Source: Alphaproteobacteria bacterium (lineage in GTDB: Bacteria > Pseudomonadota > Alphaproteobacteria > UBA6615). From it: a stretch of 64,000 bases of DNA. Position 1 is the stretch's first letter, and each line of letters starts with the position of its first letter. Under the pieces are notes generated by a model. The model did not search any database. It was given only the letters and a program-made list of their open reading frames with translations, and had not been told where the DNA came from. This document shows positions 1 to 64,000 of this stretch, piece after piece. The stretch spans positions 11,375-75,374 of the forward strand of contig JBFWVF010000012.1 of NCBI GenBank assembly GCA_050246875.1. Direction: 5' to 3'. Both the position numbers and the translations under genes were made by a program.

Positions 1-574
1 GGACGGCCGGCAGATAGTCCTCGTCGAACCAGGGATTGCGCCGCTGCCACCCGGTCGTGCGCCATGACGGGTGCGGCATCGGCAACAGGTCCGGCAGGTA
101 CTCGCGCCAGGCGGCGACGGTCTCGGTCAGCGTCGCCTTGCGTCGCGCGCCGAGGTACCAGGCCTGGGCGTAGCTGCCGACCAGCAGCGTCAGTTCGATC
201 TGCGGCATGAGGGCACGCAGCTTGCGGTGCCAGGTCGGCGCGCATTCCGGCCGCGGCGGCTTGTCGCCGCCCTTGGGCAGCACGCCCGGATAGCACAGGC
301 CGACCGGCACGATGGCGACACGGCATTCGTCGTAGAAGGTCTCGTCGTCGACGCCGAGCCAGGCGCGCAGCCGCGTGCCCGAGGCGTCATTCCACGGAAT
401 GCCGGTCTCGTGGACACGGATGCCCGGCGCCTGGCCGACGACCAGCAGGCGGGCGGTCGTGCTCGCGCGCAGCACGGGGCGCGGCCCCAGCGGCAGGTGC
501 GGCGCGCACTGGCCGCAGGCCCTCACCTCGCCGAGCAGGCGGGCCAGCGCCCGGCGGGCCGATTCAGCCGGCAC
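1..574 (-). CDS. Uracil-DNA glycosylase family protein (3' end runs off window)
   Basis: Manual translation from GTG 574: LGPRPVLR...LLVVGQAPGIRVHETGIPWNDASG...LCYPG...PPRPEC...PHPSWR, typical UDG-like motifs; not in the ORF track because it is truncated. Confidence 0.85.
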   Translation of the reverse strand, partial: MPAESARRALARLLGEVRACGQCAPHLPLGPRPVLRASTTARLLVVGQAPGIRVHETGIPWNDASGTRLRAWLGVDDETFYDECRVAIVPVGLCYPGVLPKGGDKPPRPECAPTWHRKLRALMPQIELTLLVGSYAQAWYLGARRKATLTETVAAWREYLPDLLPMPHPSWRTTGWQRRNPWFDEDYLPAV

Positions 575-1319
575 GGGCCAGCACGCGGCACCGCAGGGCG
601 GCGACGAATTCGGGCACGACGACGGTCGCCGGGCCGTGGCGGGCGGCGTGGAACAGGCCGAAACCCTCCGACGGTTCGAGGTTGAGTTCGATCGTCTGCG
701 CCCCGGCGCCGAAGCGTGCCTCCTGGACGAAGCCGGCGGCCGGATAGACGTTGCCCGAGGTGCCGATCGAGACGAACAGGCCGCACCGCGACAGCAGCCG
801 CCCGATACGGTCCATGTGGTACGGCATTTCGTGGAACCAGACGACGTTCGGGCGCATGCCGCCGGTCCGCCCGCAGGCCGCGCAGGCAATGTCGACCGAC
901 AGGTCGGCGCGGTTTTCCCGCACGTCGCGGCAATGGGCGCACAGCGAGCGCCACAATTCGCCATGCATGTGAACCGGCGCCGACGTGCCGCCGCGCTCGT
1001 GCAGGTCGTCGATGTTCTGCGTGACGACGACGACCTCGCCCGGCCAGAACGCTTCGAGGTCCGCCAGCGCGCGGTGCGCGGCGTTGGGCTGCACCGCCGG
1101 GTCGAGCATCTGGCGGCGGCGCGCGTTGTAGAAGCCATGCACGCGGGCGGGGTCGCGGGCGAAGGCGGCGGGCGTCGCCACCTCGTCGATCGACACGGTG
1201 GCCCAGATGCCGTCGGCGTCGCGGAACGTGGCGAGGCCCGATTCGCGCGAAATGCCGGCGCCGGTCAGGACGACGATCGTCGCGTCGGGTGAAAGGCGGT
1301 CGAGGTCGATCGTCGTCAC
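564..1319 (-). CDS. cobB: NAD-dependent protein deacylase (sirtuin)
   Basis: GAGISRESGLATFR, TQNIDDLHE, HGEL, CxxC..CxxC, GTSGNVYPAAG motifs. Confidence 0.93.
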   Translation of the reverse strand: MTTIDLDRLSPDATIVVLTGAGISRESGLATFRDADGIWATVSIDEVATPAAFARDPARVHGFYNARRRQMLDPAVQPNAAHRALADLEAFWPGEVVVVTQNIDDLHERGGTSAPVHMHGELWRSLCAHCRDVRENRADLSVDIACAACGRTGGMRPNVVWFHEMPYHMDRIGRLLSRCGLFVSIGTSGNVYPAAGFVQEARFGAGAQTIELNLEPSEGFGLFHAARHGPATVVVPEFVAALRCRVLARAG

Positions 1320-1398
1320 GGCTGTGGGCCACCGTTCGCACGCTTGCGCCGGCCGAGCCTAGCGCGCCCGCACCGCCACCGGGAGAAGAAATGCCGCC

Positions 1399-2010
1399 TC
1401 AGCGCCCCTCGTCGTCGCCGGCGTCCTGGACGTCGTCCCACTCGGCGGCGAGTTCCGCCCAGCGGCCGGCGCCGCCCTCCAGCGGATAGCTCGCTTCGCT
1501 GCGATAGACGGGGCCGTCGCTGCCGAGCGTGGAGGAGAACAGCGCGAAGGCGTCGATCTCGACCGGCGCCGCCGCGAAGCCGCCATGGGCGGCGAAGAAC
1601 GGTGCGACGCGCATCTCGGGCAGGTCGGGGCATCGCGCCAGCGTGACGTGCGGCGTGAACCGCCTTCCGTCGCCGCCATGGCCGAGGCGGCGGCAGGCGG
1701 TCTCGACGCGGGCCTGCAGGCGCTCCAGCGCCTCGTTGCGGGCGACCCCGGCCCACAGCGCGCGCACCCGCCGGCGCGAGGCGAACTGGCCGACGCCCTC
1801 GAGCGTCAGCTCGAAGGCCGCCGCGTCGACATGTCCAAGCGCGATGTCGATCTCGTCGGCCGCACGCGGATCGACCTCGCCGATGAAATGCAGGGTGAGG
1901 TGCAGGTTCTCGCGCGGCACCCAGCGCGCGCCCGCGATCGGCGTGTGCAGCATGGCCAGCGTGTCGCGCAGCGCATCCGGAAGCGCGAGGCCAACGAACA
2001 GCCGGATCAC
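1399..2010 (-). CDS. thpR: RNA 2',3'-cyclic phosphodiesterase (2H family)
   Basis: RLFVGL start and two HxT motifs (HLTL, HVTLAR). Confidence 0.9.
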   Translation of the reverse strand: MIRLFVGLALPDALRDTLAMLHTPIAGARWVPRENLHLTLHFIGEVDPRAADEIDIALGHVDAAAFELTLEGVGQFASRRRVRALWAGVARNEALERLQARVETACRRLGHGGDGRRFTPHVTLARCPDLPEMRVAPFFAAHGGFAAAPVEIDAFALFSSTLGSDGPVYRSEASYPLEGGAGRWAELAAEWDDVQDAGDDEGR

Positions 2011-2022
2011 GTCCGTCCCCCC

Positions 2023-3141
2023 TCACACGAACAGGGTCAGCACGCCCGTGTAAGTGTACAGGCGATCACGCGATATCTCGCCGTTGCCGAAGAAGCCAAC
2101 CAGCGGAAAATCGCCGAGCACGTCGCGGATCATGCCCAGCTCGACCGCGTCGGGGCCGAACTGGTTGGGGCCGCGGGCGACGCAGGAATGGTAGAGCCCG
2201 GCCTTCGGCACACCGCCCACGCGGCGGCGCAAATCGGTCAGCATGCGCTCGAGATCGGCCAGCGCGGCGGCCGGGTCGCGTCGCACCAGCATCACCCGGT
2301 CGCCGACCGCGAGCGGCGCGGCGATGGCGAGCCACCCCTCGTTCTCGTCGATGCCGACCAGATTGCGCACGAGATAATCGCCCGTGTCGGAGCCGGCGAC
2401 CGGCAGGGCGGCGTGGATGTAGCCAGCCGCGCGCGCCGGGTCGCGGGCCAGCAGTTCGCCGACATCCGCGCGGAAGACATCTACGGCCCGCCGGCCGTCG
2501 AGGGCGGCGACGACCTGACCGTCCATCGCCGTGATGGTGCGGACGGGACCGATGGGCGAGCAGCCCTGCGTCAGCCCCGTCGCCACCGCCACGTCCGCGC
2601 CGAGCAGCACGCCAGAGGCGCCGCCCGAGGCCGGCGCGTCGGCGAAGTGCACCGGACCGCGCGTCGCCGTCGTCAGGCCGCCGACGAGGAAGCCGCCGGT
2701 CGCCTGGGCGAGCGCGCTCACGAGATCCTGCGGCGCATTGGTCGTCGGGTCGGCATGGACGACGCCGAGCGCCGGCGCGTGCGCCGCGAGCCACGGCCCG
2801 AGTCCCGCCCGGTCCACCACCGCAGCGCCGGTCCCGGCTGGCAGGACGCGGAAGGCATCCTCCGGCAGGTCGCAGGCGAGCACGGCGATGGCCGACTTGC
2901 CGACATACTCGGCACCGGTTGCGCAGACGCCGGGGCCGAGGGCGCCGACCCAGTGCGGAATGCCCGTGCGCTGGCGCAGGAAGGCGGCGACGTCGCCGAA
3001 CATCCGCGCCAGCGGCTCGGAGACGTAGAGGAACGCAAGGCTGGCCTTCGTCTCGCCGAGCTGGGCGAGGCACTTGCCGGCGATCAGGTACCATTCGGTC
3101 CCGACCTCGCCCGCGGCATGGGCGCAACGGAACGCTGCCAT
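2023..3141 (-). CDS. FIST N/C domain protein
   Basis: TQGCSPIG, YLVRNLVG, YHSCVARG, GFFGNGEI...YTYTGVL motifs. Confidence 0.88.
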   Translation of the reverse strand: MAAFRCAHAAGEVGTEWYLIAGKCLAQLGETKASLAFLYVSEPLARMFGDVAAFLRQRTGIPHWVGALGPGVCATGAEYVGKSAIAVLACDLPEDAFRVLPAGTGAAVVDRAGLGPWLAAHAPALGVVHADPTTNAPQDLVSALAQATGGFLVGGLTTATRGPVHFADAPASGGASGVLLGADVAVATGLTQGCSPIGPVRTITAMDGQVVAALDGRRAVDVFRADVGELLARDPARAAGYIHAALPVAGSDTGDYLVRNLVGIDENEGWLAIAAPLAVGDRVMLVRRDPAAALADLERMLTDLRRRVGGVPKAGLYHSCVARGPNQFGPDAVELGMIRDVLGDFPLVGFFGNGEISRDRLYTYTGVLTLFV

Positions 3142-3148
3142 CGACGTC

Positions 3149-3781
3149 TCAGCCCTGGCCGGCAGGCCCGAGCGCCCGCAGGACGTAGGGCAGGATGCGC
3201 GCGACGATCACGGCGACTCCATCGGCGTTGGGGTGAATGCCGTCGGCCTGGTTGAGCCGCGGCTCCGCGGCGACCCCCTCGAGGAAGAAGGGATAGAACA
3301 CGACGCCGTGACGCGCGGCAAGGCGGGGGAAGACGGCATCGAAGGCCGTCGCGTAGTCCGGTCCGAGGTTGGGCGGTGCGCGCATGCCGGTCAGCAGCAC
3401 CGGCACGCCGCGCGCCTTCAACGCCGTCAGGATGGCATCGAGGTTGGCCTCGGTCTGGCGCGGATCGAGGCCGCGCAGGCCGTCGTTGGCGCCCAGTTCG
3501 ACGATGGCGAGGGCGGCGCCGTCATGGCCGGCGAAAGTCCAGTCCAGCCGTGCCCGCCCGCCCGCCGTGGTATCGCCCGACACCCCGCCGTCGACCACGC
3601 GCGCCGCCACGCCCCGCGCGGCGAGCGCGGCCTCGAGCTGGCGCACGAAGGCCTTGTCGGCGGGCAGCCCCCAGCCGGCAACGAGGCTGTCGCCGAAGGC
3701 GACGATGGTCCGGCCGTCGGCCGCATCGGCGGACGGCGCGCGGAACAGGGAGAGGACCGCCAGCAGGACGACCGCGAGCAT
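3149..3781 (-). CDS. GDSL arylesterase / acyl-CoA thioesterase I (TesA-like); start approximate
   Basis: FGDSL, GVSGDTTAGG, ELGAND, DGIHPN blocks; signal-peptide-like N-terminus; divergent from ybbA/ybbP-like pair. Confidence 0.9.
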   Translation of the reverse strand: MLAVVLLAVLSLFRAPSADAADGRTIVAFGDSLVAGWGLPADKAFVRQLEAALAARGVAARVVDGGVSGDTTAGGRARLDWTFAGHDGAALAIVELGANDGLRGLDPRQTEANLDAILTALKARGVPVLLTGMRAPPNLGPDYATAFDAVFPRLAARHGVVFYPFFLEGVAAEPRLNQADGIHPNADGVAVIVARILPYVLRALGPAGQG

Positions 3782-3956
3782 GCGGCGCACGCCACACTTT
3801 AGCCGCATCGATGCGCTGCCGTGGCGTGCATGGACCGCGTCGTTCCCGCCCGTGGCTGACATCGCCGATCGCTCCCTTCCGCCGGAAGCCGCGTTGACAC
3901 CGCCCGTCGAGGGCCCATATGGGCGGGGCACCCCCGCCCTCGCCGGAGATACCCGC

Positions 3957-4667
3957 ATGGCGTCGCCTTCCTCGCCCACGGCCGCGCCGGACGACAGGAT
4001 CGTGCGGCTCGCCGGGGTCAGGCTCGATCTCGCAGGTCCGGCGGGACCGGTCAACGTGCTGCGCGGCATCGACCTCGACGTGCGCGCCGGCGAACGGCTG
4101 GCGATCGTCGGGCCTTCGGGTTCCGGCAAGACGACCCTCCTGATGGTGATGGCAGGACTGGAACGCGCGAGCACCGGCGACGTCGTCGTCGCCGGGGCCG
4201 ATTTCGCCGGCCTCGACGAGGACGCGATGGCGCTGCTGCGTCGCGGCCGCATCGGCATCGTCTTCCAGTCCTTCCATCTCGTGCCGACGATGTCGGCGCT
4301 GGAGAACGTCGCCGTGCCGCTCGAACTCGCCGGCCGCCGCGACGCCTTCGCCCGCGCGGCCGAGTGCCTCGGCATGGTCGGCCTCGCCGGCCGCACCGGC
4401 CACTATCCCGGCCAGCTATCGGGCGGCGAGCAGCAGCGCGTCGCGGTGGCCCGTGCCTTCGCGTCGCAGCCGGCCCTGCTGCTGGCCGACGAGCCGACCG
4501 GCAACCTCGACCGCGCCACCGGCGATCTCGTCATGGACACACTGTTCGCGCTGGCGAAGGCGCACGATACCACGCTTGTCCTCGTCACGCATGACGAGGC
4601 GGTCGCGGCGCGCTGCGACCGCACGGTTCACATCGCCGACGGCCTCATCCGGCGGGCGGCGGCGTGA
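3957..4667 (+). CDS. ABC transporter ATP-binding protein (YbbA-like)
   Basis: Walker [28 protein letters not shown]; ATG 3957 after GGAG. Confidence 0.92.
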
Positions 4668-7210
4668 GCGGGCTCGCCGACTGGGCGCTGGCCGCGCGCC
4701 TCGCCCGGCGCGAGCTGCGCGGCGGCGTGCGCGGCTTCCGCCTGCTGGTCGCCTGCCTCGGTCTCGGTGTCGCCGCCATCACCGCCGTCGGCACGCTCGA
4801 CGCGATGCTGGTGGCCGGCCTGCGCGACGAGGCCCGTACTATCCTCGGCGGCGACGTCGCCGTCCGCCAGATCCACCAGCCTCCCGAGCCGGCGGTGCGC
4901 GACCTGCTCGCCGACGGCGGCACGGTCTCGGCGACGCGCGAACTGCGCGCCATGGCCCATGCCGGCGACGGCGCCCGCACGCTGGTCGAGATGAAGGCGG
5001 TCGACGCGGCATGGCCGCTCTACGGCACCCTGGTGACGGCACCGGCCCTGCCGCGCGACGGCCTGCTGGCGCCCCGCGCGGCCGGCGACGGCGCCACGCT
5101 CTGGGGCGCCGCCATCGAGCCGGCCCTCGCCGACAAGCTCGCCGCCGGCATCGGCGACCGGCTGACCGTCGGCGCCGCGACGTTCGAAGTCCGCGCCCTC
5201 ATCGAGCGCGAACCCGACCGGCTCGGCGGCGGCACCTTCCGCCTCGGCCCGCGCCTGCTGGCCAGCGCCGAGGCCCTCGACGCCACCGGCCTGATCCAGC
5301 CCGGCAGCCTCGTCTCGCACAGCCTGCGGGTGCGCCTGCCGCCGGGCAGCGACGCGGCGGCGCTGGCCGCGCGCCTCGACGACGGCTGGCCCGACGCGCC
5401 ATGGCGCGTGCGGACCCCCGACGAAGCCTCGCCCGGCGTGACGCGGCTGGTCGGGCGCCTGTCGCTGTTCCTCGGGCTGGTCGGCCTCACCGCGCTCCTC
5501 ATCGGCGGCGTCGGCGTCGCCAACGCCGTGACGGCGCACCTCGCGCGCAAGCCGGCGACGATCGCCACGCTGAAGTGCCTCGGCGCGCCGGCGACCCTGG
5601 TGTTCCGCGTCTACCTGCTGGAGACGCTGGCGATCGCCGGCCTCGGCCTCGCGCTCGGCCTCGTGCTCGGCGTCGGGGTGGCGCTCGCCGCGAGCCTGCT
5701 GCTGGGCGATCTGCTGCCGGTGGCGATCGACCCTGCCCTGCTGCCATGGCCCGTGCTGCGCGCCGCGGTCTTCGGCCTGCTGACCGCGCTCGCCTTCGCC
5801 ATCGTGCCGGTGGCGCGCGCGGCGCGGCTGTCGCCGGCGCTGCTGTTCCGCGCCGCCGCCGTGCCGCCCGCCGGGATGCCGCCGCGGGCCTATCTGGCAG
5901 CCGCGGCGCTGTGCGCCGCCGGACTCGCCGCGCTCGCCATCGTCGCAGCGCCGGATGCGCGCTTCGCCGCCTTCTTCGTCGCCGGAGCCGCCGCCGCCTT
6001 CCTCGTCCTGCGCCTCGCCGCCGTCGGCGTGGCGGCGCTCGCCCGGCGCTGGTCGCCGTCCGAGCGGCCGCTGCTGCGGCTCGGCATCGCCGCGCTCTAC
6101 CGCCCCGGCGCGGCAACAGCGCCGGTCATCGTCTCGCTCGGCCTCGGCCTCGCCGTGCTGGTCGCGGTGGTCACCGTCGAGGGCAACCTCGCGCGCCAGT
6201 TCCGCGAGGAATTGCCCGAGACGGCGCCGGCCTTCTTCTTCCTCGACATCCAGCCCGACCAGCTCGTGCGCTTTCGCACCATCGTCGCCGGCACGCCGGG
6301 AACGGGCGCGGTCGAGGACGTGCCGATGCTGCGCGGCCGCATCGTCGAACTGAACGGGCGGCCGGCGGGCGAGGTGGAGATATCGCCCGACGCGCGCTGG
6401 GCGCTCGACGGCGACCGCGGCATCACCTGGGCGGCGACGGCGCCGGAGAACTCGCCCGTGGTCGAAGGCACATGGTGGCCGGCGGACTACAGCGGCCCGC
6501 CGCTGGTCAGCGTCGAGGCCAACATCGCGCGCGGCCTCGGCCTCGGCGTCGGCGACACGCTGGCGGTCAACGTGCTCGGCCGCACCGTGCAGGCGCGGGT
6601 AGCAAGCCTGCGGAAGGTCGAGTGGAACAGCCTCGCCATCAATTTCGTGATGATCTTCTCGCCCGGCCCGCTCGACGGCGCGCCGCGCATGCACGTGGCG
6701 ATCGTCCATGCTGCGCCGGCGGCCGAGTCGCCGCTGGAACGGGCGGTGACGGACGCCTTCGCCAACATCAGCGCCGTGCGGGTGCGCGAGGCACTGGAGG
6801 AAGCGACGGCGCTTGCCGGACAGGTGGCGACGGGCGTGCGGGCCGCCGCCGCGACGGCACTGGTGGCCGGGACGCTGGTTCTCGCCGGCGCGCTGGCGGC
6901 AGGCGAACGGCGGCGGCTGGCCGACGGCGCCGTGCTCAAGGTGCTGGGCGCCCGCCGGCGCGACGTGCTGGCGGCATGGCTCGCCGAACTCGCCCTACTG
7001 GCGCTGGCTGCGGCGATCGTCGCCGGCATCGCCGGCACGCTGGCCGGCTGGGCGGTGACGACGCAGGTGCTGCGGCTGCCATGGACACTGCTGCCGGGCA
7101 CCGTGCTCGCCACGCTCGCCATCGCCGTGCTGGCGACCGTGGCGCTCGGCCTCGCCGGCACGTGGCGGGCCCTCGGTGCCCCCGCCGCGCCCCTGCTGCG
7201 CGAGCCCTGA
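4664..7210 (+). CDS. ABC transporter permease (YbbP/FtsX-like)
   Basis: 848 aa, two FtsX-like hydrophobic halves, ARRELRGG start, overlaps ATPase stop. Confidence 0.9.
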   Translation: MSGLADWALAARLARRELRGGVRGFRLLVACLGLGVAAITAVGTLDAMLVAGLRDEARTILGGDVAVRQIHQPPEPAVRDLLADGGTVSATRELRAMAHAGDGARTLVEMKAVDAAWPLYGTLVTAPALPRDGLLAPRAAGDGATLWGAAIEPALADKLAAGIGDRLTVGAATFEVRALIEREPDRLGGGTFRLGPRLLASAEALDATGLIQPGSLVSHSLRVRLPPGSDAAALAARLDDGWPDAPWRVRTPDEASPGVTRLVGRLSLFLGLVGLTALLIGGVGVANAVTAHLARKPATIATLKCLGAPATLVFRVYLLETLAIAGLGLALGLVLGVGVALAASLLLGDLLPVAIDPALLPWPVLRAAVFGLLTALAFAIVPVARAARLSPALLFRAAAVPPAGMPPRAYLAAAALCAAGLAALAIVAAPDARFAAFFVAGAAAAFLVLRLAAVGVAALARRWSPSERPLLRLGIAALYRPGAATAPVIVSLGLGLAVLVAVVTVEGNLARQFREELPETAPAFFFLDIQPDQLVRFRTIVAGTPGTGAVEDVPMLRGRIVELNGRPAGEVEISPDARWALDGDRGITWAATAPENSPVVEGTWWPADYSGPPLVSVEANIARGLGLGVGDTLAVNVLGRTVQARVASLRKVEWNSLAINFVMIFSPGPLDGAPRMHVAIVHAAPAAESPLERAVTDAFANISAVRVREALEEATALAGQVATGVRAAAATALVAGTLVLAGALAAGERRRLADGAVLKVLGARRRDVLAAWLAELALLALAAAIVAGIAGTLAGWAVTTQVLRLPWTLLPGTVLATLAIAVLATVALGLAGTWRALGAPAAPLLREP

Positions 7211-7324
7211 AACACCCGCCGGCTGTTGAATCAGGCGCCGGCAAACCCCATATTGCGCCCCGTGGGGACTGCGATGGCCGCGCAGACAGACGGCCGCGCT
7301 CATTCAGACGAGACGAGGGACTTC

Positions 7325-8047
7325 ATGGCCAATCTCGAACCGCGCCCGATGACCCTGCGCGCCGGCAGCGCCACCGGCGCGGCGGTGGACGAGGGCCTGC
7401 GCGCCTACATGCTGCGCGTCTACAACTACATGGCGACCGGGCTCGCCGTGACCGGGCTCGTTGCCTGGATCGTCGCCAACACGCCGGCCGTCTACAACGC
7501 CATCTTCGGCTCCGGCCTGATGTGGCTGTTCATCCTGGCGCCGATCGGCGTGGTGTTCTTCCTGTCGGCCCGCATCCACAAGATGAGCTTCGGCGCCGCC
7601 CAGGCGACCTACTGGATCTACGCCGCGCTGAACGGCATCGCCCTTTCGACGCTGTTCCTCGCCTACACCGGCAGCGACCTCGCGCGCGTGTTCTTCATCA
7701 CCGCCGCCGCCTTTGCCGGCCTGTCGCTCTACGGCTACACGACGAAGCGCGACCTGTCGGGCTGGGGCTCGTTCCTGGTGATGGGCCTGATCGGCGTCAT
7801 CATCGCCATGGTGGTGAACATCTTCGTCGAGTCGACGATGCTGCAGTTCGTCATTTCGGTGATCGGCGTCCTCGTGTTCGCCGGCCTCACCGCCTACGAC
7901 ACGCAGAAGATCAAGGAAATGTACGTCGAGGGCGACGGCACCGCCGTCATGGGCAAGAAGGCCATCTTCGGCGCCCTCAAGCTCTACCTCGACTTCCTCA
8001 ACATGTTCGTCCTGCTACTGTACCTGTTCGGCGGTTCGCGCGAGTAG
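7325..8047 (+). CDS. Bax inhibitor-1/YccA family membrane protein
   Basis: DEGLRAYMLRVYNYM, YGYTTKRDLS, TAYDTQKIK, ALKLYLDFLN. Confidence 0.93.
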   Translation: MANLEPRPMTLRAGSATGAAVDEGLRAYMLRVYNYMATGLAVTGLVAWIVANTPAVYNAIFGSGLMWLFILAPIGVVFFLSARIHKMSFGAAQATYWIYAALNGIALSTLFLAYTGSDLARVFFITAAAFAGLSLYGYTTKRDLSGWGSFLVMGLIGVIIAMVVNIFVESTMLQFVISVIGVLVFAGLTAYDTQKIKEMYVEGDGTAVMGKKAIFGALKLYLDFLNMFVLLLYLFGGSRE

Positions 8048-8072
8048 CGCCGCCGCAGCGTCCAACCGACCG

Positions 8073-8108
8073 GCGCCCGGAAGCCCTGCTTCCGGGCGCT
8101 TTTCGTTT
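8073..8108 (+). terminator. Rho-independent terminator
   Basis: GCGCCCGGAAGC-CCT-GCTTCCGGGCGC 12-bp stem followed by TTTTCGTTT, just after the yccA-like gene. Confidence 0.85.
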
Positions 8109-8183
8109 GCGCGGCATTTGCCTCCACCGCCCGCCCCGCTAGGATCGCGCGGCGCCCCGGCAGAGGGCGGCACCGGGGTAGGA

Positions 8184-8972
8184 ATGGAACGTCTGGACCT
8201 CGATGGCAGGATCGCGCTGGTCACCGGCGCCGCGCGCGGCATCGGCCGGGCGACGGCGCTGGAGCTGGCGTGCGGCGGCGCCGTGCTGGCGCTGCACGGG
8301 CGCAGCACGGAGAGCCTCGCCGACACCGTCGCCGCAATACGGGCGGCCGGCGGCGCCGTCGGCTCCCTCCACACCGCCGACCTCACCACGGCCGCCGCCG
8401 CGAGCGGCCTCGCGGACGAGGTGCTGGCGCGCCACGGTCACCTCGACATCCTGATCAACAATGCCGGCGCGCTGACCCTCGGCAGCCCGGCCGAACTGCC
8501 GCCGGACGAGCTGGCGCGCCTGCTCGCCGTCAACGTCGTCGCGCCCTGGGCACTGATGCGCGCCATGCTGCCGGCAATGCGGACGCGCGGTCGCGGCGTG
8601 ATCGTCAACATCTCCTCGATCCGCTCGCGCCTGCCCGACCGCGGCTTCGGCGCCTATTGCGCGACCAAGGCCGGGCTGCTCGCCGTCACACAGTGCCTGC
8701 ATCACGAACTGGCCGGCACCGGCGTGCGCGTCGTGGCACTGTCGCCCGGCCTCACCGCGACCGGCATGGCCGACGCCATCCACGCCTATTCCGGCCCGCA
8801 GGCCGGCACGGCGCCCGCCGACATCCCGCCGCCCGAGCGCCCGGCGCGCGTCATCGGCTGGCTCGCCACCGACGCGGCGGCCGATCTCGCCGGCGCCGAC
8901 ATCATCCTGCAGTTCGACGCCATCACCCTGCGCGCCGGGCTCGAGACCGGCCTCGCGGAGCGCGCGGCATGA
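8184..8972 (+). CDS. Short-chain dehydrogenase/reductase (tandem copy 1)
   Basis: TGAARGIG, NNAG, YCATK. Confidence 0.88.
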   Translation: MERLDLDGRIALVTGAARGIGRATALELACGGAVLALHGRSTESLADTVAAIRAAGGAVGSLHTADLTTAAAASGLADEVLARHGHLDILINNAGALTLGSPAELPPDELARLLAVNVVAPWALMRAMLPAMRTRGRGVIVNISSIRSRLPDRGFGAYCATKAGLLAVTQCLHHELAGTGVRVVALSPGLTATGMADAIHAYSGPQAGTAPADIPPPERPARVIGWLATDAAADLAGADIILQFDAITLRAGLETGLAERAA

Positions 8973-9751
8973 CCGCGCCCGCGTCCCTCGCCGGCAAGGT
9001 GGCGCTGGTCACCGGCGCCTCGCGCGGCATCGGCCGGGCGACGGCGGCCGAACTGGCGCGACGCGGCGCCGCCGTGGCCCTCGCCGCCACCGGCGAGGAC
9101 GGCTGCGAGGACACGGCGGCGGCGATCCGGCGGGAGGGCGGCACCGTCGCCTCGATTCACGGCGCGGACCTGTCCGACCCGCGCGCCGCGAGCGCGCTCG
9201 GCGCGGCGGTCCTCGCCAGCCACGGCCGCCTCGACATCCTCGTCAACAACGCCGGCGCCGCCGCCCTCGGCAGCCTCGACGTCGTGGCGCCGGCCGAGCT
9301 GGCCCGCGTGCTGGCGGTCAACGTGACGGCGCCGTGGGCGCTGATGCGCGCGGTGCTCCCGTCGATGCAGGCGCGCAACGCCGGCATCGTCGTCAACCTG
9401 TGCAGCGCGCGCGCCCACCAGCCCGGCAGGGGCTACGGCGCATACTGCGCCTCCAAGGCCGCGCTGCTGCGGCTGACGCAGTGCCTGCACGCCGAACTGG
9501 CCGGCAGTGGCGTGCAGGTATTCGCCTTCTCGCCCGGCCTGACGCTGACCGACATGGTGCGGGCGATCTACGACCGCGCCGACGCGCCGATGGCGCTGCC
9601 GCTCGACGCCGTGCCGCCGCCCGAACGGCCGGCGCGGGTGATCGCGTGGCTCGCCTCGGGCGAAGCGGCCGACCTTGCCGGGCGCGACATCGCCATCCAG
9701 TTCAACGACATCACACGGCGCGCCGGGCTCGAGACCGGCGCGGGGGGATAG
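8969..9751 (+). CDS. Short-chain dehydrogenase/reductase (tandem copy 2)
   Basis: TGASRGIG, NNAG, YCASK; ATGA overlap with copy 1. Confidence 0.88.
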   Translation: MTAPASLAGKVALVTGASRGIGRATAAELARRGAAVALAATGEDGCEDTAAAIRREGGTVASIHGADLSDPRAASALGAAVLASHGRLDILVNNAGAAALGSLDVVAPAELARVLAVNVTAPWALMRAVLPSMQARNAGIVVNLCSARAHQPGRGYGAYCASKAALLRLTQCLHAELAGSGVQVFAFSPGLTLTDMVRAIYDRADAPMALPLDAVPPPERPARVIAWLASGEAADLAGRDIAIQFNDITRRAGLETGAGG

Positions 9752-9757
9752 GTTGTC

Positions 9758-10534
9758 ATGGTGCTGAAACCGGATGCGCTCGCCGGCAAGCTCGCCGTCG
9801 TCACCGGCGGCTCGCGCGGTATCGGCCGCGCGGCGGCGATCGAGATGGCGAAGGCCGGCGCGAAGCTGGTGCTGACGGCGCGCACGGCGGCGGCCTGCGA
9901 GGCAGCGGCCGAGGCGGTGCGCGCGGCCGGCGGCGCGGTCGCCTCGCTGCACGGCTTCGACGTCGCCGACGTCGCCGCGACCGAGGCCTTCGCCGCCGAG
10001 GTGCAGCGGCGCCACGGCGCGGTCGACATCCTCGTCAACAACGCCGGCGTCGGCACGCTCGGCACCGTCGAGGCCATGGCGCCCGAGGAACTGGAGCGCA
10101 TGCTGGCGATCAACGTCGTCGGGCCCTACACGCTGATCCGCGCCCTTCTGCCGGCGATGCTGGCGCGCAAGGCCGGTGTCATCATCAACATCACCAGCGC
10201 GCGGGCCAACATGCCGGCGGCCGGCTACGGCGCCTACTGCGCCTCCAAGGCCGGGCTGATGGCGCTCGGCCGCTGCCTCGCGCTCGAACTCGACGGCACC
10301 GGCGTCCGCATGGTCGGCTTCTCGCCCGGCTTCACGGCGACCGACATGCTCGACGACCTCTACAGCCCGCAGAACGTTCACCTCGCCGCCATCCCGGCCA
10401 GCGCCGCGCATCCGCCGCAGCGGCCGGCGCGCATCATCGCCTGGCTCGCCACCGACGCGGCCGCCGACCTCGCCGGCCGCGAGATCGGCATCCAGTGGAA
10501 CGACATCACCCTGCGGGCCGGGCTCGAAGGGTAA
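9758..10534 (+). CDS. Short-chain dehydrogenase/reductase (tandem copy 3)
   Basis: TGGSRGIG, NNAG, YCASK. Confidence 0.9.
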   Translation: MVLKPDALAGKLAVVTGGSRGIGRAAAIEMAKAGAKLVLTARTAAACEAAAEAVRAAGGAVASLHGFDVADVAATEAFAAEVQRRHGAVDILVNNAGVGTLGTVEAMAPEELERMLAINVVGPYTLIRALLPAMLARKAGVIINITSARANMPAAGYGAYCASKAGLMALGRCLALELDGTGVRMVGFSPGFTATDMLDDLYSPQNVHLAAIPASAAHPPQRPARIIAWLATDAAADLAGREIGIQWNDITLRAGLEG

Positions 10535-10638
10535 AGGCTCAGTCCCTGAGCGCCGCGGCGGCACGGGCTGTCGGCCCGCCGCCGCTGCGGACATAGGCTT
10601 GCGCCGCGCCGGGCAGGACGCGGCAAGGAGGAGAAACC

Positions 10639-11460
10639 ATGGCCAACGCAACATCCCTCGCCGGCAAGGTCGCCATCCTCAGCGGCGGCAGCCGTGGCAT
10701 CGGCGCCGCCGCCGCCATCGAAATGGCGAAGCGCGGCGCCGCCGTGATGGTGGCGGCGCGCAAGGCCGAATCCTGCGCCGAGACCGTCGCCGCCATCCGC
10801 GCCGCCGGCGGCAAGGCCGAGGCGGCGGCCTGCGAGGTGACCGACTATGCCGCCTGCACCGCCATGGTCGCGGCGACGGAGAAGAAGCTGGGGCCGGTCG
10901 ACATCATTGTCGCCAACGCCGCCGCCATCGACCCGGTCGCGCGCATCGCCGACAGCGACCCGGCGGAATGGGCACGCCACATCGACATCAACCTGACCGG
11001 CATCTACAACGTGGTGCGCGCCGCGCTGCCGGCGATGCTGGCGCGCAACAGCGGCACCATCGTCGCCATGAGCACCGGCGCGGCGACCAGCGCGCGCACC
11101 GGCATCAGCCCCTACTGCGCCTCCAAGGCCGGCGCCCTCATGTTCCACCAGTGCCTCGAACTGGAACTGCGCGACACCGGCATCGACTGCTACGCCTTCG
11201 CGCCGGGCATGGTCGACACGCACATGCATGTGCGCATGCGCGCCGAGCAGATCAACGAGTTGTCCTTCGTGCCGCGCGAGAACCTGCAGCCGGTCGAGGC
11301 GCCGGCCAGCATCATCGCCTGGCTCGCCAGCCCCGACGCGAAGGCGTGGCGTGGCAAGTTCATCATGTTCAACGATCAGGAAGTGCGCCAGCGCGCCGGC
11401 ATCGGCGGCATGGCGGCGCCGGCGACGCCATCCTCCGGCCCGCAGCCCAAGCGCGCCTAG
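10639..11460 (+). CDS. Short-chain dehydrogenase/reductase (tandem copy 4)
   Basis: SGGSRGIG, YCASK, strong SD AAGGAGG. Confidence 0.9.
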   Translation: MANATSLAGKVAILSGGSRGIGAAAAIEMAKRGAAVMVAARKAESCAETVAAIRAAGGKAEAAACEVTDYAACTAMVAATEKKLGPVDIIVANAAAIDPVARIADSDPAEWARHIDINLTGIYNVVRAALPAMLARNSGTIVAMSTGAATSARTGISPYCASKAGALMFHQCLELELRDTGIDCYAFAPGMVDTHMHVRMRAEQINELSFVPRENLQPVEAPASIIAWLASPDAKAWRGKFIMFNDQEVRQRAGIGGMAAPATPSSGPQPKRA

Positions 11461-11463
11461 CTA

Positions 11464-11724
11464 CTACCCACGGCGGAAGCCCAGCGTCTTCACGCGGATG
11501 CCGTCGATTCTCGTCAGGTAGGCGAGGAAGACCTGCGGACGCGCGAAGGGCAGGCTGATGCGCGCGGCGCTGCCGTCGACCTGGACCGGCTGCAGCGCGC
11601 CGTCCGCCGTCCAGCCATAGAGCATGACGCGGCCGTCGGGCGGCGCGATGGCGACGGAGACGATGATCTCCGTCGTCCCTGCGGGCGCCGACAGCGCGAT
11701 CTCGCTGTCGTACGCGACCGGCAC
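11464..11724 (-). CDS. Small hypothetical protein (86 aa)
   Basis: GTG 11724 (PVAYDSEIAL...KTLGFRRG) fills the gap downstream of the TPP enzyme, with host-like codon usage. Confidence 0.5.
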   Translation of the reverse strand: MPVAYDSEIALSAPAGTTEIIVSVAIAPPDGRVMLYGWTADGALQPVQVDGSAARISLPFARPQVFLAYLTRIDGIRVKTLGFRRG

Positions 11725-11741
11725 GTCGCCGCCCAACGGGG

Positions 11742-13421
11742 CTACCCCGTCACGGCCAGCGGCGCCATCGCCTCGATGTCGCTGACGGCGTCGATGATGA
11801 CCGGGCGCTTCATGGCGATGGCCTTCTCCAGCGCCGGGGCGAAGTCGGACGGCTTCTCGACTCGCAGGCCGACGGCGCCCATGTTCTCGGCGATCTGCGC
11901 GAAATTGGTGTCGCGGAAGGTCCACAGCGAACGCGCGTAGTCGGTCTGCGTGCCGTCCCAGGCGCGGTCGAAGCCGCGCTTGGACTGGTTGCCGCCGGCG
12001 TTGTTGTTGACCACCGTGACCGAGTTGATGCCCATCCGCACCGCCGTCTCGATCTCGCTGAGATGATACCAGAAGGCGCTGTCGCCGTTGAAGACGACGA
12101 CGGGACGGTCCGGCGCCGCGCACTTGGCGCCGAGGCCGGCGGAGAACGACCAGCCGAGATGGCCGGCCGAGCGGATGTAGCTCTGGTCGGGCGACGAGAG
12201 ATCGTACATGCCGCCCATCCACATGCCTGAATGGCCGGTGTCGGCGAGCACGATGGCATCCGACGGAAGGTTCTTCGACAGCTCGTGGCAGATGCGCTCC
12301 GGCCGCATCGGCTGGGCGTCGGATTCGAGCAGCGGCTTGTACTTGCCGCGCCACTCCGCGACGAAGGCCTGGGCCTGCGCCACCCACGCCTTGCGGCGGC
12401 TGGCCGAGGCGCCGTTGGTCATCGCCGCCATACGCGACAGCGCCACCTTGGCGTCGCCCAGCACGGCCGCCGACAGCGGGTAGTTGCGGCCCAGCTCCTC
12501 GCCGTTGATGTCGAGCTGGACGGCCTTCACGCCCGGCTTCGGCACGGCCCAGAAATGCGTGACCATGCCGCCGGTGGACGTGCCGGCGAAGAACACGAGG
12601 TCGGCCGCCGCCACCGTGCGGTTGGCGCTCTCGCGCGAATAGGTGCCGACGACGCCGACCGACAGCGGATGGGTGCCCGGGATCGAGTCCTTGCCGTTGA
12701 GCGAGGTCGCCACCGGGATCTGCAGCCGCTCGGCCAGCGCCACGAGGTCGCGCCCGGCCTGCGAATGGCGGATGCCGCCGCCGGCGACGATGACCGGCCG
12801 CTCGGCCGCCTCGAGCAGCGCCAGCGCCTTGCGCAGCTGGTCCTCGGCCGGCTCGGGCCGCAGCGGCGGCACGGCGGCGAACATGCTGTCGACCAGCGGC
12901 TCCATGTCGGCTTCCTCCAGCTCCATCTGGCCCTCGTTGCCGCGAAGCTGGAGATGGACGGGGCCCGGCGTGCCGGAGACGGCGACGCGGAAGGCGGTGC
13001 GCAGCAGGTCGGGAATGCGCGAGACGTCGTCGATGGTGGCGTTGAACTTCGTCACCTTGTCGAAGGAGGGAACGTCGTCGACCTCCTGGTAGTTGCCGCG
13101 GAAGGTCCAGCGCGGGTCACGGCCGCCGGTCAGCGCGAGCACCGGCACCTTCGCCAGCCAGGCGTCGCGCAGGCCGGCGGCGAGGTTCATGGCGCCGATG
13201 ATCTGCGCGCCGCAGACGCCGACCTTGCCCGAGGCGCGGGCGTAGCCGTCGGCCATGTAGGCCGCCGAGGCCTCGCCGTGGGTCTGGATCGAGACGATGT
13301 CGGTGCGCTTCTCCATCTCCATCATGGCCTTGCGCATGATCGCCGGGACCATGAAGAAATGGGTGACGCCGTAGCCTTGGAGCATCTCGGCCAGGACGCG
13401 CGCGCCGGTCATCTTCGCCAT
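11742..13421 (-). CDS. Thiamine-pyrophosphate-dependent enzyme (acetolactate synthase large-subunit-like)
   Basis: HGEASAAYMADGYAR, PGPVHL, GDSAF...VVNNN TPP-binding motif. Confidence 0.9.
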   Translation of the reverse strand: MAKMTGARVLAEMLQGYGVTHFFMVPAIMRKAMMEMEKRTDIVSIQTHGEASAAYMADGYARASGKVGVCGAQIIGAMNLAAGLRDAWLAKVPVLALTGGRDPRWTFRGNYQEVDDVPSFDKVTKFNATIDDVSRIPDLLRTAFRVAVSGTPGPVHLQLRGNEGQMELEEADMEPLVDSMFAAVPPLRPEPAEDQLRKALALLEAAERPVIVAGGGIRHSQAGRDLVALAERLQIPVATSLNGKDSIPGTHPLSVGVVGTYSRESANRTVAAADLVFFAGTSTGGMVTHFWAVPKPGVKAVQLDINGEELGRNYPLSAAVLGDAKVALSRMAAMTNGASASRRKAWVAQAQAFVAEWRGKYKPLLESDAQPMRPERICHELSKNLPSDAIVLADTGHSGMWMGGMYDLSSPDQSYIRSAGHLGWSFSAGLGAKCAAPDRPVVVFNGDSAFWYHLSEIETAVRMGINSVTVVNNNAGGNQSKRGFDRAWDGTQTDYARSLWTFRDTNFAQIAENMGAVGLRVEKPSDFAPALEKAIAMKRPVIIDAVSDIEAMAPLAVTG

Positions 13422-13556
13422 CGTTCTCTCCCCAATCGAATGCTTGGGCCGCCGCATTGCATGCCGCGGCGGCCGTGCTGCCTTAGACCTTCGGGCCGCT
13501 GCCCACAACCGGCAAGCGGGCATGGCTGCCGTCACCCGGCCCGCTGGCGCTCGTCA

Positions 13557-13597
13557 CCCTCTCCTCCGGAGGGAGGAGAGGGCCGGGGTGAGGAGGG
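13557..13597. repeat. Intergenic palindromic (REP-like) element
   Basis: CCCTCTCCTCC-GGAG-GGAGGAGAGGG hairpin followed by CCGGGGTGAGG, resembling the CCCTCTCCC/GGGAGAGGG repeats common in alphaproteobacterial intergenic DNA; single copy here. Confidence 0.6.
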
Positions 13598-13614
13598 TCA
13601 GCGCGGAGGCAAGC

Positions 13615-14619
13615 CTACTTCACCGCCTGCGGGTTGATCGGCGAGCCGGCGCCGCCGGTGATCGGCAGCGGCGGGCCGGCGAAGAGGAAGTCGTAGACCC
13701 CGTCCTTCGCGCAGTCCTCGGCCAGTTCCTTGACGTAGAAGATCTCGCCCATGGTGATGCCGATCATCGGGATCACCACCCAGTGCCACGGCTGGAAGGC
13801 CTCGATCGACTCGTTGGGACGCACCTCGCAGCCCCAGGTGTCGGTGCAGATGGCCGCGATCTCGCGCTTCCAGCACCACTCGGCGGTCTCGAAGCGGATG
13901 CCCGGCGAATCGCCAGCCGCGTAGCCCTTCCAGGTCTTTTCGGCGAGGCAGCGCTCCATGTGGCCGGTGCGCACGATGACGAAGTCGCCGCGACGGATCT
14001 CGACGCCCTGGTCCTTGGCGCACTGGTCGAGTTCGTCGCAGGAGATGCCGTAGCCGTCGGCCAGCACGTCACCGCCGAGCCAGCGCGGGATGTCGAGCAG
14101 CACGCCGCGGCCGACCATCTTCTGGCGCATGTTCTCGATGCCGTTCTTCTTGGCACCGGTGGCGTCGACGAGGCGGGCGTCGTAGCCGTTCCAGATCTTG
14201 TCGACGGCGATGTTGTGGCACAGCGCGTCCCACTGGGTGCCGCACTGCAACGGCATGATGACGATGTCGTCGGCGTAGCGGCACGACAGCTGCGTCGGCA
14301 GCTGCGTGGCGCCGCGGCGATGGTCCTGCACGCCCGCGACGGCGTCGGTGCCGGTCGCCAGCATGAGGTGGATCGGATTGAAGCGGCCGATGTCGCCGAA
14401 CTGCGGGCCGTTGGCGTCGAACGGCAGGCCGAGGCCGAACACCGCGCCCTTGCGGATGCAGTCGCGCGCCGCGAGGATTTCCTTCGGGCCAATGTAGTTC
14501 ATCGTGCCGATCTGGTCGTCCGGGCCCCACTTGCCCCAGTTCTTCACCTTCTCGCGCATCGCCTCGATGTCTTTGATGGTGATGTTCTTTTCGAGGGGCT
14601 TGGCTGGAATGATCTTCAT
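13615..14619 (-). CDS. Cyclase family (kynurenine formamidase-like) metal hydrolase, copy 1
   Basis: NWGKWGPDDQIGT, GTQWDALCH, GRGVLLD, IVRTG, GSPINPQAVK. Confidence 0.9.
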   Translation of the reverse strand: MKIIPAKPLEKNITIKDIEAMREKVKNWGKWGPDDQIGTMNYIGPKEILAARDCIRKGAVFGLGLPFDANGPQFGDIGRFNPIHLMLATGTDAVAGVQDHRRGATQLPTQLSCRYADDIVIMPLQCGTQWDALCHNIAVDKIWNGYDARLVDATGAKKNGIENMRQKMVGRGVLLDIPRWLGGDVLADGYGISCDELDQCAKDQGVEIRRGDFVIVRTGHMERCLAEKTWKGYAAGDSPGIRFETAEWCWKREIAAICTDTWGCEVRPNESIEAFQPWHWVVIPMIGITMGEIFYVKELAEDCAKDGVYDFLFAGPPLPITGGAGSPINPQAVK

Positions 14620-14689
14620 GCGTGTTCTCCGATGACGGAGCGCTGCCGGGCCGTGGCCGGCGCGCCGGATGTTGCCGGGGGAAGCCTGC

Positions 14690-15694
14690 CTACTTGATGG
14701 CCTGCGGATTGATCGGACAGCCGACGCCGCCTGTGATCTGCAGCGGCGGGGCGACGAACATGAACTCGTAGACCTTGTCCTTGGCGCAATCCTCGGCGAG
14801 CTCCTTCAGGTTGAAGATCTCGCCCATGGTGATGCCGATCATCGGGATCACCACCCAGTGCCAGGGCTGGAAGGCCTCGACCGACTCGTTGGGCCGCACT
14901 TCCGCGCCCCAGGTGTCGGTGCAAATAGCCGCGATTTCCTTCTTGTGGACCCACTCGGCGCTCTCGAACCGCAGGCCCGGGGCGGGACCGCCAGCATAGG
15001 TGCCCCAGCCGCCCTGCGACCAGCACCACTCCATGTGGCCGGTGCGCACGATGACGAAGTCGCCGCGGCGGATCTCCACGCCCTGCGCCTTGGCGCAGGC
15101 GTCGAGTTCGTCGTTTGAGATGCCGTAGCCCTCCTCCAGCGCGTCGCCGCCGAGCCAGCGCGGAATGTCGAGCAGCACGCCGCGGCCGACCATGCGGTCC
15201 TTCATGTGCTCGATGCCGTTCTTGTGCGCGCCGTTCACGTCGACGAGGCGGGCGTCGTAGCCGTTCCACATCTTGTCGTGCGCGAAGCAGTGGCCGAGGC
15301 CGTCCCACTGCGTGCCGCTCTGCAGCGGCATGATGATGGCGTCGTCGGCGTAGCGCGGCATGAGCTGCGTCGCCAGCGTGTCGGCGGCGGGGCGGACGTC
15401 CTGGGTTCCGGCGACGGCGTCGGTGCCGGTCGCCAGCATGAGATGGATCGGGTTGAAGCGCCCTTCCGAGCCGCGCTGCGGCCCGTTGGCGTCGACCGGA
15501 ATGCCGAGGGCGAAGACCTTGCCCTTCTTCACGCAGTCGCGCGCGGCGAGGATTTCTTTCTCGGTCACGTAGTTCATCGTGCCGATCTGGTCGTCCGGGC
15601 CCCACTTGCCCCAGTTCTTCACCTTGTCACGCATCTCGAGGATTTTCTCGATGGTGATATTCTTTTCGAGCGGCTTCGCCGGAATAAGCTTCAC
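14690..15694 (-). CDS. Cyclase family metal hydrolase, copy 2
   Basis: GTG start after GGAGG; same length (1005 nt) and motifs as copy 1. Confidence 0.9.
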   Translation of the reverse strand: MKLIPAKPLEKNITIEKILEMRDKVKNWGKWGPDDQIGTMNYVTEKEILAARDCVKKGKVFALGIPVDANGPQRGSEGRFNPIHLMLATGTDAVAGTQDVRPAADTLATQLMPRYADDAIIMPLQSGTQWDGLGHCFAHDKMWNGYDARLVDVNGAHKNGIEHMKDRMVGRGVLLDIPRWLGGDALEEGYGISNDELDACAKAQGVEIRRGDFVIVRTGHMEWCWSQGGWGTYAGGPAPGLRFESAEWVHKKEIAAICTDTWGAEVRPNESVEAFQPWHWVVIPMIGITMGEIFNLKELAEDCAKDKVYEFMFVAPPLQITGGVGCPINPQAIK

Positions 15695-15831
15695 GGACTG
15701 TCCTCCCTGTCGTCTCTCGCGCCGGGGCATCGGCGGGCCGGAAATCGGCCCCCGGCGATGCGCGGCGCAAACTGGCGCGGCCGGCGGGTCGGCCGCCAGC
15801 GCCCGCAGATATTTTTTGCGTCTACTGCAAA

Positions 15832-17598
15832 TTATGCCGCCGACCGCCCCGCCGGGATGACCGGCAGCAACAGGTACGGCTGCCGATCCGGCCCGGCGTG
15901 CAGCGTCACCTCGCCGTGGTGGAACACGGCGGCCGGCCGGTCCTGCGGGTCGTCGTGGCGGAACGAGCCGACCCCGGTCATCGGGTCGCGCCCCTCGCCG
16001 TACATGGTCGACGGCTCGCCGGTATAGACGTAGTCGCGGCCACGCACCGACAGGCCGATGCGGTAGCCCTTCGGGACGACGATCGAGGTCGGCAGGATCT
16101 CGATGTCGAGTTCGACCACCTGGCCGGGCGCGAGCTTCTCGACCTTGTCGTGCGTGTGCCATGGCCGGTACGGGAGCGATTTCTTCGCGTCGAGGCGGCG
16201 GTGCGAGGCGCGCAGCCAGCCGAGCGCCACCGGCTGGTGCGGGTCGATGGCGCCGATGAAGGTCACTTCCTTCATGTCGGGCGCGAAGACGCGCAGCACG
16301 ATGAAAATGTCGGCGTCCTCGGTCGAGGAGGAGACGAACAGCTTCGCCGCCGAGGGACCGGTGATCTCCGTCGCTTCCTTCATCGGCGCCGACAGGAAGG
16401 TGAGGCCGTCGCCGCCGCCGCGATAGCTCACCGACGCCGCCTTGCGCGGCGCCTTCGCCGCGAGCGTCTCGCCGTCGGGTTCGAGGTAGAACTTTGTCCA
16501 TTTCGTGCGCGCGAGCGGCCATTCCGTCTCGTCGCGGGCGACGAACTTCTCGCCGGGATGACGGACATGGAGGAAGACGCGCGGCTGCTTCTCCCAGCCG
16601 GTCTCCTCGCCCCTGAGGTAGTGGCCGAAGAAGCGCTTCTGCAGGCCGACGCCGAAATTCGAATAGAAGTGCGTCCAGTGCAGGTCGCCGTGAACCTCAA
16701 GGTACTTCTCCTCGCTGCCGGCGGCCAGCCAGCCCTCGAAGTTGCCGCGCGTGTGCAGGCCGTGGCCGCCCCAGTTGGCGGTCGACAGCAGCGGCACCCG
16801 GATCTTCGACCAGTCGGGCGTGCGCGACGTCCAGTAGCGGTCGGTCGCCAGCTTGTGGCGGCGCACGTCGCTGCCGAAGTCGTTGCGGTTGGCCGCCAGC
16901 TCCTCCTTCGACAGCGTGATGTCGCCGCCGACAAGGCCGCCGTTCATGCGGCTCTTCGGGCCGTTGGCGCCGCGTCCATGCTGGACGGAATAGACCTGCC
17001 GCGTCGGCCAGTTGACGCAGAAGCCGTTGCAGAAGATGCCGCCGTGATGGCCCATATCACGGTAGAAGTCGGTCGCGCCTTCCCAGATGCAGAGGGCGGC
17101 GAGGTGCTTCGGCCGCAGCGCCGCCACCTGCCACTGGTTCTCCGCGAAGTAGGAGATGCCGTTGAGGCCGACCCTGCCGTTCGACCAGTCCTGCGCCCCG
17201 GCCCACTCGACGCAGTGGAAGTAGTCGCGCGCCTCGCGCGCCGACCAGATGTCGATGATGCCCGGCGAGCGGCCGGCGCCGCGCGAATCGACGCGCACCA
17301 CGACGTAGCCGTCCGGCACCCACTTCTCCGGGTCGACGATCTCCCAGCACTGGAACTCGTTCGAGGTGTTGGAGGCGACCTCGGGAAAGCGCGCGATCAT
17401 GTCGCGCCACTGCGCCGGATAGCCATCGTCGAAGTGCAGCCACTTGCCGTAGGGACCGTAGCTCATCAGCACCGGGTAGCGGCCAGGCGCCACCGGCCGG
17501 TACACGTCGCAGCGCAGGACGATGCCGTCGTCCATCTCGATCGGCACATCCCAGTCGATGCGCATGCCGTGCCGGGTCTCGCTGCTGCCGCGGTCCAT
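15832..17598 (-). CDS. CocE/NonD family hydrolase (peptidase S15-like)
   Basis: MDDGIVLRCDVYRP, DSRGAGRSPG, WSNGRVGLNGISY nucleophile motif. Confidence 0.9.
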   Translation of the reverse strand: MDRGSSETRHGMRIDWDVPIEMDDGIVLRCDVYRPVAPGRYPVLMSYGPYGKWLHFDDGYPAQWRDMIARFPEVASNTSNEFQCWEIVDPEKWVPDGYVVVRVDSRGAGRSPGIIDIWSAREARDYFHCVEWAGAQDWSNGRVGLNGISYFAENQWQVAALRPKHLAALCIWEGATDFYRDMGHHGGIFCNGFCVNWPTRQVYSVQHGRGANGPKSRMNGGLVGGDITLSKEELAANRNDFGSDVRRHKLATDRYWTSRTPDWSKIRVPLLSTANWGGHGLHTRGNFEGWLAAGSEEKYLEVHGDLHWTHFYSNFGVGLQKRFFGHYLRGEETGWEKQPRVFLHVRHPGEKFVARDETEWPLARTKWTKFYLEPDGETLAAKAPRKAASVSYRGGGDGLTFLSAPMKEATEITGPSAAKLFVSSSTEDADIFIVLRVFAPDMKEVTFIGAIDPHQPVALGWLRASHRRLDAKKSLPYRPWHTHDKVEKLAPGQVVELDIEILPTSIVVPKGYRIGLSVRGRDYVYTGEPSTMYGEGRDPMTGVGSFRHDDPQDRPAAVFHHGEVTLHAGPDRQPYLLLPVIPAGRSAA

Positions 17599-17678
17599 GG
17601 CGTCCCTCCCGTTGTCCTCTGTGATATTTCACCCATTGCGCCGCACTTTGCCCTGTCAGGGCAAGGCGCCGGGCCTGC

Positions 17679-20072
17679 CTAGCAGCGTCCCAGTGCGCGC
17701 AGGACCGATTCCGGTGTCACCGGCATGGCGGTGATGCGGGTACCGAGCGGCGCCAGCGCATCATTGACGGCGTTGAGCAGGGCGGCGGGGGCGCCGCCCG
17801 TGCCGGCCTCGCCGGCGCCCTTAGCGCCGAGCGCCGATTCCTTGGTCGGCGTGATGCAGTGGCCGACGCCGATGTCGGGCATCTCCATCGCCATCGGCAC
17901 GAGGTAGTCGGCCATGTTGGCGTTGAGCAGGTTGCCGGCCGCGTCGTAGCGGCACTCCTCCAGCAGGGCGCCGCCGAGGCCCTGCACGACGCCGCCGCGC
18001 ACCTGTTCCTCGACGAGCTGCGGATTGACCGGCGTGCCGCAGTCCTCGATCACCCAGTGACCAAGCACGCGTACCTCGCCGGTCTCGATGTCGACCTCGA
18101 CGTGGCAGGCGTGCATGGCGTTGGTGAAGGCGATGGGGAACTGGCGCGGCACCCAGTTGGCCGAGGCGATGAGGTGCATCTGGTACCCTTCCGGCAGCGT
18201 GTCCGGCCGGAAGAAGGCGACGCGCGAGATCTCGCCGATCGGCATGCGCTCGGTGCCCGTCGCCTCGTCGACGATGCGGCCCTCGCGGATGTCGAGCGTC
18301 TCGGGCGCCGCCTGCAGCAGGCCGCCGGCGATCTCCAGCACGTTGCGCCGCAACTGCACGCAGGCGCGCAGCGTCGCCTCGCCGGCGATGCCGGTGGCGC
18401 GCGAGCCCCAGGTGCCGCCGCCGGTCGGCACCACGTCGGTGTCGCCGGTCACCACGCGCACGTCGTCCATGGAGACCCCGAACGCCGTGGCTGCGACCTG
18501 GGCGATCACCGCCTCGGCGCCCTGCCCCTGCTCCGTGGCGCTGGTCTGGATGACCAGCCGGCCCGAGGCGTCGAGGCGCGCAACGGTGCCGTCCTGCGAG
18601 GAGATGCGGGCGCCGCCGATGCCGTAGGCGGCGGGGCCGGGGTTGGTCAGTTCGATCATCGCGCACATGCCGATGCCGCGATGGACGCCCTTGCCGCGCA
18701 GCGCGTCGCGCTCGGCGCGCAGCGTCGCCAGTGCCGAGATGTCGACCAGCTTGTCGAGCGACTTGTGGTGCGACAGCCCCTCGAAAAGGATGCCGGTGAC
18801 GCCGCGCGCCGGGTAGGCGTCGTCGGGGAACAGGTTCTTCCGCCGCACCTCGACGGGATCGAGGCCGAGGCGGCGCGCGCCCTCCTCCAGCAGCCCGTCG
18901 GTGACGGTGAAGGCGATGGGGTGGCCGACGGCGCGGTACTGGCACATCGGCGTCTTGTTCTGGAACACCGCGCGCACGCGGGCGCGGTAGTTGGCGAAGC
19001 GGTACGGGCCGCCGGTGAAGTTGAGCACCTGCGTCGCTTCCATCGCGCTGGTGCGCGGATAGACCGAATAGGGGCCGATGCCGGTGAGGTCGTCGATCTC
19101 GATCGCCATCAGCTCGCCCTGTGCGCCGAGCCCCATGCGGCCCTTCACGCGATGCGCGCGGGCATGGATGTCGGTGGCGAAGGATTCGACGCGGTCGGCA
19201 ACGAACTTGACCGGCCGCGCCAGCACACGGGCGATGGCCGCCGCGGCCATCTCGTCGGCGTAGGTGTGGACCTTGAGGCCAAAGCCGCCGCCGACGTCGT
19301 TGCAGATGATGCGCACGGACGCCTCGGGAATGGCGAGATGCTTCGCCATGATGCCCTGCATCATCTGCGGCGCCTGGCTGGACATGTAGACGGTGAGCTT
19401 CGCCTCGTCCGGGTTCCAGTCCGCGACGATGGCGCGCGGCTCCAGCGTCGTGCCGGTGTGGCGGGCGAAGTGGAAGGTCTGCTCGACCACCACGGCGGCG
19501 CGGCGGAAGGCGTCGTCGACGTCGCCGATGTCGTGGCGGTTCTCGAAGGCGAGGTTGTCGCCGAGTTCGGGATGGATGACGGGCGTCGCCGGATCGAGTG
19601 CCGTCTCCGGGTCGGTGACGGCCGGCAACTCCTCCCAGTCGACGACGATCTCGGCAGCGGCGTCCTCGGCCTCGGCGCGGGTGGCGGCGGCGACGGCGGC
19701 GACGGCTTCGCCCTGCCAGGTCGCCCGCTCCGGCGCCAGCGGATACTGCGGCGCCGACTTGAGGCCCTTCATGTGGGTCAGCACGCCGACCCAGGGTTCC
19801 ATGACGCCGGCCAGTTCGCGCGCCGTGATGACCGCGACGACGCCGGGCATCGCCTTCGCCGCTGCCGTGTCGATCGAGCGGATGCGGGCGTGCGCGTAGG
19901 GCGAGCGCACGAATGCCAGATGCACCATGCGCGGCAAGCGCACGTCGTCGACGAACTTGCCGCGCCCGGCGACCAGCCGCCTGGCGTTCGGCCGCGGCAC
20001 CGAGCGGCCGATATAACTGTTCGGACGACCGAGAACCGCGATCTCGGGCGGCGACGGCGCGTGCGACGACAT
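17679..20072 (-). CDS. Xanthine dehydrogenase family molybdopterin-binding large subunit
   Basis: RSPYAHARI, DVGGGFGLK, QYRAVGHP, EQGQG, GAKGAGEAG. Confidence 0.92.
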   Translation of the reverse strand: MSSHAPSPPEIAVLGRPNSYIGRSVPRPNARRLVAGRGKFVDDVRLPRMVHLAFVRSPYAHARIRSIDTAAAKAMPGVVAVITARELAGVMEPWVGVLTHMKGLKSAPQYPLAPERATWQGEAVAAVAAATRAEAEDAAAEIVVDWEELPAVTDPETALDPATPVIHPELGDNLAFENRHDIGDVDDAFRRAAVVVEQTFHFARHTGTTLEPRAIVADWNPDEAKLTVYMSSQAPQMMQGIMAKHLAIPEASVRIICNDVGGGFGLKVHTYADEMAAAAIARVLARPVKFVADRVESFATDIHARAHRVKGRMGLGAQGELMAIEIDDLTGIGPYSVYPRTSAMEATQVLNFTGGPYRFANYRARVRAVFQNKTPMCQYRAVGHPIAFTVTDGLLEEGARRLGLDPVEVRRKNLFPDDAYPARGVTGILFEGLSHHKSLDKLVDISALATLRAERDALRGKGVHRGIGMCAMIELTNPGPAAYGIGGARISSQDGTVARLDASGRLVIQTSATEQGQGAEAVIAQVAATAFGVSMDDVRVVTGDTDVVPTGGGTWGSRATGIAGEATLRACVQLRRNVLEIAGGLLQAAPETLDIREGRIVDEATGTERMPIGEISRVAFFRPDTLPEGYQMHLIASANWVPRQFPIAFTNAMHACHVEVDIETGEVRVLGHWVIEDCGTPVNPQLVEEQVRGGVVQGLGGALLEECRYDAAGNLLNANMADYLVPMAMEMPDIGVGHCITPTKESALGAKGAGEAGTGGAPAALLNAVNDALAPLGTRITAMPVTPESVLRALGRC

Positions 20073-20248
20073 ACGGACCCTCCCCCCGGCGGGCCATCTG
20101 CGCGGCTCCGCCCAGCGACATTGCGGCATGGCATGAAGGGTCGCGCAAGTATTTCGCTGATCGGAATACGGCCCACCGGCCCGGCTTGTCGCGGTGGGCC
20201 GGGGACGACTAGGCTCCGCGCCGCCAGCAGACAGGGGAGAGGCCACGC

Positions 20249-21301
20249 ATGGCGCGCAGGACCGCGCTCGTCGCCGGCGGCCTCGGCATCGCCGGGCGGG
20301 CGATCGTCGAGCGCCTCGAAGGCGAAGGCGACTGGGACATCGTCGCTCTCACGCGGCGCGTGCCCGACTTCCCGACGCGGGCGCGCACCGTCGCCGTCGA
20401 CCTGCTGGATGCGTCCGACTGCCGGGCGAAGCTCGCCGGGCTCTCCGCCGTCACCCACGTCTTCTACAACGCCTACGCGCCACAGGGCTCGCCAGCCGCC
20501 GAGGTCGGCCCCAACCTCGCCATGCTGAAGAACCTCGTGATGGCGCTGGAGGACGCGGCGCCGGAGCTGGCGCATGTCCAGCTCATGCAAGGCGCGAAAT
20601 GGTACGGCGTGCATCTCGGGCCGTATCGCAACCCGGCGCGCGAGGACGACCCGCGCCATATGCCGCCGAACTTCTACTACGACCAGCAGGATTGGCTGGC
20701 GGCGCGGCGCGTCGGCAAGCGCTGGACCTGGTCGGCCCTGCGGCCACACCTGATCTGGGGCCCGTCGCTCGGCAGCGTGATGAACCTGATGACCGGCCTC
20801 ACCGTGTTCGCGCTGGTCTCGCGCGAACTCGGCCTGCCGCTGGCCTGGCCGGGCAAGCCCGGGCTCTACGACCGCGCCATCCAGATGACCGACACGACGA
20901 TGCTCGGCGCGGCCATGCTGTGGGCGGCGACCGCGCCCGCGGCGGCCGACCGGCCCTTCAACATCACCAACGGCGACTACACGCGCTGGAACCGGCTATG
21001 GCCGGTGCTCGCCCGCTTCTTCGACATGCCGACCGGCCCGCATCGCCAGATGCGGCTGGCCGAGATGATGGCCGACAAGGAAGGCGTCTGGGCGGCGCTC
21101 GTGAAGCGCCACGGCCTCGTGCCGCACACCATCGCCGACCTCGTGCAGTGGGACTGGATCGACTACGTGCTGGCCAACGACTTCGACCAGCTCTCCGATC
21201 TCAACACGCTGCGTGCCGCAGGCTTCCACGACTTCATGGACACACAGCTCACGCTGACCGACCAGCTCGCGCGCCTGCGCCAGCGGAGGATCATTCCATG
21301 A
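20249..21301 (+). CDS. PRISE-like (progesterone 5-beta-reductase family) SDR, copy 1
   Basis: GGLGIAG, QGAKWYG, PNFYYDQQD, WTWSALRP, FNITNGD. Confidence 0.85.
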   Translation: MARRTALVAGGLGIAGRAIVERLEGEGDWDIVALTRRVPDFPTRARTVAVDLLDASDCRAKLAGLSAVTHVFYNAYAPQGSPAAEVGPNLAMLKNLVMALEDAAPELAHVQLMQGAKWYGVHLGPYRNPAREDDPRHMPPNFYYDQQDWLAARRVGKRWTWSALRPHLIWGPSLGSVMNLMTGLTVFALVSRELGLPLAWPGKPGLYDRAIQMTDTTMLGAAMLWAATAPAAADRPFNITNGDYTRWNRLWPVLARFFDMPTGPHRQMRLAEMMADKEGVWAALVKRHGLVPHTIADLVQWDWIDYVLANDFDQLSDLNTLRAAGFHDFMDTQLTLTDQLARLRQRRIIP

Positions 21302-22353
21302 CCGCGCGCCGCACCGCCCTCATTCCCGGCGCGCTGGGCATCACCGGGCGCTGTCTGCTGGAGCGGCTGGAGCGCGATCCCTCCTGGGACATCGTCGCGC
21401 TGGCGCGGCGCAAGCCCGACTTCCCGACACGCGCCAGGCTGGTCAGCGTCGACCTGCTCGACCCCGCCGAGAGCCGCGCCAGGCTCGGTGCGCTCGGCGA
21501 CGTAACGCATGTGTTCTACTGCGCCTACTCGCCGCGCCCGACCCGTCAGGGCGAATCCGAAACCAATGTCGGCATGCTGGCCAACCTGATGGACGGGCTG
21601 GAGCCGGCGGCGAAGAACCTCGCCCACGTCCAGCTCATGCTGGGCAACAAGTGGTACGGCAGTTCGATCGGCCCGTTCCCGACGCCGACACGCGAGGACG
21701 ACCAGCGGCCGATGGGGCCGAACTTCTATCACGCGCAGCAGGACTGGCTGGTCGCGCGCCGCGCGGGCAAGGCGTGGACCTGGTCGGCGCTGCGGCCGCA
21801 CGGCGTCTGGGGCTTCGCCGTCGGCGGCGCGCTCAACCTGATGAACGCCATTGCCTGCTATGCGGTGATCTCGAAGCATCTCGGCCTGCCGCTGTCCTTC
21901 CCCGGCAAGCCCGGCAATTTCACCGCCATCTACAACATGATCGACGTCGACCTGCTGGCCGAGGCGATGGAGTGGGCGGCGACCGACCCGAAGGCCGCCG
22001 ACCAGGCCTTCAACATGACCAATGGCGACATCCTGCGCTGGTCGAACGTCTGGCCGACGCTGGCGGCGTTCTTCGGCATGGAGGTCGGGCCGCTGCGTAC
22101 GCTGCGGATCGGCGAGATGATGGCCGACAAGGGGCCGGTGTGGGACGAGATCGTCGCCCGCCACGGCCTGCGGCAGCTCAAGCTGCCGGAACTGGCCAAC
22201 TTCAACTACCTCGATTTCGCGCTCGGCGCCGAGTACGACCAGATGGCGCACATGGGCGCCGCCCGGCGCGCTGGCTGGAACCGCTGGCAGGACACCGAGA
22301 AGACGATGACGCGCCAGCTCCAGCGCATCCGCGACCTGCGCGTCATACCCTGA
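21298..22353 (+). CDS. PRISE-like SDR, copy 2
   Basis: GALGITG, GNKWYG, PNFYHAQQD, WTWSALRP; ATGA overlap. Confidence 0.85.
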   Translation: MTARRTALIPGALGITGRCLLERLERDPSWDIVALARRKPDFPTRARLVSVDLLDPAESRARLGALGDVTHVFYCAYSPRPTRQGESETNVGMLANLMDGLEPAAKNLAHVQLMLGNKWYGSSIGPFPTPTREDDQRPMGPNFYHAQQDWLVARRAGKAWTWSALRPHGVWGFAVGGALNLMNAIACYAVISKHLGLPLSFPGKPGNFTAIYNMIDVDLLAEAMEWAATDPKAADQAFNMTNGDILRWSNVWPTLAAFFGMEVGPLRTLRIGEMMADKGPVWDEIVARHGLRQLKLPELANFNYLDFALGAEYDQMAHMGAARRAGWNRWQDTEKTMTRQLQRIRDLRVIP

Positions 22354-22376
22354 GGGCTGCGGCCCGGAGGCCTGCG

Positions 22377-23444
22377 ATGGATTTCGGCATCTTCAATCTG
22401 GTCAACCGCCGCGGCCGCGACCAGGACCCCGGCGTCCTCATCCGCGAATCCGTACGCCAGACGCAACAGGCCGAGCAGGCTGGCTTCGGCATCTCGTGGT
22501 TCGCCGAGCACCACTATTCCAACTACTCGCTGACGCCGTCGCCGCTGCTGATGATCGCGCACTGTGCGGCGACCACCAGCCGCATCCGCCTCGGCAGCGG
22601 CGTCGTGCTCGGCTGCCTCTACGAACCGGCGCGCTTCGTCGGCGAGGTCGCCTACACCGACCAGCTCTGCGAGGGCCGCCTCGTCCTCGGCGTCGGCTCG
22701 GGCTACCAGGCGCACGAGTTGGCGCGCTTCGGCGTCGATCTCGAGCACGCACGCGAGCGCACCGACGAGATGCTCGATATCCTCGACCTGGCCTTCGCCG
22801 AGGGGGTCGTCGAGTACCACGGCCGGCATTTCAGCCTGCCGCGCACGGAACTGTCCGTGCCGGCATTCCGCAAGAGCGGGCCGACGATCTGGCTCGCCGG
22901 CAACAGCCCCGAATCCTGCGCGCTCGCCGCGCGGCACGGCTACCCGCTGTTCTCGTCGGGCTTCGGCATGCCGATCAAGGTGCTGGCCGACGTACGCGGC
23001 CACTACGAGGCGGCGTGGCGCGAGGCCGGCCGCCGGGCCGCCGACATGCACTACGGCGTGCTGCGCTTCGGCTACGTCAGCGACGACCGCGCCGAGGCCC
23101 TGCGCTTCGCCGACAACGCGCAGTACCAGCTCCGCATGTCGCGCTTCCTGCGCAAGGGCCAGACCGCGCTCGACAGCGCCTTCCTGCCCGAGGAGCCGTT
23201 CCAGGGCGAGGCCAGTCCCGAGGAGATCGCGCGGCGCAACCCGATCGGCGGCCCGGCCGAAGTGGTCGACAAGATCCTCGCCGAGATCGAGGCGACCGGG
23301 CCGCGCCATTTCGGCTTCATCATGGCCATGGGCGGCATGAGCCACGCCGAGATCATGCGCTCGATCGACCGCTTCGGCGCCGACGTCATCCCCGCCGTGA
23401 ACAACGCCCTGGCGGCACAGGGTTCCGCGGCCGCCGCGCAGTAG
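22377..23444 (+). CDS. LLM class (luciferase-like) flavin-dependent oxidoreductase, copy 1
   Basis: WFAEHHYSNY, RIRLGSGV, GRLVLGVGSGY; SD GGAGG. Confidence 0.9.
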   Translation: MDFGIFNLVNRRGRDQDPGVLIRESVRQTQQAEQAGFGISWFAEHHYSNYSLTPSPLLMIAHCAATTSRIRLGSGVVLGCLYEPARFVGEVAYTDQLCEGRLVLGVGSGYQAHELARFGVDLEHARERTDEMLDILDLAFAEGVVEYHGRHFSLPRTELSVPAFRKSGPTIWLAGNSPESCALAARHGYPLFSSGFGMPIKVLADVRGHYEAAWREAGRRAADMHYGVLRFGYVSDDRAEALRFADNAQYQLRMSRFLRKGQTALDSAFLPEEPFQGEASPEEIARRNPIGGPAEVVDKILAEIEATGPRHFGFIMAMGGMSHAEIMRSIDRFGADVIPAVNNALAAQGSAAAAQ

Positions 23445-23505
23445 CGGCGTTCCCAAAGCCCGGCGTTTGTGGTGTGGTGACGGGCGGGAACAGGAAGCGC
23501 TGACC

Positions 23506-24327
23506 ATGGCCCCCGACCTGCTCGACCTCGACGCCCTCGCCGCCCGCGTGCCGGACGGCGCCGTCGTCGCCGTGCCGCCGGACTACAGCGGCGTGGCCCT
23601 GGCGGCGACGCTGGCGCTGATCGCGCGCGGCGTGCGCGGCCTGCACCTTGTCGGCGTGCCGTCGACCGGCTTCCAGGGCGACTGGCTGGTCGGCGCCGGC
23701 TGCGTCGCGACCATCGAGGCGGCGGCCGTAACCATCGGCGAGTACGGCCCGGCGCCGCGCTTCACCGCCGCCATGAAGGCCGGCGCGATCCGCATGGTCG
23801 ACGGCACCTGTCCGGCCATCCACGCCGGCCTGCAGGCGGCCGAGAAGGGCCTGCCCTTCATGCCGCTGCGCGGCATCATCGGCTCCGACCTCGCCGTCGG
23901 CCGCGACGACTGGAAGCTCGGACAGAATCCGTTCGCCGACGACGACCCCATCCTGATGATCCGCGCCATCCGGCCGGACGTCGCGCTGTTCCATGCCGCC
24001 AAGGCCGACCGCGCCGGCAATGTGTGGATCGGCGTGCGCCGCGAGCTGATGCTGATGGCGCATGCGGCGAAGGCGACGCTGGTGACGGTCGAGGAGATCG
24101 TCGACGGCGACCTGCTGGACGACGACGCCACCGCCGCCGGCACCATCCCGGCGCTGTACGTCTCCGCCGTCGCCGAGGCGCGCCACGGCATGAAGCCGCT
24201 CGGCCTGCGCCGCGTCTACGGCCCCGACGAGGCGGCGCTGCGCCGCTACGTCGAGACGGCCCGCACCGACGAAGGCTTCCGCACCTGGCTCGACGAGGCC
24301 CTGCCGCGCCCGCGGGCCGCCGAATGA
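23506..24327 (+). CDS. CoA-transferase subunit A (glutaconate CoA-transferase-like)
   Basis: GLQAAEKGLPFMPLRG..GSDL, RPDVALFHA..ADRAGN. Confidence 0.85.
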   Translation: MAPDLLDLDALAARVPDGAVVAVPPDYSGVALAATLALIARGVRGLHLVGVPSTGFQGDWLVGAGCVATIEAAAVTIGEYGPAPRFTAAMKAGAIRMVDGTCPAIHAGLQAAEKGLPFMPLRGIIGSDLAVGRDDWKLGQNPFADDDPILMIRAIRPDVALFHAAKADRAGNVWIGVRRELMLMAHAAKATLVTVEEIVDGDLLDDDATAAGTIPALYVSAVAEARHGMKPLGLRRVYGPDEAALRRYVETARTDEGFRTWLDEALPRPRAAE

Positions 24328-25070
24328 GCGCGCCCGCCTGCCGGCCGGAGGAACTGCTGATCGCCACCGTGGCGACGATGCTGGATGGCCTGAACCATGT
24401 CGCGGTCGGCGCCTCGTCGCCCATCCCGGGCGCGGCGGCGCTGCTGGCCCGCGCGCGCGGCGGCGGCCGGCCGGCGGTCTCAATCCTCGGCGCCGTCGAC
24501 GAGAACGCCTTCACCGACGGCGGCAAGGAGCTGTTCGACTGCGCCGCCGAGGGCCGTATCGACGCCTTCTTTCTTGGCGGCGGCCAGATCGACGGCGAGG
24601 CCAACATCAACCTCGTCGGCATCGGCGACCCGGCGCGGCCGAAGGTGCGCTTCCCCGGCTCCTTCGGTTCGGCCTACCTCTATTTCCTCGTGCCGCGCGT
24701 CATCCTGTTCCGCGAGGAGCATACGCCGCGCGTGCTGGTGCCGCGGGTCGACTACATCTCAGCGCCCGGCTGGAGCGCGCCCAACGTCTATCGTCCGGGC
24801 GGCCCCCACGCGCTGGTCACCGGCCGCTGCGTCTTTGCCTGGCAAAAGGACAGCCACCGCTTCCGCCTCGCCTCGGTCCATCCCGGCCATACCGCCGCCG
24901 AGGTGCGCGCCGAGACCGGCTTCGACTACGACGTCCCCCGCGACGTGCCAGAAACGGCCGTGCCGGACGCCGTGACGCTGGCCCTCATGCGCGGAAGGGT
25001 CGCCGGCGAGATTGCCCGCACCTACCCCGCTTTCGCCGCGCGCGTCTGGAATGTGGCGGCGGCGGCCTGA
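24324..25070 (+). CDS. CoA-transferase subunit B
   Basis: FFLGGGQIDGEANINL, RFPGSFGS, SVHPG; ATGA overlap. Confidence 0.85.
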   Translation: MSAPACRPEELLIATVATMLDGLNHVAVGASSPIPGAAALLARARGGGRPAVSILGAVDENAFTDGGKELFDCAAEGRIDAFFLGGGQIDGEANINLVGIGDPARPKVRFPGSFGSAYLYFLVPRVILFREEHTPRVLVPRVDYISAPGWSAPNVYRPGGPHALVTGRCVFAWQKDSHRFRLASVHPGHTAAEVRAETGFDYDVPRDVPETAVPDAVTLALMRGRVAGEIARTYPAFAARVWNVAAAA

Positions 25071-25105
25071 GATCGACCTGTTCCCATCCGTCAGCGGACT
25101 GTGAA

Positions 25106-26317
25106 ATGACCGAGGAAGCACCATCGGCCGGCGCGCTCGCGGGCCTCAAGATCGTCGACCTGACACGCGTGCTCGGCGGGCCGTACTGCACGCAGATGCT
25201 CGCCGACCACGGCGCGACCGTGATCAAGGTCGAGCCGCCGCACGGCGACGAGACGCGCGACTGGGGACCGCCGTTCCACGAGGGCGACGCCTCCTATTAC
25301 ATCGGGCTCAACCGTAACAAGCGCAACATCGGCCTCGACCTCGGCGTACCGGAGGCGCGCGCGGTGCTGCTGCGGATGCTCGAGGACGCCGATGTCCTCG
25401 TCGAGAACTACAAGGCCGGCACGCTGGAGCGCTGGGAGATCGGATACAGCCAGCTCTCCGCGCGCTTTCCGAAGCTGATCCACTGCCGGCTGACCGGTTT
25501 CGGCGCCGACGGGCCGATGGGCGGCCTGCCCGGCTACGACGCCGTGATCCAGGCCATGGCCGGCTGGATGTCGGTCAACGGCAGCGCCGCCGACCGCGTG
25601 CCGACGCGCGTCGGCATCGCCATGGTCGACATGGGCACCGGCCTCTACACCGCCAACGCCATCCTGATGGCGCTCCACGAGCGCGCGCGGTCGGGCAAGG
25701 GCCAGTTCATCGACATGACGCTCTACGATTGCGCCGTGTCGCTGATGCACCCCTACATTCCCAACTACACGCTGTCGGGCAAGGTGCCGCAGATCACCGG
25801 CAACCCGCACACCAACCTCGCGCCCTACGACAAGTTCCCGACGAAGACCGTCGACATCTTCATCGCCTGCGGCAACAACCGCTCCTTCCGCCGCCTGTGC
25901 GCCGAGATCGGCGCGCCGAAACTGGCCGACGACGCGCGCTTCCGCAACAACAGCGACCGCATCTCCAACCTGCCGGCCCTGCGCGCCGCGCTGGAGGGGC
26001 CGCTGGCCGGGCACGACGGCGAGGCGCTGTGCAGGCGGCTGCTGGAGGCCGGCGTGCCGGCCGGGCCGGTGCGCAACGTCGCCCAGGTGCTGGAGAACGA
26101 CCACACCATCCACCGCAAAATGGCGGCGTCGCACGACTGGTACCGGGGCGCCGGCATCCCCATCAAGTTCTCGCGCACGCCCGGCTCGATCCGCTCGACG
26201 CCGCCGAAGTTCGGCCAGTACGGCCGCGCCATCCTCGCCGAGCACGGCTACTCGGAAGCCGAGATCGAGGCGATGCTCTCGGCCGGCGCGCTGGTCGAGG
26301 AGCGGCGGAAGCTCTGA
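25106..26317 (+). CDS. CaiB/BaiF family III CoA-transferase
   Basis: DLTRVLGGPYCTQMLAD, KVEPPHGD, NRNKR, PGYD. Confidence 0.93.
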   Translation: MTEEAPSAGALAGLKIVDLTRVLGGPYCTQMLADHGATVIKVEPPHGDETRDWGPPFHEGDASYYIGLNRNKRNIGLDLGVPEARAVLLRMLEDADVLVENYKAGTLERWEIGYSQLSARFPKLIHCRLTGFGADGPMGGLPGYDAVIQAMAGWMSVNGSAADRVPTRVGIAMVDMGTGLYTANAILMALHERARSGKGQFIDMTLYDCAVSLMHPYIPNYTLSGKVPQITGNPHTNLAPYDKFPTKTVDIFIACGNNRSFRRLCAEIGAPKLADDARFRNNSDRISNLPALRAALEGPLAGHDGEALCRRLLEAGVPAGPVRNVAQVLENDHTIHRKMAASHDWYRGAGIPIKFSRTPGSIRSTPPKFGQYGRAILAEHGYSEAEIEAMLSAGALVEERRKL

Positions 26318-26373
26318 GGGCCGCGCCGCAGGGTCGCGGTGCATCGGCGGGCCGGCAGGGGTATAAGGCCGGG

Positions 26374-27507
26374 ATGGACTCCGGCGCCCCCGACAGGACC
26401 GCCCCAGAAGACGACGCCTTGGCCGTCGCGCCGCCGCGCGGCCGTGCCGCGGCCCAGGCCGACGCACTGGCCCGCTCGGGCGAGCCCGGCGGACTGCTGC
26501 GCGACGCCTGGTACTTCGCGCTGCCGTCGGCGGCGCTGGCGCGCGGCGCCATGCGGCCGGCGACCATCGCCGGCGAGCCGATGCTGTTCTGCCGCGCCGC
26601 CGACGGCGCCGCCTTCGCGCTCCGCGACATCTGCCCGCACCGGGCGATCCCGCTGCGCCACGGCCGCTTCGACGGCAACGAGGTCGAGTGCTGCTACCAC
26701 GGCTGGCGCTTCGACCGCAGCGGCGCCTGCACCGCCGTGCCGTCGCTGGTCGAGGGCCAGCGCCTCAATCTCGGGCGCATCAACTGCGGCCGCTATCCGG
26801 TGCACGAGGCGCAGGGCTGCGTCTGGGTGTTCGCCGGCACCGACGCGACGGACGTGCCGCCGCCGCGCCTGCCGGACGTGGCCTCGGGCAAGCCGCGCCT
26901 CGTTCTGACCTCCGACTTCCCCTGCAACGTCGACCATGCGGTCGTCGGCCTGATGGATCCGGCGCACGGCCCCTACGTGCACCGCAGCTGGTGGTGGCGG
27001 CCGGGCGGCACGGCACATGAGAAGGCCAAGCGCTTCGGCCCGGTCGACCTCGGCTTCGCCATGCTGCGCCATCGCCCGTCGTCGAATTCGCTGGCCTACA
27101 GGCTGCTCGGCGGCGTGCCCGAGACCGAGATCGCCTTCCGCCTGCCGGGCATCCGCACCGAGCACGTCATCGCCGGCCGCCACCAGGTGCTGTCGCTGAC
27201 CTGCGTCACCCCGGTGGATGCCAACCGCACGATCGTCCACCAGATGCTGTGGTGGACGCCGGCACTGCTGACCGCGCTCAAGCCGGTCATCGCCGGGTTC
27301 GCGCGCGCCTTCATCGGCCAGGACCGCCGCGTCGTGGTGCTGCAGCAGGAGGGGCTGGCGCACGACCCGCCCCTCATGCTGGTCAACGACGCCGACACCC
27401 AGGCGCGCTGGTACTACCGCCTCAAGCGCGACTGGGCGCGGTCGCGCGTCGATGGCCGCCCCTTCGTCAATCCGGTGCCCGAGACGACGCTGCGGTGGAC
27501 GAGCTGA
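26374..27507 (+). CDS. Rieske non-heme iron oxygenase alpha subunit (VanA-like)
   Basis: CPHR...CCYHGW Rieske motif; DPAHGPYVH mononuclear Fe motif. Confidence 0.88.
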   Translation: MDSGAPDRTAPEDDALAVAPPRGRAAAQADALARSGEPGGLLRDAWYFALPSAALARGAMRPATIAGEPMLFCRAADGAAFALRDICPHRAIPLRHGRFDGNEVECCYHGWRFDRSGACTAVPSLVEGQRLNLGRINCGRYPVHEAQGCVWVFAGTDATDVPPPRLPDVASGKPRLVLTSDFPCNVDHAVVGLMDPAHGPYVHRSWWWRPGGTAHEKAKRFGPVDLGFAMLRHRPSSNSLAYRLLGGVPETEIAFRLPGIRTEHVIAGRHQVLSLTCVTPVDANRTIVHQMLWWTPALLTALKPVIAGFARAFIGQDRRVVVLQQEGLAHDPPLMLVNDADTQARWYYRLKRDWARSRVDGRPFVNPVPETTLRWTS

Positions 27508-28481
27508 CGCCGCCCGAGATCGTCGCGCACGCCGACTGGTCGATTCGTCCCGTCGGCCGCCGTATCGCCATAGCTCGCCGCCGCAACGACACCTGGACGG
27601 TCGCACCGGCGATCGAGGCTGGCGACGTCGACGACCTCGCCGCGCGCCTGCTCGCCGAGGCCCGCGGCGGCACCGTCCTGCTCGGCGTCGACTTCCCCAT
27701 CGGCCTGCCCGCGGCTTACGCGGCGCGGGCCGGCATCGACCGCTTCCTCGACTGGCTGGCTTCGGCAGGCACCGGGCGCTGGCGGCAATTCTACGATCCG
27801 GCGACCACGGCCGCCGAAATCGCCCTCGGCCGCCCCTTCTATCCGGCCCGTCCCGGCGGCACGCGGCGCCACCACCTCGTCGACGCGCTCGGCGTCGATG
27901 CGTTCGCCGCGTTGCACCGCTACTGCGATCTCGGCGAGGGCCGCGCCGCGGCGGCGCCGCTGTTCTGGACGATGGGCGGCAACCAGGTCGGCAAGGCGGC
28001 GATCTGCGGCTGGCGCGACCTCATCGCGCCGGCGCGGCGGCGTTGGCCCCGCCAGATCCACATCTGGCCCTTCGACGGCCCGCTCGCCGCGCTGCTGGCG
28101 CGGCCGGGCCTGATCGTCGCCGAGACCTATCCGGGCGAGATCTACCACCACCTTGACCTCGGCATCCGCGACCGCCGCCGCTCCAAGCGCCGGCAGGCCG
28201 ACCGCGCCGCCGACGCGCCGCGCCTGCGCGCCGTCGCCCGCGGCCTGTCGCTGCGCCTGTCGGCCGAGGCCGCCGCCGCGATCGACGACGGCTACGGCCC
28301 GCGCAAGGAGGGCGAGGACTCCTTCGACGCCACCGTCGGCCTGCTCGGCATGCTCAACATCCTGCGCGGCAACCGGCCGGAGGGTGCGCCGGACCATCCG
28401 CTGATCCGCACGGTCGAGGGCTGGATCCTCGGCCAGCGCCCCTCCGGCGCGGTGATTGAGATTGCCTCGCCGAAGCCCTAA
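27495..28481 (+). CDS. DUF429-like protein
   Basis: AHADWS, GVDFPIGLP, NQVGKA, IWPFDG, AETYP, DSFDA, EGWILG. Confidence 0.7.
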   Translation: MDELTPPEIVAHADWSIRPVGRRIAIARRRNDTWTVAPAIEAGDVDDLAARLLAEARGGTVLLGVDFPIGLPAAYAARAGIDRFLDWLASAGTGRWRQFYDPATTAAEIALGRPFYPARPGGTRRHHLVDALGVDAFAALHRYCDLGEGRAAAAPLFWTMGGNQVGKAAICGWRDLIAPARRRWPRQIHIWPFDGPLAALLARPGLIVAETYPGEIYHHLDLGIRDRRRSKRRQADRAADAPRLRAVARGLSLRLSAEAAAAIDDGYGPRKEGEDSFDATVGLLGMLNILRGNRPEGAPDHPLIRTVEGWILGQRPSGAVIEIASPKP

Positions 28482-28536
28482 AACCTTGCTGCCCGGTCCC
28501 GACCACGAAGGCCGGCGGACGATTTCTGGAGGAAAC

Positions 28537-29298
28537 ATGGACGTCAAGGGCAAAGCCGCCCTGATCACCGGCGGCGGCTCCGGCATCGGCGCCGAGTGCA
28601 TGCGTCACCTCGCCCGCGCCGGCATGAAGGTCGCGGCCCTCGACGTGAACATGGACGGCGCGCGCGCGGTGGCGGCGGAGACCGGCGGCATCGCCGTCGA
28701 ATGCAACGTCACGTCCTCGGACAGCGCCGAAGCCGCGGTGAAGGCGGCGCGCGACAAGCATGGCATCGCGCAGGTGCTGATCAACTGCGCCGGCGTCGGC
28801 ACGGTCGGCCGCATCATCGGGCGCAACGGACCGATGCCGCTGGCCGACTTCGAGCGCACCATCGCCATCAACCTGACCGGCTCGTTCAACCTCATGCGCC
28901 TCGCCGTGTTCGACATGTACAACGTCGAGCCGGGCGAGGACGGCGAGCGCGGCATGGTCGTCAACACCGCCTCGGTCGCCGCTTTCGAGGGCCAGATCGG
29001 CCAGGCCGCCTACGCCTCGTCCAAGGGCGGCATCGTCGCGCTGACCCTGCAGGCGGCCCGCGAGTTCGCCTCGCGTGGGGTGCGCGTCAACACCATCTCG
29101 CCGGGCCTGATCGAGACGCCGATGCTGCTCGGCCTGCCCGAGGCCGCGCAGCAGAGCCTGCGCGAGCAGCCGGAGTTCCCCAAACGCCTCGGCCGGCCAG
29201 AGGAGTATGCCCGCCTGGTGCTGCATCTGGCCGAAAACGTGCTGATCAACGGCACCGTCATCCGGCTTGACGGCGCCCTCCGCATGGCCGCCCGCTGA
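28537..29298 (+). CDS. SDR, type II 3-hydroxyacyl-CoA dehydrogenase-like
   Basis: TGGGSGIG, NCAG, ASVAAFEGQIGQAAYASSKGG, RLDGALRM. Confidence 0.9.
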   Translation: MDVKGKAALITGGGSGIGAECMRHLARAGMKVAALDVNMDGARAVAAETGGIAVECNVTSSDSAEAAVKAARDKHGIAQVLINCAGVGTVGRIIGRNGPMPLADFERTIAINLTGSFNLMRLAVFDMYNVEPGEDGERGMVVNTASVAAFEGQIGQAAYASSKGGIVALTLQAAREFASRGVRVNTISPGLIETPMLLGLPEAAQQSLREQPEFPKRLGRPEEYARLVLHLAENVLINGTVIRLDGALRMAAR

Positions 29299-29392
29299 CA
29301 TTCCGCCCCGTGCCCGCGGCGACCGCCGCCGCAGGGCACACATGCAGGCGCCGCGCAGCGTCGCGACGCCGGCCGGAGTAAGCTCGCCCGCC

Positions 29393-30310
29393 ATGCCCGC
29401 CGGTGAGACCCTTCAGGCTGCCGCCGCACCCCTGCGCGGCGCGCTCTACATGATCGCCGCGGCGGCGTTCTTCGCCGCCATGTCGGCGCTGGTCCGCTAT
29501 GGCAGCGCGTTCGCGCACGTGTTCGAGCTGTCGTTCATGCGCGCCGCCTTCGGCTTCGTCATGATGCTGCCCTTCCTGCTGCACGGGCGCGCCGACGCAC
29601 TGCGCATGAAGAGCCCGCGCCTGCACCTGTTCCGCGGCTCGATGTCGTTCATCGGCACCCTGTGCTGGTTCGGCGCCGTTTCGCTGCTACCGCTCGCCGA
29701 GGCGGTCGCGCTCAACTTCACCGCGCCGCTGTTTGCCACCGTGCTGGCGGCCATCGTGCTGCACGAGATCGTCCGCGCGCGGCGCTGGACGGCGACGCTG
29801 GTCGGCTTCGCCGGCGTCCTGCTGGTGTTGCGCCCCGGCGTCGAAGTGATCTCGTCCGGCTGCCTGCTGGCCCTCGGCAGCGCCGCTACCATCGCCTGCA
29901 ACACGCTGGTGGTGCGCACAATGATGAGGACCGAGTCTGCCGGAACGGTCGTGCTGACGCTGTCGGCGCTGCTTACCTTCTTCACCGCCGTTCCCTATGC
30001 CGTGCTGTGGACGGCACCGAGCTGGGAACTGCTCGCCGTCGGCGTCGCCATGGGGCTGTGCGGCACGCTCGGCCACATCGCCTTCAGCCGCTCTCTGGCC
30101 CACGCCGAGGCGTCGGCCGTGATGCCGCTCGACTTCGCCCGCCTGCCCTTCGCCGTCGCCCTCGGCCTCGTCGCCTTCGGCGAGTGGCCCGACGCCTGGA
30201 CCATCGGCGGCGGCCTCGTCATCGCCGGCTCCGCCGCCTACATCATGCACCGCGAGGCCGTCGCCATGCGCCGTCCGACTGTCCCCGTCGCCGGCGAGGC
30301 CGGACGATGA
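29393..30310 (+). CDS. DMT/EamA family transporter 1 (start could be 29342)
   Basis: ~10 hydrophobic segments, FTAPLF, GFAGVLLVLRPG, PLDFARL. Confidence 0.88.
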   Translation: MPAGETLQAAAAPLRGALYMIAAAAFFAAMSALVRYGSAFAHVFELSFMRAAFGFVMMLPFLLHGRADALRMKSPRLHLFRGSMSFIGTLCWFGAVSLLPLAEAVALNFTAPLFATVLAAIVLHEIVRARRWTATLVGFAGVLLVLRPGVEVISSGCLLALGSAATIACNTLVVRTMMRTESAGTVVLTLSALLTFFTAVPYAVLWTAPSWELLAVGVAMGLCGTLGHIAFSRSLAHAEASAVMPLDFARLPFAVALGLVAFGEWPDAWTIGGGLVIAGSAAYIMHREAVAMRRPTVPVAGEAGR

Positions 30311-31221
30311 GCCCGGCGACGAACGCCGCGCCGCACGTCGCCACCAACGTGGTGCTCGGCGCCATGCTGATGGTGGCGCAGGCGGCCTGCTTCGCCGGCA
30401 CGCACACCATCGTGCGCTTCGCCATCGCCGACGTGCATGCGCTGGAGGTGGTGTTCTTCCGTTTCGCCTTTGGCGCGCTGCTGCTGCTGCCGCTGGCCCT
30501 GCGCCACCGCTTCGCCCAGATGCGCACGCAGCAGCTCGGCAAGCAGATGCTGTGCGGCGTGTTCAACGCCTCGACCACGCTGACGATCTTCTGGGCGCTG
30601 ATGCTGCTGCCGCTGGCCGATGCCACGGCGCTGAACTTCACCGTGCCAATGTTCACGCTGCTGCTCGCCGCGATCCTGCTCAAGGAAAAGGTCGACTTCG
30701 GCCGCGCCGCCGCCGTCGTCGTCGGCTTCGCCGGCGTGCTGGTCATCGTGCGGCCGGGCTTCGCGCAGGTCTCGTGGCCGGTGCTGCTGCCGATCGCCGC
30801 CGCGCTGCAGCTCGCCTGCGCCATGCTACTGACCAAGAGCCTGACGCGGACCGACGGGCCGCTGACCATCCTCATGCACCAGTCACTGTGGTCGAGCGTT
30901 TTCGCCGGTCTCGCCCTGCCCTTCGTGTGGACGACACCGGCATGGTCGACGCTGGGCATCGCGCTGGCCATGGCGGCGCTCGGCACGATCGGCATCTTCC
31001 TCACCGCGCGGGCGATGACGCTGGCCGACGCCTCGGTGATGGTGCCGTTCGACTACGCCCGCCTGCCCTTCGTCGCCGTGCTCGCCTACTTCGTCTACGC
31101 CGAAGTGCCGGGCCCGTGGACCTGGGTCGGCGGCGCGATCATCGCCGTGGCCTCGATCTACCTCGCCCAGCGCGAACGCCGCGCCGAACGAGCGCGGCGG
31201 CAGGTGAGTGCCACGGCATGA
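30307..31221 (+). CDS. DMT/EamA family transporter 2
   Basis: FTVPMF, GFAGVLVIVRPG, PFDYARL; ATGA overlap. Confidence 0.88.
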   Translation: MSPATNAAPHVATNVVLGAMLMVAQAACFAGTHTIVRFAIADVHALEVVFFRFAFGALLLLPLALRHRFAQMRTQQLGKQMLCGVFNASTTLTIFWALMLLPLADATALNFTVPMFTLLLAAILLKEKVDFGRAAAVVVGFAGVLVIVRPGFAQVSWPVLLPIAAALQLACAMLLTKSLTRTDGPLTILMHQSLWSSVFAGLALPFVWTTPAWSTLGIALAMAALGTIGIFLTARAMTLADASVMVPFDYARLPFVAVLAYFVYAEVPGPWTWVGGAIIAVASIYLAQRERRAERARRQVSATA

Positions 31222-32153
31222 GCATCGCGCAGGAACGCCCGGCCATCGCGGTGCCGGCGGCCACGGGCAACGCCGTCCTCGGCGCCGGCCTGTTCACCGC
31301 CGGCGCGGCCAGCTTCGCCACCAGCCATACCCTCGTCCGCTTCGGCACGGCGGACGTGCCCTCGATCGAGATCGCCTTCCTGCGCTTCCTGTCGGCCGCC
31401 GTGCTGATGGCGCCGCTGGCCCTGCGCCGGCGCGCGGGCGTGCTGCGCACGCGCCGCCTGCCGCTGAACATGCTGAATGGCACGCTCAACGCCACCGGGG
31501 CGCTGACGCTGATCTACGCCGTCAACGTGCTGCCGGTGGCGCTGGTGACGGCGCTGACCTTCACCGTGCCGCTGTTCACCACCGTCTTCGCCATCCTGCT
31601 GCTCGGCGAGCGCGCCTCGCCGGTGCGCATCCTCGCCACGCTCGTCGGCTTCGCCGGCGCCCTCGTGGTGCTGCGGCCGGATTCCAACGGCGTTACCTGG
31701 GCGATCCTGCTGCCAGTGGCCGGCGCCATGCAGATGGCGGCGGGCCTGCTGATCACCAAGCGCCTGACGCGCACCGAAGGCTCGCTCACCATCAGCCTGC
31801 ACACCACGCTCTGGTCGCTGGTGGTGATGGGCGCGGCCTGCCCCTTCGTCTGGGTGACGCCGACCTGGCAGGCGCTCGCCGTCGGCGTGGCGATCGGCCT
31901 GACGGGCACGGCCGGCCTGTTCCTCTGGGCGCGCGCCATGAGCCATGCCGACGCCTCGCTGCTGGCACCGTTCGACTACGCGCGCCTGCCGGTCGCGGCA
32001 CTGCTCGCCTACATCGCCTACGGCGAGGTGCCGGGGCTGTGGACCTGGATCGGCGGCGCCATCATCATCGCGGCGACGGCCTGGCTCGCGCGGCGCGAGC
32101 GGCGGGCCGAGCGCGCCCGGCAGGCGACGACAGCAGCGGGAGGTACCCCATGA
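31218..32153 (+). CDS. DMT/EamA family transporter 3
   Basis: FTVPLF, GFAGALVVLRP, PFDYARL; ATGA overlap. Confidence 0.88.
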   Translation: MSIAQERPAIAVPAATGNAVLGAGLFTAGAASFATSHTLVRFGTADVPSIEIAFLRFLSAAVLMAPLALRRRAGVLRTRRLPLNMLNGTLNATGALTLIYAVNVLPVALVTALTFTVPLFTTVFAILLLGERASPVRILATLVGFAGALVVLRPDSNGVTWAILLPVAGAMQMAAGLLITKRLTRTEGSLTISLHTTLWSLVVMGAACPFVWVTPTWQALAVGVAIGLTGTAGLFLWARAMSHADASLLAPFDYARLPVAALLAYIAYGEVPGLWTWIGGAIIIAATAWLARRERRAERARQATTAAGGTP

Positions 32154-33217
32154 CCGATTTCGGCCTGTTCGGCCTGCTCGGCCGACGCGACCGCGACAAG
32201 GACATCGGCGCCGTCATCCGCGAGGCGACGGAGCACGCCCGCCTCGGCGAGCAGGCGGGATTCTCGACCGCCTGGTTCGCCGAGCACCATTTCTCCAACT
32301 ACTCGCTCACCGTCTCGCCGCTGATGATGGTGGCGCACCTCGCGGCGGTGACGAAGACCATCCGGCTCGGCACCTCGGTCGTGCTCGGCTGCCTCTACCA
32401 ACCGGCGCGCCTCATCGGCGAGGTCGCCTTCGCCGACCAGATGAGCGGCGGCCGCCTCGTCCTCGGCGTCGGCTCCGGCTACCAGGCACAGGAATTGGTG
32501 CGCTTCGGCGTCACCCTCGAGCAGTCGCGCGAGATGACGACGGAGATGCTGGAGATCCTCGACCGCGGCCTGTCGACCGGCTTCATCGAGTACGCGGGCA
32601 AGCACTTCAGCTTTCCCGCCACCGAACTGTCGGTGCTGCCGGCGCAGCGGCCGCGGCCGCCGATCTGGTTCGCCGGCAACAGCCCCGAATCCTGCGCCAT
32701 CGCCGCCAACAACGACTACACGCTGTTCGCCTCCGGCTTCGGCCGGCCGGTCGACACGCTGGTGCAGGTGCGGCGCGACGCCGAGTCGTCGTGGCGCGCC
32801 GCCGGCCACGACCCGGCGAAGATGCGCCTCGCCATCCTGCGCTACGGCTTCGTCACCGACAGCAAGGCCGAGGCGCTGGCCTACGCCGAGAACGCCCGCT
32901 ACCAGCTCCGCCAGTCGCGCTACCTGCGCCAGGGCCAGACGGCGCTGCCCGGCGCCTTCCTGCCCGAGGAGGGCTTCTCCGGCGAGATGTCGCCCGAGGA
33001 CATCCTCGCCAACAACCCCATCGGCGACGCGGAGATGGTGGCCGAGAAGCTCGCCGCCGAGGTCGCCGCGACGCAGGCCGTGCATATCGGCCTCTACATG
33101 AGCGTGGGTCGTGCCAGCCACGCCGCCGTGCTGAAGTCGATCGAGACGTTCGGCAGCAAGGTGCTGCCGGCGCTGGAGAAGGCGAAAGTCGCCCGGCCCT
33201 CGGTGGCGGCCGGCTGA
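32150..33217 (+). CDS. LLM class flavin-dependent oxidoreductase, copy 2
   Basis: WFAEHHFSNY, GRLVLGVGSGY; same length as copy 1 (1068 nt). Confidence 0.9.
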   Translation: MTDFGLFGLLGRRDRDKDIGAVIREATEHARLGEQAGFSTAWFAEHHFSNYSLTVSPLMMVAHLAAVTKTIRLGTSVVLGCLYQPARLIGEVAFADQMSGGRLVLGVGSGYQAQELVRFGVTLEQSREMTTEMLEILDRGLSTGFIEYAGKHFSFPATELSVLPAQRPRPPIWFAGNSPESCAIAANNDYTLFASGFGRPVDTLVQVRRDAESSWRAAGHDPAKMRLAILRYGFVTDSKAEALAYAENARYQLRQSRYLRQGQTALPGAFLPEEGFSGEMSPEDILANNPIGDAEMVAEKLAAEVAATQAVHIGLYMSVGRASHAAVLKSIETFGSKVLPALEKAKVARPSVAAG

Positions 33218-33229
33218 GGGAGCGGACGC

Positions 33230-34024
33230 ATGGACGTCGTCGCGCGCGGCATCAGGTTCAACGTCGAGCTGGCCGGCCCCGAGGGCGCGCCGTGGCTGAC
33301 CTTCTGCAACTCGCTCAACACCTCGCTGCCGCTGTGGGACGACCAGATTCCCGCATTCGCCGACCGCTATCGCACCTTGCGCTATGATCGTCGCGGCCAC
33401 GGTAAGAGCGCGACGCCGCCCGGTCCCTACGCGCTCGAGGACTTCGCCGACGACATAGTGGCCATCTGGGACGCGCTCGGCATCCGCAAGAGCCACTTCG
33501 TCGGCCTGTCGATCGGCGGCATGACCGGGCAGGCGCTGGCGCTGAAGCACCCGGAACGCGTCAACGGGCTGGTGCTGGCCTGCACGCGCGCCGAGACCGA
33601 CGAGACCTTCCGCGCCTTCGCCCACAAGCAGATCTCGATCGCCGAGACCGACGGGCCACGGGCGCTGTCTGAGATCATGCCGGCGCGCTGGTTCACCCCC
33701 GACGCGCAGCGCGACCGGCCCGAGGTCATCGCCCGCGCCAAGGAGCTGACCCGCGCGACGACCCGCGACGGCTACATCGCCTGCGCCCGCGCCATGCTGC
33801 CGCTCGACTATCTCGAGCGGCTGCGCGACGTGAAGCTGCCGACGCTGCTGATCGCCGCGGCGCAGGACATCGGCACGCCGGCCGCCGGCATGCGCGAGAT
33901 GCACAAGCGCATGCCGCACGCCGAGTACGTCGAGATCGACCCGTCCGGCCACCTCGTCAACATGCAACAACCGGCGGCGTTCAATCGCGCGCTGGCGGCT
34001 TTCCTCGACCGGCTGCCGCGCTGA
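33230..34024 (+). CDS. 3-oxoadipate enol-lactonase-like alpha/beta hydrolase
   Basis: NSLNT, YDRRGHGKS, GLSIGG nucleophile elbow, C-terminal His. Confidence 0.8.
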   Translation: MDVVARGIRFNVELAGPEGAPWLTFCNSLNTSLPLWDDQIPAFADRYRTLRYDRRGHGKSATPPGPYALEDFADDIVAIWDALGIRKSHFVGLSIGGMTGQALALKHPERVNGLVLACTRAETDETFRAFAHKQISIAETDGPRALSEIMPARWFTPDAQRDRPEVIARAKELTRATTRDGYIACARAMLPLDYLERLRDVKLPTLLIAAAQDIGTPAAGMREMHKRMPHAEYVEIDPSGHLVNMQQPAAFNRALAAFLDRLPR

Positions 34025-35600
34025 GCGCCGGCCGGCGGTCGTTCCAGACCAGGCTGTAGAGGTCGTAGCGGCGGTCGCGGAGGTTGCGGACCGCGCCGCC
34101 CGACCGTGCCGTCCGCAAATCCGACAGGCGCAAATCGGCGAAGGCGATGGTCTCGGTGTTGGGCGCGGTGTCGGCGGCGATGCCGTCGCGCGCGAAGGCC
34201 ACGTCGCAGGGCGTGATGATGCAGCTTTCGGCGTAGTGCACGTCCATGTTCTCGACGTTCGGCAGGTTGCCGACGACGCCCGACATGACGACGTAGCACT
34301 GGTTCTCGATCGCCCGCGCGTGGCAGCAGTAGCGCACGCGCATGTAGCCGCGCCGCTCGTCGGTGCAGAACGGCACGAAGAGGATCATCGCGCCCTGGTC
34401 GACGAGGTGGCGCGCCAGCTCGGGAAACTCGGCGTCGTAGCAGAGCAGCACGCCGACCGGGCCGCAGTCGGTGTTGATGACATCGACCGCATCGCCGCCG
34501 ACGATGTTCCACCAGTAGCGCTCGTCCGGCGTCGGGTGGATCTTCTCCTGGCGATGACTGGTGCCGTCGCGCAGGAACACGAAGGCGGTGTTGCGGATGC
34601 CGCCGTCGGCATCCCGCGTCGGATGCGAGCCGGCAACGATGTTGATATTGTACCGCATCGCCAGCGGCTGCACGAAACTCTCGAACCACTCCGTGTAGCT
34701 CGTCACCTTGGCGACGCCGTCGTCGGGCGGCAGCGGCTTTGGCTCGAGCGACAGCAGCTGCAGGGTGAACAGCTCGGGAAAGACGACGAAGTCGCAGCGG
34801 TAGTCCGAGGCGACGTCGACGAAGTACTCGATCTGGGCGCCGAACTCCTCGACCCGGGAGATGCCGCGCATCTGGAACTGCACGGTGGCCACGCGCACGC
34901 GGTCCGGCGGCCCCAGCGCCGACTCGCCGTCGGCGCGATCCTCCGGCCCGACATAGAGCGGATTGCGCCAGACCATGTGAGTGGCGTGGCCGCCCGAGGG
35001 GCCATCAGCGGGATCGTAGTCGGCGAGCACGCCGATCGACTCGAAGCCGTTGGCGAGGTGGAAGCGGATGGCCGCGTCGGCCACCTGCCGGCCCGCCACC
35101 GCCGCCAGATAGTCGGCGGGGTCCGGGAAGCTGCGGCGGCGGCGCGCATAGCCCGGCATCCGCCCGCCGAAGACGATGCCCTTGAGGCGCAGCTCCTGGC
35201 ACAGGCGCTTGCGGGTGTCGTAGAGGCGCTGGCCGATGCGCAGGCGGCGGAAGTCCGGATCGACGCTGATCTCCATGCCGTAGAGAAAGTCGCCGTGGGG
35301 ATCGTGCCGCGAGGCGAGACCGCCGCCGCTGATCTCGCCCAGCGTGTGCGGCGCGAGAGCGACATCGCCGTCGATCATGAAGGTGGCGCAGTGCCCGACG
35401 ATGTCGCCGCCATAGTCGGCGACGAACTGGCCGTCGGGGAAATTGTTGATCTGCGCCCTCACCTGGCGCTGCGTGTGCCAGGGGTGGGGGGCGTAGATCT
35501 TGCGGCTCAGCGCCGCGATGGCCGGCACGTCGGCCAACCGTGCCGGGCGGATCAGCAGCTTGCTCTGGTCCGCACCCGTCGTCCTGCCGCGCGATGCGAT
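33981..35600 (-). CDS. GNAT acetyltransferase + carbon-nitrogen hydrolase fusion (start probably non-canonical ATC at 35600; first canonical start TTG 35537)
   Basis: N-terminal GNAT (FPDGQFVA, RRLRIGQRLY); nitrilase triad FPE, EKIH, CYDAEFPE. Confidence 0.88.
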   Translation of the reverse strand: MASRGRTTGADQSKLLIRPARLADVPAIAALSRKIYAPHPWHTQRQVRAQINNFPDGQFVADYGGDIVGHCATFMIDGDVALAPHTLGEISGGGLASRHDPHGDFLYGMEISVDPDFRRLRIGQRLYDTRKRLCQELRLKGIVFGGRMPGYARRRRSFPDPADYLAAVAGRQVADAAIRFHLANGFESIGVLADYDPADGPSGGHATHMVWRNPLYVGPEDRADGESALGPPDRVRVATVQFQMRGISRVEEFGAQIEYFVDVASDYRCDFVVFPELFTLQLLSLEPKPLPPDDGVAKVTSYTEWFESFVQPLAMRYNINIVAGSHPTRDADGGIRNTAFVFLRDGTSHRQEKIHPTPDERYWWNIVGGDAVDVINTDCGPVGVLLCYDAEFPELARHLVDQGAMILFVPFCTDERRGYMRVRYCCHARAIENQCYVVMSGVVGNLPNVENMDVHYAESCIITPCDVAFARDGIAADTAPNTETIAFADLRLSDLRTARSGGAVRNLRDRRYDLYSLVWNDRRPALSAAAGRGKPPARD

Positions 35601-35759
35601 GGCGCACCTCCTTCTGCCTGCGAGGGGCCCGGCGAGGCCCGCGCAAGGCTATAGCCGGCCGGACGGCGCTCGACCACCCCGATCGGCCGGTGGGCGGCAG
35701 CCGGCTTGGCGGATGTGCCGCGCATCGCTACGCTCCCGGGCCCTGGGGAGGAAAAGAAA

Positions 35760-38141
35760 ATGGCGGACTCCGCGCACGACCGCATCCTCGAGCGGCCCGA
35801 CAGCCTCATCGGCAAGCCGCTGCCGCGCCCCAACGCCCGCCGCCTCGTCACCGGCCGTGGCCGCTATGCCGACGACGTGAAGCTGCCGCGCATGGTGCAT
35901 GCGGCCTACCTCCGCTCGCCCTACGCCCACGCCCGCATCAAGGCCATCGACACCGCCGCCGCCCGCGCCATGCCCGGCGTCACGCACGTCTTCACCGGCA
36001 AGGACCTCGCCGCCGTCTGCAAGCCGTGGGTCGGCGTGCTCAACCACCTCAAGGGCCTGAAGTCGAGCACGCAGTACCCGATGGCGATCGATCGCGCCTG
36101 CTGGCAGGGCGAGCCGGTGGCCGCCGTGCTGGCGGCAAGCCGCGCCGAGGCCGAGGACGCGGCCGAAGCCATCGTCGTCGACTGGGAAGTGCTGCCGGCC
36201 TTCACCGACCCGGCGGCGGCGGCCGAGCCGGGCTCGCCGGTCCTCCACCCCGAGCTCGGCGACAACATCGCGCTGGAGGCCCGCCACGACCACGGCGACT
36301 GGGACCGTGCCGTGGCGGAGGCCGCCACCGTCGTCGAGCACAGCTACACCTTCGGCCGCCATACCGGGGTGACGCCCGAGCCGCGCGGCATCCTCGCCGA
36401 CTACAACGCCGCCGAGCACCGCCTGACGTGCTACCACTCGCACCAGGCGCCGCACATGGTCCAGGACCTGTTCGCCCGCCACCTCGACATCCCGAGCAAG
36501 AACGTCCGCATCGTCTGCGGCGACGTCGGCGGCGCCTACGGCATCAAGGGCCACCTCTACCCGGACGAGATCGGCACCGCGGCCCTGTCGCTGCTGGCGA
36601 AGCGTCCCGTCAAGTTCATCGCCGACCGCATGGAAGGCTTCGCCACCGACATCCATTCCCGCGATCACATCGTTCACGGCAAGCTGGCGATGGCCGGCGA
36701 CGGCACCATCCTCGGCTACTGGCTCGACGACCTCGCCGGCGTCGGCCCTTACTCGATGTATCCGCGCACCAGCGCCGTCGAGGCGCTGCAGGTGCTCAAC
36801 TACACGGGCGGGCCCTACAAGCATAAGACCTACCGCGCTCGCACGCGGGTGGTGTTCCAGAACAAGACGCCGATGAGCCAGTACCGCGCCGTCGGCCATC
36901 CCGTCGCCACGGCGGTCACCGAGACGCTGGTGGAATCGGCGGCCCGCGCGCTCGGGCTCGACCCCATCGACGTGCGGCGGAAGAACGTCATCCCCGACGA
37001 CGCGCATCCGAGCAGGAGCCTCACCGGTGTCCACTTCGAGGGCCTGTCGCACGAGAAGTCGATCGACCGCCTGATGGCGATGATGGACTATGGCAAGCTG
37101 CGCGCCGAGCAGGCGCGGCTGCGCGAGAAAGGCATCTATCGCGGCCTCGGCTTCGCCGCGCTGATCGAACTGACCAATCCCGGCGCCGCCACCTACGGCC
37201 AGGGCGGCGCGCGCATCTCTTCGCAGGACGGCGCCGCCGCGCGGCTCGACCCGTCCGGGCTCGTCATCGTGCAGGCGTCGATCACCGAGCAGGGCCAGGG
37301 TTCCGACACGGTGATCGCGCAGATCGCCGCCTCGGCCTTCGGCACGACCATGGACCGCGTGCGCGTCGTCACCGGCGACACCGACAACGTGCCGGTCGGC
37401 TGGGGCGCCGGCGGCTCGGGCGGCGCCGGCATCGCCGGCGAGGCCACGTTGCGCGCCGCCAAGGCACTGCGCCACAACGTCGTCGCGGTGGCGGGCGCAC
37501 TGCTGCAGGCCGATCCGTCCGGGCTCGACATCCGCGGCGGCAACATTGTCGATGCGGCGACCGGCAACGAGCGCATGCCGCTCGCCGAAGTGGCGCGCAT
37601 CGCCTGGTTCCGCCCCGACACGCTGCCCGAGGGCTTCCAGGCCGAGCCGATGGCCACACGCCACTACGTGCCGCGCGAATACCCGGCCGCCTTCACCAAC
37701 AGCTTCCACGGCGTGCAGGTCGAAGTCGACGTCGAGACCGGCTTCGTGCGCGTGCTCGACTACTGGGGCGTCGAGGATTGCGGCACCGTCATCAACTCCC
37801 TGCTGGTCGACGAGCAGATGCGGGGCGCGACGGTCACCGGCCTCGGCATGGCGCTGTTCGAGGAATGCCGCTACGACTCCGACGGCAACCTGACGAACGC
37901 CACCATGGCCGACTACCTGGTGCCGATGGCCGCCGAGATGCCGGAGATCGCCGTCGGCCACGTCTCGACGCCGACGCTCGAGTCCGAACTCGGCGCCAAG
38001 GGCGCCGGCGAGGCGGGCACGGCCGGCGCGCCGGGCGCCGTGCTCAACGCCGTCAACGATGCCCTGGCGCCGCTCGGCGCCGTGGTCACGTCGACGCCGA
38101 TCACGCCCGCGCGCGTGCTGGCAGCGCTCGGCAAGGCGTGA
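35760..38141 (+). CDS. Xanthine dehydrogenase family molybdopterin-binding large subunit
   Basis: RSPYAHARI, DVGGAYGIK, QYRAVGHP, GAKGAGEAG; clear paralogue of 17679-20072. Confidence 0.92.
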   Translation: MADSAHDRILERPDSLIGKPLPRPNARRLVTGRGRYADDVKLPRMVHAAYLRSPYAHARIKAIDTAAARAMPGVTHVFTGKDLAAVCKPWVGVLNHLKGLKSSTQYPMAIDRACWQGEPVAAVLAASRAEAEDAAEAIVVDWEVLPAFTDPAAAAEPGSPVLHPELGDNIALEARHDHGDWDRAVAEAATVVEHSYTFGRHTGVTPEPRGILADYNAAEHRLTCYHSHQAPHMVQDLFARHLDIPSKNVRIVCGDVGGAYGIKGHLYPDEIGTAALSLLAKRPVKFIADRMEGFATDIHSRDHIVHGKLAMAGDGTILGYWLDDLAGVGPYSMYPRTSAVEALQVLNYTGGPYKHKTYRARTRVVFQNKTPMSQYRAVGHPVATAVTETLVESAARALGLDPIDVRRKNVIPDDAHPSRSLTGVHFEGLSHEKSIDRLMAMMDYGKLRAEQARLREKGIYRGLGFAALIELTNPGAATYGQGGARISSQDGAAARLDPSGLVIVQASITEQGQGSDTVIAQIAASAFGTTMDRVRVVTGDTDNVPVGWGAGGSGGAGIAGEATLRAAKALRHNVVAVAGALLQADPSGLDIRGGNIVDAATGNERMPLAEVARIAWFRPDTLPEGFQAEPMATRHYVPREYPAAFTNSFHGVQVEVDVETGFVRVLDYWGVEDCGTVINSLLVDEQMRGATVTGLGMALFEECRYDSDGNLTNATMADYLVPMAAEMPEIAVGHVSTPTLESELGAKGAGEAGTAGAPGAVLNAVNDALAPLGAVVTSTPITPARVLAALGKA

Positions 38142-38254
38142 CCGCCCGGTTTGCCCCGCCGGCACAGGATATGGGGCACGAACGGTTCGGCTTGACCGGC
38201 AGCCGGGACCGAACGACCTTCCGGCCGAAACAAGGTGCCGTCACGGAGGACGCC

Positions 38255-38947
38255 ATGCCCGCCGTCGAGATCATCAGTGCCTCGACCTGCCCCTACGCCC
38301 AGCGCACGAGGCTCGCGCTGGCCGAGAAGGGCATCGCGCACACCGTCACCGAGGTCGATCTCGAGAACAAGCCGGACTGGTTCCGCGCCGTGTCGCCCTA
38401 CGGCAAGGTGCCGGTGCTGCGCCACGGCGAGACGGTGATCTGGGAATCCTCGGTCATCAACGAGTACCTCGAGGAGGAGTTTCCCGAGCCGCCGCTGCTG
38501 CCGCGCGCGCCGGCCGCGCGTGCCCAGGCGCGCATCTGGATCGACTACGCCAACGTCCGCTTCGCCCCCTTCGTCTACAAGCTGCTACTCGCCCAGTCGC
38601 CAGCCGACCGCGCCGAGCGCGCCCGGCTGCTGCGCGAGTCGCTGCTGTTCATCGAGCGCGAGGCCCTGGCGAAGCGCAAGGAGGGGCCGTGGTTCCTCGG
38701 CCGCCGCCTGTCGCTGGTCGACCTCACCTTCTTCCCGCATTTCGAGCGCCTGCCGGCCGTCGCCCACTATCGCGGCTTCGAGATTCCCGAGGAGTGCGCC
38801 AACATCCGCGCCTGGCTCGCCGCGATGCTCGAACGCCCGTCGGTCGCGGCGCTGCACCAGCCCGATTTCGTCTACATTCGCAACTGGCGCAAGTACGCCG
38901 ACGATTCCGGCACCGGCGTCACGGCCGAGGAGATGCGCCGCTTCTAG
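38255..38947 (+). CDS. Glutathione S-transferase family protein
   Basis: CPYAQR, SPYGKVPVL, ESSVINEYLEE, SLVDL. Confidence 0.92.
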   Translation: MPAVEIISASTCPYAQRTRLALAEKGIAHTVTEVDLENKPDWFRAVSPYGKVPVLRHGETVIWESSVINEYLEEEFPEPPLLPRAPAARAQARIWIDYANVRFAPFVYKLLLAQSPADRAERARLLRESLLFIEREALAKRKEGPWFLGRRLSLVDLTFFPHFERLPAVAHYRGFEIPEECANIRAWLAAMLERPSVAALHQPDFVYIRNWRKYADDSGTGVTAEEMRRF

Positions 38948-38954
38948 GCCCGCC

Positions 38955-39287
38955 TCACCGCCCGGCCAGCGGCGCCATGCCGGGCACCGGCGACGGCACC
39001 AGGATCTTCGCTTCCTGCGACTGCATCAGCGGGCGGATGCGCGCCAGATGCGCCTGCCAGTCGGGCCGCGCTACGTTGGCGCCACGCACCGCCTCGCGTT
39101 CGGCCATGTCGGCGTACTTCCAGAAATGGATGACCTGGTTGAGCGGTCCCAGTTCCGTCTGGAAGTAGCCGAGCAGGTGGTCGCGTAGGCGCGGGTCCTG
39201 CGCCACAAGCCCGCCCTCCTCGTAGGCGCGCCAGTATTCGCCGAGCTTGCCCGGATGGAGGGTGTAGGTACGCAGTTCGAAGATCAT
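38955..39287 (-). CDS. NIPSNAP family protein
   Basis: MIFELRTYTLHPG, TELGPLNQVIHFW, ERxxxR. Confidence 0.88.
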   Translation of the reverse strand: MIFELRTYTLHPGKLGEYWRAYEEGGLVAQDPRLRDHLLGYFQTELGPLNQVIHFWKYADMAEREAVRGANVARPDWQAHLARIRPLMQSQEAKILVPSPVPGMAPLAGR

Positions 39288-39381
39288 GGCGGCAGGCCTC
39301 CCGCGGCCGGATGTGCCGGCGACGGGACACCGGCCGCGCCGCGCGCCGGCGGCGCGGCGCGGCCGGATCGGCCTCGGACTG

Positions 39382-40686
39382 TCAGCCGAAGGCGAGCTTC
39401 GGCAGGAACAGCGCCAGTTCGGGCACGGCGACCAGCAGCACGACAAAGGCCAGCGTGACCAGCACGAACGGCGTCACGCCCATGAAGATGTCCTGCAGCG
39501 GCACCTCGGGCGCCATGTTCTGCATGACGTAGACGTTGATGCCGACTGGCGGCGTGATCAGCGCCAGTTCCGTCATGATGACGACGAAGATGCCGAACCA
39601 CACCGGGTCGAAGCCCATCGCCTCCATCACCGGAAAGACGAAGGGGATGGTGAGGATCAGCATGCCCCAGACATCGAGCACCGCGCCGAGAACGAGGTAC
39701 ATGCAGACGAACAGCGCCAGCACGACGTACTTGCTGAGGCCGGCGTCGGTGATGGCGCCGATGATGCTGTCGGTGAAGTGCGTGACGACGAGGAAGGCGC
39801 CGATGATGTGGCCGGCGACGATGACGGCGAAAATCATGGCGCTGGTGTAGGCGCTGTCGAGCAGGGCCTGCCGCAGCCCCGGCCAGCGCAGCCGGCCCAT
39901 CACGCCGGCCACCAGCAGCACGCCGGACACGCCGATACCGGCCGCCTCGCTGGGCGTGAAGACGCCAAAGTAGATGCCGCCGAGCACGATGGAAAAGATG
40001 GCGATGATCGGCAGCAGCTTGCCGAGCGAGTCGAAACGTTCCGACCAGCTATGCGCGGGGCCGACCGGGCCCATCTCCGGATTGATGATGCAACGCACCC
40101 AGATATAGGCGGCATACATCAGCGCCAGCAGGATGCCCGGCACGATGCCGGCGATGAACAGATGCCCGATCGAGGTTTCCGTCCAGATGCCGTAGGCGAC
40201 CATGATGACGCTCGGCGGAATCAGGATGGCGAGCGTGCCGGCCGACGCGATGGCGCCGGTGGCCAGCTTGGGGTCGTAGCGGTAGCGTCGCATCTCCGGC
40301 ATCGACATCGGCGCGATGGTCGCGACCGCGGCAACGCTCGAGCCGGTGACGGCGCCGAAGCCGGCGCAGCCGGCGACGGACGTGATCGCCAGCCCGCCGG
40401 GCAGGCGCCCGAACCACTTCTCGACGCAGTCGTAGAGATCGACCGCTATCCTTGTGTGATAGACGAGCTGCCCCATCAGGATGAACAGCGGGATCGCCAC
40501 CAGCGTGAACGAGCTGCCGCGCTCGATGGCGTTCATGGAGATCTGGCTCATCGCCGGCACGAGGCCGACCATGACCCAGGTACCGCCGATGCCGACGATG
40601 GCCATGGAGAAGGCGATCGGCACGCCGATGGCGATCAGCGCCAGCATGATGGCGATGCCGATCCAGCCGATGGTCTGCGGATCCAT
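39382..40686 (-). CDS. TRAP transporter large permease (DctM)
   Basis: AIPLFILMG, GSSVA, GTLAILIPPS, ITPPVGIN. Confidence 0.93.
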   Translation of the reverse strand: MDPQTIGWIGIAIMLALIAIGVPIAFSMAIVGIGGTWVMVGLVPAMSQISMNAIERGSSFTLVAIPLFILMGQLVYHTRIAVDLYDCVEKWFGRLPGGLAITSVAGCAGFGAVTGSSVAAVATIAPMSMPEMRRYRYDPKLATGAIASAGTLAILIPPSVIMVAYGIWTETSIGHLFIAGIVPGILLALMYAAYIWVRCIINPEMGPVGPAHSWSERFDSLGKLLPIIAIFSIVLGGIYFGVFTPSEAAGIGVSGVLLVAGVMGRLRWPGLRQALLDSAYTSAMIFAVIVAGHIIGAFLVVTHFTDSIIGAITDAGLSKYVVLALFVCMYLVLGAVLDVWGMLILTIPFVFPVMEAMGFDPVWFGIFVVIMTELALITPPVGINVYVMQNMAPEVPLQDIFMGVTPFVLVTLAFVVLLVAVPELALFLPKLAFG

Positions 40687-40688
40687 GC

Positions 40689-41225
40689 TCAGGCCCTCTC
40701 GCCAGCGTTGTCACCGGCGGCGATGCGTGCATCCGGGTCGCCGCTGTGCGAACCGACGCGATCCGGGCCGAGGATCAGGACGACGACGAACATGACGCTC
40801 ATGAGGGCGCCGGCCACGCCGACGAAGGCATAGACCAGCGCGGTCGGAAAGCTGATGTAGTCGGACGCCTCGCCGACCGCGATCATGCGCGGAATTTCGC
40901 CGAACACGCGCCACGTCAGCAGCACCGAGAAGAACAGGCCGGCGAGGCACCACACGAGGTTGGCGGCGTAGCGCGCCGCGCCGCGCAACTTGCGATGGAT
41001 CAGTTCCATGCGAATGTGGCCGCCGTGCCGCGTGACGAACGGCAGGCTGGCGAAGAAGATCCACAGCAGCAGGATCTCGTTGGCCTCGATCGACCACACG
41101 ATGGGGTCGTTGAGGAGATAGCGAAGGCCGACATCGACCGTGATGATCGCCGTCAGCATCGGAATGAGTATGAGGGCTCCGAACCGGTGCAACAGCGTGA
41201 CGACGCCGTCGACGAGCCTGAGCAT
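40689..41225 (-). CDS. TRAP transporter small permease (DctQ)
   Basis: DVGLRY...WSIE, GHIRME, 4 TM segments, between dctP and dctM. Confidence 0.88.
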   Translation of the reverse strand: MLRLVDGVVTLLHRFGALILIPMLTAIITVDVGLRYLLNDPIVWSIEANEILLLWIFFASLPFVTRHGGHIRMELIHRKLRGAARYAANLVWCLAGLFFSVLLTWRVFGEIPRMIAVGEASDYISFPTALVYAFVGVAGALMSVMFVVVLILGPDRVGSHSGDPDARIAAGDNAGERA

Positions 41226-41356
41226 GACGAACTCCCTCCCCCGGACACTGTCCCCCGCGACCGCGCCTCTTGCGGGCGTCCGCGCGGGTGTCGCGGGCAT
41301 GCCGGCGGTCGCCCGCGCCCAAGCGCGCGGACGACCGCCCGGACCCGCTGCCGAAG

Positions 41357-42517
41357 CTACTTGCCGACGATGCCCTGGACCGGCTGGGTGACCGCCTGCC
41401 GCATGATCGCCTTCCAGTCCATCTTCTCGTACTTGGCGATGGCGGCGTTCATGTCGGCCAGCACGGCCTTGCCCGGCTTGCCGTCCTTCTCGAGGCCGGC
41501 GACGTACTCGCCGTCGATGTCGGCGACGGCCTTCTGCCAGACCGCGAACTCCTCCTTCGTCGGGCGGATCAGCTCGACGCCCTTGGCCTTGAAGGCGTTC
41601 AGCGCGGTCTCGCCCTCGGGTTCGTAGAATCCCTGCGCCATGTACGCGGCGTAGCCCTGCATGAAGTCCGCGACGACCTTCTTCAGGTCGGCCGGCAGCG
41701 CGTCGAACCACTTCGGCCCAAGACAGTATTCGAGGTCGACGGCGAACAGGCTGACCGCCGAGTGATACTTGCTGATCTCGTGCAGCTTGAAGGTCTGCAG
41801 CGCCGGGTCGTTCATGGCGACGCCGTCGACCACGCCGCGCTGCAGCGAGGTGTAGGCCTCGGCCGACGGCACGTTGACCGCGATGCCGCCGAGCGCCTGC
41901 ATGATCTGCGCCTGGATGCCCGCCGACAGGCGCACCTTCACGCCCTTGAAGTCGGCGATGGTGCGCAGCGGCTTGCTGCCGATGACGTTGTACGGCGGTG
42001 TGACGGTGAGACGGCCGGCATAGACGCCCTGCTGGTCGAACTCCTTCTTGAAGTACTTGGGATAGAGTTCGTTGAACACCGCGGTGCCGATCACCGAATT
42101 CTCGAACTTGAACGGCAGGGTGAGCATCTGCGTCAGGGAGAAGCTCTTCGGCTCGTAGATCGAGAAGCAGGCCGTGTAGTCGGCGATGCCGTCGCGCGCC
42201 GCCGTAAAGCCCTGGCGCTGCGGGTGCAGGGACTCGCCGGGATAGGTCTCGAAGACGATCTTGCCCTTGGTGATGGTCTCCAGCCGCTTGAGGCCGGTGA
42301 TCATCGCCTTCTCGAGCGGCGCCGTCGCCGCGACGTAGGAGGCATAGCGCAGCTTGATCGGCTCGCCGGTGTAGGTGACCGTGAACTTCTCGTAGTCGAG
42401 CTTGCCTTCGAGCCAAGCCTGCCCGTCGCCCTGCATCTCGGCGGCCGAAGCCGCCCCGCCCGCCAGCGTCAGCGTCGCCACAGCGGCCGCCAGAACCCAG
42501 TTCGGTGCCTTCGTCAT
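41357..42517 (-). CDS. TRAP transporter substrate-binding protein (DctP)
   Basis: Signal peptide, DFKGVKVR, EAYTSLQRGVVDG. Confidence 0.9.
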   Translation of the reverse strand: MTKAPNWVLAAAVATLTLAGGAASAAEMQGDGQAWLEGKLDYEKFTVTYTGEPIKLRYASYVAATAPLEKAMITGLKRLETITKGKIVFETYPGESLHPQRQGFTAARDGIADYTACFSIYEPKSFSLTQMLTLPFKFENSVIGTAVFNELYPKYFKKEFDQQGVYAGRLTVTPPYNVIGSKPLRTIADFKGVKVRLSAGIQAQIMQALGGIAVNVPSAEAYTSLQRGVVDGVAMNDPALQTFKLHEISKYHSAVSLFAVDLEYCLGPKWFDALPADLKKVVADFMQGYAAYMAQGFYEPEGETALNAFKAKGVELIRPTKEEFAVWQKAVADIDGEYVAGLEKDGKPGKAVLADMNAAIAKYEKMDWKAIMRQAVTQPVQGIVGK

Positions 42518-42850
42518 CGGAGTTCCTCCCCTCCTTGTGCTGCCTGCATGCGCAGGTCGCCGGATCTTGTCCCGCCGGCGAAGAGCGCCCCCCCGGGCGC
42601 CGCGTTCGACGCGCGGCGGAAGTCTACGCGGGTTGCAACCTTCGCCACCACAACCTTCGGCCGGGAGCCCGCCGTTGCCCTAGATCGGCCGTGACGATGT
42701 CTCGGCCGGTGAAACATGGCCTCGCGCGGCACGGCAGTTGTGAAGCGGCGGCGCGGTCGGCAAAGCGGCTGCGCCGGTATATCCTGCCGGCAGCGACGGC
42801 CACCCGGCTGCCATTGCCGGCAGTCCGGGGCCCGACGAGTTGGAGGATGC

Positions 42851-44083
42851 ATGGTTCATTTGCGCGAGATGCCCGAGCATCTGCGCAACGCGCTGGTCAA
42901 CCAGGAGGTGCCGACGTTCGACACCACCCCCTGGGTCGATGCCAGACCGTTGCGCGAAAGCCGGGTCGCCCTCATCAGTACCGCCGGCCTCCACCGGCGC
43001 GAGGATGCCCCGTTCACGCCCGGTGCCGGCGACTATCGCCTGATCCCGGACGACTACGACATGAACGGGCTGGTGATGAGCCACCTGTCGATGAACTTCG
43101 ACCGCTCGGGCTTCTACCAGGACCTCAACACGGCGTTTCCGATCGACCGGCTGCGCGAGCTGCGCGACGCCGGGGAGATCGGCTCGGTCGCCGGCCGTCA
43201 CTACTCCTTCATGGGCGCGACACCGCCCAACGTGATGGAGAAGGTGGCCCGCGATCTCGCCGGACTGCTGAAGCAGGACAGGGTCGACGCCGTCGTTCTC
43301 TGCCCCGTCTGACCGCAGTGCACGCGCGCCGTGGGCGGGCTTGCACACTATCTCGAAGACGAAGGCATCGCGACGGTCGGCATCAGCCTGATCCGCAAGC
43401 ACACCGAGAAGATCCGTCCGCCGCGGGCGCTGGCCGTGCCGTTCGAGCTCGGCCGGCCGTTCGGCGCGCCGGACGAGCCGGATTTCCAGCGCCGCGTGCT
43501 GCGCGACCTGCTGGGCCTGCTCGACCGCAAGTCGGGCCCCGTGCTGGAGGACTTCCCCGACCCGCCGCCGGGCGAGCAGGAGGAAGGCTACGGCTATGCC
43601 TGCCCGGTGAACCTCGCGCCGCCGGTCGAGAACCTGTCGGACGAGGACCTCGTGCGCCGCGCGCTGGAGCAGGAAATCGCCCTGCTGCGGCCGTGGTACG
43701 AGGAGTTCAAGGGACGGCGCAACGGCCGCACGGCGTTCGGCATCTCCGGCTGGACGCCCGAGGCGATCGCCGCCTTCCTCGCCAAGCTGGTGGTCGAGGA
43801 GGACAAGGCGGCACCGCCGGTCGAGGGCCTGTCGCTCGCCGTCGGCTTCAAGCGCCTCGCCGACGACATCCGCTACTTCTACACCGAGGCGGCCATCGCG
43901 CGGCCCGGCACGAAGACCAGCGATGTCGAGCTCGGCAACTGGATGTATGGCGAGACCATGCTGGGGAAGGTGCTGATCGAGATCCGCAACTGGATGCTCG
44001 ACCGCGACGATCCCCAGATGAAGGTGCTCGCCACCACCACCATCGTCCCCGGCCACCAGCGCTTCCGCACGAAGCACGGCTAG
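42851..44083 (+). CDS. GrdB/PrdB-like selenoprotein 1 (Sec at UGA 43310-43312, codon 154; 410 aa)
   Basis: SD GGAGG then ATG 42851; RVALISTAG, D.N..FPIDRL, HYSFMG, DAVVLCPV-U-PQCTRAVGGLAHYLE.EGI.TV, PPRAL.VPF.LGRP; track ORFs 42716-43312 and 43331-44083 are in one frame; SECIS-like hairpin follows. Confidence 0.88.
43318..43346 (+). promoter_or_regulatory. Putative bacterial SECIS element 1
   Basis: GTGCA-C-GC-G-CGCC-GTG-GGCG-G-GC-T-TGCAC hairpin starting 5 nt after the UGA, with a G-containing apical loop ~19-21 nt from it. Confidence 0.75.
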
Positions 44084-44110
44084 GCCACGGGAGACGCGAA
44101 GCGTACCGCG

Positions 44111-44139
44111 CGGGGCCCGTCGCGAAACGACGGGCCCCG
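44111..44139. other. Strong intergenic stem-loop between the two selenoprotein genes
   Basis: CGGGGCCCGTCG-CGAAA-CGACGGGCCCCG perfect 12-bp inverted repeat, weak U-tract. Confidence 0.65.
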
Positions 44140-44220
44140 TTGCGTTTCCGGCGCAGCGCGCGCGGCGACCGGGATGCTACGCTGGGCGCGAAGAAGACGG
44201 CCGCCAGCCCGCGAGGTGCC

Positions 44221-45450
44221 ATGGTCCACGTCCGCGACTTTCCCGGCTACATCCGGGAACAGCTACTCAATCTCGACATGCCGGAGTTCGACCGCACGCC
44301 CTGGGCCGAGGGTCCGCCGCTCGCCGAGCGTCGCGTGGCGCTGGTCAGCACCGCCGGCCTGCATCTCCGCGACGATCGCCGCTTCGAGGGTTACGACCCC
44401 GGCTACCGCGTCATCCCGGACGACACGCCGGCGTCCGAACTGATGATCAGCCACGTGTCGACGAACTTCGACCGCACCGGCTTCTACCAGGACGTCAACG
44501 TGATGCTGCCGCTCGACCGTCTGCGCGAACTGCGCGACGCGGGCCTGTTCGCCAGTATCGCCAGCCGCCACTACTCCTTCGTCGGCGCGGTGCCCCCTAA
44601 CCTGATGGAGCCGGTGGCCCGCGACCTCGCCGGCATCCTGCGGCAGGACAGGGTCGACGCCGTCGTTCTCTGCCCGGTCTGACCGGCCTGCACGCGCGCC
44701 GTGGGCGGGCTTGCACACTACCTGGAAGACGAAGGCGTCCCGACGACCTCGCTGAGCCTGATCCGCTCGCACACCGAGAAGATCAGGCCGCCGCGCGCGC
44801 TGTTCGTGCCGTTCGAACTGGGCCGGCCGTTCGGCGGGCCCGACCAGCCCGACTTCCAGCGCCGCGTGCTGCGCGACTGCCTCGATCTGTTCAACCGCCC
44901 GGCCGGGCCCGTGCTGGAGGACTTTCCCGATCTGCCACCCGGCAGCGAGGCCGAGGGGCACGGCTGGGCCTGTCCGGTCAGCTTCGCCCCGCCGGCGGCG
45001 AACCTCAGCGACAGCGAGGCGATCGAGCAGGCGCTGCTCGGCGAGATCGCGTTGCTTCGGCCGTGGTACGAGGACTCGCGGCGGCGGCGCGGCCGCACCG
45101 CCTTCGGCCTCTCGAACAGCACGCCGGAGGACATCGCGCGCTTCCTCGCCGCCTTCGCCGTCCATCTCGACGCGACGCCGAACCCGGACCCGATGAAGCC
45201 GCTCGGCATCGCCTACAAGCTGCGCGCCGACGACCTGCGCCAGTACTACATCGAGGCGGCGATCGCGCGGCCCGACCACCGCGCCACCGACATCGAGATC
45301 CTCAACTGGATGTGGGCGGAGACGACGCTGGGCAAGCTGCTCGTCGCCGTGCGCGACTGGGCCTATGAGTGCGACGACCCGGTGCTGAGGAAACTCGCCC
45401 TGTCGGCGATGGTGCCGATGAGCCAGCGCCACCACACGAAACACGGCTGA
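44221..45450 (+). CDS. GrdB/PrdB-like selenoprotein 2 (Sec at UGA 44680-44682, codon 154; 409 aa)
   Basis: GAGG then ATG 44221; DAVVLCPV-U-PACTRAVGGLAHYLE; in frame with track ORF 44701-45450; collinear with copy 1 from MVH to TKHG. Confidence 0.88.
44689..44715 (+). promoter_or_regulatory. Putative bacterial SECIS element 2
   Basis: TGCACGCGCGCCGTGGGCGGGCTTGCA, identical to the core of SECIS 1 at the same distance from the UGA. Confidence 0.75.
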
Positions 45451-45459
45451 GGCGCGGTA

Positions 45460-47673
45460 TCAGGCCTTCACCGTGATGGCCGGCGCCGTGCCGGCGCGCG
45501 CCACGACGCGGCCGACGATGGCCGCGTGCGCGTCGCCCGCCGCATGCAGCGCCACGAGGCAGGCCCCGGCGTGATCGGCCGGCACGCCGGCGACGAGACC
45601 GCCGGAGGTCTGCGGATCGACCAGCAGCGCCGCGCCGGGTGCCGCGAGATCGCCGATTGCCTCATAGACGGCGGCGCGGTTGGCCGGCGCGAGCGTGCTC
45701 TCGATGCCCTCGCCGAGGAGGGCGCGCGCGCCGGGCAGGGCCGGCAGCGCGGCGAGGTCGAGTTCGGCGTCGACGCCCGAAGCCGCCAGCATTTCGCCGA
45801 GATGGCCGGCGAGGCCGAAGCCGGTCACATCCGTCGCCGCGCGCACGCCATGCGCCGCGAGGATGGCGGCAGCCGGGCCGACCGGGCGCAGCATCGAGGC
45901 CATCGCGGCCGCGACCCACGCCGCCTCGGCGCGCGCGCGCATGTCGGCGGCGAGCACGATGCCGGTGCCGAGCGGCTTGGTCAGGACCAGCGCGTCGCCC
46001 GGCACCAGCCCGCGCTTGCGCAGCAGCCGGTCGGGCACACCGTGGCCGGTGACGGCGAGGCCGAAGGCGAGTTCGGCGCCCTCGCCGGTGTGGCCGCCGA
46101 CGAGCACGGCGCCGGCCTCGGCCAGCGCCGCCGCCGCGCCGCCGAGCAGCGCTGCAAGGTCCTCCTCCTGCTTCGCCGCGGGACCGTCCGGTAGCACGAC
46201 GGTGGCGAGCGCGGTGCGCGGCTGTGCCCCCATCGCCCAGATGTCGGCGAGGCAGTGCAGCGCGGCAATGCGGCCGAACAGGTACGGGTCGTCGACGAAG
46301 GCACGGAACTGGTCGACCGTCTGCACCAGCACCTCGCCCACCGGCGGCGGTGCGATGATCGCCGCATCGTCCGGCGCGTCGAGGCCGGCGAGCACGTCGG
46401 CGCGCGCCTGCGCCGGCAGGCGGGCCAGCGCGCGGCGCAGCACGCTCGCCGGAATCTTGGCACCACAGCCGCCGCAGCGCATCTGCGCAAGTGCCGCCTC
46501 ACCGTCCGCGCCGCTGCCCGCGTCCATCGCCGGAAGCTGCCGGTAGCGGCGCATCCAGCGACGGTCGATCCAGTCCTTGAGACGCCACATGGCAGCGCCC
46601 GAGAAGGCGATGCCAGCGCGCGAAGCCACGGCGCTCTTTTCGCCGGTCGAGATCAGCGCCAGCGCATGGCGCTGCGGCGTCCACGGGCGCAGTGCCCGGC
46701 CGGTCGCGGCGCGGCGCAGATTGTCGGCCAGCACCGGCCCGGCGCGCACGGCGTAGACGCCGGACTTCGGCAGGGCGCGGCCCTCGACCGACGCCAGATC
46801 GCCGGCGGCGAACACGCCCGGATGCGAGACCGATTGCAGCGTCGTCGCCACACGCACGAAGCCCTTGCCGTCGACCGCCAGCCCGGATGCGGCGGGCCAC
46901 TCCGGCGCGCCGGCGCCGGTGACGAGGATGGCGCGGTCGAAGGCGATGCCGGCGGCACCGTCGCGCTCGATGCGGCCCGCCGCGACGGCGCGCACCGGAT
47001 GGCCGAGCGCCGTGGCGATATCGCGATCGGCCAGCGCCCGGGTCAGCGCCCGCCGGACAGCGGCGTTGTGTGTCGGCACGATCTCGGCCGAGGCATCGGC
47101 GAGCACGACAGACAGGCGCGCGCCGGCGATCTTGCCGAGCCGGTATTGCAGCGCCATCGCCAGCTCCGTGCCGCCAGCGCCGGCGCCGATGATGGCGAGG
47201 CGGAACGGCGCCGTGCCGCGGGCAAGATCGCGTTCCCAGTCCGCGACCGCCGCCAGCAGTCCGTCGATCGGCTTGACCGCCACGCAATGCTCGCGCGCGC
47301 CCGGGATCGCCGCGGCATCGGGAGTCGAGCCGGTGTCGAGGGAGACGAAATCAAAGGCCACGGGCGGGCGGCCGCCGTCGACCAGTACGCGCCGACCGGC
47401 GAGGTCGAGCCCCGTGGCCGATGCATGCACCAGCCGCGCCCCGGCGAAGCGGGCCAGGCGCACGAGGTCGATATGGCATTCGGCGCGCGTGTAGTGACCG
47501 GCGAAATGGCCGGGGATCATGCCCGAGTAGGGCGTCTCGACGTCGCGCGCGACCAGCGTCAGCCGCACCCCCGGCTCCGGCCGCATGCCGAAGCGGCGCA
47601 GCACCGCGACATGGGCATGGCCGCCGCCGACCAGCACGATGTCGGTGCGGATCGGCACGGTCGGACGGTTCAT
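45460..47673 (-). CDS. selD: Selenide, water dikinase fused to an N-terminal FAD/NADH oxidoreductase domain
   Basis: N-terminal VLVGGGHAH, YSGMIPG, IIGAGAGG; C-terminal MRCGGCGAK, DDAA, QTVD, GGHT, LTKPLGTG, DVTGFGLAGH, DPQTSGGL. Confidence 0.93.
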   Translation of the reverse strand: MNRPTVPIRTDIVLVGGGHAHVAVLRRFGMRPEPGVRLTLVARDVETPYSGMIPGHFAGHYTRAECHIDLVRLARFAGARLVHASATGLDLAGRRVLVDGGRPPVAFDFVSLDTGSTPDAAAIPGAREHCVAVKPIDGLLAAVADWERDLARGTAPFRLAIIGAGAGGTELAMALQYRLGKIAGARLSVVLADASAEIVPTHNAAVRRALTRALADRDIATALGHPVRAVAAGRIERDGAAGIAFDRAILVTGAGAPEWPAASGLAVDGKGFVRVATTLQSVSHPGVFAAGDLASVEGRALPKSGVYAVRAGPVLADNLRRAATGRALRPWTPQRHALALISTGEKSAVASRAGIAFSGAAMWRLKDWIDRRWMRRYRQLPAMDAGSGADGEAALAQMRCGGCGAKIPASVLRRALARLPAQARADVLAGLDAPDDAAIIAPPPVGEVLVQTVDQFRAFVDDPYLFGRIAALHCLADIWAMGAQPRTALATVVLPDGPAAKQEEDLAALLGGAAAALAEAGAVLVGGHTGEGAELAFGLAVTGHGVPDRLLRKRGLVPGDALVLTKPLGTGIVLAADMRARAEAAWVAAAMASMLRPVGPAAAILAAHGVRAATDVTGFGLAGHLGEMLAASGVDAELDLAALPALPGARALLGEGIESTLAPANRAAVYEAIGDLAAPGAALLVDPQTSGGLVAGVPADHAGACLVALHAAGDAHAAIVGRVVARAGTAPAITVKA

Positions 47674-47697
47674 GCGGGCGACAACTCCGGCGGGGAC

Positions 47698-47796
47698 TGG
47701 CGGAAAGGAGTGGGAGTCGAACCCACCGGGCACGTGTCCACACGCGCCCCACCGGATTTGAAGTCCGGGCGCCCCACCGGGGTGCGGTTCCCTTCC
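47698..47796 (-). tRNA. selC: tRNA-Sec (anticodon UCA)
   Basis: Reverse complement GGAAGGGA...CCGGA-CTTCAAA-TCCGG...long variable arm...GTGGG-TTCGACT-CCCAC-TCCTTTCC-G-CCA; 8-bp acceptor stem, encoded CCA. Confidence 0.96.
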
Positions 47797-47807
47797 AGCA
47801 CGGGCGG

Positions 47808-47837
47808 ACAATAGGGGGGCGGGGCGGGCGCGATCAA
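47808..47837 (-). promoter_or_regulatory. Putative sigma70 promoter for selC-selD
   Basis: TTGATC-18 nt-TATTGT then GC-rich discriminator, 11 nt upstream of the tRNA 5' end. Confidence 0.55.
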
Positions 47838-47894
47838 CCGGCGCGGCGGCACGGCCTTCGTGCCGCAGCCGTGCCGAAAGGTCGGTCCGCGCCG

Positions 47895-48092
47895 CTACCG
47901 GCGCCTGCCGACGGACGGAGTCTGCATCGGCGTGCCCGACCGCCACGCGGTGGTGCCCTTGCAACGGCCGCAGATGCGCTCGCCGGCCCACTGGCTGGCG
48001 AAAACGGTCTGGCACCGCAGGCAACGCCGCGACCTGGGGTCCAGGGGCGTGACCGGATCGTCGATGCCGTCAATGTGCGGAATGCTGCTCAT
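47895..48092 (-). CDS. Small CxxC..CxxC (zinc-finger-like) hypothetical protein
   Basis: RRCLRC..F.S.WAGERICGRCK; ATGA overlap with upstream gene. Confidence 0.7.
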   Translation of the reverse strand: MSSIPHIDGIDDPVTPLDPRSRRCLRCQTVFASQWAGERICGRCKGTTAWRSGTPMQTPSVGRRR

Positions 48093-48421
48093 GACGACGG
48101 TCCCGCCGGGCCATGCCGATTCGTACCGGCATCGCCCCTGCCACTTGCCAACGCGGGAAGCGGGACCTCGCGATCGCGCCGGAGCGCGGCTTCGAGAACG
48201 GTCGGGTCGATCGTCAGACTTCCGCCAAGGCCCGGCCGGCCGGACGCCACGCGCAGATGAAGCAGCGTCAGGACCCGCCGCCAGGCCGGAAAGGAGAGGC
48301 CGTCCAGCAGTTCCTCCTCGGTTTCCACCGTGTAGTCGCCTGCCGGCAGGGTCTCGTCGAACCCGTCCAGGGCGAAGGGCCGCCCGAAGGTCACGGTCCT
48401 TGTGCTTGTGCGCACCGTCAT
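48089..48421 (-). CDS. Hypothetical protein (110 aa)
   Basis: GGGAG SD, MTVRTSTRTVTFGRPFALDG...LPAGDYTVETEEELLDGLSFPAWRR; protein-like composition. Confidence 0.7.
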   Translation of the reverse strand: MTVRTSTRTVTFGRPFALDGFDETLPAGDYTVETEEELLDGLSFPAWRRVLTLLHLRVASGRPGLGGSLTIDPTVLEAALRRDREVPLPALASGRGDAGTNRHGPAGPSS

Positions 48422-48495
48422 CGATCGTCTCCCGGCTGTTGCTTGCAGGCCCCTCGACGCGCGCCGGAGGGGGCTTGCCCCCTCCGTGCCCGACG

Positions 48496-48642
48496 TCAGG
48501 ACTTGGCGGTCGGCGTCGCCTTGGCCGGGCCTTTCACGGGCGCGGTTACGGGCGGCGCAGCGGCGGGGACGGCCTTGTACTTGTCCACAGGCTTGATTTT
48601 GCCGGGGGCGTCTCGTTCCGTGTCGAATTTCTTGTAGGACAT
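48496..48642 (-). CDS. Small Lys/Ala/Pro-rich protein (48 aa)
   Basis: GGAG SD, MSYKKFDTERDAPGKIKPVDKYKAVPAAAPP...TAKS*, followed by hairpin 48465-48486; below the ORF-track cutoff. Confidence 0.55.
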   Translation of the reverse strand: MSYKKFDTERDAPGKIKPVDKYKAVPAAAPPVTAPVKGPAKATPTAKS

Positions 48643-48871
48643 GCGACGCTCCGTTCAATTATTGAAAAGTATATGGATAGATTAGTAAAATGGTGCGAAA
48701 TCAAAGTATTTTCAACCACCAAGACCAAATAAATATCTCGTTCAATTTTTCTGGATTCTCCTGACAATGAAGCGCCCGGACTGGCGCGGCCTGCTCGTGC
48801 CACGGTTGTGCCGCGCGCCCCTGTCATCCTCTAGACTGCCGGCCAACAAGAGCGCGGGGAGGCTGGGTGTC

Positions 48872-51196
48872 ATGGGTGAGTTTTCGGTCGGCCAGCCGGT
48901 GCCGCGGCGCGAGGACTCACGCCTGCTACGCGGCCAGGGTCGTTACCTCGACGACATGGACCTGCCGCGCCAGACCTGGATGGCGGTGGTGCGCTCGCCG
49001 CACGCGCACGCGGCGATCCGCGCGATCGATACGCACGCCGCGCAGGCGTCGCCCGGCGTGCTGGCGGTGCTGACCGGCGACGACTACACGGCGGACGGAC
49101 TCGGCTCGCTACCCTCGATGGCCGCCTACAAGCGCCGCGACGGACGGCCGATGTTCGTGCCGTTCCGCCCCGCCGTCGCCGTCGGACGCGCACGCGTCGT
49201 CGGCCAGCCGGTCGCCGTGGTGGTGGCGCGCACGCCGGAGCAGGCGCGCGACGCCGCCGAACTGGTCGACGTGGACTACGCCGGACTGCCGGCCGTCGTC
49301 TCCGCCTTCGACGCGGCGCAGCCCGGCGCGCCGGTGCTGCACGACGACTGCCCGGGCAACGAATCCTACTACTACGAGGCCGGCGACAAGGCCGCCGTCG
49401 ATCATGCGTTTGCCAGTGCCGCGCATGTCGTCGAGCAGCGTCTCGTCATCAACCGCATCACGGCGAACGCCATGGAGCCGCGCGGCGCCATCGGCGACTG
49501 GGACGAAGGGACCGGGCGCTACACGCTCTACACCGGCTTCCAGCGGCCGTGGCTGTTCCGCAACGCCATCGCCGAGACGACACTGAAGATTCCCGAGACG
49601 AAGCTGCGCCTCGTCACCGGCGATATCGGCGGCAGCTTCGGCCTGCGCGGCTCGGTCTATCCCGAGCTGATCCTCGTCCTGTGGGCAGCGCGGCGCGTCG
49701 GCCGTCCGGTCAAGTGGATTGCCACGCGCAGCGAGAGCCATATCAGCGACGACGATGCCCGCGACAACATCGTCGACGCGGCGCTGGCGCTCGACGCGGC
49801 CGGCAATTTCCTCGCCGTGCGCATCCGCAGCTGGGCCAATCTCGGCGCCTATGTGTCGTTCCGCGGCGCGCTGCCGCCGGTGGTCAACATCGGCTCGGTC
49901 GCCGGCACCTACACGACGAAGGCGATCCACGTCGCCATCTCCGGCATGCTGACCAACACCCACTGCACCTCGCCCTACCGCGGCGCCGGGCGGCCCGAGG
50001 CGGCCTACATGATCGAGCGGCTGGTCGACCTCGCGGCGCGCCGGCTCGGCCGCGACCCGGCCGACCTGCGGCGGCAGAACACCGTTCCCGCCAGCGCCAT
50101 GCCTTACAGGACGCCGCTGACCTACACCTGGGACAGCGGCCACTTCGACGCCAACCTCGAAAAGGCGCTGGCGCTGGCCGACTGGGCCGGCTTCCCTGCC
50201 CGCCGAGCCGAGGCGGCAGGGCGCGGCGTGCTGCGCGGCATCGGCGTGACCAACACCATCGAGCAGGCAGCGGACGCCACCATCGAGACGGCCGAGCTGC
50301 GCTTCGATGCCGGCGGCGACGCGACGCTGGTCACCGGCTCGGTGCATCACGGCCAGGGCCACTACACGGTGCACAGCCAGATTCTCCACGACCGGCTCGG
50401 CATCGATCCGGCACGGCTGGCCTTCATCCAGGGCGACACCGACAAGGTCGCCTTCGGCATGGGCACCGGCGGTTCTCGCTCCTCCGCGATGAGCGGCGGC
50501 GCGCTGGTGATGGTCGCCGGCAAGGTGATAGAGAAGGGACGGCGCATCGCCGCGCACCTGCTGGAGGCGGCGGAGGCCGACATCGCCTTCGAGGGCGGCC
50601 GCTTCATGGTCGCCGGCACGGACCGCGGCGTCGACGTGCACGAGGTGGCGCGCGCCGCCTTCAACCCGGCGAAGCTGCCCAAGGGCATGGAGCCGGGCCT
50701 CTACGAGACGGCGACGTACAAGGCCGAGGCCGGCAACTTCCCCAATGGCTGCCATGTCTGCGAGATCGAGGTCGATCCCGACACCGGCGTCGCGCGGCTC
50801 GCCAGCTACGTCGTCGTCGACGATGTCGGCACGGTGCTCAACCCGCTGCTGTTGGAGGGCCAGATCCACGGCGCGCTGGCGCAGGGCATCGGCCAGGTGC
50901 TGATGGAGGACAAGACCTACGATGCCGCGACGGGCCAGGTGCTGGCCGGCTCGTTCATGGACTACGCCATGCCGCGCGCCGCAGACCTGTGCGACGTGAC
51001 GGTGGTCTCGAACCCGGCGCCGACGCCGACCAACCCGCTCGGCGTCAAGGGCGCCGGCGAGGCAGGCACGGTCGGCGCCCTCCCCGCCGTGACGCTGGCC
51101 ATCCTCGACGCGCTGGCGCCGCTCGGCGTGACGCATATCGACACGCCGGCGACCTCGGAGCGCATCTGGCAGGCGATGCGGCAGGCGCGGAAGTGA
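48872..51196 (+). CDS. Xanthine dehydrogenase family large subunit (CoxL form II-like)
   Basis: RREDSRLLRG.G.Y.DD, DIGGSFG, PYRGAGRPEA, GQGH, NPLGVKGAGEAG. Confidence 0.92.
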   Translation: MGEFSVGQPVPRREDSRLLRGQGRYLDDMDLPRQTWMAVVRSPHAHAAIRAIDTHAAQASPGVLAVLTGDDYTADGLGSLPSMAAYKRRDGRPMFVPFRPAVAVGRARVVGQPVAVVVARTPEQARDAAELVDVDYAGLPAVVSAFDAAQPGAPVLHDDCPGNESYYYEAGDKAAVDHAFASAAHVVEQRLVINRITANAMEPRGAIGDWDEGTGRYTLYTGFQRPWLFRNAIAETTLKIPETKLRLVTGDIGGSFGLRGSVYPELILVLWAARRVGRPVKWIATRSESHISDDDARDNIVDAALALDAAGNFLAVRIRSWANLGAYVSFRGALPPVVNIGSVAGTYTTKAIHVAISGMLTNTHCTSPYRGAGRPEAAYMIERLVDLAARRLGRDPADLRRQNTVPASAMPYRTPLTYTWDSGHFDANLEKALALADWAGFPARRAEAAGRGVLRGIGVTNTIEQAADATIETAELRFDAGGDATLVTGSVHHGQGHYTVHSQILHDRLGIDPARLAFIQGDTDKVAFGMGTGGSRSSAMSGGALVMVAGKVIEKGRRIAAHLLEAAEADIAFEGGRFMVAGTDRGVDVHEVARAAFNPAKLPKGMEPGLYETATYKAEAGNFPNGCHVCEIEVDPDTGVARLASYVVVDDVGTVLNPLLLEGQIHGALAQGIGQVLMEDKTYDAATGQVLAGSFMDYAMPRAADLCDVTVVSNPAPTPTNPLGVKGAGEAGTVGALPAVTLAILDALAPLGVTHIDTPATSERIWQAMRQARK

Positions 51197-51373
51197 CTGT
51201 ACCGCCTCATTGGAAAAGAGCGGCGCTGCCCCGGCATCGCTACAAAGAGGGATTCAGAATTGCGGAAGAGACATCAAGTGGCCAGTGGCGTGTCGAATGC
51301 TATTATTGGGGATATATCTTCTGGTTCCAGAAAGAATCCGACGCTATAGCGTTTCTGTTACGGGATTATCCCC

Positions 51374-51402
51374 TTGAAGCACGTACGATGGTTCCCTATA
51401 TT
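51374..51402 (+). promoter_or_regulatory. Transposase promoter overlapping IRL
   Basis: TTGAAG-17 nt-TATATT, 23 nt upstream of the transposase ATG. Confidence 0.6.
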
Positions 51403-51425
51403 GAGGGTGTCGAAGGGAACCGATC

Positions 51426-52304
51426 ATGTCCGACAAACTCACAGTCCGCGACTACTTCAAGCGTTTCCCTGATGAGGACGCTTGCCTCCTGCATGTGATG
51501 GAAGTCCGCTACGGGCTCCGTCACGTCTGCGGCCACTGTGGGAAGGACGCGACCTTTCATCGGCTGGCGAAGCGCAAGGCGTTCTCCTGCGCGGCCTGTG
51601 GCGCGCACGTCTACCCGTGCGCCGGGACGGTTTTCGAGGATAGCCGGACCCCGCTGCAACTCTGGTTCTATGCCATCTACCTGTTCGTCACGACGCGCCA
51701 CGGTGTCAGCGGCAAGGAACTGCAGCGTCAGCTTGGCGTGACGTACAAGACGGCTTGGCGGATGGGCCACCAAATCCGCGACCTGATGAACAAGGCCGAT
51801 GGCTTCGCCATGCTGCGCGGCCACGTCGAACTTGATGAGGCGTATGTCGGCGGCCGGCGCAGCGGTGGCAAGCGCGGGCGCGGCGCGCCGGGCAAGACCA
51901 TCGTATTCGGCATGGTCGAGCGTGGCGGCCGGATGGCGGCGGAAGTGATCCCGAACATCAAGAAGTCGACGCTTCGCGAGGCGACGCTTCGCAACGTCGA
52001 GCCCGGCTCGCTGGTGTCGACCGATGAACTGATGAGTTACGGCTTACTGGACGGCGACGGCTACAAGCACGGCACGGTCGCGCACGGCCAGAAGGACTAT
52101 GCCCATTACGACTATCGCCACGACGCGGTGCACCACGTCAACAGCGTCGAGTCGTTCTGGCGGGTGTTCAAGCAGTCGGTAACGTCGACACATATCCATG
52201 TGTCGGAGCGGCACATGAACCGTTATCTCAACGAGTTCGCTTTCCGCTCAAATCATCGGGCGATGCAGAACGCGATGTTCGATCTTCTGATCGGCGCTGT
52301 CTGA
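51426..52304 (+). CDS. IS1595 family (ISXO2-like) DDE transposase
   Basis: Zn ribbon CGHC..CAAC, GVSGKELQRQLGVTYKTAWRM HTH, ELDEAYVGG, STDE, NSVESFW, YLNEFAFR. Confidence 0.95.
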   Translation: MSDKLTVRDYFKRFPDEDACLLHVMEVRYGLRHVCGHCGKDATFHRLAKRKAFSCAACGAHVYPCAGTVFEDSRTPLQLWFYAIYLFVTTRHGVSGKELQRQLGVTYKTAWRMGHQIRDLMNKADGFAMLRGHVELDEAYVGGRRSGGKRGRGAPGKTIVFGMVERGGRMAAEVIPNIKKSTLREATLRNVEPGSLVSTDELMSYGLLDGDGYKHGTVAHGQKDYAHYDYRHDAVHHVNSVESFWRVFKQSVTSTHIHVSERHMNRYLNEFAFRSNHRAMQNAMFDLLIGAV

Positions 52305-52431
52305 TCAATCGGCCCAATGCGGCATCAAGGTCGGCGCTATCCGCCGGCCCGACGCCGCGGGCCTCCTCCTGCGCAACAAACTCCGCTATGCGCCCTTCTT
52401 TGATGGCTTGGGCGAGCGTTAACATTCTCAC
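52228..52431 (-). CDS. Small hypothetical passenger protein (67 aa)
   Basis: GTGA overlap with the vapD stop; MLTLAQAIKEGRIAEFVAQEEARG; overlaps the transposase 3' end in antisense. Confidence 0.55.
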   Translation of the reverse strand: MRMLTLAQAIKEGRIAEFVAQEEARGVGPADSADLDAALGRLIRQRRSEDRTSRSASPDDLSGKRTR

Positions 52432-52754
52432 TCAGCGGCAGCGCTGGGCGCCAGCGGCAGCACATAATCGCCAACGGCCGGCATCAGATCGTTGTTGTCC
52501 TCGATCCGCAGCATCCGAATGTCGGTAACACAGGTGCGGAACCAAGGGTGCTTCGCCACAAGCGCTTGAACTGCAAGCACACACTTCACGGCGTCGATCT
52601 TGTCCGAGCTGGCAAAGTAGACGCTTCCCTGTTGGCGCTCAAAGCCGTGCTCTTCAAGAACGCGTCGAATGTCCTCATAGGCATTGCGCCCGTAGCTACC
52701 AGGGTGGTGCTTGTCGAGAAGTTCGGTATCCAGGTCAAAGACGATGGCGTGCAT
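52428..52754 (-). CDS. vapD: Virulence-associated protein D (VapD, Cas2-like endoribonuclease)
   Basis: MHAIVFDLDT..L, AYEDIRRVL..HGF..QQGSVY, PWF..CVTDIRMLRIEDNNDLMP; GGAG SD. Confidence 0.88.
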   Translation of the reverse strand: MHAIVFDLDTELLDKHHPGSYGRNAYEDIRRVLEEHGFERQQGSVYFASSDKIDAVKCVLAVQALVAKHPWFRTCVTDIRMLRIEDNNDLMPAVGDYVLPLAPSAAAE

Positions 52755-53145
52755 GCGCCGGCTCCATTGCATGGAGTTGGGTAGGTGCGAGCCGGTGCAT
52801 TCAACGGGGACGGGCGCTAGGGCTGACGACGATGTGTTTGCCGGCGAGCCGGTCAACACACGAAATTTCCGCCGGGTCTTGTGCCTCATGAAGGCAAAAT
52901 GAGTCCGGCCGCGCGGCGGTGTCAACGAGAAAACACCGCACCGCACAATGATCTGGCCTAGCCTGTCCGGGTTGGTTATCATGCGTCCCGGCGGAGGAGA
53001 CGCCGCCCCGACGCTCGAAAGAGCATCAGGGCGGCGGCCCCGATCAGCCTAACAAGGCTGGCGGTATGTTACGAACCATGGCCTCGCCTCCTTTCGTCAG
53101 GGCTCTGTGCGCGTGGCAGTTCTCAGGCTGGTTCACGCGACACAC

Positions 53146-53679
53146 TCAGGATGCTGAAGCGGCGGACGATTCGTGGTCGTCCGCCGTTTCGTTTCCTCCC
53201 GTCTGATTCCCGCTAGGCTCCGCGTCTAGCTGCACACCGGCAGCGACGGCTCCTGTTGGGGTAACTCGAAACCGTCCGGGCATTGTACGCTCGACTAGGC
53301 CCTGCTCGCTGTAAATATGCATTTGCGAGCGGATGGTTGTTTTCTGTGTCTGAGTTCCGTACTGAGCGCACAGCCTCTCAATATCTGACAACGAAAAGTC
53401 GCGCGGGTATCGGGCCGACATGGCCGCGATGACAGATTTCCATAGCTCGGACAAGCCTCTACGACGATCCGAGCCGGCGCTAGATGGCGCAGGCTCAGGT
53501 TGCACAACGGGCTCCTGATCCGCGCCAAGGAGGACTTTCGTTGCTTCCTCGAAGCCGCGCAGTTCGGCCTCTAGGGTTTCAACGCGCTTCTGCGCAGCAA
53601 TGACCGAACGACGCGCCGATTCGACCGCGCGCCGCTTGGCTTCTAGCTGCTGTTGAAGGCTGGTGGGCAGGTTCGTCAT
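53146..53679 (-). CDS. Hypothetical passenger protein (N-terminal coiled coil, C-terminal winged-helix-like); start uncertain
   Basis: Heptad-rich LQQQLEAKRR...LEAELRGFEEA; FSLSDIERL...TIRSQMHIYSEQGLVER..PGRFRVT. Confidence 0.6.
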   Translation of the reverse strand: MTNLPTSLQQQLEAKRRAVESARRSVIAAQKRVETLEAELRGFEEATKVLLGADQEPVVQPEPAPSSAGSDRRRGLSELWKSVIAAMSARYPRDFSLSDIERLCAQYGTQTQKTTIRSQMHIYSEQGLVERTMPGRFRVTPTGAVAAGVQLDAEPSGNQTGGNETADDHESSAASAS

Positions 53680-54086
53680 GCGACGGACTCTGGCAGAGTC
53701 CATCGGCAAATACAACGGTACAACGCACGGGAATTTTGTCCCAAAACGGGGCGTTAAACGGCGTTGTTAAATCAAACGCCCGATGGATCGGACGGCGCTT
53801 ATATCGAAACTGTCGATATAACCATCAAACTGTTGGGGCTTAAGGGCCGAATCGCGGTCCCGTGCGTCAAGGGGATAATCCCGTTCTGTTAAGAATGGAC
53901 CTCTGAAACTTACAGAAAATCCGAAGGTCAATCGTCTACTGAAGTTATGAGCGCCCGTTCGACTGCCTGCGGGTCGCGCTCCATCACGCGGAGCAGAATG
54001 CGCGCTGCGACATCGGCACACGCCTGCCCTGCTCCCAGCCGTGTCCCAGCCGTGGAAAGGCTTACACATAGATCATAGAATTGAAA

Positions 54087-54716
54087 CTAACTATTATGTT
54101 CCGCGAATAGCTTGTCAAAAATATCGTCGGCCCCCCACGCTTGTGCGGAAGTGAAGGCCAATCGTCTTTTCTGATCGTCATCCAGAGATTCCACTCCCGA
54201 CTTATAGCCGATATCGTGCTCTGCCTCAGACCAAGCGTGCTGAAATAAAGTCTTTATCTGGAGCTCAAAAAAACTTGGGACCGATTTTCGATCAATCTTC
54301 CTGTCTATTACGTCGTTTGGTAAAATCAATATATGATGATAACCAAAATAGCCAAACTTCCAAACTGACTCAGGTATATGGCGCCTGTGCTCTATCGTGC
54401 GAAAATATTTCTTTATAATTTTATCAATCCTAACGACATCTGAAAGATAAAAAGTTACGATTCGGCATCCTATTTGATCCTGAATCTCATTGAATGGATC
54501 GATGTACTTTCGCTTACCATCTTCCTCCTTCATCGCCTTGGCGACAAAACTTTCTACACCTTTAGATCGCGATGAAACACGATCTATTCTAGGACAGCCA
54601 ACTAAAAAGCTTTCAATATGCTGTCGCAGCGCCTCAGCAATTGGCATTAAAGCAGATTCGCGCCTTCTCCTGTATTCACCCTCGATGTATTCAGCGCTGA
54701 GACTTGAGTTTATCAT
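54087..54716 (-). CDS. RelA/SpoT synthetase-domain protein (small alarmone synthetase-like)
   Basis: RSKGVESFVAK, DQIGCRI, GYFGYH, ELQIKTLFQHAWSEAEHDIGYK; no HD/TGS/ACT domains; AT-rich. Confidence 0.88.
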   Translation of the reverse strand: MINSSLSAEYIEGEYRRRRESALMPIAEALRQHIESFLVGCPRIDRVSSRSKGVESFVAKAMKEEDGKRKYIDPFNEIQDQIGCRIVTFYLSDVVRIDKIIKKYFRTIEHRRHIPESVWKFGYFGYHHILILPNDVIDRKIDRKSVPSFFELQIKTLFQHAWSEAEHDIGYKSGVESLDDDQKRRLAFTSAQAWGADDIFDKLFAEHNS

Positions 54717-55707
54717 CTATAACTTTTCCCTTCGTGGTATATACGACATTTTTCTTTGATCCATCCTCGTATTTCTTATCAAATATTTTTTCAAACTCTG
54801 ACGCCTTGGCCGTCATAAGCGCGCCGTTGTCTAGTTCGACTGACCTATACGCAACGAAATTTCCGAACTCTGCGACATCCAATTGGAAAACCTCGTTGGC
54901 GATTTCTGGATTTTTTAACTCACTAATCAGGGCACCCCTCGCTTCCTTGGAAAGATTAAACCGCTCCGCAAATCCAATAATACTTATGCTCTGTCCGCCC
55001 AACCCTCTCGCCAACCTGCTTGCGGCGATGAGTTCTTCTTTCACTTCCATAGGAGCTTTCTTCACCGCGTCACGTAGTGCGATTCCTAGCCGACGGGAGC
55101 CAGCCGCAGCTGTCGTCACAAACTCGGACATTAAAAAATTTCTTATCCAATAATCGGACAGGTGGTCGTTTCCGTTGCTAATCTGCCTATCGACGGCTTT
55201 GCCTCGCCAAAAGCCACGCTTAAGTGATGAATCATTGTAAAGAGCCGCCTTATAGGAAGTTTTATTTTTCATGAAAACCCGCTCAAGGAACTCCACAGTA
55301 AACTCTGTCGATTTTTCGTCAACGAGGATTGCACTATCAGTAGGAAAGCGAGATATCACTATTTTATGTTGATCAGCCTCCCTCCCTGAGATCAGAAAAA
55401 GCAACCCCAATCCAGATCGACGGTCGGTCATATCTTGCAGACGCTCAGCGATAGTTTGAGCTGATGGAATACTTAGGTCGCTCAGATATTTAACAAGGAG
55501 GGACCGAAACTCGTTTTTCTGCTCCCCTTCTGAGGTCGGACGAAAATTTATGTGGATATCGCATTCCTCTTCAGATCTCTCGTAAATGCCATTTAACAGT
55601 TTGAATAGATTACCAGACAGCGGAACAGCCGTTCCGCTGACAGCGATCTTTTCCCGCCGAGCTTTTCCCGGGCTTACAAGGAATGCGTGAATTTGTTGGA
55701 TTGGCAA
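54691..55707 (-). CDS. Hypothetical protein (338 aa), overlapping and upstream of the RelA/SpoT gene
   Basis: Long uninterrupted ORF in AT-rich DNA, TTG start, 26-nt overlap with the synthetase gene. Confidence 0.8.
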   Translation of the reverse strand: MPIQQIHAFLVSPGKARREKIAVSGTAVPLSGNLFKLLNGIYERSEEECDIHINFRPTSEGEQKNEFRSLLVKYLSDLSIPSAQTIAERLQDMTDRRSGLGLLFLISGREADQHKIVISRFPTDSAILVDEKSTEFTVEFLERVFMKNKTSYKAALYNDSSLKRGFWRGKAVDRQISNGNDHLSDYWIRNFLMSEFVTTAAAGSRRLGIALRDAVKKAPMEVKEELIAASRLARGLGGQSISIIGFAERFNLSKEARGALISELKNPEIANEVFQLDVAEFGNFVAYRSVELDNGALMTAKASEFEKIFDKKYEDGSKKNVVYTTKGKVIDDKLKSQR

Positions 55708-55802
55708 TTCGGCGCCCCCCGCGCTTAATTACGCATACTGCTACCTATCCGTGCAAGTAGAAGATATTTCAGCTCCGCCTAAAGATTAGGGCCGCTTTGG
55801 CG

Positions 55803-56047
55803 CTAGGCGGTGACTTCGGGCAGCTGGACGGCGGCCAGAAGGGTGAACGGCCGAGCCGCAACAGGCGCCGTCCTTCGCCTTCGCGACGGATCATGCCAAC
55901 GCGATCGAGATATTCGAGTATCTCGACAGACACGTTGCGGTCGATGCGCACGACAAGGCGGAGACGCCCGGCACGGCGCAGCACCGACATGACGCGCTCG
56001 GGCTCGGCGCACAGCAGCTTGGCGATCTCTTTGGCGACCGGCAACGC
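55803..56047 (-). pseudogene. Degenerate duplicate of the selB 3' end
   Basis: [31 protein letters not shown] / [24 protein letters not shown] matches the SelB C-terminus (56475-56831), with a 114-bp deletion and a terminal frameshift. Confidence 0.85.
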
Positions 56048-56425
56048 TCAGCCCTTGTCGATCTCGCCGCCGGCATCGAGCCAGCCCTTGAAGCCGCCGA
56101 GGTTGCGCACGTTGGCGTAGCCCATGTCCTTCAGCGTCCTGCCGGCGAGCGCGGAGCGGCCGCCCGACGCGCAGTAGGCGACGATCGTCTTGGCACGATC
56201 GAACGCCGCGTCATGCAGCGGCGAGGCCGGATCGGCCCGGAACTCGAGCAGGCCCCTGGGCACGGCGACGGCGCCACGAACCTTGCCGGAGGCCGCGATC
56301 TCGGCCGACTCACGGACATCGAGAAACAGCACGTCGGGCCGTCCGACCAGGCCCTTGGCGTCGTCGGGGCTGATGCGCGGCACCGCGGCTTCGGCTTCAG
56401 CCAGCATCGCCTGAACCGTCTTCAT
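56048..56425 (-). CDS. Single-domain rhodanese (sulfurtransferase)
   Basis: LDVRE, VPRGLLEF.AD, YCASGGRS, NLGGFKGW; SD AGGGAG. Confidence 0.92.
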   Translation of the reverse strand: MKTVQAMLAEAEAAVPRISPDDAKGLVGRPDVLFLDVRESAEIAASGKVRGAVAVPRGLLEFRADPASPLHDAAFDRAKTIVAYCASGGRSALAGRTLKDMGYANVRNLGGFKGWLDAGGEIDKG

Positions 56426-56474
56426 GCTCAGTCTCCCTGTAGGTCCGTTACGCCCTGCACCGGTGCAAGGCGTC

Positions 56475-58400
56475 CTATCCGGCAACCTCCGGCTGTTGCG
56501 CGGCGGCGAGCAGAGAGGACGCCGGGCGCAGCAGGCGCCTTCCCTCGCCTTCGCGGCGGGTCATGCCGACGCGGTCGAGATACTCGAGAATCTCGACCGA
56601 GAGATTGCGGCCGATGCCCAGTTCGTCGCGGAAATTCGTCGGCTGCAGATTGCCTGCGCGTGCCAGCCGCTCCGCCGTCCGCGCCCATTGCGCGGCGGTT
56701 TCCGTCGGCGCGAAGCGGTTGCGGCCGATGCGCACGACGAGGCCGAGACGCTCGGCACGGCGCAGCACCGACATGACACGCTCGGGCTGCGCGCGCAGCA
56801 GCTTGGCGATCTCGTTGGCGACCGGCGGCGCGTTGCCGGCGGCCTCGAACAGCGGCTCGATGTCGCGCCACAGCGCGGCGTCGGCGGCCTGCAACGCCGG
56901 CCTGTGCGTCGGAAGACGCCACCACGGCCCGGTCGCGTCGACCTTGTTCTCGCCCCGCAACGCGTCGAGCACCGCCGCGACGACGGCCGGGCCGGCGGGA
57001 CCGCCGGCGGTGCGCCGCAGCGTGCCGGCATCCGGCCCGAGACGATCCGGCTGGCCCTTGTGGGCCATCGCCAGTGCCGCCAGCAGGCGGGTGCCGAGAT
57101 CCTGCCAGTGGCGCGGCGCCAGCGCCACGCCGCCGGCCCGTTGCATCGGCACGCTGGCCATCAGGGCGTCGCGCGCGGCGCCATCGAGATTGCGCGCCAG
57201 GAAGAAGCGATCGAGGTCGACGCCGCCGGGCGTGGCATCGAGCAGGCCCGCGAGCGCCGTCGCGGGATCGCCTTCGGCCAATGCCGCCAGCGCCGCCAGA
57301 CGGTCGCTGCGCGCCCGACCGCGCGGCGGCGGGAACGGATCGACGATGCGCCCGCCGGCCAGCGTCTGCCGCCCAGACTGGTCGCGCAGCACGAAGCGGT
57401 CGCCGGCGAGCAGCCCGGCCGGACGGTCGAGCGCCAGGCGCACCAGCCCTTCGCCGCCGGGCGCGAGGCTCGGCCCGCCCAGCACCCAGGCGCGCGCCGG
57501 AATGTCGCCGGCGCCATGATGCAGGTGGACGGGCGTGCCGTCGGCGAAGACGCGCGTCGCGTCAGCCGGCACGCGGGCCAGCACGTCGGCGCGGTCGGTC
57601 GGCGCGTGCAGGTCGGCGGCGACGAGCCAGTCGCCGCGCGTGATGCCGGCCTTCTCGAGCCCGGCGGCGACGATGTTGACGGCGCAGCGGTCGCCCGCCT
57701 GGCCGCTCTCGGCCTTGCGGTCCTGCACGTGCAGGCCGCGCACCCGCACCTCGATGCCGGCGGGGCTCAGCATCAGGCGATCGCCGACGGCGACGCGCCC
57801 CGAATAGGCCGTGCCGGTGACGACGAGGCCGGCGCCGGCGAGCGTGAAGGCGCGGTCGATCGACAGGCGGAAGCCACCGCGGGCGGAACGTGACGGCAGC
57901 GCTGCCGCCGTGGCCGCAAGATGCGCGGAGAGTTCCGGAATGCCGTCGCCGGCGATGGCCGATACCGGGAAGACCGGCGATCCGGCCAGCGCGGTCGGCG
58001 CCAGCATGTCCTCGATCTGCCCCCTCACCTCGGCGACGCGCTCGGGCGGCACGCGGTCGATCTTGGTCAGCGCGACGACGCCGCGCGAGATGCCGAGCAG
58101 GTCGATGATGCCGAGATGCTCGCGCGTCTGCGGCATCGGCCCGTCGTCGGCGGCGACGATCAGCAGCACCGTATCGACGCCGGCGACACCGGCGACCATG
58201 GCGCGCACGAAGCGCTCGTGGCCGGGCACATCGACGATGCCGAGCACCGTGCCGTCGGGCAGCGCCGTGTAGGCGAAGCCGAGATCGATGGTCATGCCGC
58301 GCCGCTTCTCCTCCGGCAGGCGGTCGGCGTCGACGCCGGTCAGGGCACGCACCAGAGCGGTCTTGCCGTGGTCGATATGGCCGGCGGTGGCGATGATCAT
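56475..58400 (-). CDS. selB: Selenocysteine-specific translation elongation factor
   Basis: [41 protein letters not shown]-terminal [20 protein letters not shown]. Confidence 0.96.
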
Positions 58401-59809
58401 GCCGGCGCATCCAGCGCGGCGAGGGTGGCGAGGAAGCCGGCCTCGTCTTCGAGCACGCGCAGGTCGAGCAGCAGCGCGCCATCGGCGATGCGGCCGATCA
58501 CCGGCGCCGGCAGGCCGCGCAGCGCCGCCGCCAGGCGGTCGAGCGCGCGCCCGCCGCCCTTGGCGGACGCCGGGCGGATGGCCAGAGCGGCGCTCGGCAA
58601 AGCCTCGACCGGCAGCGCGCCGGAGCCGATCTGGCTCGCGCAGGGCACCACCGCCACCGTCCAGTCGCGCCCCAGGCGCGCCTGCACGCGCGGCGCCAGG
58701 CGCTCGGCGGCAGCGCGGATGTCGGCCTGCGGCCGCGCCAACAGGCGCAGCGCCGGCAGGCGGGCGGCGAGGCGGTCGGGATCGCGGTAGAGCGCGAGCA
58801 CGGCGGCCAGCGCGGCGATGGTCAGCTTGCCGAGACGCAGCGAGCGCTTGAGCGGGTTCTTCGCCAGCCGCGCCATCAGGTCCTTGCGGCCGACGACGAG
58901 GCCGGCCTGCGGCCCGCCGAGCAGCTTGTCGCCACTGAAGGTGACGAGGTCGGCGCCGGCCTTCAGCGTGTCCGTCACCGTCGGTTCCGGCGGCAGGCCC
59001 CAGCGGGCGAGATCGACGAGGCTGCCCGAGCCGAGGTCCGAGGCGAAGGGAATGCCGTGCTTGCGCGCGATGCCGGCGAGGGTCACCTCATCGACCGACG
59101 CCGTGAAGCCCTCGATGCGGTAGTTGCTGGTGTGGACCTTGAGCAGCAGCGCCGTCTTCGGGCCGATCGCGCTCTCGTAGTCGCGTGCATGGGTGCGGTT
59201 CGTCGTGCCGACCTCGACCAGCCTGGCGCCAGCCCGCGCCATGATGTCGGGCAGCCGGAAAGCACCACCGATCTCGATCAGCTCGCCGCGCGAGACCACG
59301 ACCTCCTTGCCGCGCGCCAGCGTATTGAGCAGCAGCAGCAGGGCGGCGGCGTTGTTGTTGACGGCGACGGTCGCTTCGGCCCCGGTCAGTTCGCGCAGCA
59401 GGTCGGCGATGTGATCGTCGCGTTCGCCGCGCTTGCCGCTGGCGAGGTCGAATTCGAGGTTGGCGGCGCCGCGCGCGACGGCGGCGATGGCCGCCACCGC
59501 CTCCTCGGGCAGCGGCGCGCGGCCGAGATTGGTGTGCAGCACTGTGCCGGTGAGGTTGAACACCGGCCGCAGCGACGGCACGGCGGCGCGGGCCAGCGCG
59601 GCCGCCGCGCGCGCCGCGATGGCGTCATCGCCGGCCACGGCCGCCTCGCCCGCCGCCACGGCACGGCGCAAGGCGGCGAGCTCGGCGCGCAGCGCCGTGG
59701 TCACCGGCACGCGGCCGTGCTCGGCGACCAGCGCCGCCACCGCCGGCAGGGCGAGCAGGCGGTCGACGGACGGGATGGCGGCGTATGCCGTGCGCTCGCT
59801 GTCGGGCAT
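58397..59809 (-). CDS. selA: L-seryl-tRNA(Sec) selenium transferase
   Basis: [58 protein letters not shown]. Confidence 0.96.
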
Positions 59810-59817
59810 GTCCGGGA

Positions 59818-60951
59818 TCAGCCGAAGCGGATGACCTGGCGGATGGCGGCGCCATCGGCCAGACGGTCGAAGCCGGCATTGATGTCGTCGAGGCGGATGT
59901 AGTCGCTGAGCACCCGCTCCACCGGCAGCCGGCCGGCCTCGTTCAGCGCGATGTAGCGCGGGATGTCGCGCGCCGGCACGCAGCTGCCCATGTAGCTGCC
60001 CTTGAGCGTCCGTTCCTCGCCGACCAGCGAGACCTGCTGCACGGAGACCTTGCGGTCGGGATGGGCGAGCCCGGCGGTCACCGTGGTGCCGCCCCGCGCC
60101 GTGACGGCATAGGCGAGTTCGACCGCGGGCGCCGCACCGGCCGTCTCCACCGCCACGTCGACGCCGCCGCCCGTCGCCGCCTTCACCTGTTCGACGACAT
60201 CGGTGGCGCGCGCGTCGAAGGCGGCCGTCGCGCCGAGCTGGCGCGCCAGTTCGAGCTTGCGCGGATCGAGGTCGAGCGCCACCACCTGCGACGCGCCGGC
60301 GGCGAGCCCGCCGAGCAGCGCGTTGAGGCCGACGCCGCCCATGCCGACGACGGCGAGCTTCTGCCCGGCCTTCAGCCCGCCGGTATTGAGCGCCGCCCCG
60401 ACGCCGGTGATGACGGCGCAGCCGAACAGCGCCGCCTTGTCGAGCGGCAGGCGCTTGTGGACCTTGACCAGCGAGCGGCGCGAGACGACACAACGCTCGG
60501 CGAAGCAGGAGACGCCGACGAGGTGATTGACCGGCTTGCCGTTCCACGACAGGCGACGCGCGCCGGTGATCAGCGTGCCGGCGACATTGGCCTTCGCCGC
60601 CGCCGTACACAGGGCCGGCCGGCCCTCCATGCAGGGCACGCAGGCGCCACAGCCGGGCACGAAGACCATGACGACGTGGTCGCCCGGCGCCAGGTCGTCT
60701 GGCCCGATACCCGTGCCGACCGCCTCGACGACGCCGGCGCCCTCGTGGCCCAGCACCATCGGCACGGGACGCGGCCGGTTGCCGTCGATGGCCGAGAGGT
60801 CGGAATGGCAGAGGCCGGCCGCCTCGACGCGCACCAGCACCTCGCCCGGCCCCGGCGCCTCGAGATCGAGTTCGACCAATTCCAGCGGACGGCTCTCGGC
60901 GTAGGGGCGCTTGCGGCCCATTTCCACCAGCACGGCGGCGCGCGTCTTCAT
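59818..60951 (-). CDS. Zinc-dependent alcohol dehydrogenase
   Basis: GLCHSD, GHEGAG, CGAC..C...[17 protein letters not shown]. Confidence 0.92.
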
Positions 60952-61064
60952 GCTTCCTCTCCCGATCACGGGGCGGCGATTGTCCGGCACGGGCGGCGGG
61001 GCCGCAAGGCCGCCCCTGGCGACGGCGGTTATACTGGCGCGGCACAGCTGGCGGGAGAACTGTC

Positions 61065-61724
61065 GTGGCGAGCATCGACGCCAACCCCTACCCGTTCGAT
61101 TTCCGGCCGGAAACGGTCGCCCTGCTGGCCATCGACATGCAGCGCGACTATGTGCTGCCGGGCGGCTACGGCGCATCGCTGGGGCTCGACGTCGCGCCTT
61201 GCCAAGCGATCGTGCCCGCCGTGGTGTCGCTGGTCGACCTGTTCCGCGCCCGCGGCCTGCCGGTCATCCACACCCGCCAAACGCACAGGCCCGACCTTTC
61301 CGATTGCCCGCCGGCCAAGCTGCGCCGGGGCAACCCGAAGCTGCGCATCGGCGATCCCGGGCCGATGGGCCGGCTGCTCATCCGCGGCGAGTACGGCAGC
61401 GACTTCATCGACGAACTGCAGCCGTTGCCCAGCGAAGCCGTCATCGACAAGCCGGGCAAGGGTGCGTTCTACGCCACAGGCCTGCACGACACGCTCAGGC
61501 AGTTCGGCACGGAACAGCTGATCGTCTGCGGCGTCACGACCGAGGTCTGCGTGCAGTCGACCATCCGCGAGGCCAACGATCGCGGCTACGACTGCCTGCT
61601 CGTCGAGGACTGCACGGCGAGCTACTATCCGCAGTTCCGGCAGGCGACGATCGAGATGATCCGTTCGTCCAACGCGCTGATCGGCTGGACCGCACCGCTG
61701 GCGAAGGTTGCGGCGGCGCTGTAG
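61065..61724 (+). CDS. Cysteine hydrolase, isochorismatase family (biuret hydrolase-like)
   Basis: [36 protein letters not shown]. Confidence 0.88.
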
Positions 61725-61728
61725 CCCG

Positions 61729-62697
61729 TCAGACCACCCTGTTGGCGGGCGCGCGGCCGGCGAACAGCTCGACGAAGCCGTCGACGAGGATCATGCCCAT
61801 GCCGTCGCGCGCCTCGATGGTGGCGCTGCCGATATGCGGCGTCATGAACACGTTGGGCATCGACCAGTAACGGCGATCGATGCGGTGCGGCTCGCCATTG
61901 TAGACGTCGAGGCCGGCGCAGGCGATGTGGCCGGACTGCAGCGCCGCGACCAACGCGTCGTCGTCGACGAGGTCGCCCCGCGCAATGTTGACGACGATGG
62001 CGCCCTTCGGCAGCAGCGCCAGGCGGCGCGCATTGAGGAACCGACGCGTCTCGTCCGTCGCCGGCGCCGACAGCACGAGAAGCTGGCTCGCCGCGAGCAG
62101 GTCGTCGGCGTCGGCGTGGTAGGTCGCTCCGGCCTCCTGGTCCGCTGGCAGGCGCGAGCGATTGTGGTAGTGGATCTCGGCGCCAAAGGCGCGCGCCCGC
62201 TGCGCCACGGCACGGCCGATGCGGCCCATGCCGAGGATGCCGAGGCGGCGGCCGGTCATCTGCACGCCGAGCAGCAGCGTCGGGGTGAAGCCCTGCCAGC
62301 CGCCCGACACGGCAAGTTCGTACCATTCGCGCGCCCGGCGCATGGCGCCGAGCAGCAGCAGCAGGCCGACATCGGCCGTGGCGTCCGTCAGGACGCCGGG
62401 CGTATTGAGCACGGCGATGCCGCGCGCCTTCGCCGCCGCCACGTCGACATGGTCGGTGCCGACCGACAAGGTGGCGACGACCTTCACGCTGTCGGGAAGG
62501 GCGGCAATGGCGCCGGCATCGAGCGGCTCGCTGGTGCACAGCAGGATGGCGTCGTGGCCGGCGGCGGCGGCGATCACGTCGGCGCGGGTATAGCGGCGAT
62601 CGTCCGGATTGAGGGTCGCATCGAACAGTTCGGCGAGGCGCGCCTCGACGGCGTCGGTGAGCTTGCGGGTGACGAGTATCCTGCGGCGGCCGGCCAT
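61729..62697 (-). CDS. D-2-hydroxyacid dehydrogenase (glyoxylate/hydroxypyruvate reductase-like)
   Basis: NTPGVLTDATAD, GMGRIG, NIARG, GLDVY..EP, PHIGSAT. Confidence 0.92.
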   Translation of the reverse strand: MAGRRRILVTRKLTDAVEARLAELFDATLNPDDRRYTRADVIAAAAGHDAILLCTSEPLDAGAIAALPDSVKVVATLSVGTDHVDVAAAKARGIAVLNTPGVLTDATADVGLLLLLGAMRRAREWYELAVSGGWQGFTPTLLLGVQMTGRRLGILGMGRIGRAVAQRARAFGAEIHYHNRSRLPADQEAGATYHADADDLLAASQLLVLSAPATDETRRFLNARRLALLPKGAIVVNIARGDLVDDDALVAALQSGHIACAGLDVYNGEPHRIDRRYWSMPNVFMTPHIGSATIEARDGMGMILVDGFVELFAGRAPANRVV

Positions 62698-62837
62698 TCC
62701 GTTCCCCTCGGCGAGTCCGCGCGAAATCTGGCAGCGTGGCCGGCGCCGCGCAACCACAGCCGGGGCAATCGTGCCCACGCTCTGGCCGCCAATCCCGCCG
62801 GCCGATAGAGTGCCGGCCGACGGAATGGGAGGATTGC

Positions 62838-63593
62838 ATGCGTCTGGCGGGCAAGGTCGCCATCGTCACCGGCGGCGGATCGGGCATCGGCGAGGAGATC
62901 GCGCGCACCTTCGCGCGCGAGGGCGCCCGCGTCCTCGTCACCGACATCAACGTCGCCGGCGGCGAGCGCGTCGCCGGGTCGATCGTCACCGCCAACGGCG
63001 CCGCCGTGTTCCAGGCCGGCGATGTAACCAGCAGCGAGGACGTTCAGGCGGCCGTGGACCGCGCGCTGGCCGAATGGGGCCGCCTCGACATCGTCGTCAA
63101 CAATGCCGGCTACGCCCAGAAGGGCGGGCCGATGACCGAGGTGACCGAGGCCCAGTTCGACCGCATCTTCGCGGTCAACGTGAAGGGCCTCTACCACACC
63201 ACCAACGCGGCGATCCCGGTGTTCCGCAGGCAGGGTGGCGGCGCCTTCCTCAACGTCGCCTCGACGGCGGCGCTGCGGCCGCGCCCCAATCTCACCTGGT
63301 ACAACGCCTCGAAGGGCGCGGTGGTGACGCTGACCAAGTCGATGGCGGTGGAACTGGCGGGCGACAACATCCGCGCCAACGCCATCGCCCCGGTGGCCAC
63401 CGACACGCCGCTGCTGCCGACCTTCCTCGGCGAGGACACGCCCGAACGGCGCGCCGCCTTCCGCGCCACCGTGCCGCTGGGCCGGCTCGGCCAGCCCTCG
63501 GACATGGCCAACGCCGCGCTTTACCTGTGTTCGGACGAGGCCGCCTTCGTCACCGGCGTCTGCCTCGAGGTCGACGGCGGACGCTGCATCTGA
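62838..63593 (+). CDS. Short-chain dehydrogenase/reductase
   Basis: TGGGSGIG, NNAG, YNASK, VDGGRCI; SD GGAGG. Confidence 0.92.
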   Translation: MRLAGKVAIVTGGGSGIGEEIARTFAREGARVLVTDINVAGGERVAGSIVTANGAAVFQAGDVTSSEDVQAAVDRALAEWGRLDIVVNNAGYAQKGGPMTEVTEAQFDRIFAVNVKGLYHTTNAAIPVFRRQGGGAFLNVASTAALRPRPNLTWYNASKGAVVTLTKSMAVELAGDNIRANAIAPVATDTPLLPTFLGEDTPERRAAFRATVPLGRLGQPSDMANAALYLCSDEAAFVTGVCLEVDGGRCI

Positions 63594-63640
63594 CCGGCTC
63601 CGGCAAAAAGCCCGGGGCGAACCGCGCGGACGCCCGGCCG

Positions 63641-64000
63641 CACTGGCTGCCGGCATCGGTACGGCAGGCAGCGCCGGTGCGTCGCCTCGCCGCCGGGGAG
63701 GTGCTGTTCCATCAGGGCGATCCGAGCCGCGCCATCTTCGAGGTCGAGAGCGGGCGCGTGCAACTCGTCCGCCACGACGCCGGCGGCCATCGGCTCGTGC
63801 TGTTCAGCGCCGGTCCCGGTGAAGGCCTCGCCGAGGCGTCGCTGTTCTCGCCGCACTATCATTGCGACGGCATCGCCACGCGAGCGGCGTCGGTCCGTGT
63901 CTATGCGGCCGACGCGGTACGCGCCGCACTGCGCAACGACCCAGCGACGGCCATCGCCTTCATGGCCGCGCTGGCCGGCCAGGTACAGTCGATGCGCGCC
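63641..64000 (+). CDS. Crp/Fnr family cNMP-binding regulator (partial; start uncertain, runs off window)
   Basis: WLPASVR...RRLAAGEVLFHQGD...FEVESGRVQLVR...GEGLAEASLF...YHCDGIA. Confidence 0.8.

Follow-up and report, generated by a model that had tools for sequence, protein, structure and literature searches.

Tandem PrdB-like genes with an in-frame UGA codon in an alphaproteobacterium: predicted selenoproteins of an orphan branch of the GrdB/PrdB superfamily

A 64,000-nucleotide stretch of an alphaproteobacterial genome, referred to hereafter as the window, carries two adjacent PrdB-like genes, each interrupted by an in-frame TGA (Table 1). It is well supported by sequence comparison that each gene specifies one continuous protein of ~46 kDa, in which UGA-154 would be decoded as selenocysteine (Sec) by the SelA, SelB, SelC and SelD encoded in the same window. 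Profile matches and alignments assign both proteins to an orphan branch of the GrdB/PrdB superfamily that is large and widespread. Sec read-through, membership of this branch and a PrdB-like chemistry independent of partner subunits together form the best joint reading of the data, to which we assign a probability of roughly 0.55.

Table 1. Features of the window in and around the PrdB-like gene pair.
Feature	Position	Strand	Basis or remark
XDH/CoxL-family molybdopterin-binding large subunit	35706..38141	+	Best NCBIfam model below its cut-off; cluster in 15/35 loci
Cys-type glutathione S-transferase (GST), motif S-T-C-P-Y-A-Q-R	38255..38947	+	NCBIfam GST-family models; GST N/C domains (Pfam) on L024 orthologue
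TRAP transporter genes, divergent from gene 1	39382..42517	-	DctM 39382-40686, small ORF 40711-41322, DctP 41357-42517
PrdB-like selenoprotein gene 1 (predicted)	42851..44083	+	ATG start, 410 aa, stop TAG; GGAGG 5 nt upstream of ATG
UGA codon 154 of gene 1, predicted Sec	43310..43312	+	TGA at homologous codon in related loci; Cys in full-length database homologues
SECIS-like 17-nt hairpin, gene 1	43324..43340	+	Alignment A2 columns 15-31; begins 11 nt past UGA
Codon of Cys251 (A-C-P-V), disordered linker of gene 1	43601..43603	+	Cys-Pro in 42/42 distinct Sec forms
C-terminal all-helical domain, gene 1 (residues 258-410)	43622..44080	+	AlphaFold2 pLDDT 92.7, seven helices
PrdB-like selenoprotein gene 2 (predicted)	44221..45450	+	ATG start, 409 aa, terminal TGA
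UGA codon 154 of gene 2, predicted Sec	44680..44682	+	Reading frame with in-frame TGA
SECIS-like hairpin, gene 2	44694..44710	+	Same 31-nt sequence as gene 1 from the Cys157 codon on
selD fused to N-terminal pyridine-nucleotide-disulfide oxidoreductase domain, Cys form	45460..about 47673	-	Pfam Pyr_redox_2 + AIRS + AIRS_C; start codon estimated
tRNA-Sec (selC), anticodon TCA	47702..47796	-	ARAGORN; Rfam RF01852 71.8 bits
Second XDH/CoxL-family large subunit	48767..51196	+	Profile matches; in relatives two copies in tandem upstream of GST
selB	56475..58400	-	GTP_EFTU, Beta-barrel_SelB, SelB-wing_2 and SelB-wing_3 domains
selA	58397..59860	-	PF03841 532.8 bits; Se-cys_synth_N too

Two collinear genes and the UGA codon at position 154

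The first-pass annotation had taken four apparent open reading frames for two collinear selenoprotein genes with a TGA at codon 154 of each, in the context VVLCPV-U-P(Q/A)CTRAVGG, and the comparative data agree with it. The GC content at the third codon position is 0.84-0.94 on either side of each TGA in both genes. Near-full-length matches from 41 related genomes contained exactly one in-frame TGA in 17 of 18 cases and none in the remaining one. In 34 related loci from several phyla, picked by peptide patterns that leave out the Sec site, TGA occupied the homologous codon in 33, and the 34th (L052) reads N. These two counts argue that read-through is not a matter of chance. Cys stands at the Sec position in the 15 full-length database homologues (379-419 aa) of alignment A1. 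Homologues thus carry either TGA or Cys at this site with both halves in frame, as had been predicted. When four DNA sequencing runs were compared, a contig of run X1 spanned the first TGA without any difference; the contigs break at stretches identical between the paralogues, so that the first TGA is bridged and the second is not.

The two proteins are identical at 252 of 410 positions (61%), and gene 2 is most similar to the second member of the tandem pair in each of loci L032, L008 and L028 (65-62% identity). The two genes go back to an old tandem duplication, common to some relatives. A promoter and terminator scan of 42400-45700 found neither.

A SECIS-like hairpin follows each UGA. In an alignment of 43 sequences (A2), pair 15:31 is unbroken in all 43 (GC in 38, CG in 5), as is pair 16:30 (CG in 36, UA in 5, AU in 2), and the loop nucleotides G22 and U23 are invariant. 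Two-sided changes were found in 14 cells as compared with 3.1 expected by shuffling, a value that 0 of 500 shuffles reached, and the covariation score was 0.119 against at most 0.044 in slid controls. The single-sequence folding energy of the 66 nt past each UGA was no better than that of shuffles (z -0.11 and +0.72), so the case for a SECIS element is made by covariation. From this comparative evidence we conclude that the 17-nt hairpin is the predicted signal directing the decoding of UGA-154. Some of the conservation near the UGA reflects constraint on the encoded protein.

That automated annotation would miss such genes as split halves was borne out by the public records, which are mostly fragments named 'hypothetical protein'. 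The best 120 word-index matches were all fragments of 230-257 aa. Leaving aside the 15 full-length Cys proteins, the 150 best representatives were for the most part either ~245-aa fragments beginning at query residue ~161 or 153-aa fragments ending at residue 153. One Cys homologue (P0123) lies in a protein cluster automatically named 'glycine/sarcosine/betaine reductase selenoprotein B family protein'.

The gene pair converges on selD and selC, with selA and selB nearby, as first noted, and all four sel genes lie inside the window. The L024 orthologue of the selD fusion matched TIGR03169 with 460.9 bits (cut-off 310) and the selD model TIGR00476 with 288.8 bits (cut-off 125). The suggestion that the pair is the main client of this machinery holds in part only, since contig C1 of the genome encodes a third candidate, which has an AhpC/TSA fold and a U-G-C selenoprotein motif. 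No further selenium trait was found in the genome, where searches for YqeB and SelU came back negative. The XDH-like enzymes adjacent to the pair had been considered as selenium-dependent molybdenum hydroxylases and were set aside, the marker for these being YqeB.

Relation to PrdB and GrdB, and protein architecture

The proposed kinship with GrdB and PrdB was confirmed by profile matches to TIGR04483 and to Pfam GRDB. Gene 1 scored 106.5 bits over residues 28-224 against the NCBIfam PrdB model TIGR04483, and gene 2 scored 104.5 bits, both below the equivalog cut-off of 300; the match covers positions 20-218 of the 238 in the profile (E 1e-30). Pfam GRDB (PF07355) matched with 30.9 and 31.3 bits, above its gathering score of 22, over profile positions 273-345 or 206-345 of 347 only, that is, the last 75-140. 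With TIGR01918 the scores were 40.0 and 35.1 bits, short of the subfamily cut-off of 65.45, and those with the PrdB, GrdB, GrdF, GrdH and TIGR01918 models were all far under their cut-offs.

The N-terminal ~225 residues of the window proteins are homologous to the whole of PrdB, the D-proline reductase subunit of Clostridium sticklandii and C. difficile. Both have a UxxC motif near residue 152-154, which is U154-P-x-C157 in the window genes, and the chemistry is presumably alike, with a nucleophilic selenol and a resolving Cys. PrdB is a single domain of ~240 residues, whereas the window proteins, at 410 and 409 aa, have ~185 extra C-terminal residues that form a helical domain, and they add a third conserved Cys. 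The hosts differ as well: PrdB occurs in clostridia, whereas the related loci come mostly from metagenome-assembled genomes (MAGs) of Alphaproteobacteria/Rhodospirillaceae. UxxC is likewise common to the window proteins and to GrdB, GrdF and GrdH (PF07355, TIGR01917, TIGR01918), but the second Cys of UxxCxxC, given as the motif of the GrdB-type subfamily (PMC13188914), is missing from the window proteins, where the sequence reads U-P-x-C-T-R-A and position +6 is Ala.

P-V-U-P-x-C is the conserved motif of the long family, and its UxxC is invariant in the 33 aligned sequences of A1, Cys forms included. The extra Cys three residues before Sec, first noted as part of CxxUxxC, is not a hallmark of the family: of 42 distinct full-length Sec forms, 5 have Cys at this position, as against 31 with Val, 4 with Ser and one each with Ala and Thr. 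Besides the redox pair, the invariant residues of A1 include S80, D84, R192, Q213 and E275. The Cys-Pro of the linker is kept in at least 90% of the 33 sequences that include Cys forms.

An AlphaFold2 model spans both halves with a pLDDT of 89.8 and places U154 between a strand (147-151) and a helix (157-170). When the whole model was searched widely with VIA-align, the matches were all generic (Rossmann, LacI or SDR) and fell on the N-terminal alpha/beta domain (residues 32-243, Z at most 8.7). A PDB sequence search with read-through protein 1 found no match at E up to 1, and Foldseek with the whole model found none in the PDB at E up to 0.001. In the model the linker, residues 245-257, has a pLDDT below 50. 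The C-terminal region that the first-pass annotation could not assign is predicted to be a conserved helical domain (~258-410). It had no Pfam or NCBIfam match, and on its own it gave a best Z of 5.6 and a best Foldseek E of 1.4 against the PDB, neither a match. This result for a modelled structure speaks of a search that returned no match and not of a new fold.

A literature search on PrdB-like and GrdB-like homologues returned nothing, within the papers covered, on the long PrdB-like family under such names. Two surveys of marine selenoproteomes (Zhang, Fomenko and Gladyshev 2005, PMC1088965; Zhang and Gladyshev 2008, PMC2398784) tabulate an abundant UxxC family, 'proline reductase PrdB' (pfam07355), in the Sargasso Sea and GOS data. 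Its Sec forms number 42 in the Sargasso Sea and 235 in GOS, and its Cys forms 1 and 110, respectively (PMC1088965, PMC2398784). It was recorded in 38 GOS samples, and in many marine samples it ranked in the top three families (PMC2398784). The window family is likewise mostly Sec, and many of its relatives are marine MAGs. The surveyed family was treated as a proline reductase, and in the tables and descriptions that concern it neither the missing PrdA nor the extra domain is discussed. Likened by those tables and descriptions, the two are probably the same family. The novelty claimed at first for the gene pair was accordingly overstated, as a 'PrdB' family that is probably this one has figured in marine surveys since 2005 (PMC1088965, PMC2398784).

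Partner subunits and gene neighbourhood

No reductase partner had been seen in the window, and the search of the whole genome (98.86% complete, a 48-contig draft) was also negative: PrdA/GrdE (PF09338) was not found at E up to 0.1, nor was GrdA (PF04723). To our knowledge, the only known function of PrdB is in anaerobic clostridial fermentation, for which PrdA, the pyruvoyl subunit, is required; it was not found in the window genome. The GrdA and GrdE of the glycine, sarcosine and betaine reductases were not found there either, so a carboxymethyl group would not be passed to GrdA and acetyl-phosphate would presumably not be formed. In 13 of the 15 genomes where a long orthologue occurs, PF09338 had no match. 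A PF09338 gene is present in three relatives (G009, G018 and G024), and in G009 and G024 it adjoins another, distant GrdB-like gene of 28% identity. We conclude from these genome contents that the long PrdB-like family is predicted to be independent of the pyruvoyl subunit (PrdA/GrdE) and of GrdA. Of the stand-alone selenoenzyme pair proposed at the outset, the missing PF09338 and PF04723 bear out the first part, and the chemistry stays conjectural.

In the close clade the recurring neighbours of the family are a Cys-type GST and XDH-like genes, in other lineages a TauD-like dioxygenase. A Cys-type GST with the motif S-T-C-P-F/Y-A is clustered with the PrdB-like gene in 12 of 35 loci, upstream of it in all 12 and directly so in 9; the other three are the window, L022 and L032, where NIPSNAP and TRAP genes of the opposite strand set the GST apart from the PrdB-like genes. 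All 12 loci belong to one close alphaproteobacterial clade, and the GST link is therefore not independent support. Fourteen close loci share with the window a PrdB-like gene that converges on the selD fusion. Outside the close clade the neighbours are mixed, with a TauD-like dioxygenase, an aldehyde dehydrogenase (ALDH), a sulfatase, a luciferase-like monooxygenase, TctC and an MFS transporter. In G034 a Cys form lies within a catabolic cluster of TetR, TauD-like and ALDH genes; for the TauD-like gene, the window's own genome offered only paralogues of 31-37% identity and no orthologue. In L040 the PrdB-like gene, itself 2.7 kb from an unfused selD, lies near genes for a disulfide-reductase flavoprotein and for a TusA-DsrE protein, and most non-alphaproteobacterial loci have no selD nearby.

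Proposed function and its alternatives

By analogy, and at somewhat less than even odds, we propose that the PrdB-like proteins act as PrdB or betaine reductase protein B does, but alone and recycled by thiols. Precedents for action without a pyruvoyl group are described for the superfamily (PMC10838667): betaine reductase shows that it can act on a substrate unable to form a Schiff base, and GrdB-type enzymes lacking the pyruvoyl group act when the substrate, such as betaine or fluoroacetate, has a good leaving group. The same account proposes that FarB, the GrdB-family selenoprotein of the fluoroacetate reductase FarB/FarE of Cloacibacillus porcorum, attacks a C-X bond in the alpha position of a carboxylate, with no pyruvoyl group involved (PMC10838667). 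FarB, as described there, keeps the GrdE-like FarE and feeds GrdA/GrdC in a strict anaerobe, whereas the window proteins are without such partners.

In the proposed mechanism, the selenolate of Sec154 would attack an electrophilic carbon beside a carboxylate; the substrate would be small, with a leaving group that needs no Schiff-base activation. Cys157 would resolve the selenoether to an Se-S bond, and the reduced product would be set free. Thiols would re-reduce the Se-S bond by way of the mobile Cys251 loop; in this clade glutathione may serve, together with the Cys-type GST encoded alongside. The substrate-binding role of PrdA or GrdE in the clostridial enzymes may fall to the helical domain. 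Candidate substrates would be betaine-type quaternary amines, sulfonium compounds and other alpha-substituted acids. The suggestion of thiol recycling comes from the GST upstream in the 12 loci and the flavoprotein near the gene in L040. Taken in its most specific form, as a self-contained selenoenzyme, abundant outside the clostridia, that cleaves C-N, C-S or C-X bonds reductively, is fed by thiols or glutathione, has the helical domain in place of the pyruvoyl subunit and uses the Cys251 loop as a redox shuttle, the proposal becomes distinctly unlikely in all its details.

The strongest alternative, which we consider doubtful, is a general thiol or selenol redox protein (a peroxide, disulfide or persulfide reductase) that has no carbon substrate; its UxxC pair would cycle as in a thioredoxin-fold selenoprotein, and its helical domain would do no more than position a protein or a small thiol as partner. 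It would suit the GST neighbour, the flavoprotein and TusA-DsrE protein of L040 and the oxidoreductase domain on the adjacent SelD, and Table 3 of the first survey puts 'PrdB' among UxxC thiol-based oxidoreductases (PMC1088965). Against this, the homology takes in PrdB from end to end, and PrdB cleaves a C-N bond; the invariant residues outside the redox pair suggest a defined small-molecule pocket; and the neighbours are catabolic genes and transporters, not stress genes.

A role in handling selenium for the adjacent SelD fusion, for instance by reducing or carrying it for selenophosphate synthesis, is improbable as an alternative to a catabolic function. The recurrent convergence on the selD fusion, the proximity to an unfused selD in L040 and the lack of another selenium trait (YqeB, SelU) in the genome would all be consistent with such a role, but most non-alphaproteobacterial loci have no selD nearby and the Cys form of G034 sits in a catabolic cluster. 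Selenoprotein genes, moreover, often adjoin the Sec machinery without serving it.

It is highly improbable that the proteins belong to a Stickland-type reductase as normal PrdB/GrdB subunits, with the partner genes in another part of the genome or in sequence missing from the assembly. The GRDB match above its gathering cut-off, the draft state of the assembly and the PF09338 genes of the three relatives would allow for this; the nearly complete genome without PF09338 or PF04723, the low scores with the subfamily models, the ~185 extra residues and the distinct GrdB-like gene beside PF09338 in G009 and G024 count against it. Least probable of all is a reading of the TGAs as genuine stop codons or as errors of sequencing, with the halves as separate genes or pseudogenes: gene callers and public records do keep the halves apart, but the single in-frame TGA in 33 of 34 loci, the full-length Cys homologues, the co-varying hairpin, one confident fold across the junction and the unchanged first TGA in the contig of run X1 all speak for read-through.

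The preferred reading, a PrdB-like protein that acts without partners, has consequences beyond the window. If the marine 'PrdB' is this long stand-alone form, then its name and the function it implies would be wrong. A dedicated family model would mend many split or missing annotations. Leads for assays are offered by the U-P-x-C motif, the conserved Cys-Pro loop and the helical domain, together with the Cys-type GST and XDH-like genes or the TauD-like dioxygenase. If the proposed function is true in its most specific form, Stickland-type chemistry would occur outside fermentation, and it would be a main reason for the selenium demand of these bacteria.

The tandem genes and their TGA codons

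The two tandem PrdB-like genes were found as the first-pass annotation had described them: two collinear reading frames, each interrupted by a single in-frame TGA at codon 154 in the context VVLCPV-U-P(Q/A)CTRAVGG. A Shine-Dalgarno-like GGAGG or GAGG precedes each ATG, and GC at third codon positions is 0.84–0.94 on both sides of each TGA, a coding signature in this 70%-GC genome. The two proteins are 61% identical (252/410). The nearest relatives of gene 1 (~71%) are the first copies of similar pairs at loci L032, L008 and L028, and those of gene 2 (65–62%) are the second copies. Each gene is closest to the matching copy in relatives, and the pair is an old duplication. Stretches of ~31 nt flanking the UGA are identical in both paralogues despite the 61% protein identity, and public sequencing-run contigs break exactly there. 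Between the genes (44112-44138, + strand) lies a perfect 11-bp GC-rich inverted repeat with a 5-nt loop; the tail after it is T-poor, and a terminator scan did not call it. The pair is convergent with a selD fusion, whose L024 orthologue passes TIGR03169 ('Nterm_to_SelD').

Features of the window and of related loci
Feature	Position	Strand	Remarks
518-aa protein, GNAT acetyltransferase + carbon-nitrogen hydrolase domains	33981-35537	-
XDH/CoxL-family molybdopterin large subunit, first	35706-38141	+	Best NCBIfam glyceraldehyde dehydrogenase alpha, below cut-off
PrdB-like selenoprotein gene 1	42851-44083	+	ATG start; 410 codons, open except TGA at codon 154
PrdB-like selenoprotein gene 2	44221-45450	+	ATG start; 409 codons, open except TGA at codon 154
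Identical paralogue stretches	43277-43308 / 43319-43350 and 44647-44678 / 44689-44720		Flank UGA region
selD fused to N-terminal pyridine-nucleotide-disulfide oxidoreductase domain	45460 to ~47673	-	SelD is Cys form
tRNA-Sec (selC)	47702-47796	-	29 nt upstream of selD fusion
XDH/CoxL-family molybdopterin large subunit, second	48767-51196	+	Beyond selC, beside IS1595 transposase; best NCBIfam model also glyceraldehyde dehydrogenase alpha, below cut-off
IS1595-family transposase	51426-52304		Islet 51426-55707
ORF with weak Cas2 domain hit	52428-52982	-	Islet 51426-55707
RelA_SpoT-domain ORF	54087-54716	-	Islet 51426-55707
selB	56475-58400	-	In window
selA	58397-59860	-	In window
Candidate third selenoprotein (AhpC/TSA/Redoxin fold)	G000 C1:546621-547769 (L053:225-1370)	-	TGA in W-A-S-W-U-G-C, then TPR repeats; outside window
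PF09338 loci	G009:C1:1792322-1794858; G024:C131:13392-15925; G018 contigs C232 and C331		PF09338 genuine; relatives of same family
TauD/TfdA-family dioxygenase	L043:11359-12210; L050:11251-12102; L052:1408-2538; L054:6762-7613		Directly downstream of PrdB-like gene

Matches were present in 20 of 41 related genomes; 17 of the 18 near-full-length matches have exactly one in-frame TGA and the other has none. Scanning one genome per species with peptide patterns that leave out the Sec site gave 34 loci, in records titled as Alphaproteobacteria/Rhodospirillaceae MAGs, Desulfobulbaceae, Desulfarculaceae, Desulfatibacillum, Burkholderiales, Acidobacteria, Pseudomonadales and Spirochaetaceae. The homologous codon is TGA in 33, and in the remaining locus (L052) a stretch of N covers the site. 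An exhaustive profile-free protein search returned 2354 representative proteins at E ≤0.001, 232 of them at E ≤1e-30. Most of the 150 representatives listed are either ~245-residue fragments beginning at query residue ~161 or 153-residue fragments ending exactly at 153; these are the two halves of the selenoprotein as gene callers see them. Full-length proteins (354–419 aa) number 16–18 among the 150, and Cys occupies position 154 in all 15 that were aligned. The best 120 matches of a word-index search were all 230–257 aa, lacked any Pfam domain and were called 'hypothetical protein' where named. Two earlier expectations, that homologues would carry TGA or Cys at this site with both halves in frame and that annotation would split the genes, were thus borne out. 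In the AlphaFold2 model, the read-through protein forms a single body (mean pLDDT 89.8, pTM 0.89) in which Sec154 falls between strand 147-151 and helix 157-170.

When the 66 nt from each UGA were aligned (43 distinct sequences), a 17-nt hairpin emerged at columns 15-31, starting 11 nt downstream of the UGA. Two of its pairs are unbroken in every sequence: 15:31 (38 G-C, five C-G) and 16:30 (36 C-G, five U-A, two A-U). Position 17:29 is a G-G mismatch in 29/43 and Watson-Crick in 14/43, while loop residues G22 and U23 are invariant. Cells in which both sides changed numbered 14, compared with 3.1 in shuffles (0/500 as high), and the covariation score reached 0.119, where slid partners gave no more than 0.044. 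Some compensating changes alter the encoded residue (R to C, G to A), so the RNA pairing is maintained at the protein's expense. In the SECIS of E. coli fdhF, the upper stem-loop must be 17 nt long and lie 11 nt from the UGA, with G and U among its loop bases; the geometry here is the same. Folding energy was no better than in shuffles (z -0.11 and +0.72 for the two genes), as expected for such GC-rich coding sequence. Four lines of evidence, namely conservation of the TGA, the Cys forms and split records, the co-varying hairpin and a single fold across the junction, indicate that both TGAs are decoded as selenocysteine. That they are true stops is essentially excluded, and is the least probable of the alternatives considered here.

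The genome was screened for TGAs with coding-type composition on both flanks, a heuristic that may miss genes. Nearly all of the 99 candidates were adjacent genes sharing a frame by chance, and none showed a Sec-type formate dehydrogenase motif. One clear case besides the pair, on contig C1, encodes an AhpC/TSA-fold protein that carries W-U-G-C and TPR repeats, so the genome would have at least three selenoprotein genes, of which the pair makes up two. The suggestion that the pair is the Sec machinery's main client therefore holds only in part, as the AhpC/TSA-fold candidate would be a further client. Neither YqeB nor SelU, which mark the other two selenium traits, turned up in this genome.

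Domain architecture and reductase partners

The only Pfam match is a weak one to GRDB (30.9 and 31.3 bits, cut-off 22; residues 80-151 or 18-151). Among NCBIfam models PrdB (TIGR04483) fits best, aligning residues 28-224 with positions 20-218 of its 238 and scoring 106.5 and 104.5 bits (cut-off 300); the GrdB, GrdF, GrdH and TIGR01918 subfamily models all score far under their cut-offs. Given this nearly end-to-end match, the N-terminal 225 residues are a distant but full-length PrdB homologue, and by curated thresholds the protein is neither PrdB nor GrdB. No NCBIfam or Pfam model spans the whole protein, and structural matches to the N-domain are limited to generic three-layer alpha/beta proteins. 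The C-terminal region, earlier left unassigned, still has no Pfam or NCBIfam match (residues ~258-410). The structure prediction proposed for it gave seven helices (pLDDT 92.7, modelled alone), with nothing above noise in the PDB.

The inter-domain linker (245-257) has pLDDT below 50 and contains a Cys-Pro (Cys251) in 42/42 distinct Sec forms and in at least 90% of 33 aligned sequences, Cys forms included. Invariant in that alignment are S80, D84, P155, C157, E169, T175, P191-R192, G201, G205, P207, Q213 and E275, and, within Sec forms, P152-V153. The Cys three residues before Sec, singled out by the first-pass annotation in both proteins, is not a family trait: in the 42 Sec forms, selected with a pattern that leaves out this position, it is Val in 31, Cys in five, Ser in four, Ala in one and Thr in one. 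The conserved third Cys is instead Cys251, previously noted only as part of 'ACPV'.

The reported lack of reductase partners holds genome-wide. PF09338 (GrdE/PrdA) and PF04723 (GrdA) have no match in this 98.86%-complete genome (48 contigs), where GRDB matches only the pair. Three of the 41 relatives (G009, G018 and G024) carry PF09338, and G028 gives a single hit under the threshold. In both G009 and G024 the PF09338 gene adjoins a different GrdB-like gene, itself with a TGA, whose product shares 28% identity with the window's protein. Such a gene set resembles a Grd-type reductase within this alphaproteobacterial family, and the window's genome lacks it. In 13 of the 15 genomes with a long orthologue there is no PF09338 match, so the family is independent of the pyruvoyl subunit. 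That the pair are ordinary Stickland subunits is likewise essentially excluded.

Gene neighbourhood and proposed function

Neighbouring ORFs were clustered across 35 loci (the 34 and the window) and representatives scanned for domains. Gene order within the close alphaproteobacterial clade is as follows: two CoA-transferase subunits (- strand), an acyl-CoA dehydrogenase (best match glutaryl-CoA dehydrogenase, under cut-off), two XDH-like genes, a GST, the PrdB-like gene or pair and the convergent selD fusion. GST is present at 12 of the 35 loci, and XDH-like genes and selD at 15 each, the clade loci being kin whose synteny counts are not independent. Mapped relatives have the tandem XDH-like pair directly between acyl-CoA dehydrogenase and GST, with no other conserved gene there; at L024 the gaps are 26 nt (XDH-like to GST) and 106 nt (GST to PrdB-like gene). 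In the window, L022 and L032, an opposite-strand NIPSNAP gene and a TRAP transporter lie between GST and the pair. Between the second XDH-like gene and selB, the window carries an islet (51426-55707) with a transposase, the weak-Cas2 and RelA_SpoT ORFs of the table and two ORFs without any family. The GST motif, S-T-C-P-F/Y-A-Q-R, is the catalytic-Cys type of omega-class GSTs, which perform thiol-transfer and reductive reactions.

Beyond this clade the gene contexts vary. One arrangement is shared by four separate lineages (L043, L050, L052 and genome G034): a 283-aa TauD/TfdA-family dioxygenase directly downstream, with both Sec and Cys forms of the PrdB-like gene. The G034 dioxygenase is 58–59% identical to those of L050 and L043; the window's genome has only paralogues, 31–37% identical. 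The G034 PrdB-like gene, a Cys form, is accompanied by a TetR regulator, an M19 peptidase, an ALDH and an SsuA/TauA-like binding protein.

The family is a single-chain PrdB-homologous selenoprotein with an invariant U-P-x-C pair; a mobile loop bears a conserved Cys, the helical domain is private to the family, and PrdA, GrdE and GrdA are lacking. In proteins B, whose chemistry Andreesen has reviewed and PMC13188914 and PMC10838667 describe in part, the selenol attacks the substrate alpha-carbon, a neighbouring Cys turns the selenoether into an Se-S bond, and a dithiol system re-reduces it. The pyruvoyl group is known to be needed only for activating primary or secondary amines, and the betaine- and fluoroacetate-specific partners undergo no processing to the pyruvoyl form. 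By analogy, we tentatively propose (probability roughly 35–40%) that the family cleaves a substrate with a good leaving group reductively and stand-alone; the helical domain would be the substrate-binding site, and the selenol would be regenerated by Cys251 and, in this clade, by glutathione and the Cys-type GST. The main rival, a redox protein without a carbon substrate, is less likely, and a selenium-handling role for SelD is unlikely.

Relation to earlier surveys

The Sargasso Sea and GOS surveys count a 'proline reductase PrdB' (UxxC, pfam07355): 42 Sec sequences and third rank in the table of the former (PMC1088965), 235 and seventh rank in that of the latter (PMC2398784). Selenoproteins called 'proline reductase' were also tabulated for Anaeromyxobacter and Geobacter uraniumreducens in a survey of 2006 (PMC1794560). 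Matched by description rather than by sequence, these are probably the present family. The surveys and two recent reviews (PMC9312934, PMC13188914) treat it as D-proline reductase, and the sections consulted do not refer to a missing PrdA, to the C-terminal domain or to Cys251; a literature search found nothing on a stand-alone PrdB-like family. We conclude that the genes are real and that the family has probably already been counted, but is misnamed and uncharacterised. Its distinctive architecture and gene contexts merit follow-up.

Follow-up and report, generated by a model that had tools for sequence, protein, structure and literature searches.

Two tandem genes in the window analysed here, a 64,000-nucleotide stretch of alphaproteobacterial DNA, each carry an in-frame UGA embedded in a block of 78 nucleotides that hardly differs between them. 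The blocks, at 43273-43350 and 44643-44720, match at 74/78 positions, compared with 71% over the genes as a whole, and the four mismatches lie at 43306/44676 and 43316-43318/44686-44688. The initial annotation had drawn attention to this near-identity and to codons that are atypical for the DNA, and both observations were borne out: AGG, GTT, CTT and GCA are all shared by the two copies, and when codon usage was tabulated over ten genes of the window with Pfam support (5650 codons), the share within the respective amino acid was 3.6% for AGG (Arg), 1.7% for GTT (Val), 2.1% for CTT (Leu) and 4.4% for GCA (Ala). Does this identity reflect selection on RNA structure on both sides of the UGA, by a SECIS hairpin downstream and a second hairpin upstream, or does it have other origins? 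We consider one reading, taken as a whole, highly probable: the genes are tandem paralogues of a marine 'PrdB-like' U-x-x-C selenoprotein family, an ordinary SECIS lies 3' of each UGA, no conserved RNA element lies upstream, and the 5' identity reflects constraint and codon bias, probably with some gene conversion. Both the selenoprotein family and the SECIS signal are already known.

Gene A (42851..44083, plus strand), translated through its one TGA, encodes a PrdB-like selenoprotein of 410 residues with the motif C-P-V-U-P-Q-C. Its paralogue, gene B (44221..45450, plus strand), follows after 137 nt and encodes 409 residues with the motif C-P-V-U-P-A-C; the two proteins are 62% identical. Selenocysteine (Sec) occupies codon 154 of both genes, within a U-P-x-C motif, at 43310..43312 in gene A, where the assignment follows the aligned codon in homologues, and at 44680..44682 in gene B (both plus strand). 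The Pfam family GRDB (PF07355) matches with 30.9 bits (gene A) and 31.3 bits (gene B), above its cut-off of 22. The C-terminal ~185 residues of both proteins have no family match in Pfam or NCBIfam, and a PDB sequence search with gene A as the query returned nothing at E <= 0.01.

A marine 'Proline reductase PrdB' U-x-x-C family has been described in the Sargasso Sea and GOS selenoproteomes (PMC1088965, PMC2398784). As far as the relevant sections of those reports characterize it, genes A and B resemble this family in exceeding the PF07355 cut-off, in the U-x-x-C motif (U-P-Q-C and U-P-A-C), in their occurrence in marine alphaproteobacterial MAGs, and in the large excess of Sec over Cys forms; the Pfam family and the motif are the grounds on which we assign them to it. 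The relationship to the clostridial D-proline reductase subunit PrdB (NCBIfam TIGR04483) is more distant. Residues 28-224 align to positions 20-218 of the 238-position profile, with Sec at the homologous place, but the scores of 106.5 bits (gene A) and 104.5 bits (gene B) are far under the 300-bit cut-off, and the neighbours, a TRAP transporter and selenium-utilisation genes, do not form a prd operon. A search for a PrdA/GrdE-type partner (PF09338) gave no match in the 98.9%-complete genome, a weak negative, since none of the 14 control genomes matched either.

Genes for Sec synthesis and insertion are found in the same window, where selA, selB, selC and selD all lie on the minus strand. A selD-like gene (45463..47649, start codon not fixed) is fused to a pyridine nucleotide-disulphide oxidoreductase domain (Pfam Pyr_redox_2, AIRS and AIRS_C). 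The tRNA-Sec gene selC, with anticodon UCA, is located at 47702..47796 (ARAGORN; Rfam RF01852, 71.8 bits). The selB gene (56475..58400; TIGR00475, 429 bits, over the cut-off) includes the winged-helix mRNA-binding domains (Pfam SelB-wing_2 and SelB-wing_3), and selA extends over 58397..59800, its 5' end being approximate (Pfam SelA, 533 bits).

For comparative analysis we assembled 75 UGA-containing homologues, consisting of 52 unique coding sequences, every one of which (52/52) has a single TGA at the aligned codon, and 23 further loci. The latter come from 28 additional class-level loci, of which 23/28 have TGA at the aligned codon and 5/28 have TGT or TGC, that is, Cys. Of the HSPs, 70/75 were retained and five partial ones left out. 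Synonymous variation, as the ratio of observed to expected change, was computed on two sets, of 36 alphaproteobacterial sequences and of 52 sequences. A search of metagenomes for close relatives yielded none with both gene copies. One relative (L096, ~86-88% nucleotide identity) ends before gene B; another (L100, 92.6% identity) contains frameshifts and stops and has a single gene.

On the 3' side, the hairpin of gene A folds over 43318..43346 (plus strand) with a minimum free energy (MFE) of -19.4 kcal/mol (z = -1.7 relative to shuffled sequences). It consists of a weakly conserved lower stem (UGC/GCA) and a core, a 17-nt stem-loop at 43324..43340 (alignment columns 63-79) that starts 11 nt past the UGA and has the loop C-G-U-G-G; the core of gene B, at 44694..44710 (plus strand), has the same sequence. 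Of the 75 homologues, 73, 73, 75, 75 and 75 retain the core pairs 63-79, 64-78, 66-76, 67-75 and 68-74, respectively, and the first three pairs show 8, 7 and 1 double (compensatory) changes, counts that overstate the number of independent events because the homologues are related. None of 500 shuffles, a control that ignores phylogeny, matched the covariation score. Conservation of the lower stem is weaker, its pairs being kept in 53, 62 and 62 homologues and the two outermost in only 12 and 21. In an RNAalifold analysis of 114 alignment columns the core stem was the sole predicted structure. The synonymous sites tell the same story: at codons 157-163 the ratio falls to 0.11 (36 sequences) or 0.17 (52 sequences), the lowest of any window in the gene. 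A second dip, at codons 169-175 (0.59 and 0.81, respectively), is not deeper than those at codons 71-77 and 246-252.

The hairpin is also tied to the presence of Sec. It is absent from 5/5 Cys-encoding homologues, in which the T-R-A codons vary, and the corresponding segment folds with -3.8 kcal/mol in Cys forms vs -10.6 kcal/mol in Sec forms. The loop G-U is present in 75/75 Sec homologues, the apical loops being CGUGG (40), CGUGA (26), CGUGU (4), CGUUG (3), CGUCG (1) and GGUCG (1). A covariance model of the UGA plus SECIS scored 61.3 bits on copy A and 57.7 bits on copy B, and over the whole genome it recovered only these two copies and no further selenoprotein gene; the next matches, at 24.3 and 22.1 bits, do not lie in frame and are due to chance. 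An Rfam scan of 42000-46000 at E <= 10 matched no SECIS family, and its two matches, CRISPR-DR20 and veev_FSE, are likewise attributed to chance. Synonymous conservation, compensatory changes and loss from the Cys forms thus support the proposal of a SECIS in the 3' part on which selection acts through the RNA. Judged by its sequence, it is a canonical bacterial SECIS within the coding region, and each UGA would accordingly be expected to be read as selenocysteine. By analogy with E. coli, SelB carrying Sec-tRNA(Sec) would bind the SECIS at the mRNA entrance of the ribosome and promote Sec insertion. Such a binding requirement would freeze the codons ACG CGC GCC GUG GGC GGG, including the rare GGG, and would explain why the 3' block is identical in every paralogue pair.

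These features agree with the bSECIS model. As outlined in the part of its description relevant here (PMC13188914), that model has a hairpin in the coding region directly 3' of an in-frame UGA, with an apical loop of 3-9 nt, an upper stem of 4-16 bp, a G as first or second loop base, in most cases with a G or U after it, and 16-37 nt between the UGA and the apical loop. In genes A and B, too, the hairpin is in frame and immediately 3' of the UGA. The stem has 5-7 bp; with pair 69-73 closed the loop is GUG and has 3 nt, with that pair open it is CGUGR and has 5 nt; and 17-18 nt (columns 52-68 or 52-69 of the alignment) separate it from the UGA. The loop fits N-G-U-N-N, with its outer bases often paired (CGUGG), and within that description we see no essential difference from the model. 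The core doubles as the coding sequence of a conserved peptide, T-R-A-V-G/S-G/A, which accounts for its unusually low variation between phyla. A close counterpart is the minimal SECIS of E. coli fdhF, which is described as a 17-nt upper stem-loop 11 nt from the UGA (PMC8659212, in the portion dealing with this element), the same length and starting point as here, also with a G-U in the loop. Unlike fdhF, genes A and B lack a bulged U, position 17 (column 65) being a G that faces another G in 47/75 homologues and is paired in 28/75, and their loop G-U lies one position earlier.

The 5' side of the block behaves differently. High identity between the copies is in part a gene-wide background, since 72% of the codons for identical amino acids are the same codon in A and B over the whole gene, compared with 58% predicted from codon usage alone. 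Synonymous identity reaches 100% also at codons 67-92 and 313-344, and against the 72% background 11/12 identical codons near the UGA are not unusual on synonymous identity alone (p ~0.1). By a run test, however, the 5' identity is unusual: among sites variable in the 36 alphaproteobacterial homologues, the longest run of identity between A and B covers 24 sites at codons 141-151, a length reached by 25/20000 column permutations in a test that ignores rate differences between sites. This run corresponds to a 33-nt perfect match, the longest at polymorphic sites.

The 5' identity is, in our view, best explained by conservation of the V-D-A-V peptide together with the codon bias common to both copies and, probably, conversion over a short tract. 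Protein constraint and codon bias would produce the near-perfect match over codons 142-155, and a short tract copied from A into B would probably add to it. As an explanation of the 5' identity, local gene conversion, mentioned originally as the alternative to RNA selection, is preferable to the latter, although it is suggested rather than proven. At codons 141-153 the paralogue is the nearest sequence (36/39, next best 33/39), and site patterns uniting A with B are in excess near the UGA (p = 0.028 and 0.007, for regions picked after viewing the data). Codon 156, between the identical blocks, differs at 3/3 bases, and each copy agrees there with its own orthologues, so any tract is at most ~42 nt long. 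A further small lead is the idea that an identical block enforced by the SECIS might act as a starting point for conversion between paralogous selenoprotein genes.

Conversion may not be needed at all. The copies could have retained an ancestral sequence under strong protein constraint and extreme codon bias (GC3 ~0.9), a possibility that we take seriously while thinking it somewhat doubtful. The peptide D-x-V-D-A-V-x-L-x-P-V is conserved even in Cys forms, and the gene-wide background and the other windows of complete synonymous identity fit retention as well. An A-type orthologue (L004) is itself identical to copy A at 33/39 positions in codons 141-153. With codons 136-172 set aside, a tree in which copies A and B group together was not rejected by an AU test for an old duplication (p = 0.207), and the two copies may thus share a more recent origin. 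Simple retention is harder to reconcile with the rarity of the 24-site run among permutations and with the two rare codons, AGG and GTT, that both copies use. Moreover, R144, V149 and C151, common to both copies, are missing from all four B-type orthologues.

A single recent conversion tract covering all 78 nt, SECIS block included, would make the identity silent on selection. The tandem arrangement with its short spacer, the run test and the site patterns would all fit such an event, but we regard it as very unlikely. Conservation of the 3' block is just as strong among the 75 homologues, which represent several phyla, and within four other paralogue pairs, so that conversion is unnecessary to explain it; the orthologues do not vary freely at the synonymous sites of codons 158-163; and codon 156, with its paralogue-specific bases, would lie in the middle of the tract.

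The proposed upstream hairpin can indeed be drawn just before the UGA in both copies, at 43279..43302 and 44649..44672 (plus strand), and both keep the rare AGG and GTT inside it. Its MFE of -12.9 and -15.6 kcal/mol is no better than that of shuffled sequences (z = 0.0 and -0.1), and the 43-nt segment of copy B alone adopts an alternative fold (z = -0.1). Among homologues, pairing amounts to 59.2% vs 58.2% after shuffling (52 sequences) and 57.5% vs 55.8% (75 sequences). Only 9/500 shuffles of the 75 sequences were as highly paired, a faint signal that is within the range the tool gives for unconstrained related sequences. The outer three pairs are open in 63, 56 and 53 of the 75 homologues, and hairpins in slid registers have covariation scores equal to or above that of the proposed one. 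Synonymous sites of codons 136-152 vary at about the gene average (ratios of 0.83-1.45, except for codon 146, at 0.62, and the thinly sampled codon 144), and RNAalifold predicted no structure upstream of the UGA in the 114 columns. We also considered, and rejected, that C-G-U-C-U (codon -1 and the U of the UGA) pairs over a distance with A-G-A-C-G in the conserved GAA-GAC-GAA, since pairing amounts to 84.2% vs 84.6% after shuffling and no change is compensatory.

Comparison with relatives points in the same direction. Between Sec and Cys forms the folding energy of the upstream segment hardly differs (mean MFE -7.9 and -7.8 kcal/mol, z = -0.1). In the nearest clean orthologue, L096, AGG has become AAG, a G-to-A change that breaks pair 20-39, and GTT has become GTC. 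Four other genomes with A/B pairs keep the SECIS block at 25-28/28 positions, whereas the upstream 36 nt match at only 21-29/36, compared with 35/36 here. The ribosome covers the mRNA just upstream of the A-site codon. The 3' arm of the hairpin, 8-19 nt before a UGA in the A site, would then lie inside the ribosome, and the hairpin could not exist at the moment of decoding. The bacterial SECIS literature, in the portions covered, yielded no upstream hairpin, although one may still be in print.

The homologues thus uphold selection, by synonymous conservation and covariation, for the SECIS and not for the upstream hairpin, and a second functional RNA element 5' of the UGA that aids recoding, perhaps in this lineage only, is extremely unlikely, in spite of the perfect match and the 9/500 result. 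Most likely, the hairpin arises incidentally from the protein sequence and from local copying between the genes. Its inner stem follows from the V-D-A-V peptide, which the Cys forms also have, written in preferred codons (GUC GAC GCN GUC); the outer stem occurs in this genome only. A conserved peptide in preferred codons, together with homogenisation of tandem copies, can create the illusion of a coding-region hairpin, which can be told from a true SECIS with the help of orthologues, homologues with Cys and further paralogue pairs. The PrdB-like family conforms to the standard bacterial model, in which the sole element lies downstream.

Of the proposed selection on the 5' side, only a single codon is left, the one directly before the UGA, at 43307..43309 in gene A and 44677..44679 in gene B (plus strand). 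It is GUC (Val) in both. Synonymous constraint on this codon is a small remaining lead, and we suggest, tentatively, that it is a conserved 5'-context element and that 5' selection acts there, not on a hairpin. GUC might tip the competition between SelB-delivered Sec-tRNA and RF2, either by way of the tRNA in the P site or by the bases of the mRNA themselves. A Val codon precedes the UGA of fdhF as well, with Val-tRNA in the P site, according to the part of PMC4513850 that concerns this complex. In our samples the codon is GUC in 62/75 Sec forms vs 2/5 Cys forms. Among the 52 coding sequences, 47 have GTC, while 22.0 would be expected from each gene's own Val usage, and the observed-to-expected ratio is the sixth-lowest among 158 columns.

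Genes A and B, two tandem PrdB-like selenoprotein paralogues on the plus strand (42851-44083, 410 aa, and 44221-45450, 409 aa), are open from start to stop provided that one TGA in each is read through. This single TGA is codon 154 in both genes (at 43310 and 44680) and lies in the motifs C-P-V-U-P-Q-C (gene A) and C-P-V-U-P-A-C (gene B). Identity between the two is 62% at the protein level and 71% at the nucleotide level. The genes of a selenium island lie on the minus strand, all within 15 kb downstream of genes A and B: selD fused to a pyridine nucleotide-disulphide oxidoreductase domain (45463-47649), tRNA-Sec (47702-47796), selB with its winged-helix domains (56475-58400), and selA (approximately 58397-59800).

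As pointed out in the initial annotation, 43273-43350 and 44643-44720, the stretches around the two UGAs, are the same at 74 of 78 nt. Both contain codons that are atypical of this 70% G+C DNA (AGG 3.6%, GTT 1.7%, CTT 2.1%, and GCA 4.4% of the codons for their own amino acid, as counted over ten Pfam-supported genes of the window, 5650 codons in all), and both the 3' SECIS-like hairpin and a second hairpin 5' of the UGA can be drawn in the sequence. A family-level genome search gave matches at E ≤ 1e-30 in 34 of 46 genomes and in 9 of 18 genera, with one TGA in every full-length match. A scan of one genome per species added 34 loci, including some from Thermodesulfobacteriota, Burkholderiales, Acidobacteriota, and a spirochaete. 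Seventy of 75 tblastn HSPs were kept, five being dropped for coverage below 330 residues, and these gave 52 unique coding sequences, in all of which the sole in-frame stop is a TGA at the homologous codon. At the class level 38 of 401 genomes matched, adding 28 loci with TGA in 23 and TGT or TGC in five (the Cys forms). Two ungapped alignments were used, A2 with the 52 coding sequences and A3 with 75 Sec forms; in both, the UGA occupies columns 49-51.

The 3' part is confirmed as a SECIS, and an ordinary one. In A3, standard pairs are present at 63-79 and 64-78 in 73/75 sequences each and at 66-76, 67-75, and 68-74 in all 75. Compensatory changes on both sides occur at 63-79 (G-C to C-G in 5, A-U in 2, U-A in 1), 64-78 (C-G to U-A in 6, A-U in 1), and 66-76 (U-A in 1). 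None of 500 shuffles did as well as the real alignment in covariation score or in percentage paired, and the proposed register is 72.6% paired, versus 28-52% for slid registers. Unguided RNAalifold on 114 columns returned precisely these five pairs and no other. The apical loop contains G-U in 75/75 sequences (CGUGG in 40, CGUGA in 26). In a pairwise synonymous profile with amino-acid-specific and pair-specific expectations, codons 157-163 form the lowest 7-codon window of the entire gene, where observed over expected variation (obs/exp) falls to 0.11 among the 36 alphaproteobacterial sequences and to 0.17 when all 52 are taken; ACG, GCC, GGC, and GGG are invariant in the 36. The five Cys forms serve as a natural control: their T-R-A codons are variable, V-G/S-G/A is replaced, and the region folds at -3.8 kcal/mol, versus -10.6 kcal/mol in Sec forms. 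The lower stem (UGC with GCA), also proposed as part of the element, is weakly supported; it is kept in 53-62 of 75 sequences, but its changes are wobble only and its outer two pairs form in 12/75 and 21/75. An 11-nt spacer (columns 52-62) precedes the 17-nt core (columns 63-79), which lacks a bulged U. This geometry fits the bSECIS model as outlined in PMC13188914 and equals in size and spacing the E. coli minimal element as described in PMC8659212. The locus conforms to the standard bacterial model, with no departure from it.

The upstream hairpin (43279-43302 and 44649-44672), for which selection on RNA structure had also been suggested, is rejected as a conserved element. Its two stems join columns 18-22 to 37-41 and 24-27 to 31-34; these pairs form in 59.2% of cells in the 52 sequences versus 58.2% after shuffling, with 82 of 500 shuffles attaining the observed value, and in 57.5% versus 55.8% in the 75 sequences (9 of 500 shuffles). 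In the latter set slid registers score equally or higher for covariation, and the outer three pairs are unpaired in 63/75, 56/75, and 53/75. Codons 136-152 show no synonymous trough (obs/exp 0.83-1.45, except for codon 146 at 0.62 and the thinly sampled codon 144). Stability is likewise that of shuffles (z of 0.0 and -0.1 for the two copies, mean z -0.1 across homologues), and Cys forms match Sec forms (-7.8 versus -7.9 kcal/mol). The inner stem is the peptide V-D-A-V written in preferred codons; this peptide, with similar codons, is also present in Cys forms. Given the known ribosome footprint, the 3' arm of the hairpin, 8-19 nt upstream, would lie inside the ribosome while the UGA occupies the A site.

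A small 5' signal is nevertheless real, at the codon preceding the UGA. This codon reads GTC in 47/52 sequences, whereas the Val usage of the individual genes predicts 22.0. Among 158 well-sampled columns only the five SECIS codons have a lower obs/exp than this codon, which ranks sixth from the bottom (0.34 over the 52 sequences, 0.11 over the 36). No other conserved Val column is equally uniform except SECIS codon 161 (GTG in 48/52). Sec forms have GUC in 62, GUU in 8, GUG in 3, and GUA and AUA in 1 each; Cys forms have GUC in 2, GUU in 2, and GUA in 1. We infer a context effect on decoding versus termination. In the E. coli fdhF mRNA, as described in PMC4513850, a Val-tRNA is likewise in the P site before the UGA. 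Further downstream, codons 169-175 (43355-43375 and 44725-44745; GAA-GAC-GAA-GGC-ATY-CCG) are unusually uniform, with single-codon obs/exp of 0.06-0.38 in the 36 alphaproteobacterial sequences, despite GAA accounting for just 22% of the Glu codons here. In the wider set the dip is weaker. Pairing of the codon before the UGA with this GAA-GAC-GAA was considered and showed no covariation.

Why, then, are the 5' blocks so alike? The A/B pairs of four other genomes, also tandem, agree at 25-28 of 28 nt in the SECIS block but at only 21-29 of the 36 nt upstream, versus 35 of 36 in the window; the close 5' match is therefore a peculiarity of this genome. A short gene-conversion tract, the alternative raised in the initial annotation, is plausible but unproven, and we regard a short conversion from A into B as somewhat more likely than not. 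In a tree excluding codons 136-172, copy A falls within an A-type clade (31 rows, SH-aLRT 99) and copy B outside it, beside four B-type copies. Over codons 141-153 each copy is nearest to the other (36/39; next best 33/39). The longest match run, 24 sites polymorphic among the 36 sequences (codons 141-151), was attained in 25 of 20000 permutations. With the nearest orthologues as third taxon, A=B sites are over-represented near the UGA (p 0.028 with orthologue L096, p 0.007 with orthologue L098), in regions picked after the data were seen. At the two codons that are AGG and GTT in both copies of the window, L096 (92% identical in amino acids) has AAG and GTC. Against conversion, the AU test leaves the tree uniting A and B standing (p 0.207), and codon 156, between the identical blocks, is still CAG in A and GCC in B, the state proper to each paralogue, so that any tract would be at most about 42 nt. 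Moreover, 11 identical codons out of 12 is ordinary against a gene-wide background in which 72% of the codons for identical amino acids agree (58% predicted from codon usage alone), 100% synonymous identity is also reached in other windows of these genes, and composition bias may have drawn the copies together. Retention combined with codon bias is possible but less probable than conversion. An RNA structure specific to the lineage is a highly improbable source of the identity.

Both proteins score above the Pfam GRDB cut-off of 22 (PF07355; 30.9 and 31.3 bits). Their best NCBIfam model is PrdB (TIGR04483), but at 106.5 and 104.5 bits they fall far under the cut-off of 300 for this equivalog; the match spans only residues ~28-224, and the C-terminal ~185 residues match nothing in the Pfam and NCBIfam libraries. 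A PF09338 search for a PrdA-type partner found none in this 98.9%-complete genome, nor did it match in any control genome. Genes A and B are surrounded by a divergent TRAP transporter and selenium genes, so that 'proline reductase' is a label by homology only. 'Proline reductase PrdB' (pfam07355, U-x-x-C) is listed as one of the most numerous selenoprotein families of the sea: the Sargasso Sea set contributes 42 genes (PMC1088965) and GOS 235 sequences with Sec and 110 with Cys (PMC2398784, Table 2). Many alphaproteobacterial genomes of the class-level sample contain shorter homologues (~200 residues matched, query ~22-230) with or without a TGA; these may be relatives of PrdB size that lack the C-terminal half.

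In two metagenome relatives (L096:1-287 and L100:1-549), the counterpart of window 38399-38947 nearly abuts gene A; the divergent TRAP genes (DctM, 39385-40686; DctP, 41360-42517; within ~38948-42727) were therefore either inserted in the window or deleted in the relatives. At L100:725-2097, on a contig of doubtful quality with frameshifts and extra stops, the 3' end of the selD fusion gene comes immediately after a 92.6%-identical relative of gene A, and gene B is absent from between them. Two xanthine-dehydrogenase-family molybdopterin-binding subunits (35655-38138 and 48767-51193, both plus strand) flank the selenium genes, and an IS1595-family transposase gene (51426-52301, plus strand) lies inside their neighbourhood. 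The 137-nt spacer between A and B contains a G+C-rich hairpin (44116-44144, plus strand); its Rfam hit to CRISPR-DR20 (19.8 bits) is a chance match, and the hairpin may act as a terminator or attenuator between the paralogues.

Follow-up and report, generated by a model that had tools for sequence, protein, structure and literature searches.

A VapD-like nuclease gene carried by a probable IS1595-family transporter insertion sequence with apparently exchangeable cargo

To our knowledge, transporter insertion sequences are the smallest vehicles known for genes without a role in transposition, and they have hardly been surveyed. A candidate of this kind lies at 51361-53883 of the window, by which we mean the whole 64-kb stretch of DNA analysed here. 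Besides a transposase gene, it encloses three open reading frames (ORFs), one of them VapD-like. The locus raises two questions: which of these genes belong to the mobile machinery and which are passengers, and does the nuclease travel with an antitoxin of its own?

Read from the sequence, the intact element measures 2,523 bp. It is bordered by two copies of the 8-bp target-site duplication TTCTGTTA, at 51353-51360 (left) and 53884-53891 (right), which match each other perfectly. On the transposase side the element begins with a 23-nt terminal inverted repeat (IRL, 51361-51383, forward strand; CGGGATTATCCCCTTGAAGCACG), whose clade-wide core is TATCCCCTTGA(C/A). On the cargo side, its reverse complement (IRR, 53861-53883, reverse strand) agrees at 22 of 23 positions, with one mismatch. 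The two form the longest inverted repeat that a repeat search detected within 51000-54300. With up to three mismatches allowed, the repeat pattern occurs at two places only in the window, and two or more matches were found in none of 100 shuffled sequences. The size, the repeats and the perfect duplication had all been described in an earlier reading of this DNA made without database searches (the sequence-only reading), and they are borne out. The boundary could formally be drawn in another way: A at 51360 and T at 53884, which border the repeats, are complementary too, so that the repeats might count 24 nt and the duplication fewer than 8 bp. The related elements introduced below favour a 23-nt repeat and an 8-bp duplication. 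In 41 of 56, perfect 8-bp duplications, with a mean A+T content of 77%, enclose repeats that start 6 nt ahead of the TATCCCC core (7 nt in L049).

The gene at 51426-52304 (forward strand) encodes an IS1595-family transposase of 292 amino acids with a zinc ribbon, an HTH-like region and a DDE domain. It spans the whole of profile PF12762 (positions 1-153 of 153; 8.7e-42) and also matches the zinc-ribbon family PF12760 (2.7e-10; 40.5 bits, cutoff 25.4) and NF033547 (3.2e-61; 206.9 bits, cutoff 75). In an alignment of 40 transposases of the clade, C35, C38, C55, C58, D137, E242 and K249 are invariant and D200 is nearly so. IS1595 transposases possess a DD(N/E/H) catalytic triad, with a lysine seven residues past the third residue. 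Judged from their spacing and from this family pattern, D137, D200, E242 and K249 are candidate catalytic residues, which we take to constitute a DD(E)K motif. The uninterrupted frame, the family models covered from end to end and the presence of all clade-invariant residues agree with the earlier view of an intact transposase. That the gene also has its own promoter, as the same reading held, is less secure. One consensus-type site does exist upstream of it (TTGAAG-17-TATATT, 51374-51402, forward strand), with its -35 hexamer inside IRL, in the repeat core TTGAC that is kept across the clade. However, one site was found where shuffled sequences give 0.9 on average, so the site is a lead only.

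Elements with an IS-like structure that hold passenger genes unrelated to transposition between their repeats are termed transporter ISs (tIS) in the TnCentral preprint, where they are confined to the IS1595 and IS66 families. Since passenger genes lie within its inverted repeats, the element under study falls under this definition and adds to an already known kind. With the tIS of the IS1595 family it shares a single DDE transposase, the N-terminal zinc ribbon, short terminal inverted repeats, 8-bp duplications and enclosed passengers, and its earlier designation as an intact IS1595-family transporter IS holds. Its ends, CGGGATTAT, and the clade size of 1.8-5.3 kb presumably match the ISNwi1 and 'ISNwi1+' entries of ISfinder, and we take the ends to agree with 'ggnnatTAT' of the ISNwi1 subgroup as well. 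The element probably belongs to this passenger-carrying subgroup of IS1595.

Relatives were collected in a genome scan with the profile of the smallest ORF as bait, which yielded 80 loci. The small ORF is present in all of them by construction, and a survey keyed to it would miss relatives of the transposase that have no small ORF or no cargo. Both repeat cores are present in 56 of the loci, and the repeat arms are identical at 19 or more of 26 positions in 53 of these 56 elements. Leaving aside L056, L064 and L076, whose arms fall below 19/26, the elements measure 1.84-5.34 kb and all contain cargo. Perfect duplications flank all five elements that bear VapD. Two relatives, L067 and L069, are identical copies (2,431/2,431) in a single chromosome; the two sites that they occupy have unrelated flanks, and their duplications differ.

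In all eight pairs of elements that combine close transposases with different cargo, homology runs from the start of the small ORF, or from up to ~155 nt inside it, to the transposase-side repeat. The homologous block amounts to 966-1,089 nt at 78-87% identity, with ~25 nt more at the far end. These alignments show the backbone: IRL, the transposase gene, a convergent gene of ~65 codons with overlapping 3' ends, and only the IRR of 23-26 bp at the far end. They likewise show the cargo bay, from IRR to the start codon of the small gene, which varies between elements. In the window element, the bay holds a coiled-coil/winged-helix-like gene followed by the gene of a VapD-type Cas2-fold nuclease. 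The sequence-only reading had counted three passenger ORFs; those of VapD and of the 189-aa protein are indeed enclosed as cargo, whereas the 67-aa ORF, which adjoins the transposase gene in 76 of the 80 loci, is a part of the backbone.

Mapped onto the tree of transposases, the cargo classes are dispersed: they need 34 changes, where the minimum is 11 and shuffling gives a mean of 37.9. VapD occupies five rows of this tree and requires five changes, and the nearest transposase (L019, 78% identity) travels with a different two-gene cargo. By such sequence comparison, cargo is interchangeable in this mostly alphaproteobacterial clade. It includes PIN/DUF433, RmrA-like/DUF4411, TacA/GNAT and Schlafen-like genes as well as many unknowns; a comparison of 28 unknown cargo ORFs with NCBIfam named none. 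A conserved recombination site at the junction of cargo and backbone was considered and rejected, as information content upstream of the start of the small ORF is ~0, and the analysis of this junction found no mechanism of exchange.

The small backbone gene (52228-52431, reverse strand) encodes 67 amino acids from GTG at 52431 or 65 from ATG at 52425. It converges on the transposase gene, the final 77 nt of which it shares. Several signatures indicate that it is a real gene: pN/pS is 0.45, diversity at the third codon position is 0.65 compared with 0.39 and 0.28 at the others, and none of 79 sequences contains an in-frame stop. The product carries the conserved motif F-x-A-Q-E-E-A-R-G-V-G-P. 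It has 44 homologues, none of them named, and belongs to no family in Pfam, NCBIfam, PADLOC or PHROGs. Its profile finds no relative among solved structures, and the stored structure model of a homologue is poor.

The VapD-like ORF (52428-52982, reverse strand) encodes 184 amino acids if read from its first start codon. ATG at 52889 gives an alternative model of 153 amino acids, and ATG at 52754, at the start of the VapD domain and with GGAG 7 nt before it, gives one of 108 (52428-52754). The 45 codons in between (52755-52889, reverse strand; MRHKTRRKFRV...HLPNSMQWSRR) may encode an N-terminal extension. Of the 120 VapD homologues listed, 46 have a comparable extension in their gene calls, with shared motifs in the alignment; G+C at codon position 3 of the segment is 0.76, and TTGACA stands 30 nt before ATG 52889 both here and in L038. 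The protein matches NF041506 (2.9e-17) with 62.8 bits, under the curated equivalog cutoff of 100, and Cas2 PF09827 with 4.4e-6. Solved VapDs align with it from residue 1 onwards, namely those of Xylella (5dyr, 4.8e-15), H. pylori (3ui3, 3.9e-12) and H. influenzae (6zn8, 2e-8), and the source records of many of its 2,100 homologues use the name VapD. These matches uphold the claim to the extent that the gene of a VapD/Cas2-like nuclease homologue is carried between the inverted repeats; on sequence criteria, the protein is a divergent member of this Cas2-like fold family rather than an equivalog. An alignment of 26 sequences shows no variation at the Asp of A-I-x-F-D-L (D7 when numbered by the 108-aa model) and almost none at the Ser of Q-G-S (QGSV). 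The window protein keeps both residues, in its N-terminal FDL and in QGS respectively, and the corresponding motifs of 3ui3 and 6zn8 line up with its own.

The study of Gilep et al. 2025 (PMC11980593) gives Asp and Ser as the catalytic residues of VapD. It describes VapX and VapY as SH3-fold proteins and VapW as an inactive VapD homologue, and reports that about 50% of VapD homologues have no associated partner. Judged against these published descriptions, no neighbour of the window gene is recognisable as VapX, VapY or VapW, unlike in VapXD, VapYD and VapWD. A family search of the element detected no second Cas2/VapD-like ORF that could be a VapW-like partner, and nothing in the element matches the 87-aa ORF that precedes vapD on plasmid JX194161.1. 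The window VapD differs further by its possible 45-aa extension and by its position inside an IS; 'transpos' and 'mobile' are absent from the main text of the same study.

The second cargo gene (53146-53715, reverse strand) encodes 189 amino acids from TTG at 53715, or 177 in the gene-caller version from ATG at 53679. The protein has 321 representative homologues and no family in Pfam, NCBIfam, PADLOC or PHROGs. The suggestion that it is winged-helix-like is sustained by weak family matches among 70 members (HVO_A0261_N in 11, PaaX in 5, Mrr_N in 4) and by Atlas leads to winged-helix families (TM 0.35-0.49), in addition to a coiled coil. Against solved structures, its profile gives only a marginal match, to StbA (7pc1, E 0.0013). 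A perfect 9-bp palindrome, TTATATCGA-N5-TCGATATAA (53799-53821), lies between IRR and this ORF as a candidate operator; relatives do not conserve it, and we treat it as no more than a lead. A strong G+C-rich hairpin without a U tract (52996-53041, reverse strand) lies between this ORF and VapD; its predicted RNA fold (-53.8 kcal/mol, z -6.9) was equalled by none of 200 shuffles.

The sequence-only reading supposed that one of the ORFs flanking VapD may be a novel antitoxin. For the 189-aa ORF, this would mean an IS-borne two-gene toxin-antitoxin module, in which the upstream winged-helix-like protein binds VapD and/or represses the promoter. Many antitoxins have a DNA-binding domain, and the 189-aa ORF lies upstream of VapD on the same strand. 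An ORF of 170-222 aa occupies this position in all five VapD-bearing elements, and in three of them (the window element, L043 and L038) profile comparison places it in the 189-aa family (E 6e-17 for L043; hhalign 98.5% and 91.7%), which leaves room for a functional link. However, the two genes are separated by 391 nt with the strong hairpin between, unlike tight type II operons, and unrelated proteins take the place of the 189-aa ORF in the other two (L001 and L050; hhalign 3.6% and 0.4%). The family is also the sole cargo, or stands beside genes other than VapD, in at least 11 elements (L013, L022, L024, L060, L062, L065, L067, L069, L073, L074 and L077). Compared with VapX, VapY and VapW as Gilep et al. 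2025 (PMC11980593) describe them, the protein resembles none of them. The case for it as an antitoxin is weakened by this distribution, and we consider the module unlikely. The 67-aa ORF would instead act as a downstream, translationally coupled antitoxin. Its GTG overlaps the VapD stop (GTGA), and in the four other VapD-bearing elements it starts -26 to +3 nt from that stop. Yet the small ORF is coupled to any cargo that precedes it, even to complete toxin-antitoxin pairs from other families (PIN/DUF433, TacA/GNAT, RmrA-like/DUF4411). VapD is present in only 3 of the 80 loci and missing from 77, whereas the small ORF is convergent to and overlaps a related transposase gene in 76; it also lies within the stretch of DNA that elements with different cargo have in common. 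The small ORF is for these reasons assigned to the backbone, and as a VapD-specific antitoxin, for which it appears very unlikely, we reject it on its distribution and on the homology breakpoint at its start.

The whole element might also be a recently immobilised relic, with ends that look intact, a transposase or an end that no longer functions, and decaying cargo. It is present in a single copy in the window, its repeats differ by one mismatch, and several relatives (e.g. L014, L030, L032, L033 and L036) have frameshifted or truncated transposase genes. Against this, the transposase ORF of the window element is unbroken, spans the family models and keeps all clade-invariant residues, the duplication is perfect and all cargo ORFs are open. 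We find a relic quite improbable.

The explanation we prefer, and hold to be highly probable, is an intact IS1595 transporter IS whose clade, mostly alphaproteobacterial, combines a fixed backbone with an exchangeable cargo bay. Going by the properties of the family and by the relatives, the DDE transposase would bind both repeats and move the entire 2.5 kb as a unit, generating 8-bp duplications mostly in A+T-rich DNA. VapD would be of the stand-alone type, without a dedicated antitoxin in the element; it is probably a nuclease whose expression is held low, and it may serve the host (in defence) or the element (in its retention). More speculatively, the small protein might be an accessory or a regulator of transposition. 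Transcripts that leave the cargo and read through the small gene would be complementary to the transposase mRNA at its 3' end, and might thereby dampen transposition. A bolder proposal, which we put forward only tentatively, sees the clade as specialised in shuttling toxin-antitoxin and anti-phage cassettes. Its backbone would encode a previously undescribed 65-aa protein, and cargo would be swapped at the start codon of the small gene and the 25-bp repeat. The small protein or antisense transcription would couple cargo expression to the control of transposition, and the stand-alone VapD would be one of many nuclease payloads for retention or defence.

In this element, a VapD-like nuclease gene rides on a transporter IS whose relatives use the same 1.1-kb backbone for at least 12 different cassettes. 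Many of these resemble toxin-antitoxin or defence genes and many have no known family, which would make the cargo bay of the clade a cheap source of candidate new genes of both kinds. The small protein is a candidate new IS accessory protein. It also calls for caution: a small ORF beside a toxin should not be named an antitoxin before its distribution is checked. A search of article texts turned up no printed account of VapD riding on an IS, nor of a conserved small gene convergent to the transposase gene; supplements or ISfinder might contain one.

A search of a plasmid collection returned one syntenic relative only, and megablast detected no near-identical copies there. This relative, at 106116-108642 of CP122394.1 (Geminicoccaceae bacterium SCSIO 64248, plasmid p1), has the same layout in 2,527 bp versus 2,523 bp; its repeats read GGGGATTATCCCCTTGACGCA and its duplication, also perfect, GCACGCAA. 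Identity to the window element is 72-73% for the transposase, 54% over 41 aa for the small ORF and 54% for VapD. A 198-aa ORF adjoins its cargo-side repeat, and the encoded protein has no detectable kinship with the 189-aa protein (BLASTP E 0.16; hhalign 3.6%). The record annotates this element as an IS1595 family transposase and hypothetical proteins only. By identity to the nearest transposases compared (L019 and CP122394.1), the window element would receive a new IS name, in keeping with the earlier opinion that it is probably new.

The same opinion held the insertion to be recent. The perfect duplication and the lower G+C content of the element (60.4% versus 70.1% in the window) agree with this and fit a recent arrival. 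As one copy is visible in the 64-kb window, its activity in the source genome is something we infer. No Rfam RNA element was accepted inside the element, the sole match, Xoo2, being below threshold (20.4 bits versus 45), and a tRNA as an island anchor was rejected, as there is none within 51-57 kb. The idea of a disrupted gene was likewise discarded: across the junction of the modelled empty site there are only short stop-to-stop frames of at most 95 codons, and the one junction-crossing frame that was checked gave no family match. The insertion point itself is a spacer of 50-55% G+C, which adjoins a low-G+C island.

The element studied here, an IS1595-family transporter IS, can be delimited by direct reading. 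Across 51353-53891 the order is TTCTGTTA (duplication), CGGGATTATCCCCTTGAAGCACG (left arm), element interior, CGTGCGTCAAGGGGATAATCCCG (right arm) and again TTCTGTTA. The arms are complementary at 22 of 23 positions and form the longest inverted repeat within 51000-54300; when up to three mismatches are allowed, their pattern has no third site in the 64-kb window, and two matches arose in none of 100 shuffles. This reading and the shuffles bear out the 2,523-bp element with 22/23 repeats and a perfect 8-bp duplication proposed by the sequence-only reading. The element has a G+C content of 60.4%, that of the window being 70.1%. It is inserted in a 50-55% G+C spacer flanked by a molybdopterin-enzyme gene (48767-51196) on one side and by a low-G+C island on the other; selB and selA lie beyond the island.

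The 292-aa transposase (51426-52304, plus strand) matches PF12762 at 8.7e-42 over profile positions 1-153 of 153, contains a zinc ribbon (PF12760, 2.7e-10) and passes the NCBIfam IS1595 model with 206.9 bits at a cutoff of 75. Across 40 aligned transposases of the clade, no variation is seen at the four zinc-ribbon cysteines, D137, E242 and K249, and D200 is nearly invariant; the element's own protein retains all these positions. D137, D200, E242 and K249 presumably represent the DD(E)K motif that defines the family. The transposase had been called intact, and rightly, since the IS1595 DDE model is covered end to end and the conserved residues are kept. The promoter that had also been ascribed to it corresponds to one consensus match, TTGAAG-17-TATATT (51374-51402), and chance yields as many. 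Its -35 falls inside the repeat core TTGAC, which is kept by nearly all relatives.

Like VapD and the 189-aa ORF, the 67-aa ORF lies on the minus strand. Its GTG start shares bases with the VapD stop, and over its final 77 nt it runs into the end of the transposase gene, which is read from the other strand. No family was found for it in Pfam or NCBIfam, and its 44 homologues are all unnamed. A profile made from these homologues gave 110 matches, with one genome per species, and the best 80 of the 110 were kept as loci of related elements (designated by L numbers). These 80 are mostly from Alphaproteobacteria, and all contain the small ORF by construction, because it was the bait. A related transposase gene is convergent to the small ORF and overlaps it in 76 of them, the loci without a convergent transposase gene being L056, L072, L078 and L081. 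A coding test covered 37 small-ORF codons outside the transposase overlap in 79 distinct sequences. There are no stops in the frame of the ORF versus 36-156 in the five other frames, pN/pS is 0.45 with synonymous sites saturated, and diversity is 0.65 at the third position versus 0.39 and 0.28 at the first and second. Judged by this coding signature and by its constant place beside the transposase gene, the small ORF is a genuine gene that belongs to the backbone. Its conserved C-terminal RTSRS is antisense to the nearly invariant NAMFDL of the transposase, and conservation of the former may be a by-product of constraint on the latter. The earlier assignment of three passengers holds for VapD and the 189-aa ORF, which are variable cargo, and fails for the 67-aa ORF, beside which VapD stands in only 3 of the 80 loci (L038, L043 and L050).

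Both repeat cores occur in 56 of the 80 loci, with arms identical at 19 or more of 26 positions in 53 of the 56, and a perfect 8-bp duplication (mean A+T 77%) flanks 41 of the 56. With the three elements of poorer arms (L056, L064, L076) set aside, lengths range from 1.84 to 5.34 kb, so there is no cargo-free element among these. The apparent 1.3 kb of L076 derives from an 11/26 repeat match; measured between better-matching repeats, this element is 1,989 bp long. In all eight pairs that combine close transposases with different cargo, DNA homology begins at the small-ORF start or at most about 155 nt inside it and extends to the transposase-side repeat, over 966-1,089 nt at 78-87% identity; elsewhere it is confined to the repeat of about 25 nt at the opposite end. 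Column information across the relatives is close to zero upstream of the small-ORF start codon and reveals no conserved site marking the junction of cargo and backbone. Two cargo-bearing copies in a Methyloligellaceae MAG chromosome (OZ245780.1; L067 and L069, 3623-6053 in each locus) are identical at 2,431 of 2,431 positions; they lie about 2.4 Mb apart in unrelated flanks and are bordered by duplications TTCGGAAA and TTCGGCAA. Because identical copies are present at two sites, such elements move as units. A separate relative on a Geminicoccaceae bacterium plasmid (CP122394.1) is a syntenic 2,527-bp element whose repeats are of the same kind and whose duplication is perfect. Its transposase, small ORF and VapD are 73%, 54% and 54% identical to those of the window element, whereas its fourth position is held by a 198-aa ORF with no detectable relation to the 189-aa ORF. 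In this clade, which is otherwise alphaproteobacterial, two loci come from contigs binned to other groups, L053 (contig labelled Candidatus Hadarchaeota archaeon, transposase 75% identical to that of the window) and L003 (Gemmatimonadota, about 70%); they suggest misbinning or wide transfer.

Cargo was classified with Pfam on 130 cargo ORFs of the 56 elements and with PADLOC on 74 of the 130. A recognisable class is present in 17 of the 56 elements and the remainder is without family; none of 28 representative unknown cargo ORFs was named by NCBIfam. The classes include PIN_10/DUF5615 with DUF433/MerR (L006, L015, L018, L046, L051), HTH-peptidase M78 with DUF4411 (L031, L048, L063; PADLOC RmrA at 5.5e-23 in L031), HTH_3 with DUF6941 (L032, L034), TacA with a GNAT acetyltransferase (L045), Schlafen/HATPase_c_4 proteins (L004, L057; PADLOC 'pAgo' model at 8e-52 in L057), DUF2283 (L025) and VapD. 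When 12 cargo classes are placed on a tree of 60 transposases, 34 changes are needed, compared with a minimum of 11 and a shuffled mean of 37.9, and VapD requires 5 changes for its 5 rows. The transposase nearest to that of the window (L019, 78% identical) is accompanied by a two-gene cargo different from the window's. On this comparative evidence we regard the cargo of the clade as interchangeable.

Most often the bay is filled by two unknown proteins, one of about 170 aa and one of about 255 aa, whose genes are coupled to the small ORF (cargo region about 3700-5000); they occur in L017, L019, L020, L028, L061, L068, L075 and L079, and also in L064 and L070; no Pfam or NCBIfam family was found for this pair. 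The 251-aa cargo protein of L017 matches PADLOC candidate PDC-M24B at 3.4e-8. Two elements are nested: in L051 (781-6118, 5,340 bp) an L015-like PIN/DUF433 element is split by an IS66-family transposase gene, and in L012 (1993-6061) a second IS1595 transposase lies in fragments within the cargo bay.

That one passenger is VapD-like, as earlier recognized, is supported by the NCBIfam VapD model (2.9e-17, with 62.8 bits below the 100-bit equivalog cutoff), by Pfam Cas2 (4.4e-6) and by matches to solved VapD structures from Xylella, H. pylori and H. influenzae (4.8e-15 to 2e-8). The ORF has 2,100 homologues, the nearest listed being 72-74% identical and many being named VapD by their sources. Across 26 aligned sequences the FDL motif always keeps its Asp and the QGS motif nearly always its Ser; Gilep et al. 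2025 (PMC11980593) name both residues as catalytic. Alignments to VapD families and solved VapDs begin at ATG 52754, which corresponds to residue 1 of the solved proteins and is preceded by GGAG 7 nt upstream. The frame is still open 5' of this codon, and an N-terminal extension of 25-60 aa is called in 46 of 120 listed homologues (these of at least 125 aa). Common to the aligned extensions (VapD alignment A3) are an opening of the type MRHK..R..LRV and, immediately ahead of the domain, a motif Y-[IL]-x-N...W-x-R-R. In the window the extension would start at ATG 52889 (52755-52889, minus strand; G+C 0.76 at codon position 3). Here and in L038, TTGACA precedes this start by 30 nt, a spacing that would fit a leaderless transcript, which we offer as a lead only. 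The region may be a real extension or else conserved regulatory DNA. Between the 189-aa ORF and VapD lies a highly stable hairpin (52996-53041) with a G+C-rich 20-bp stem, -53.8 kcal/mol, z -6.9 and no U tract.

Does this VapD have a partner? The element contains no second VapD-like ORF, as a VapW-type antitoxin would be, and nothing that matches the ORF preceding vapD on plasmid JX194161.1. Since no known antitoxin type is recognisable and Gilep et al. 2025 (PMC11980593) find about half of VapD homologues to be without an associated partner, we read VapD as the stand-alone type, the comparison having covered the VapW type and the JX194161.1 ORF. The alternative, that one of the flanking ORFs is the antitoxin, had been raised in the sequence-only reading; for the 189-aa ORF, the distribution of its family speaks against it. 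The family is present in L022 and L024 (BLASTP), in VapD-bearing L043 (HMM, 6e-17) and, by hhalign, in an eight-locus cluster (97.4%), L074 (92%) and the C-terminal part of an ORF of VapD-bearing L038 (91.7%); it was not found in L001 (3.6%) or L050 (0.4%), which both bear VapD. Moreover, it is the sole kept cargo ORF of 50 aa or more in L024, L062, L065, L073, L074 and L077. Because it occurs across the clade with and without VapD, the family is, by its distribution, a cargo that recurs independently and not a dedicated VapD partner.

The 189-aa ORF itself has no family in Pfam, NCBIfam, PADLOC or PHROGs; a full HMMER scan gave 321 representative homologues, 68 at E <=1e-10. Members match winged-helix families weakly (HVO_A0261_N in 11, PaaX in 5 and Mrr_N in 4 of 70), the resemblance of the Atlas model (pLDDT 0.65) to winged-helix proteins stays at TM 0.35-0.49, and the family profile matches StbA in its HTH at E 0.0013. 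Given values of this order, a coiled coil plus winged-helix-like protein is a supported lead and not a fold assignment. A perfect 9-bp palindrome, TTATATCGA-N5-TCGATATAA (53799-53821), between the cargo-side repeat and this ORF is a possible operator for such a protein; it is not conserved in relatives.

These comparisons demonstrate the anatomy of the element, which of its parts are fixed and which vary, and that its relatives move as units. Its working can be proposed as follows. By analogy with its family, the transposase would bind the repeats and move the whole 2.5 kb, and movement would duplicate 8 bp of mostly A+T-rich target. VapD would be an active-site-competent nuclease kept at a low level, and would serve either to defend the host or to retain the element. 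More speculatively, the small protein might be an accessory of transposition; alternatively, cargo transcription passing through the small ORF, antisense to the 3' end of transposase mRNA, might damp transposition.

The TnCentral preprint limits transporter ISs to the IS1595 and IS66 families, and the text of ISsaga cites Siguier et al. 2009 for them. The element falls in this established category. The ends and size range of the clade would fit the passenger-carrying ISNwi1 subgroup of ISfinder. Full-text searches of the literature yielded no description of IS1595 elements with VapD, toxin-antitoxin or defence genes as cargo, or of the small gene. Measured against the literature searched, the picture of the clade may be new: a constant backbone that includes a small accessory gene, and a cargo bay occupied by diverse, mostly unknown, defence-like cassettes.

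The island 195 bp from the IS (54000-55750; 40-47% G+C within a 70% G+C genome) carries two minus-strand genes. One encodes a 209-aa RelA/SpoT-domain protein (54087-54716; PF04607 2.7e-14, PADLOC candidate PDC-S33 6e-9), and the start of its gene shares 26 nt with the end of the other, a 338-aa ORF without family (54691-55707). Together they resemble a toxin or defence pair of the small-alarmone-synthetase type. Further on, the SelA domains of an 895-aa ORF (58397-61084, minus strand) are found only from residue 434 on; probably the ORF as listed begins too far upstream, or it is a fusion with something unannotated.
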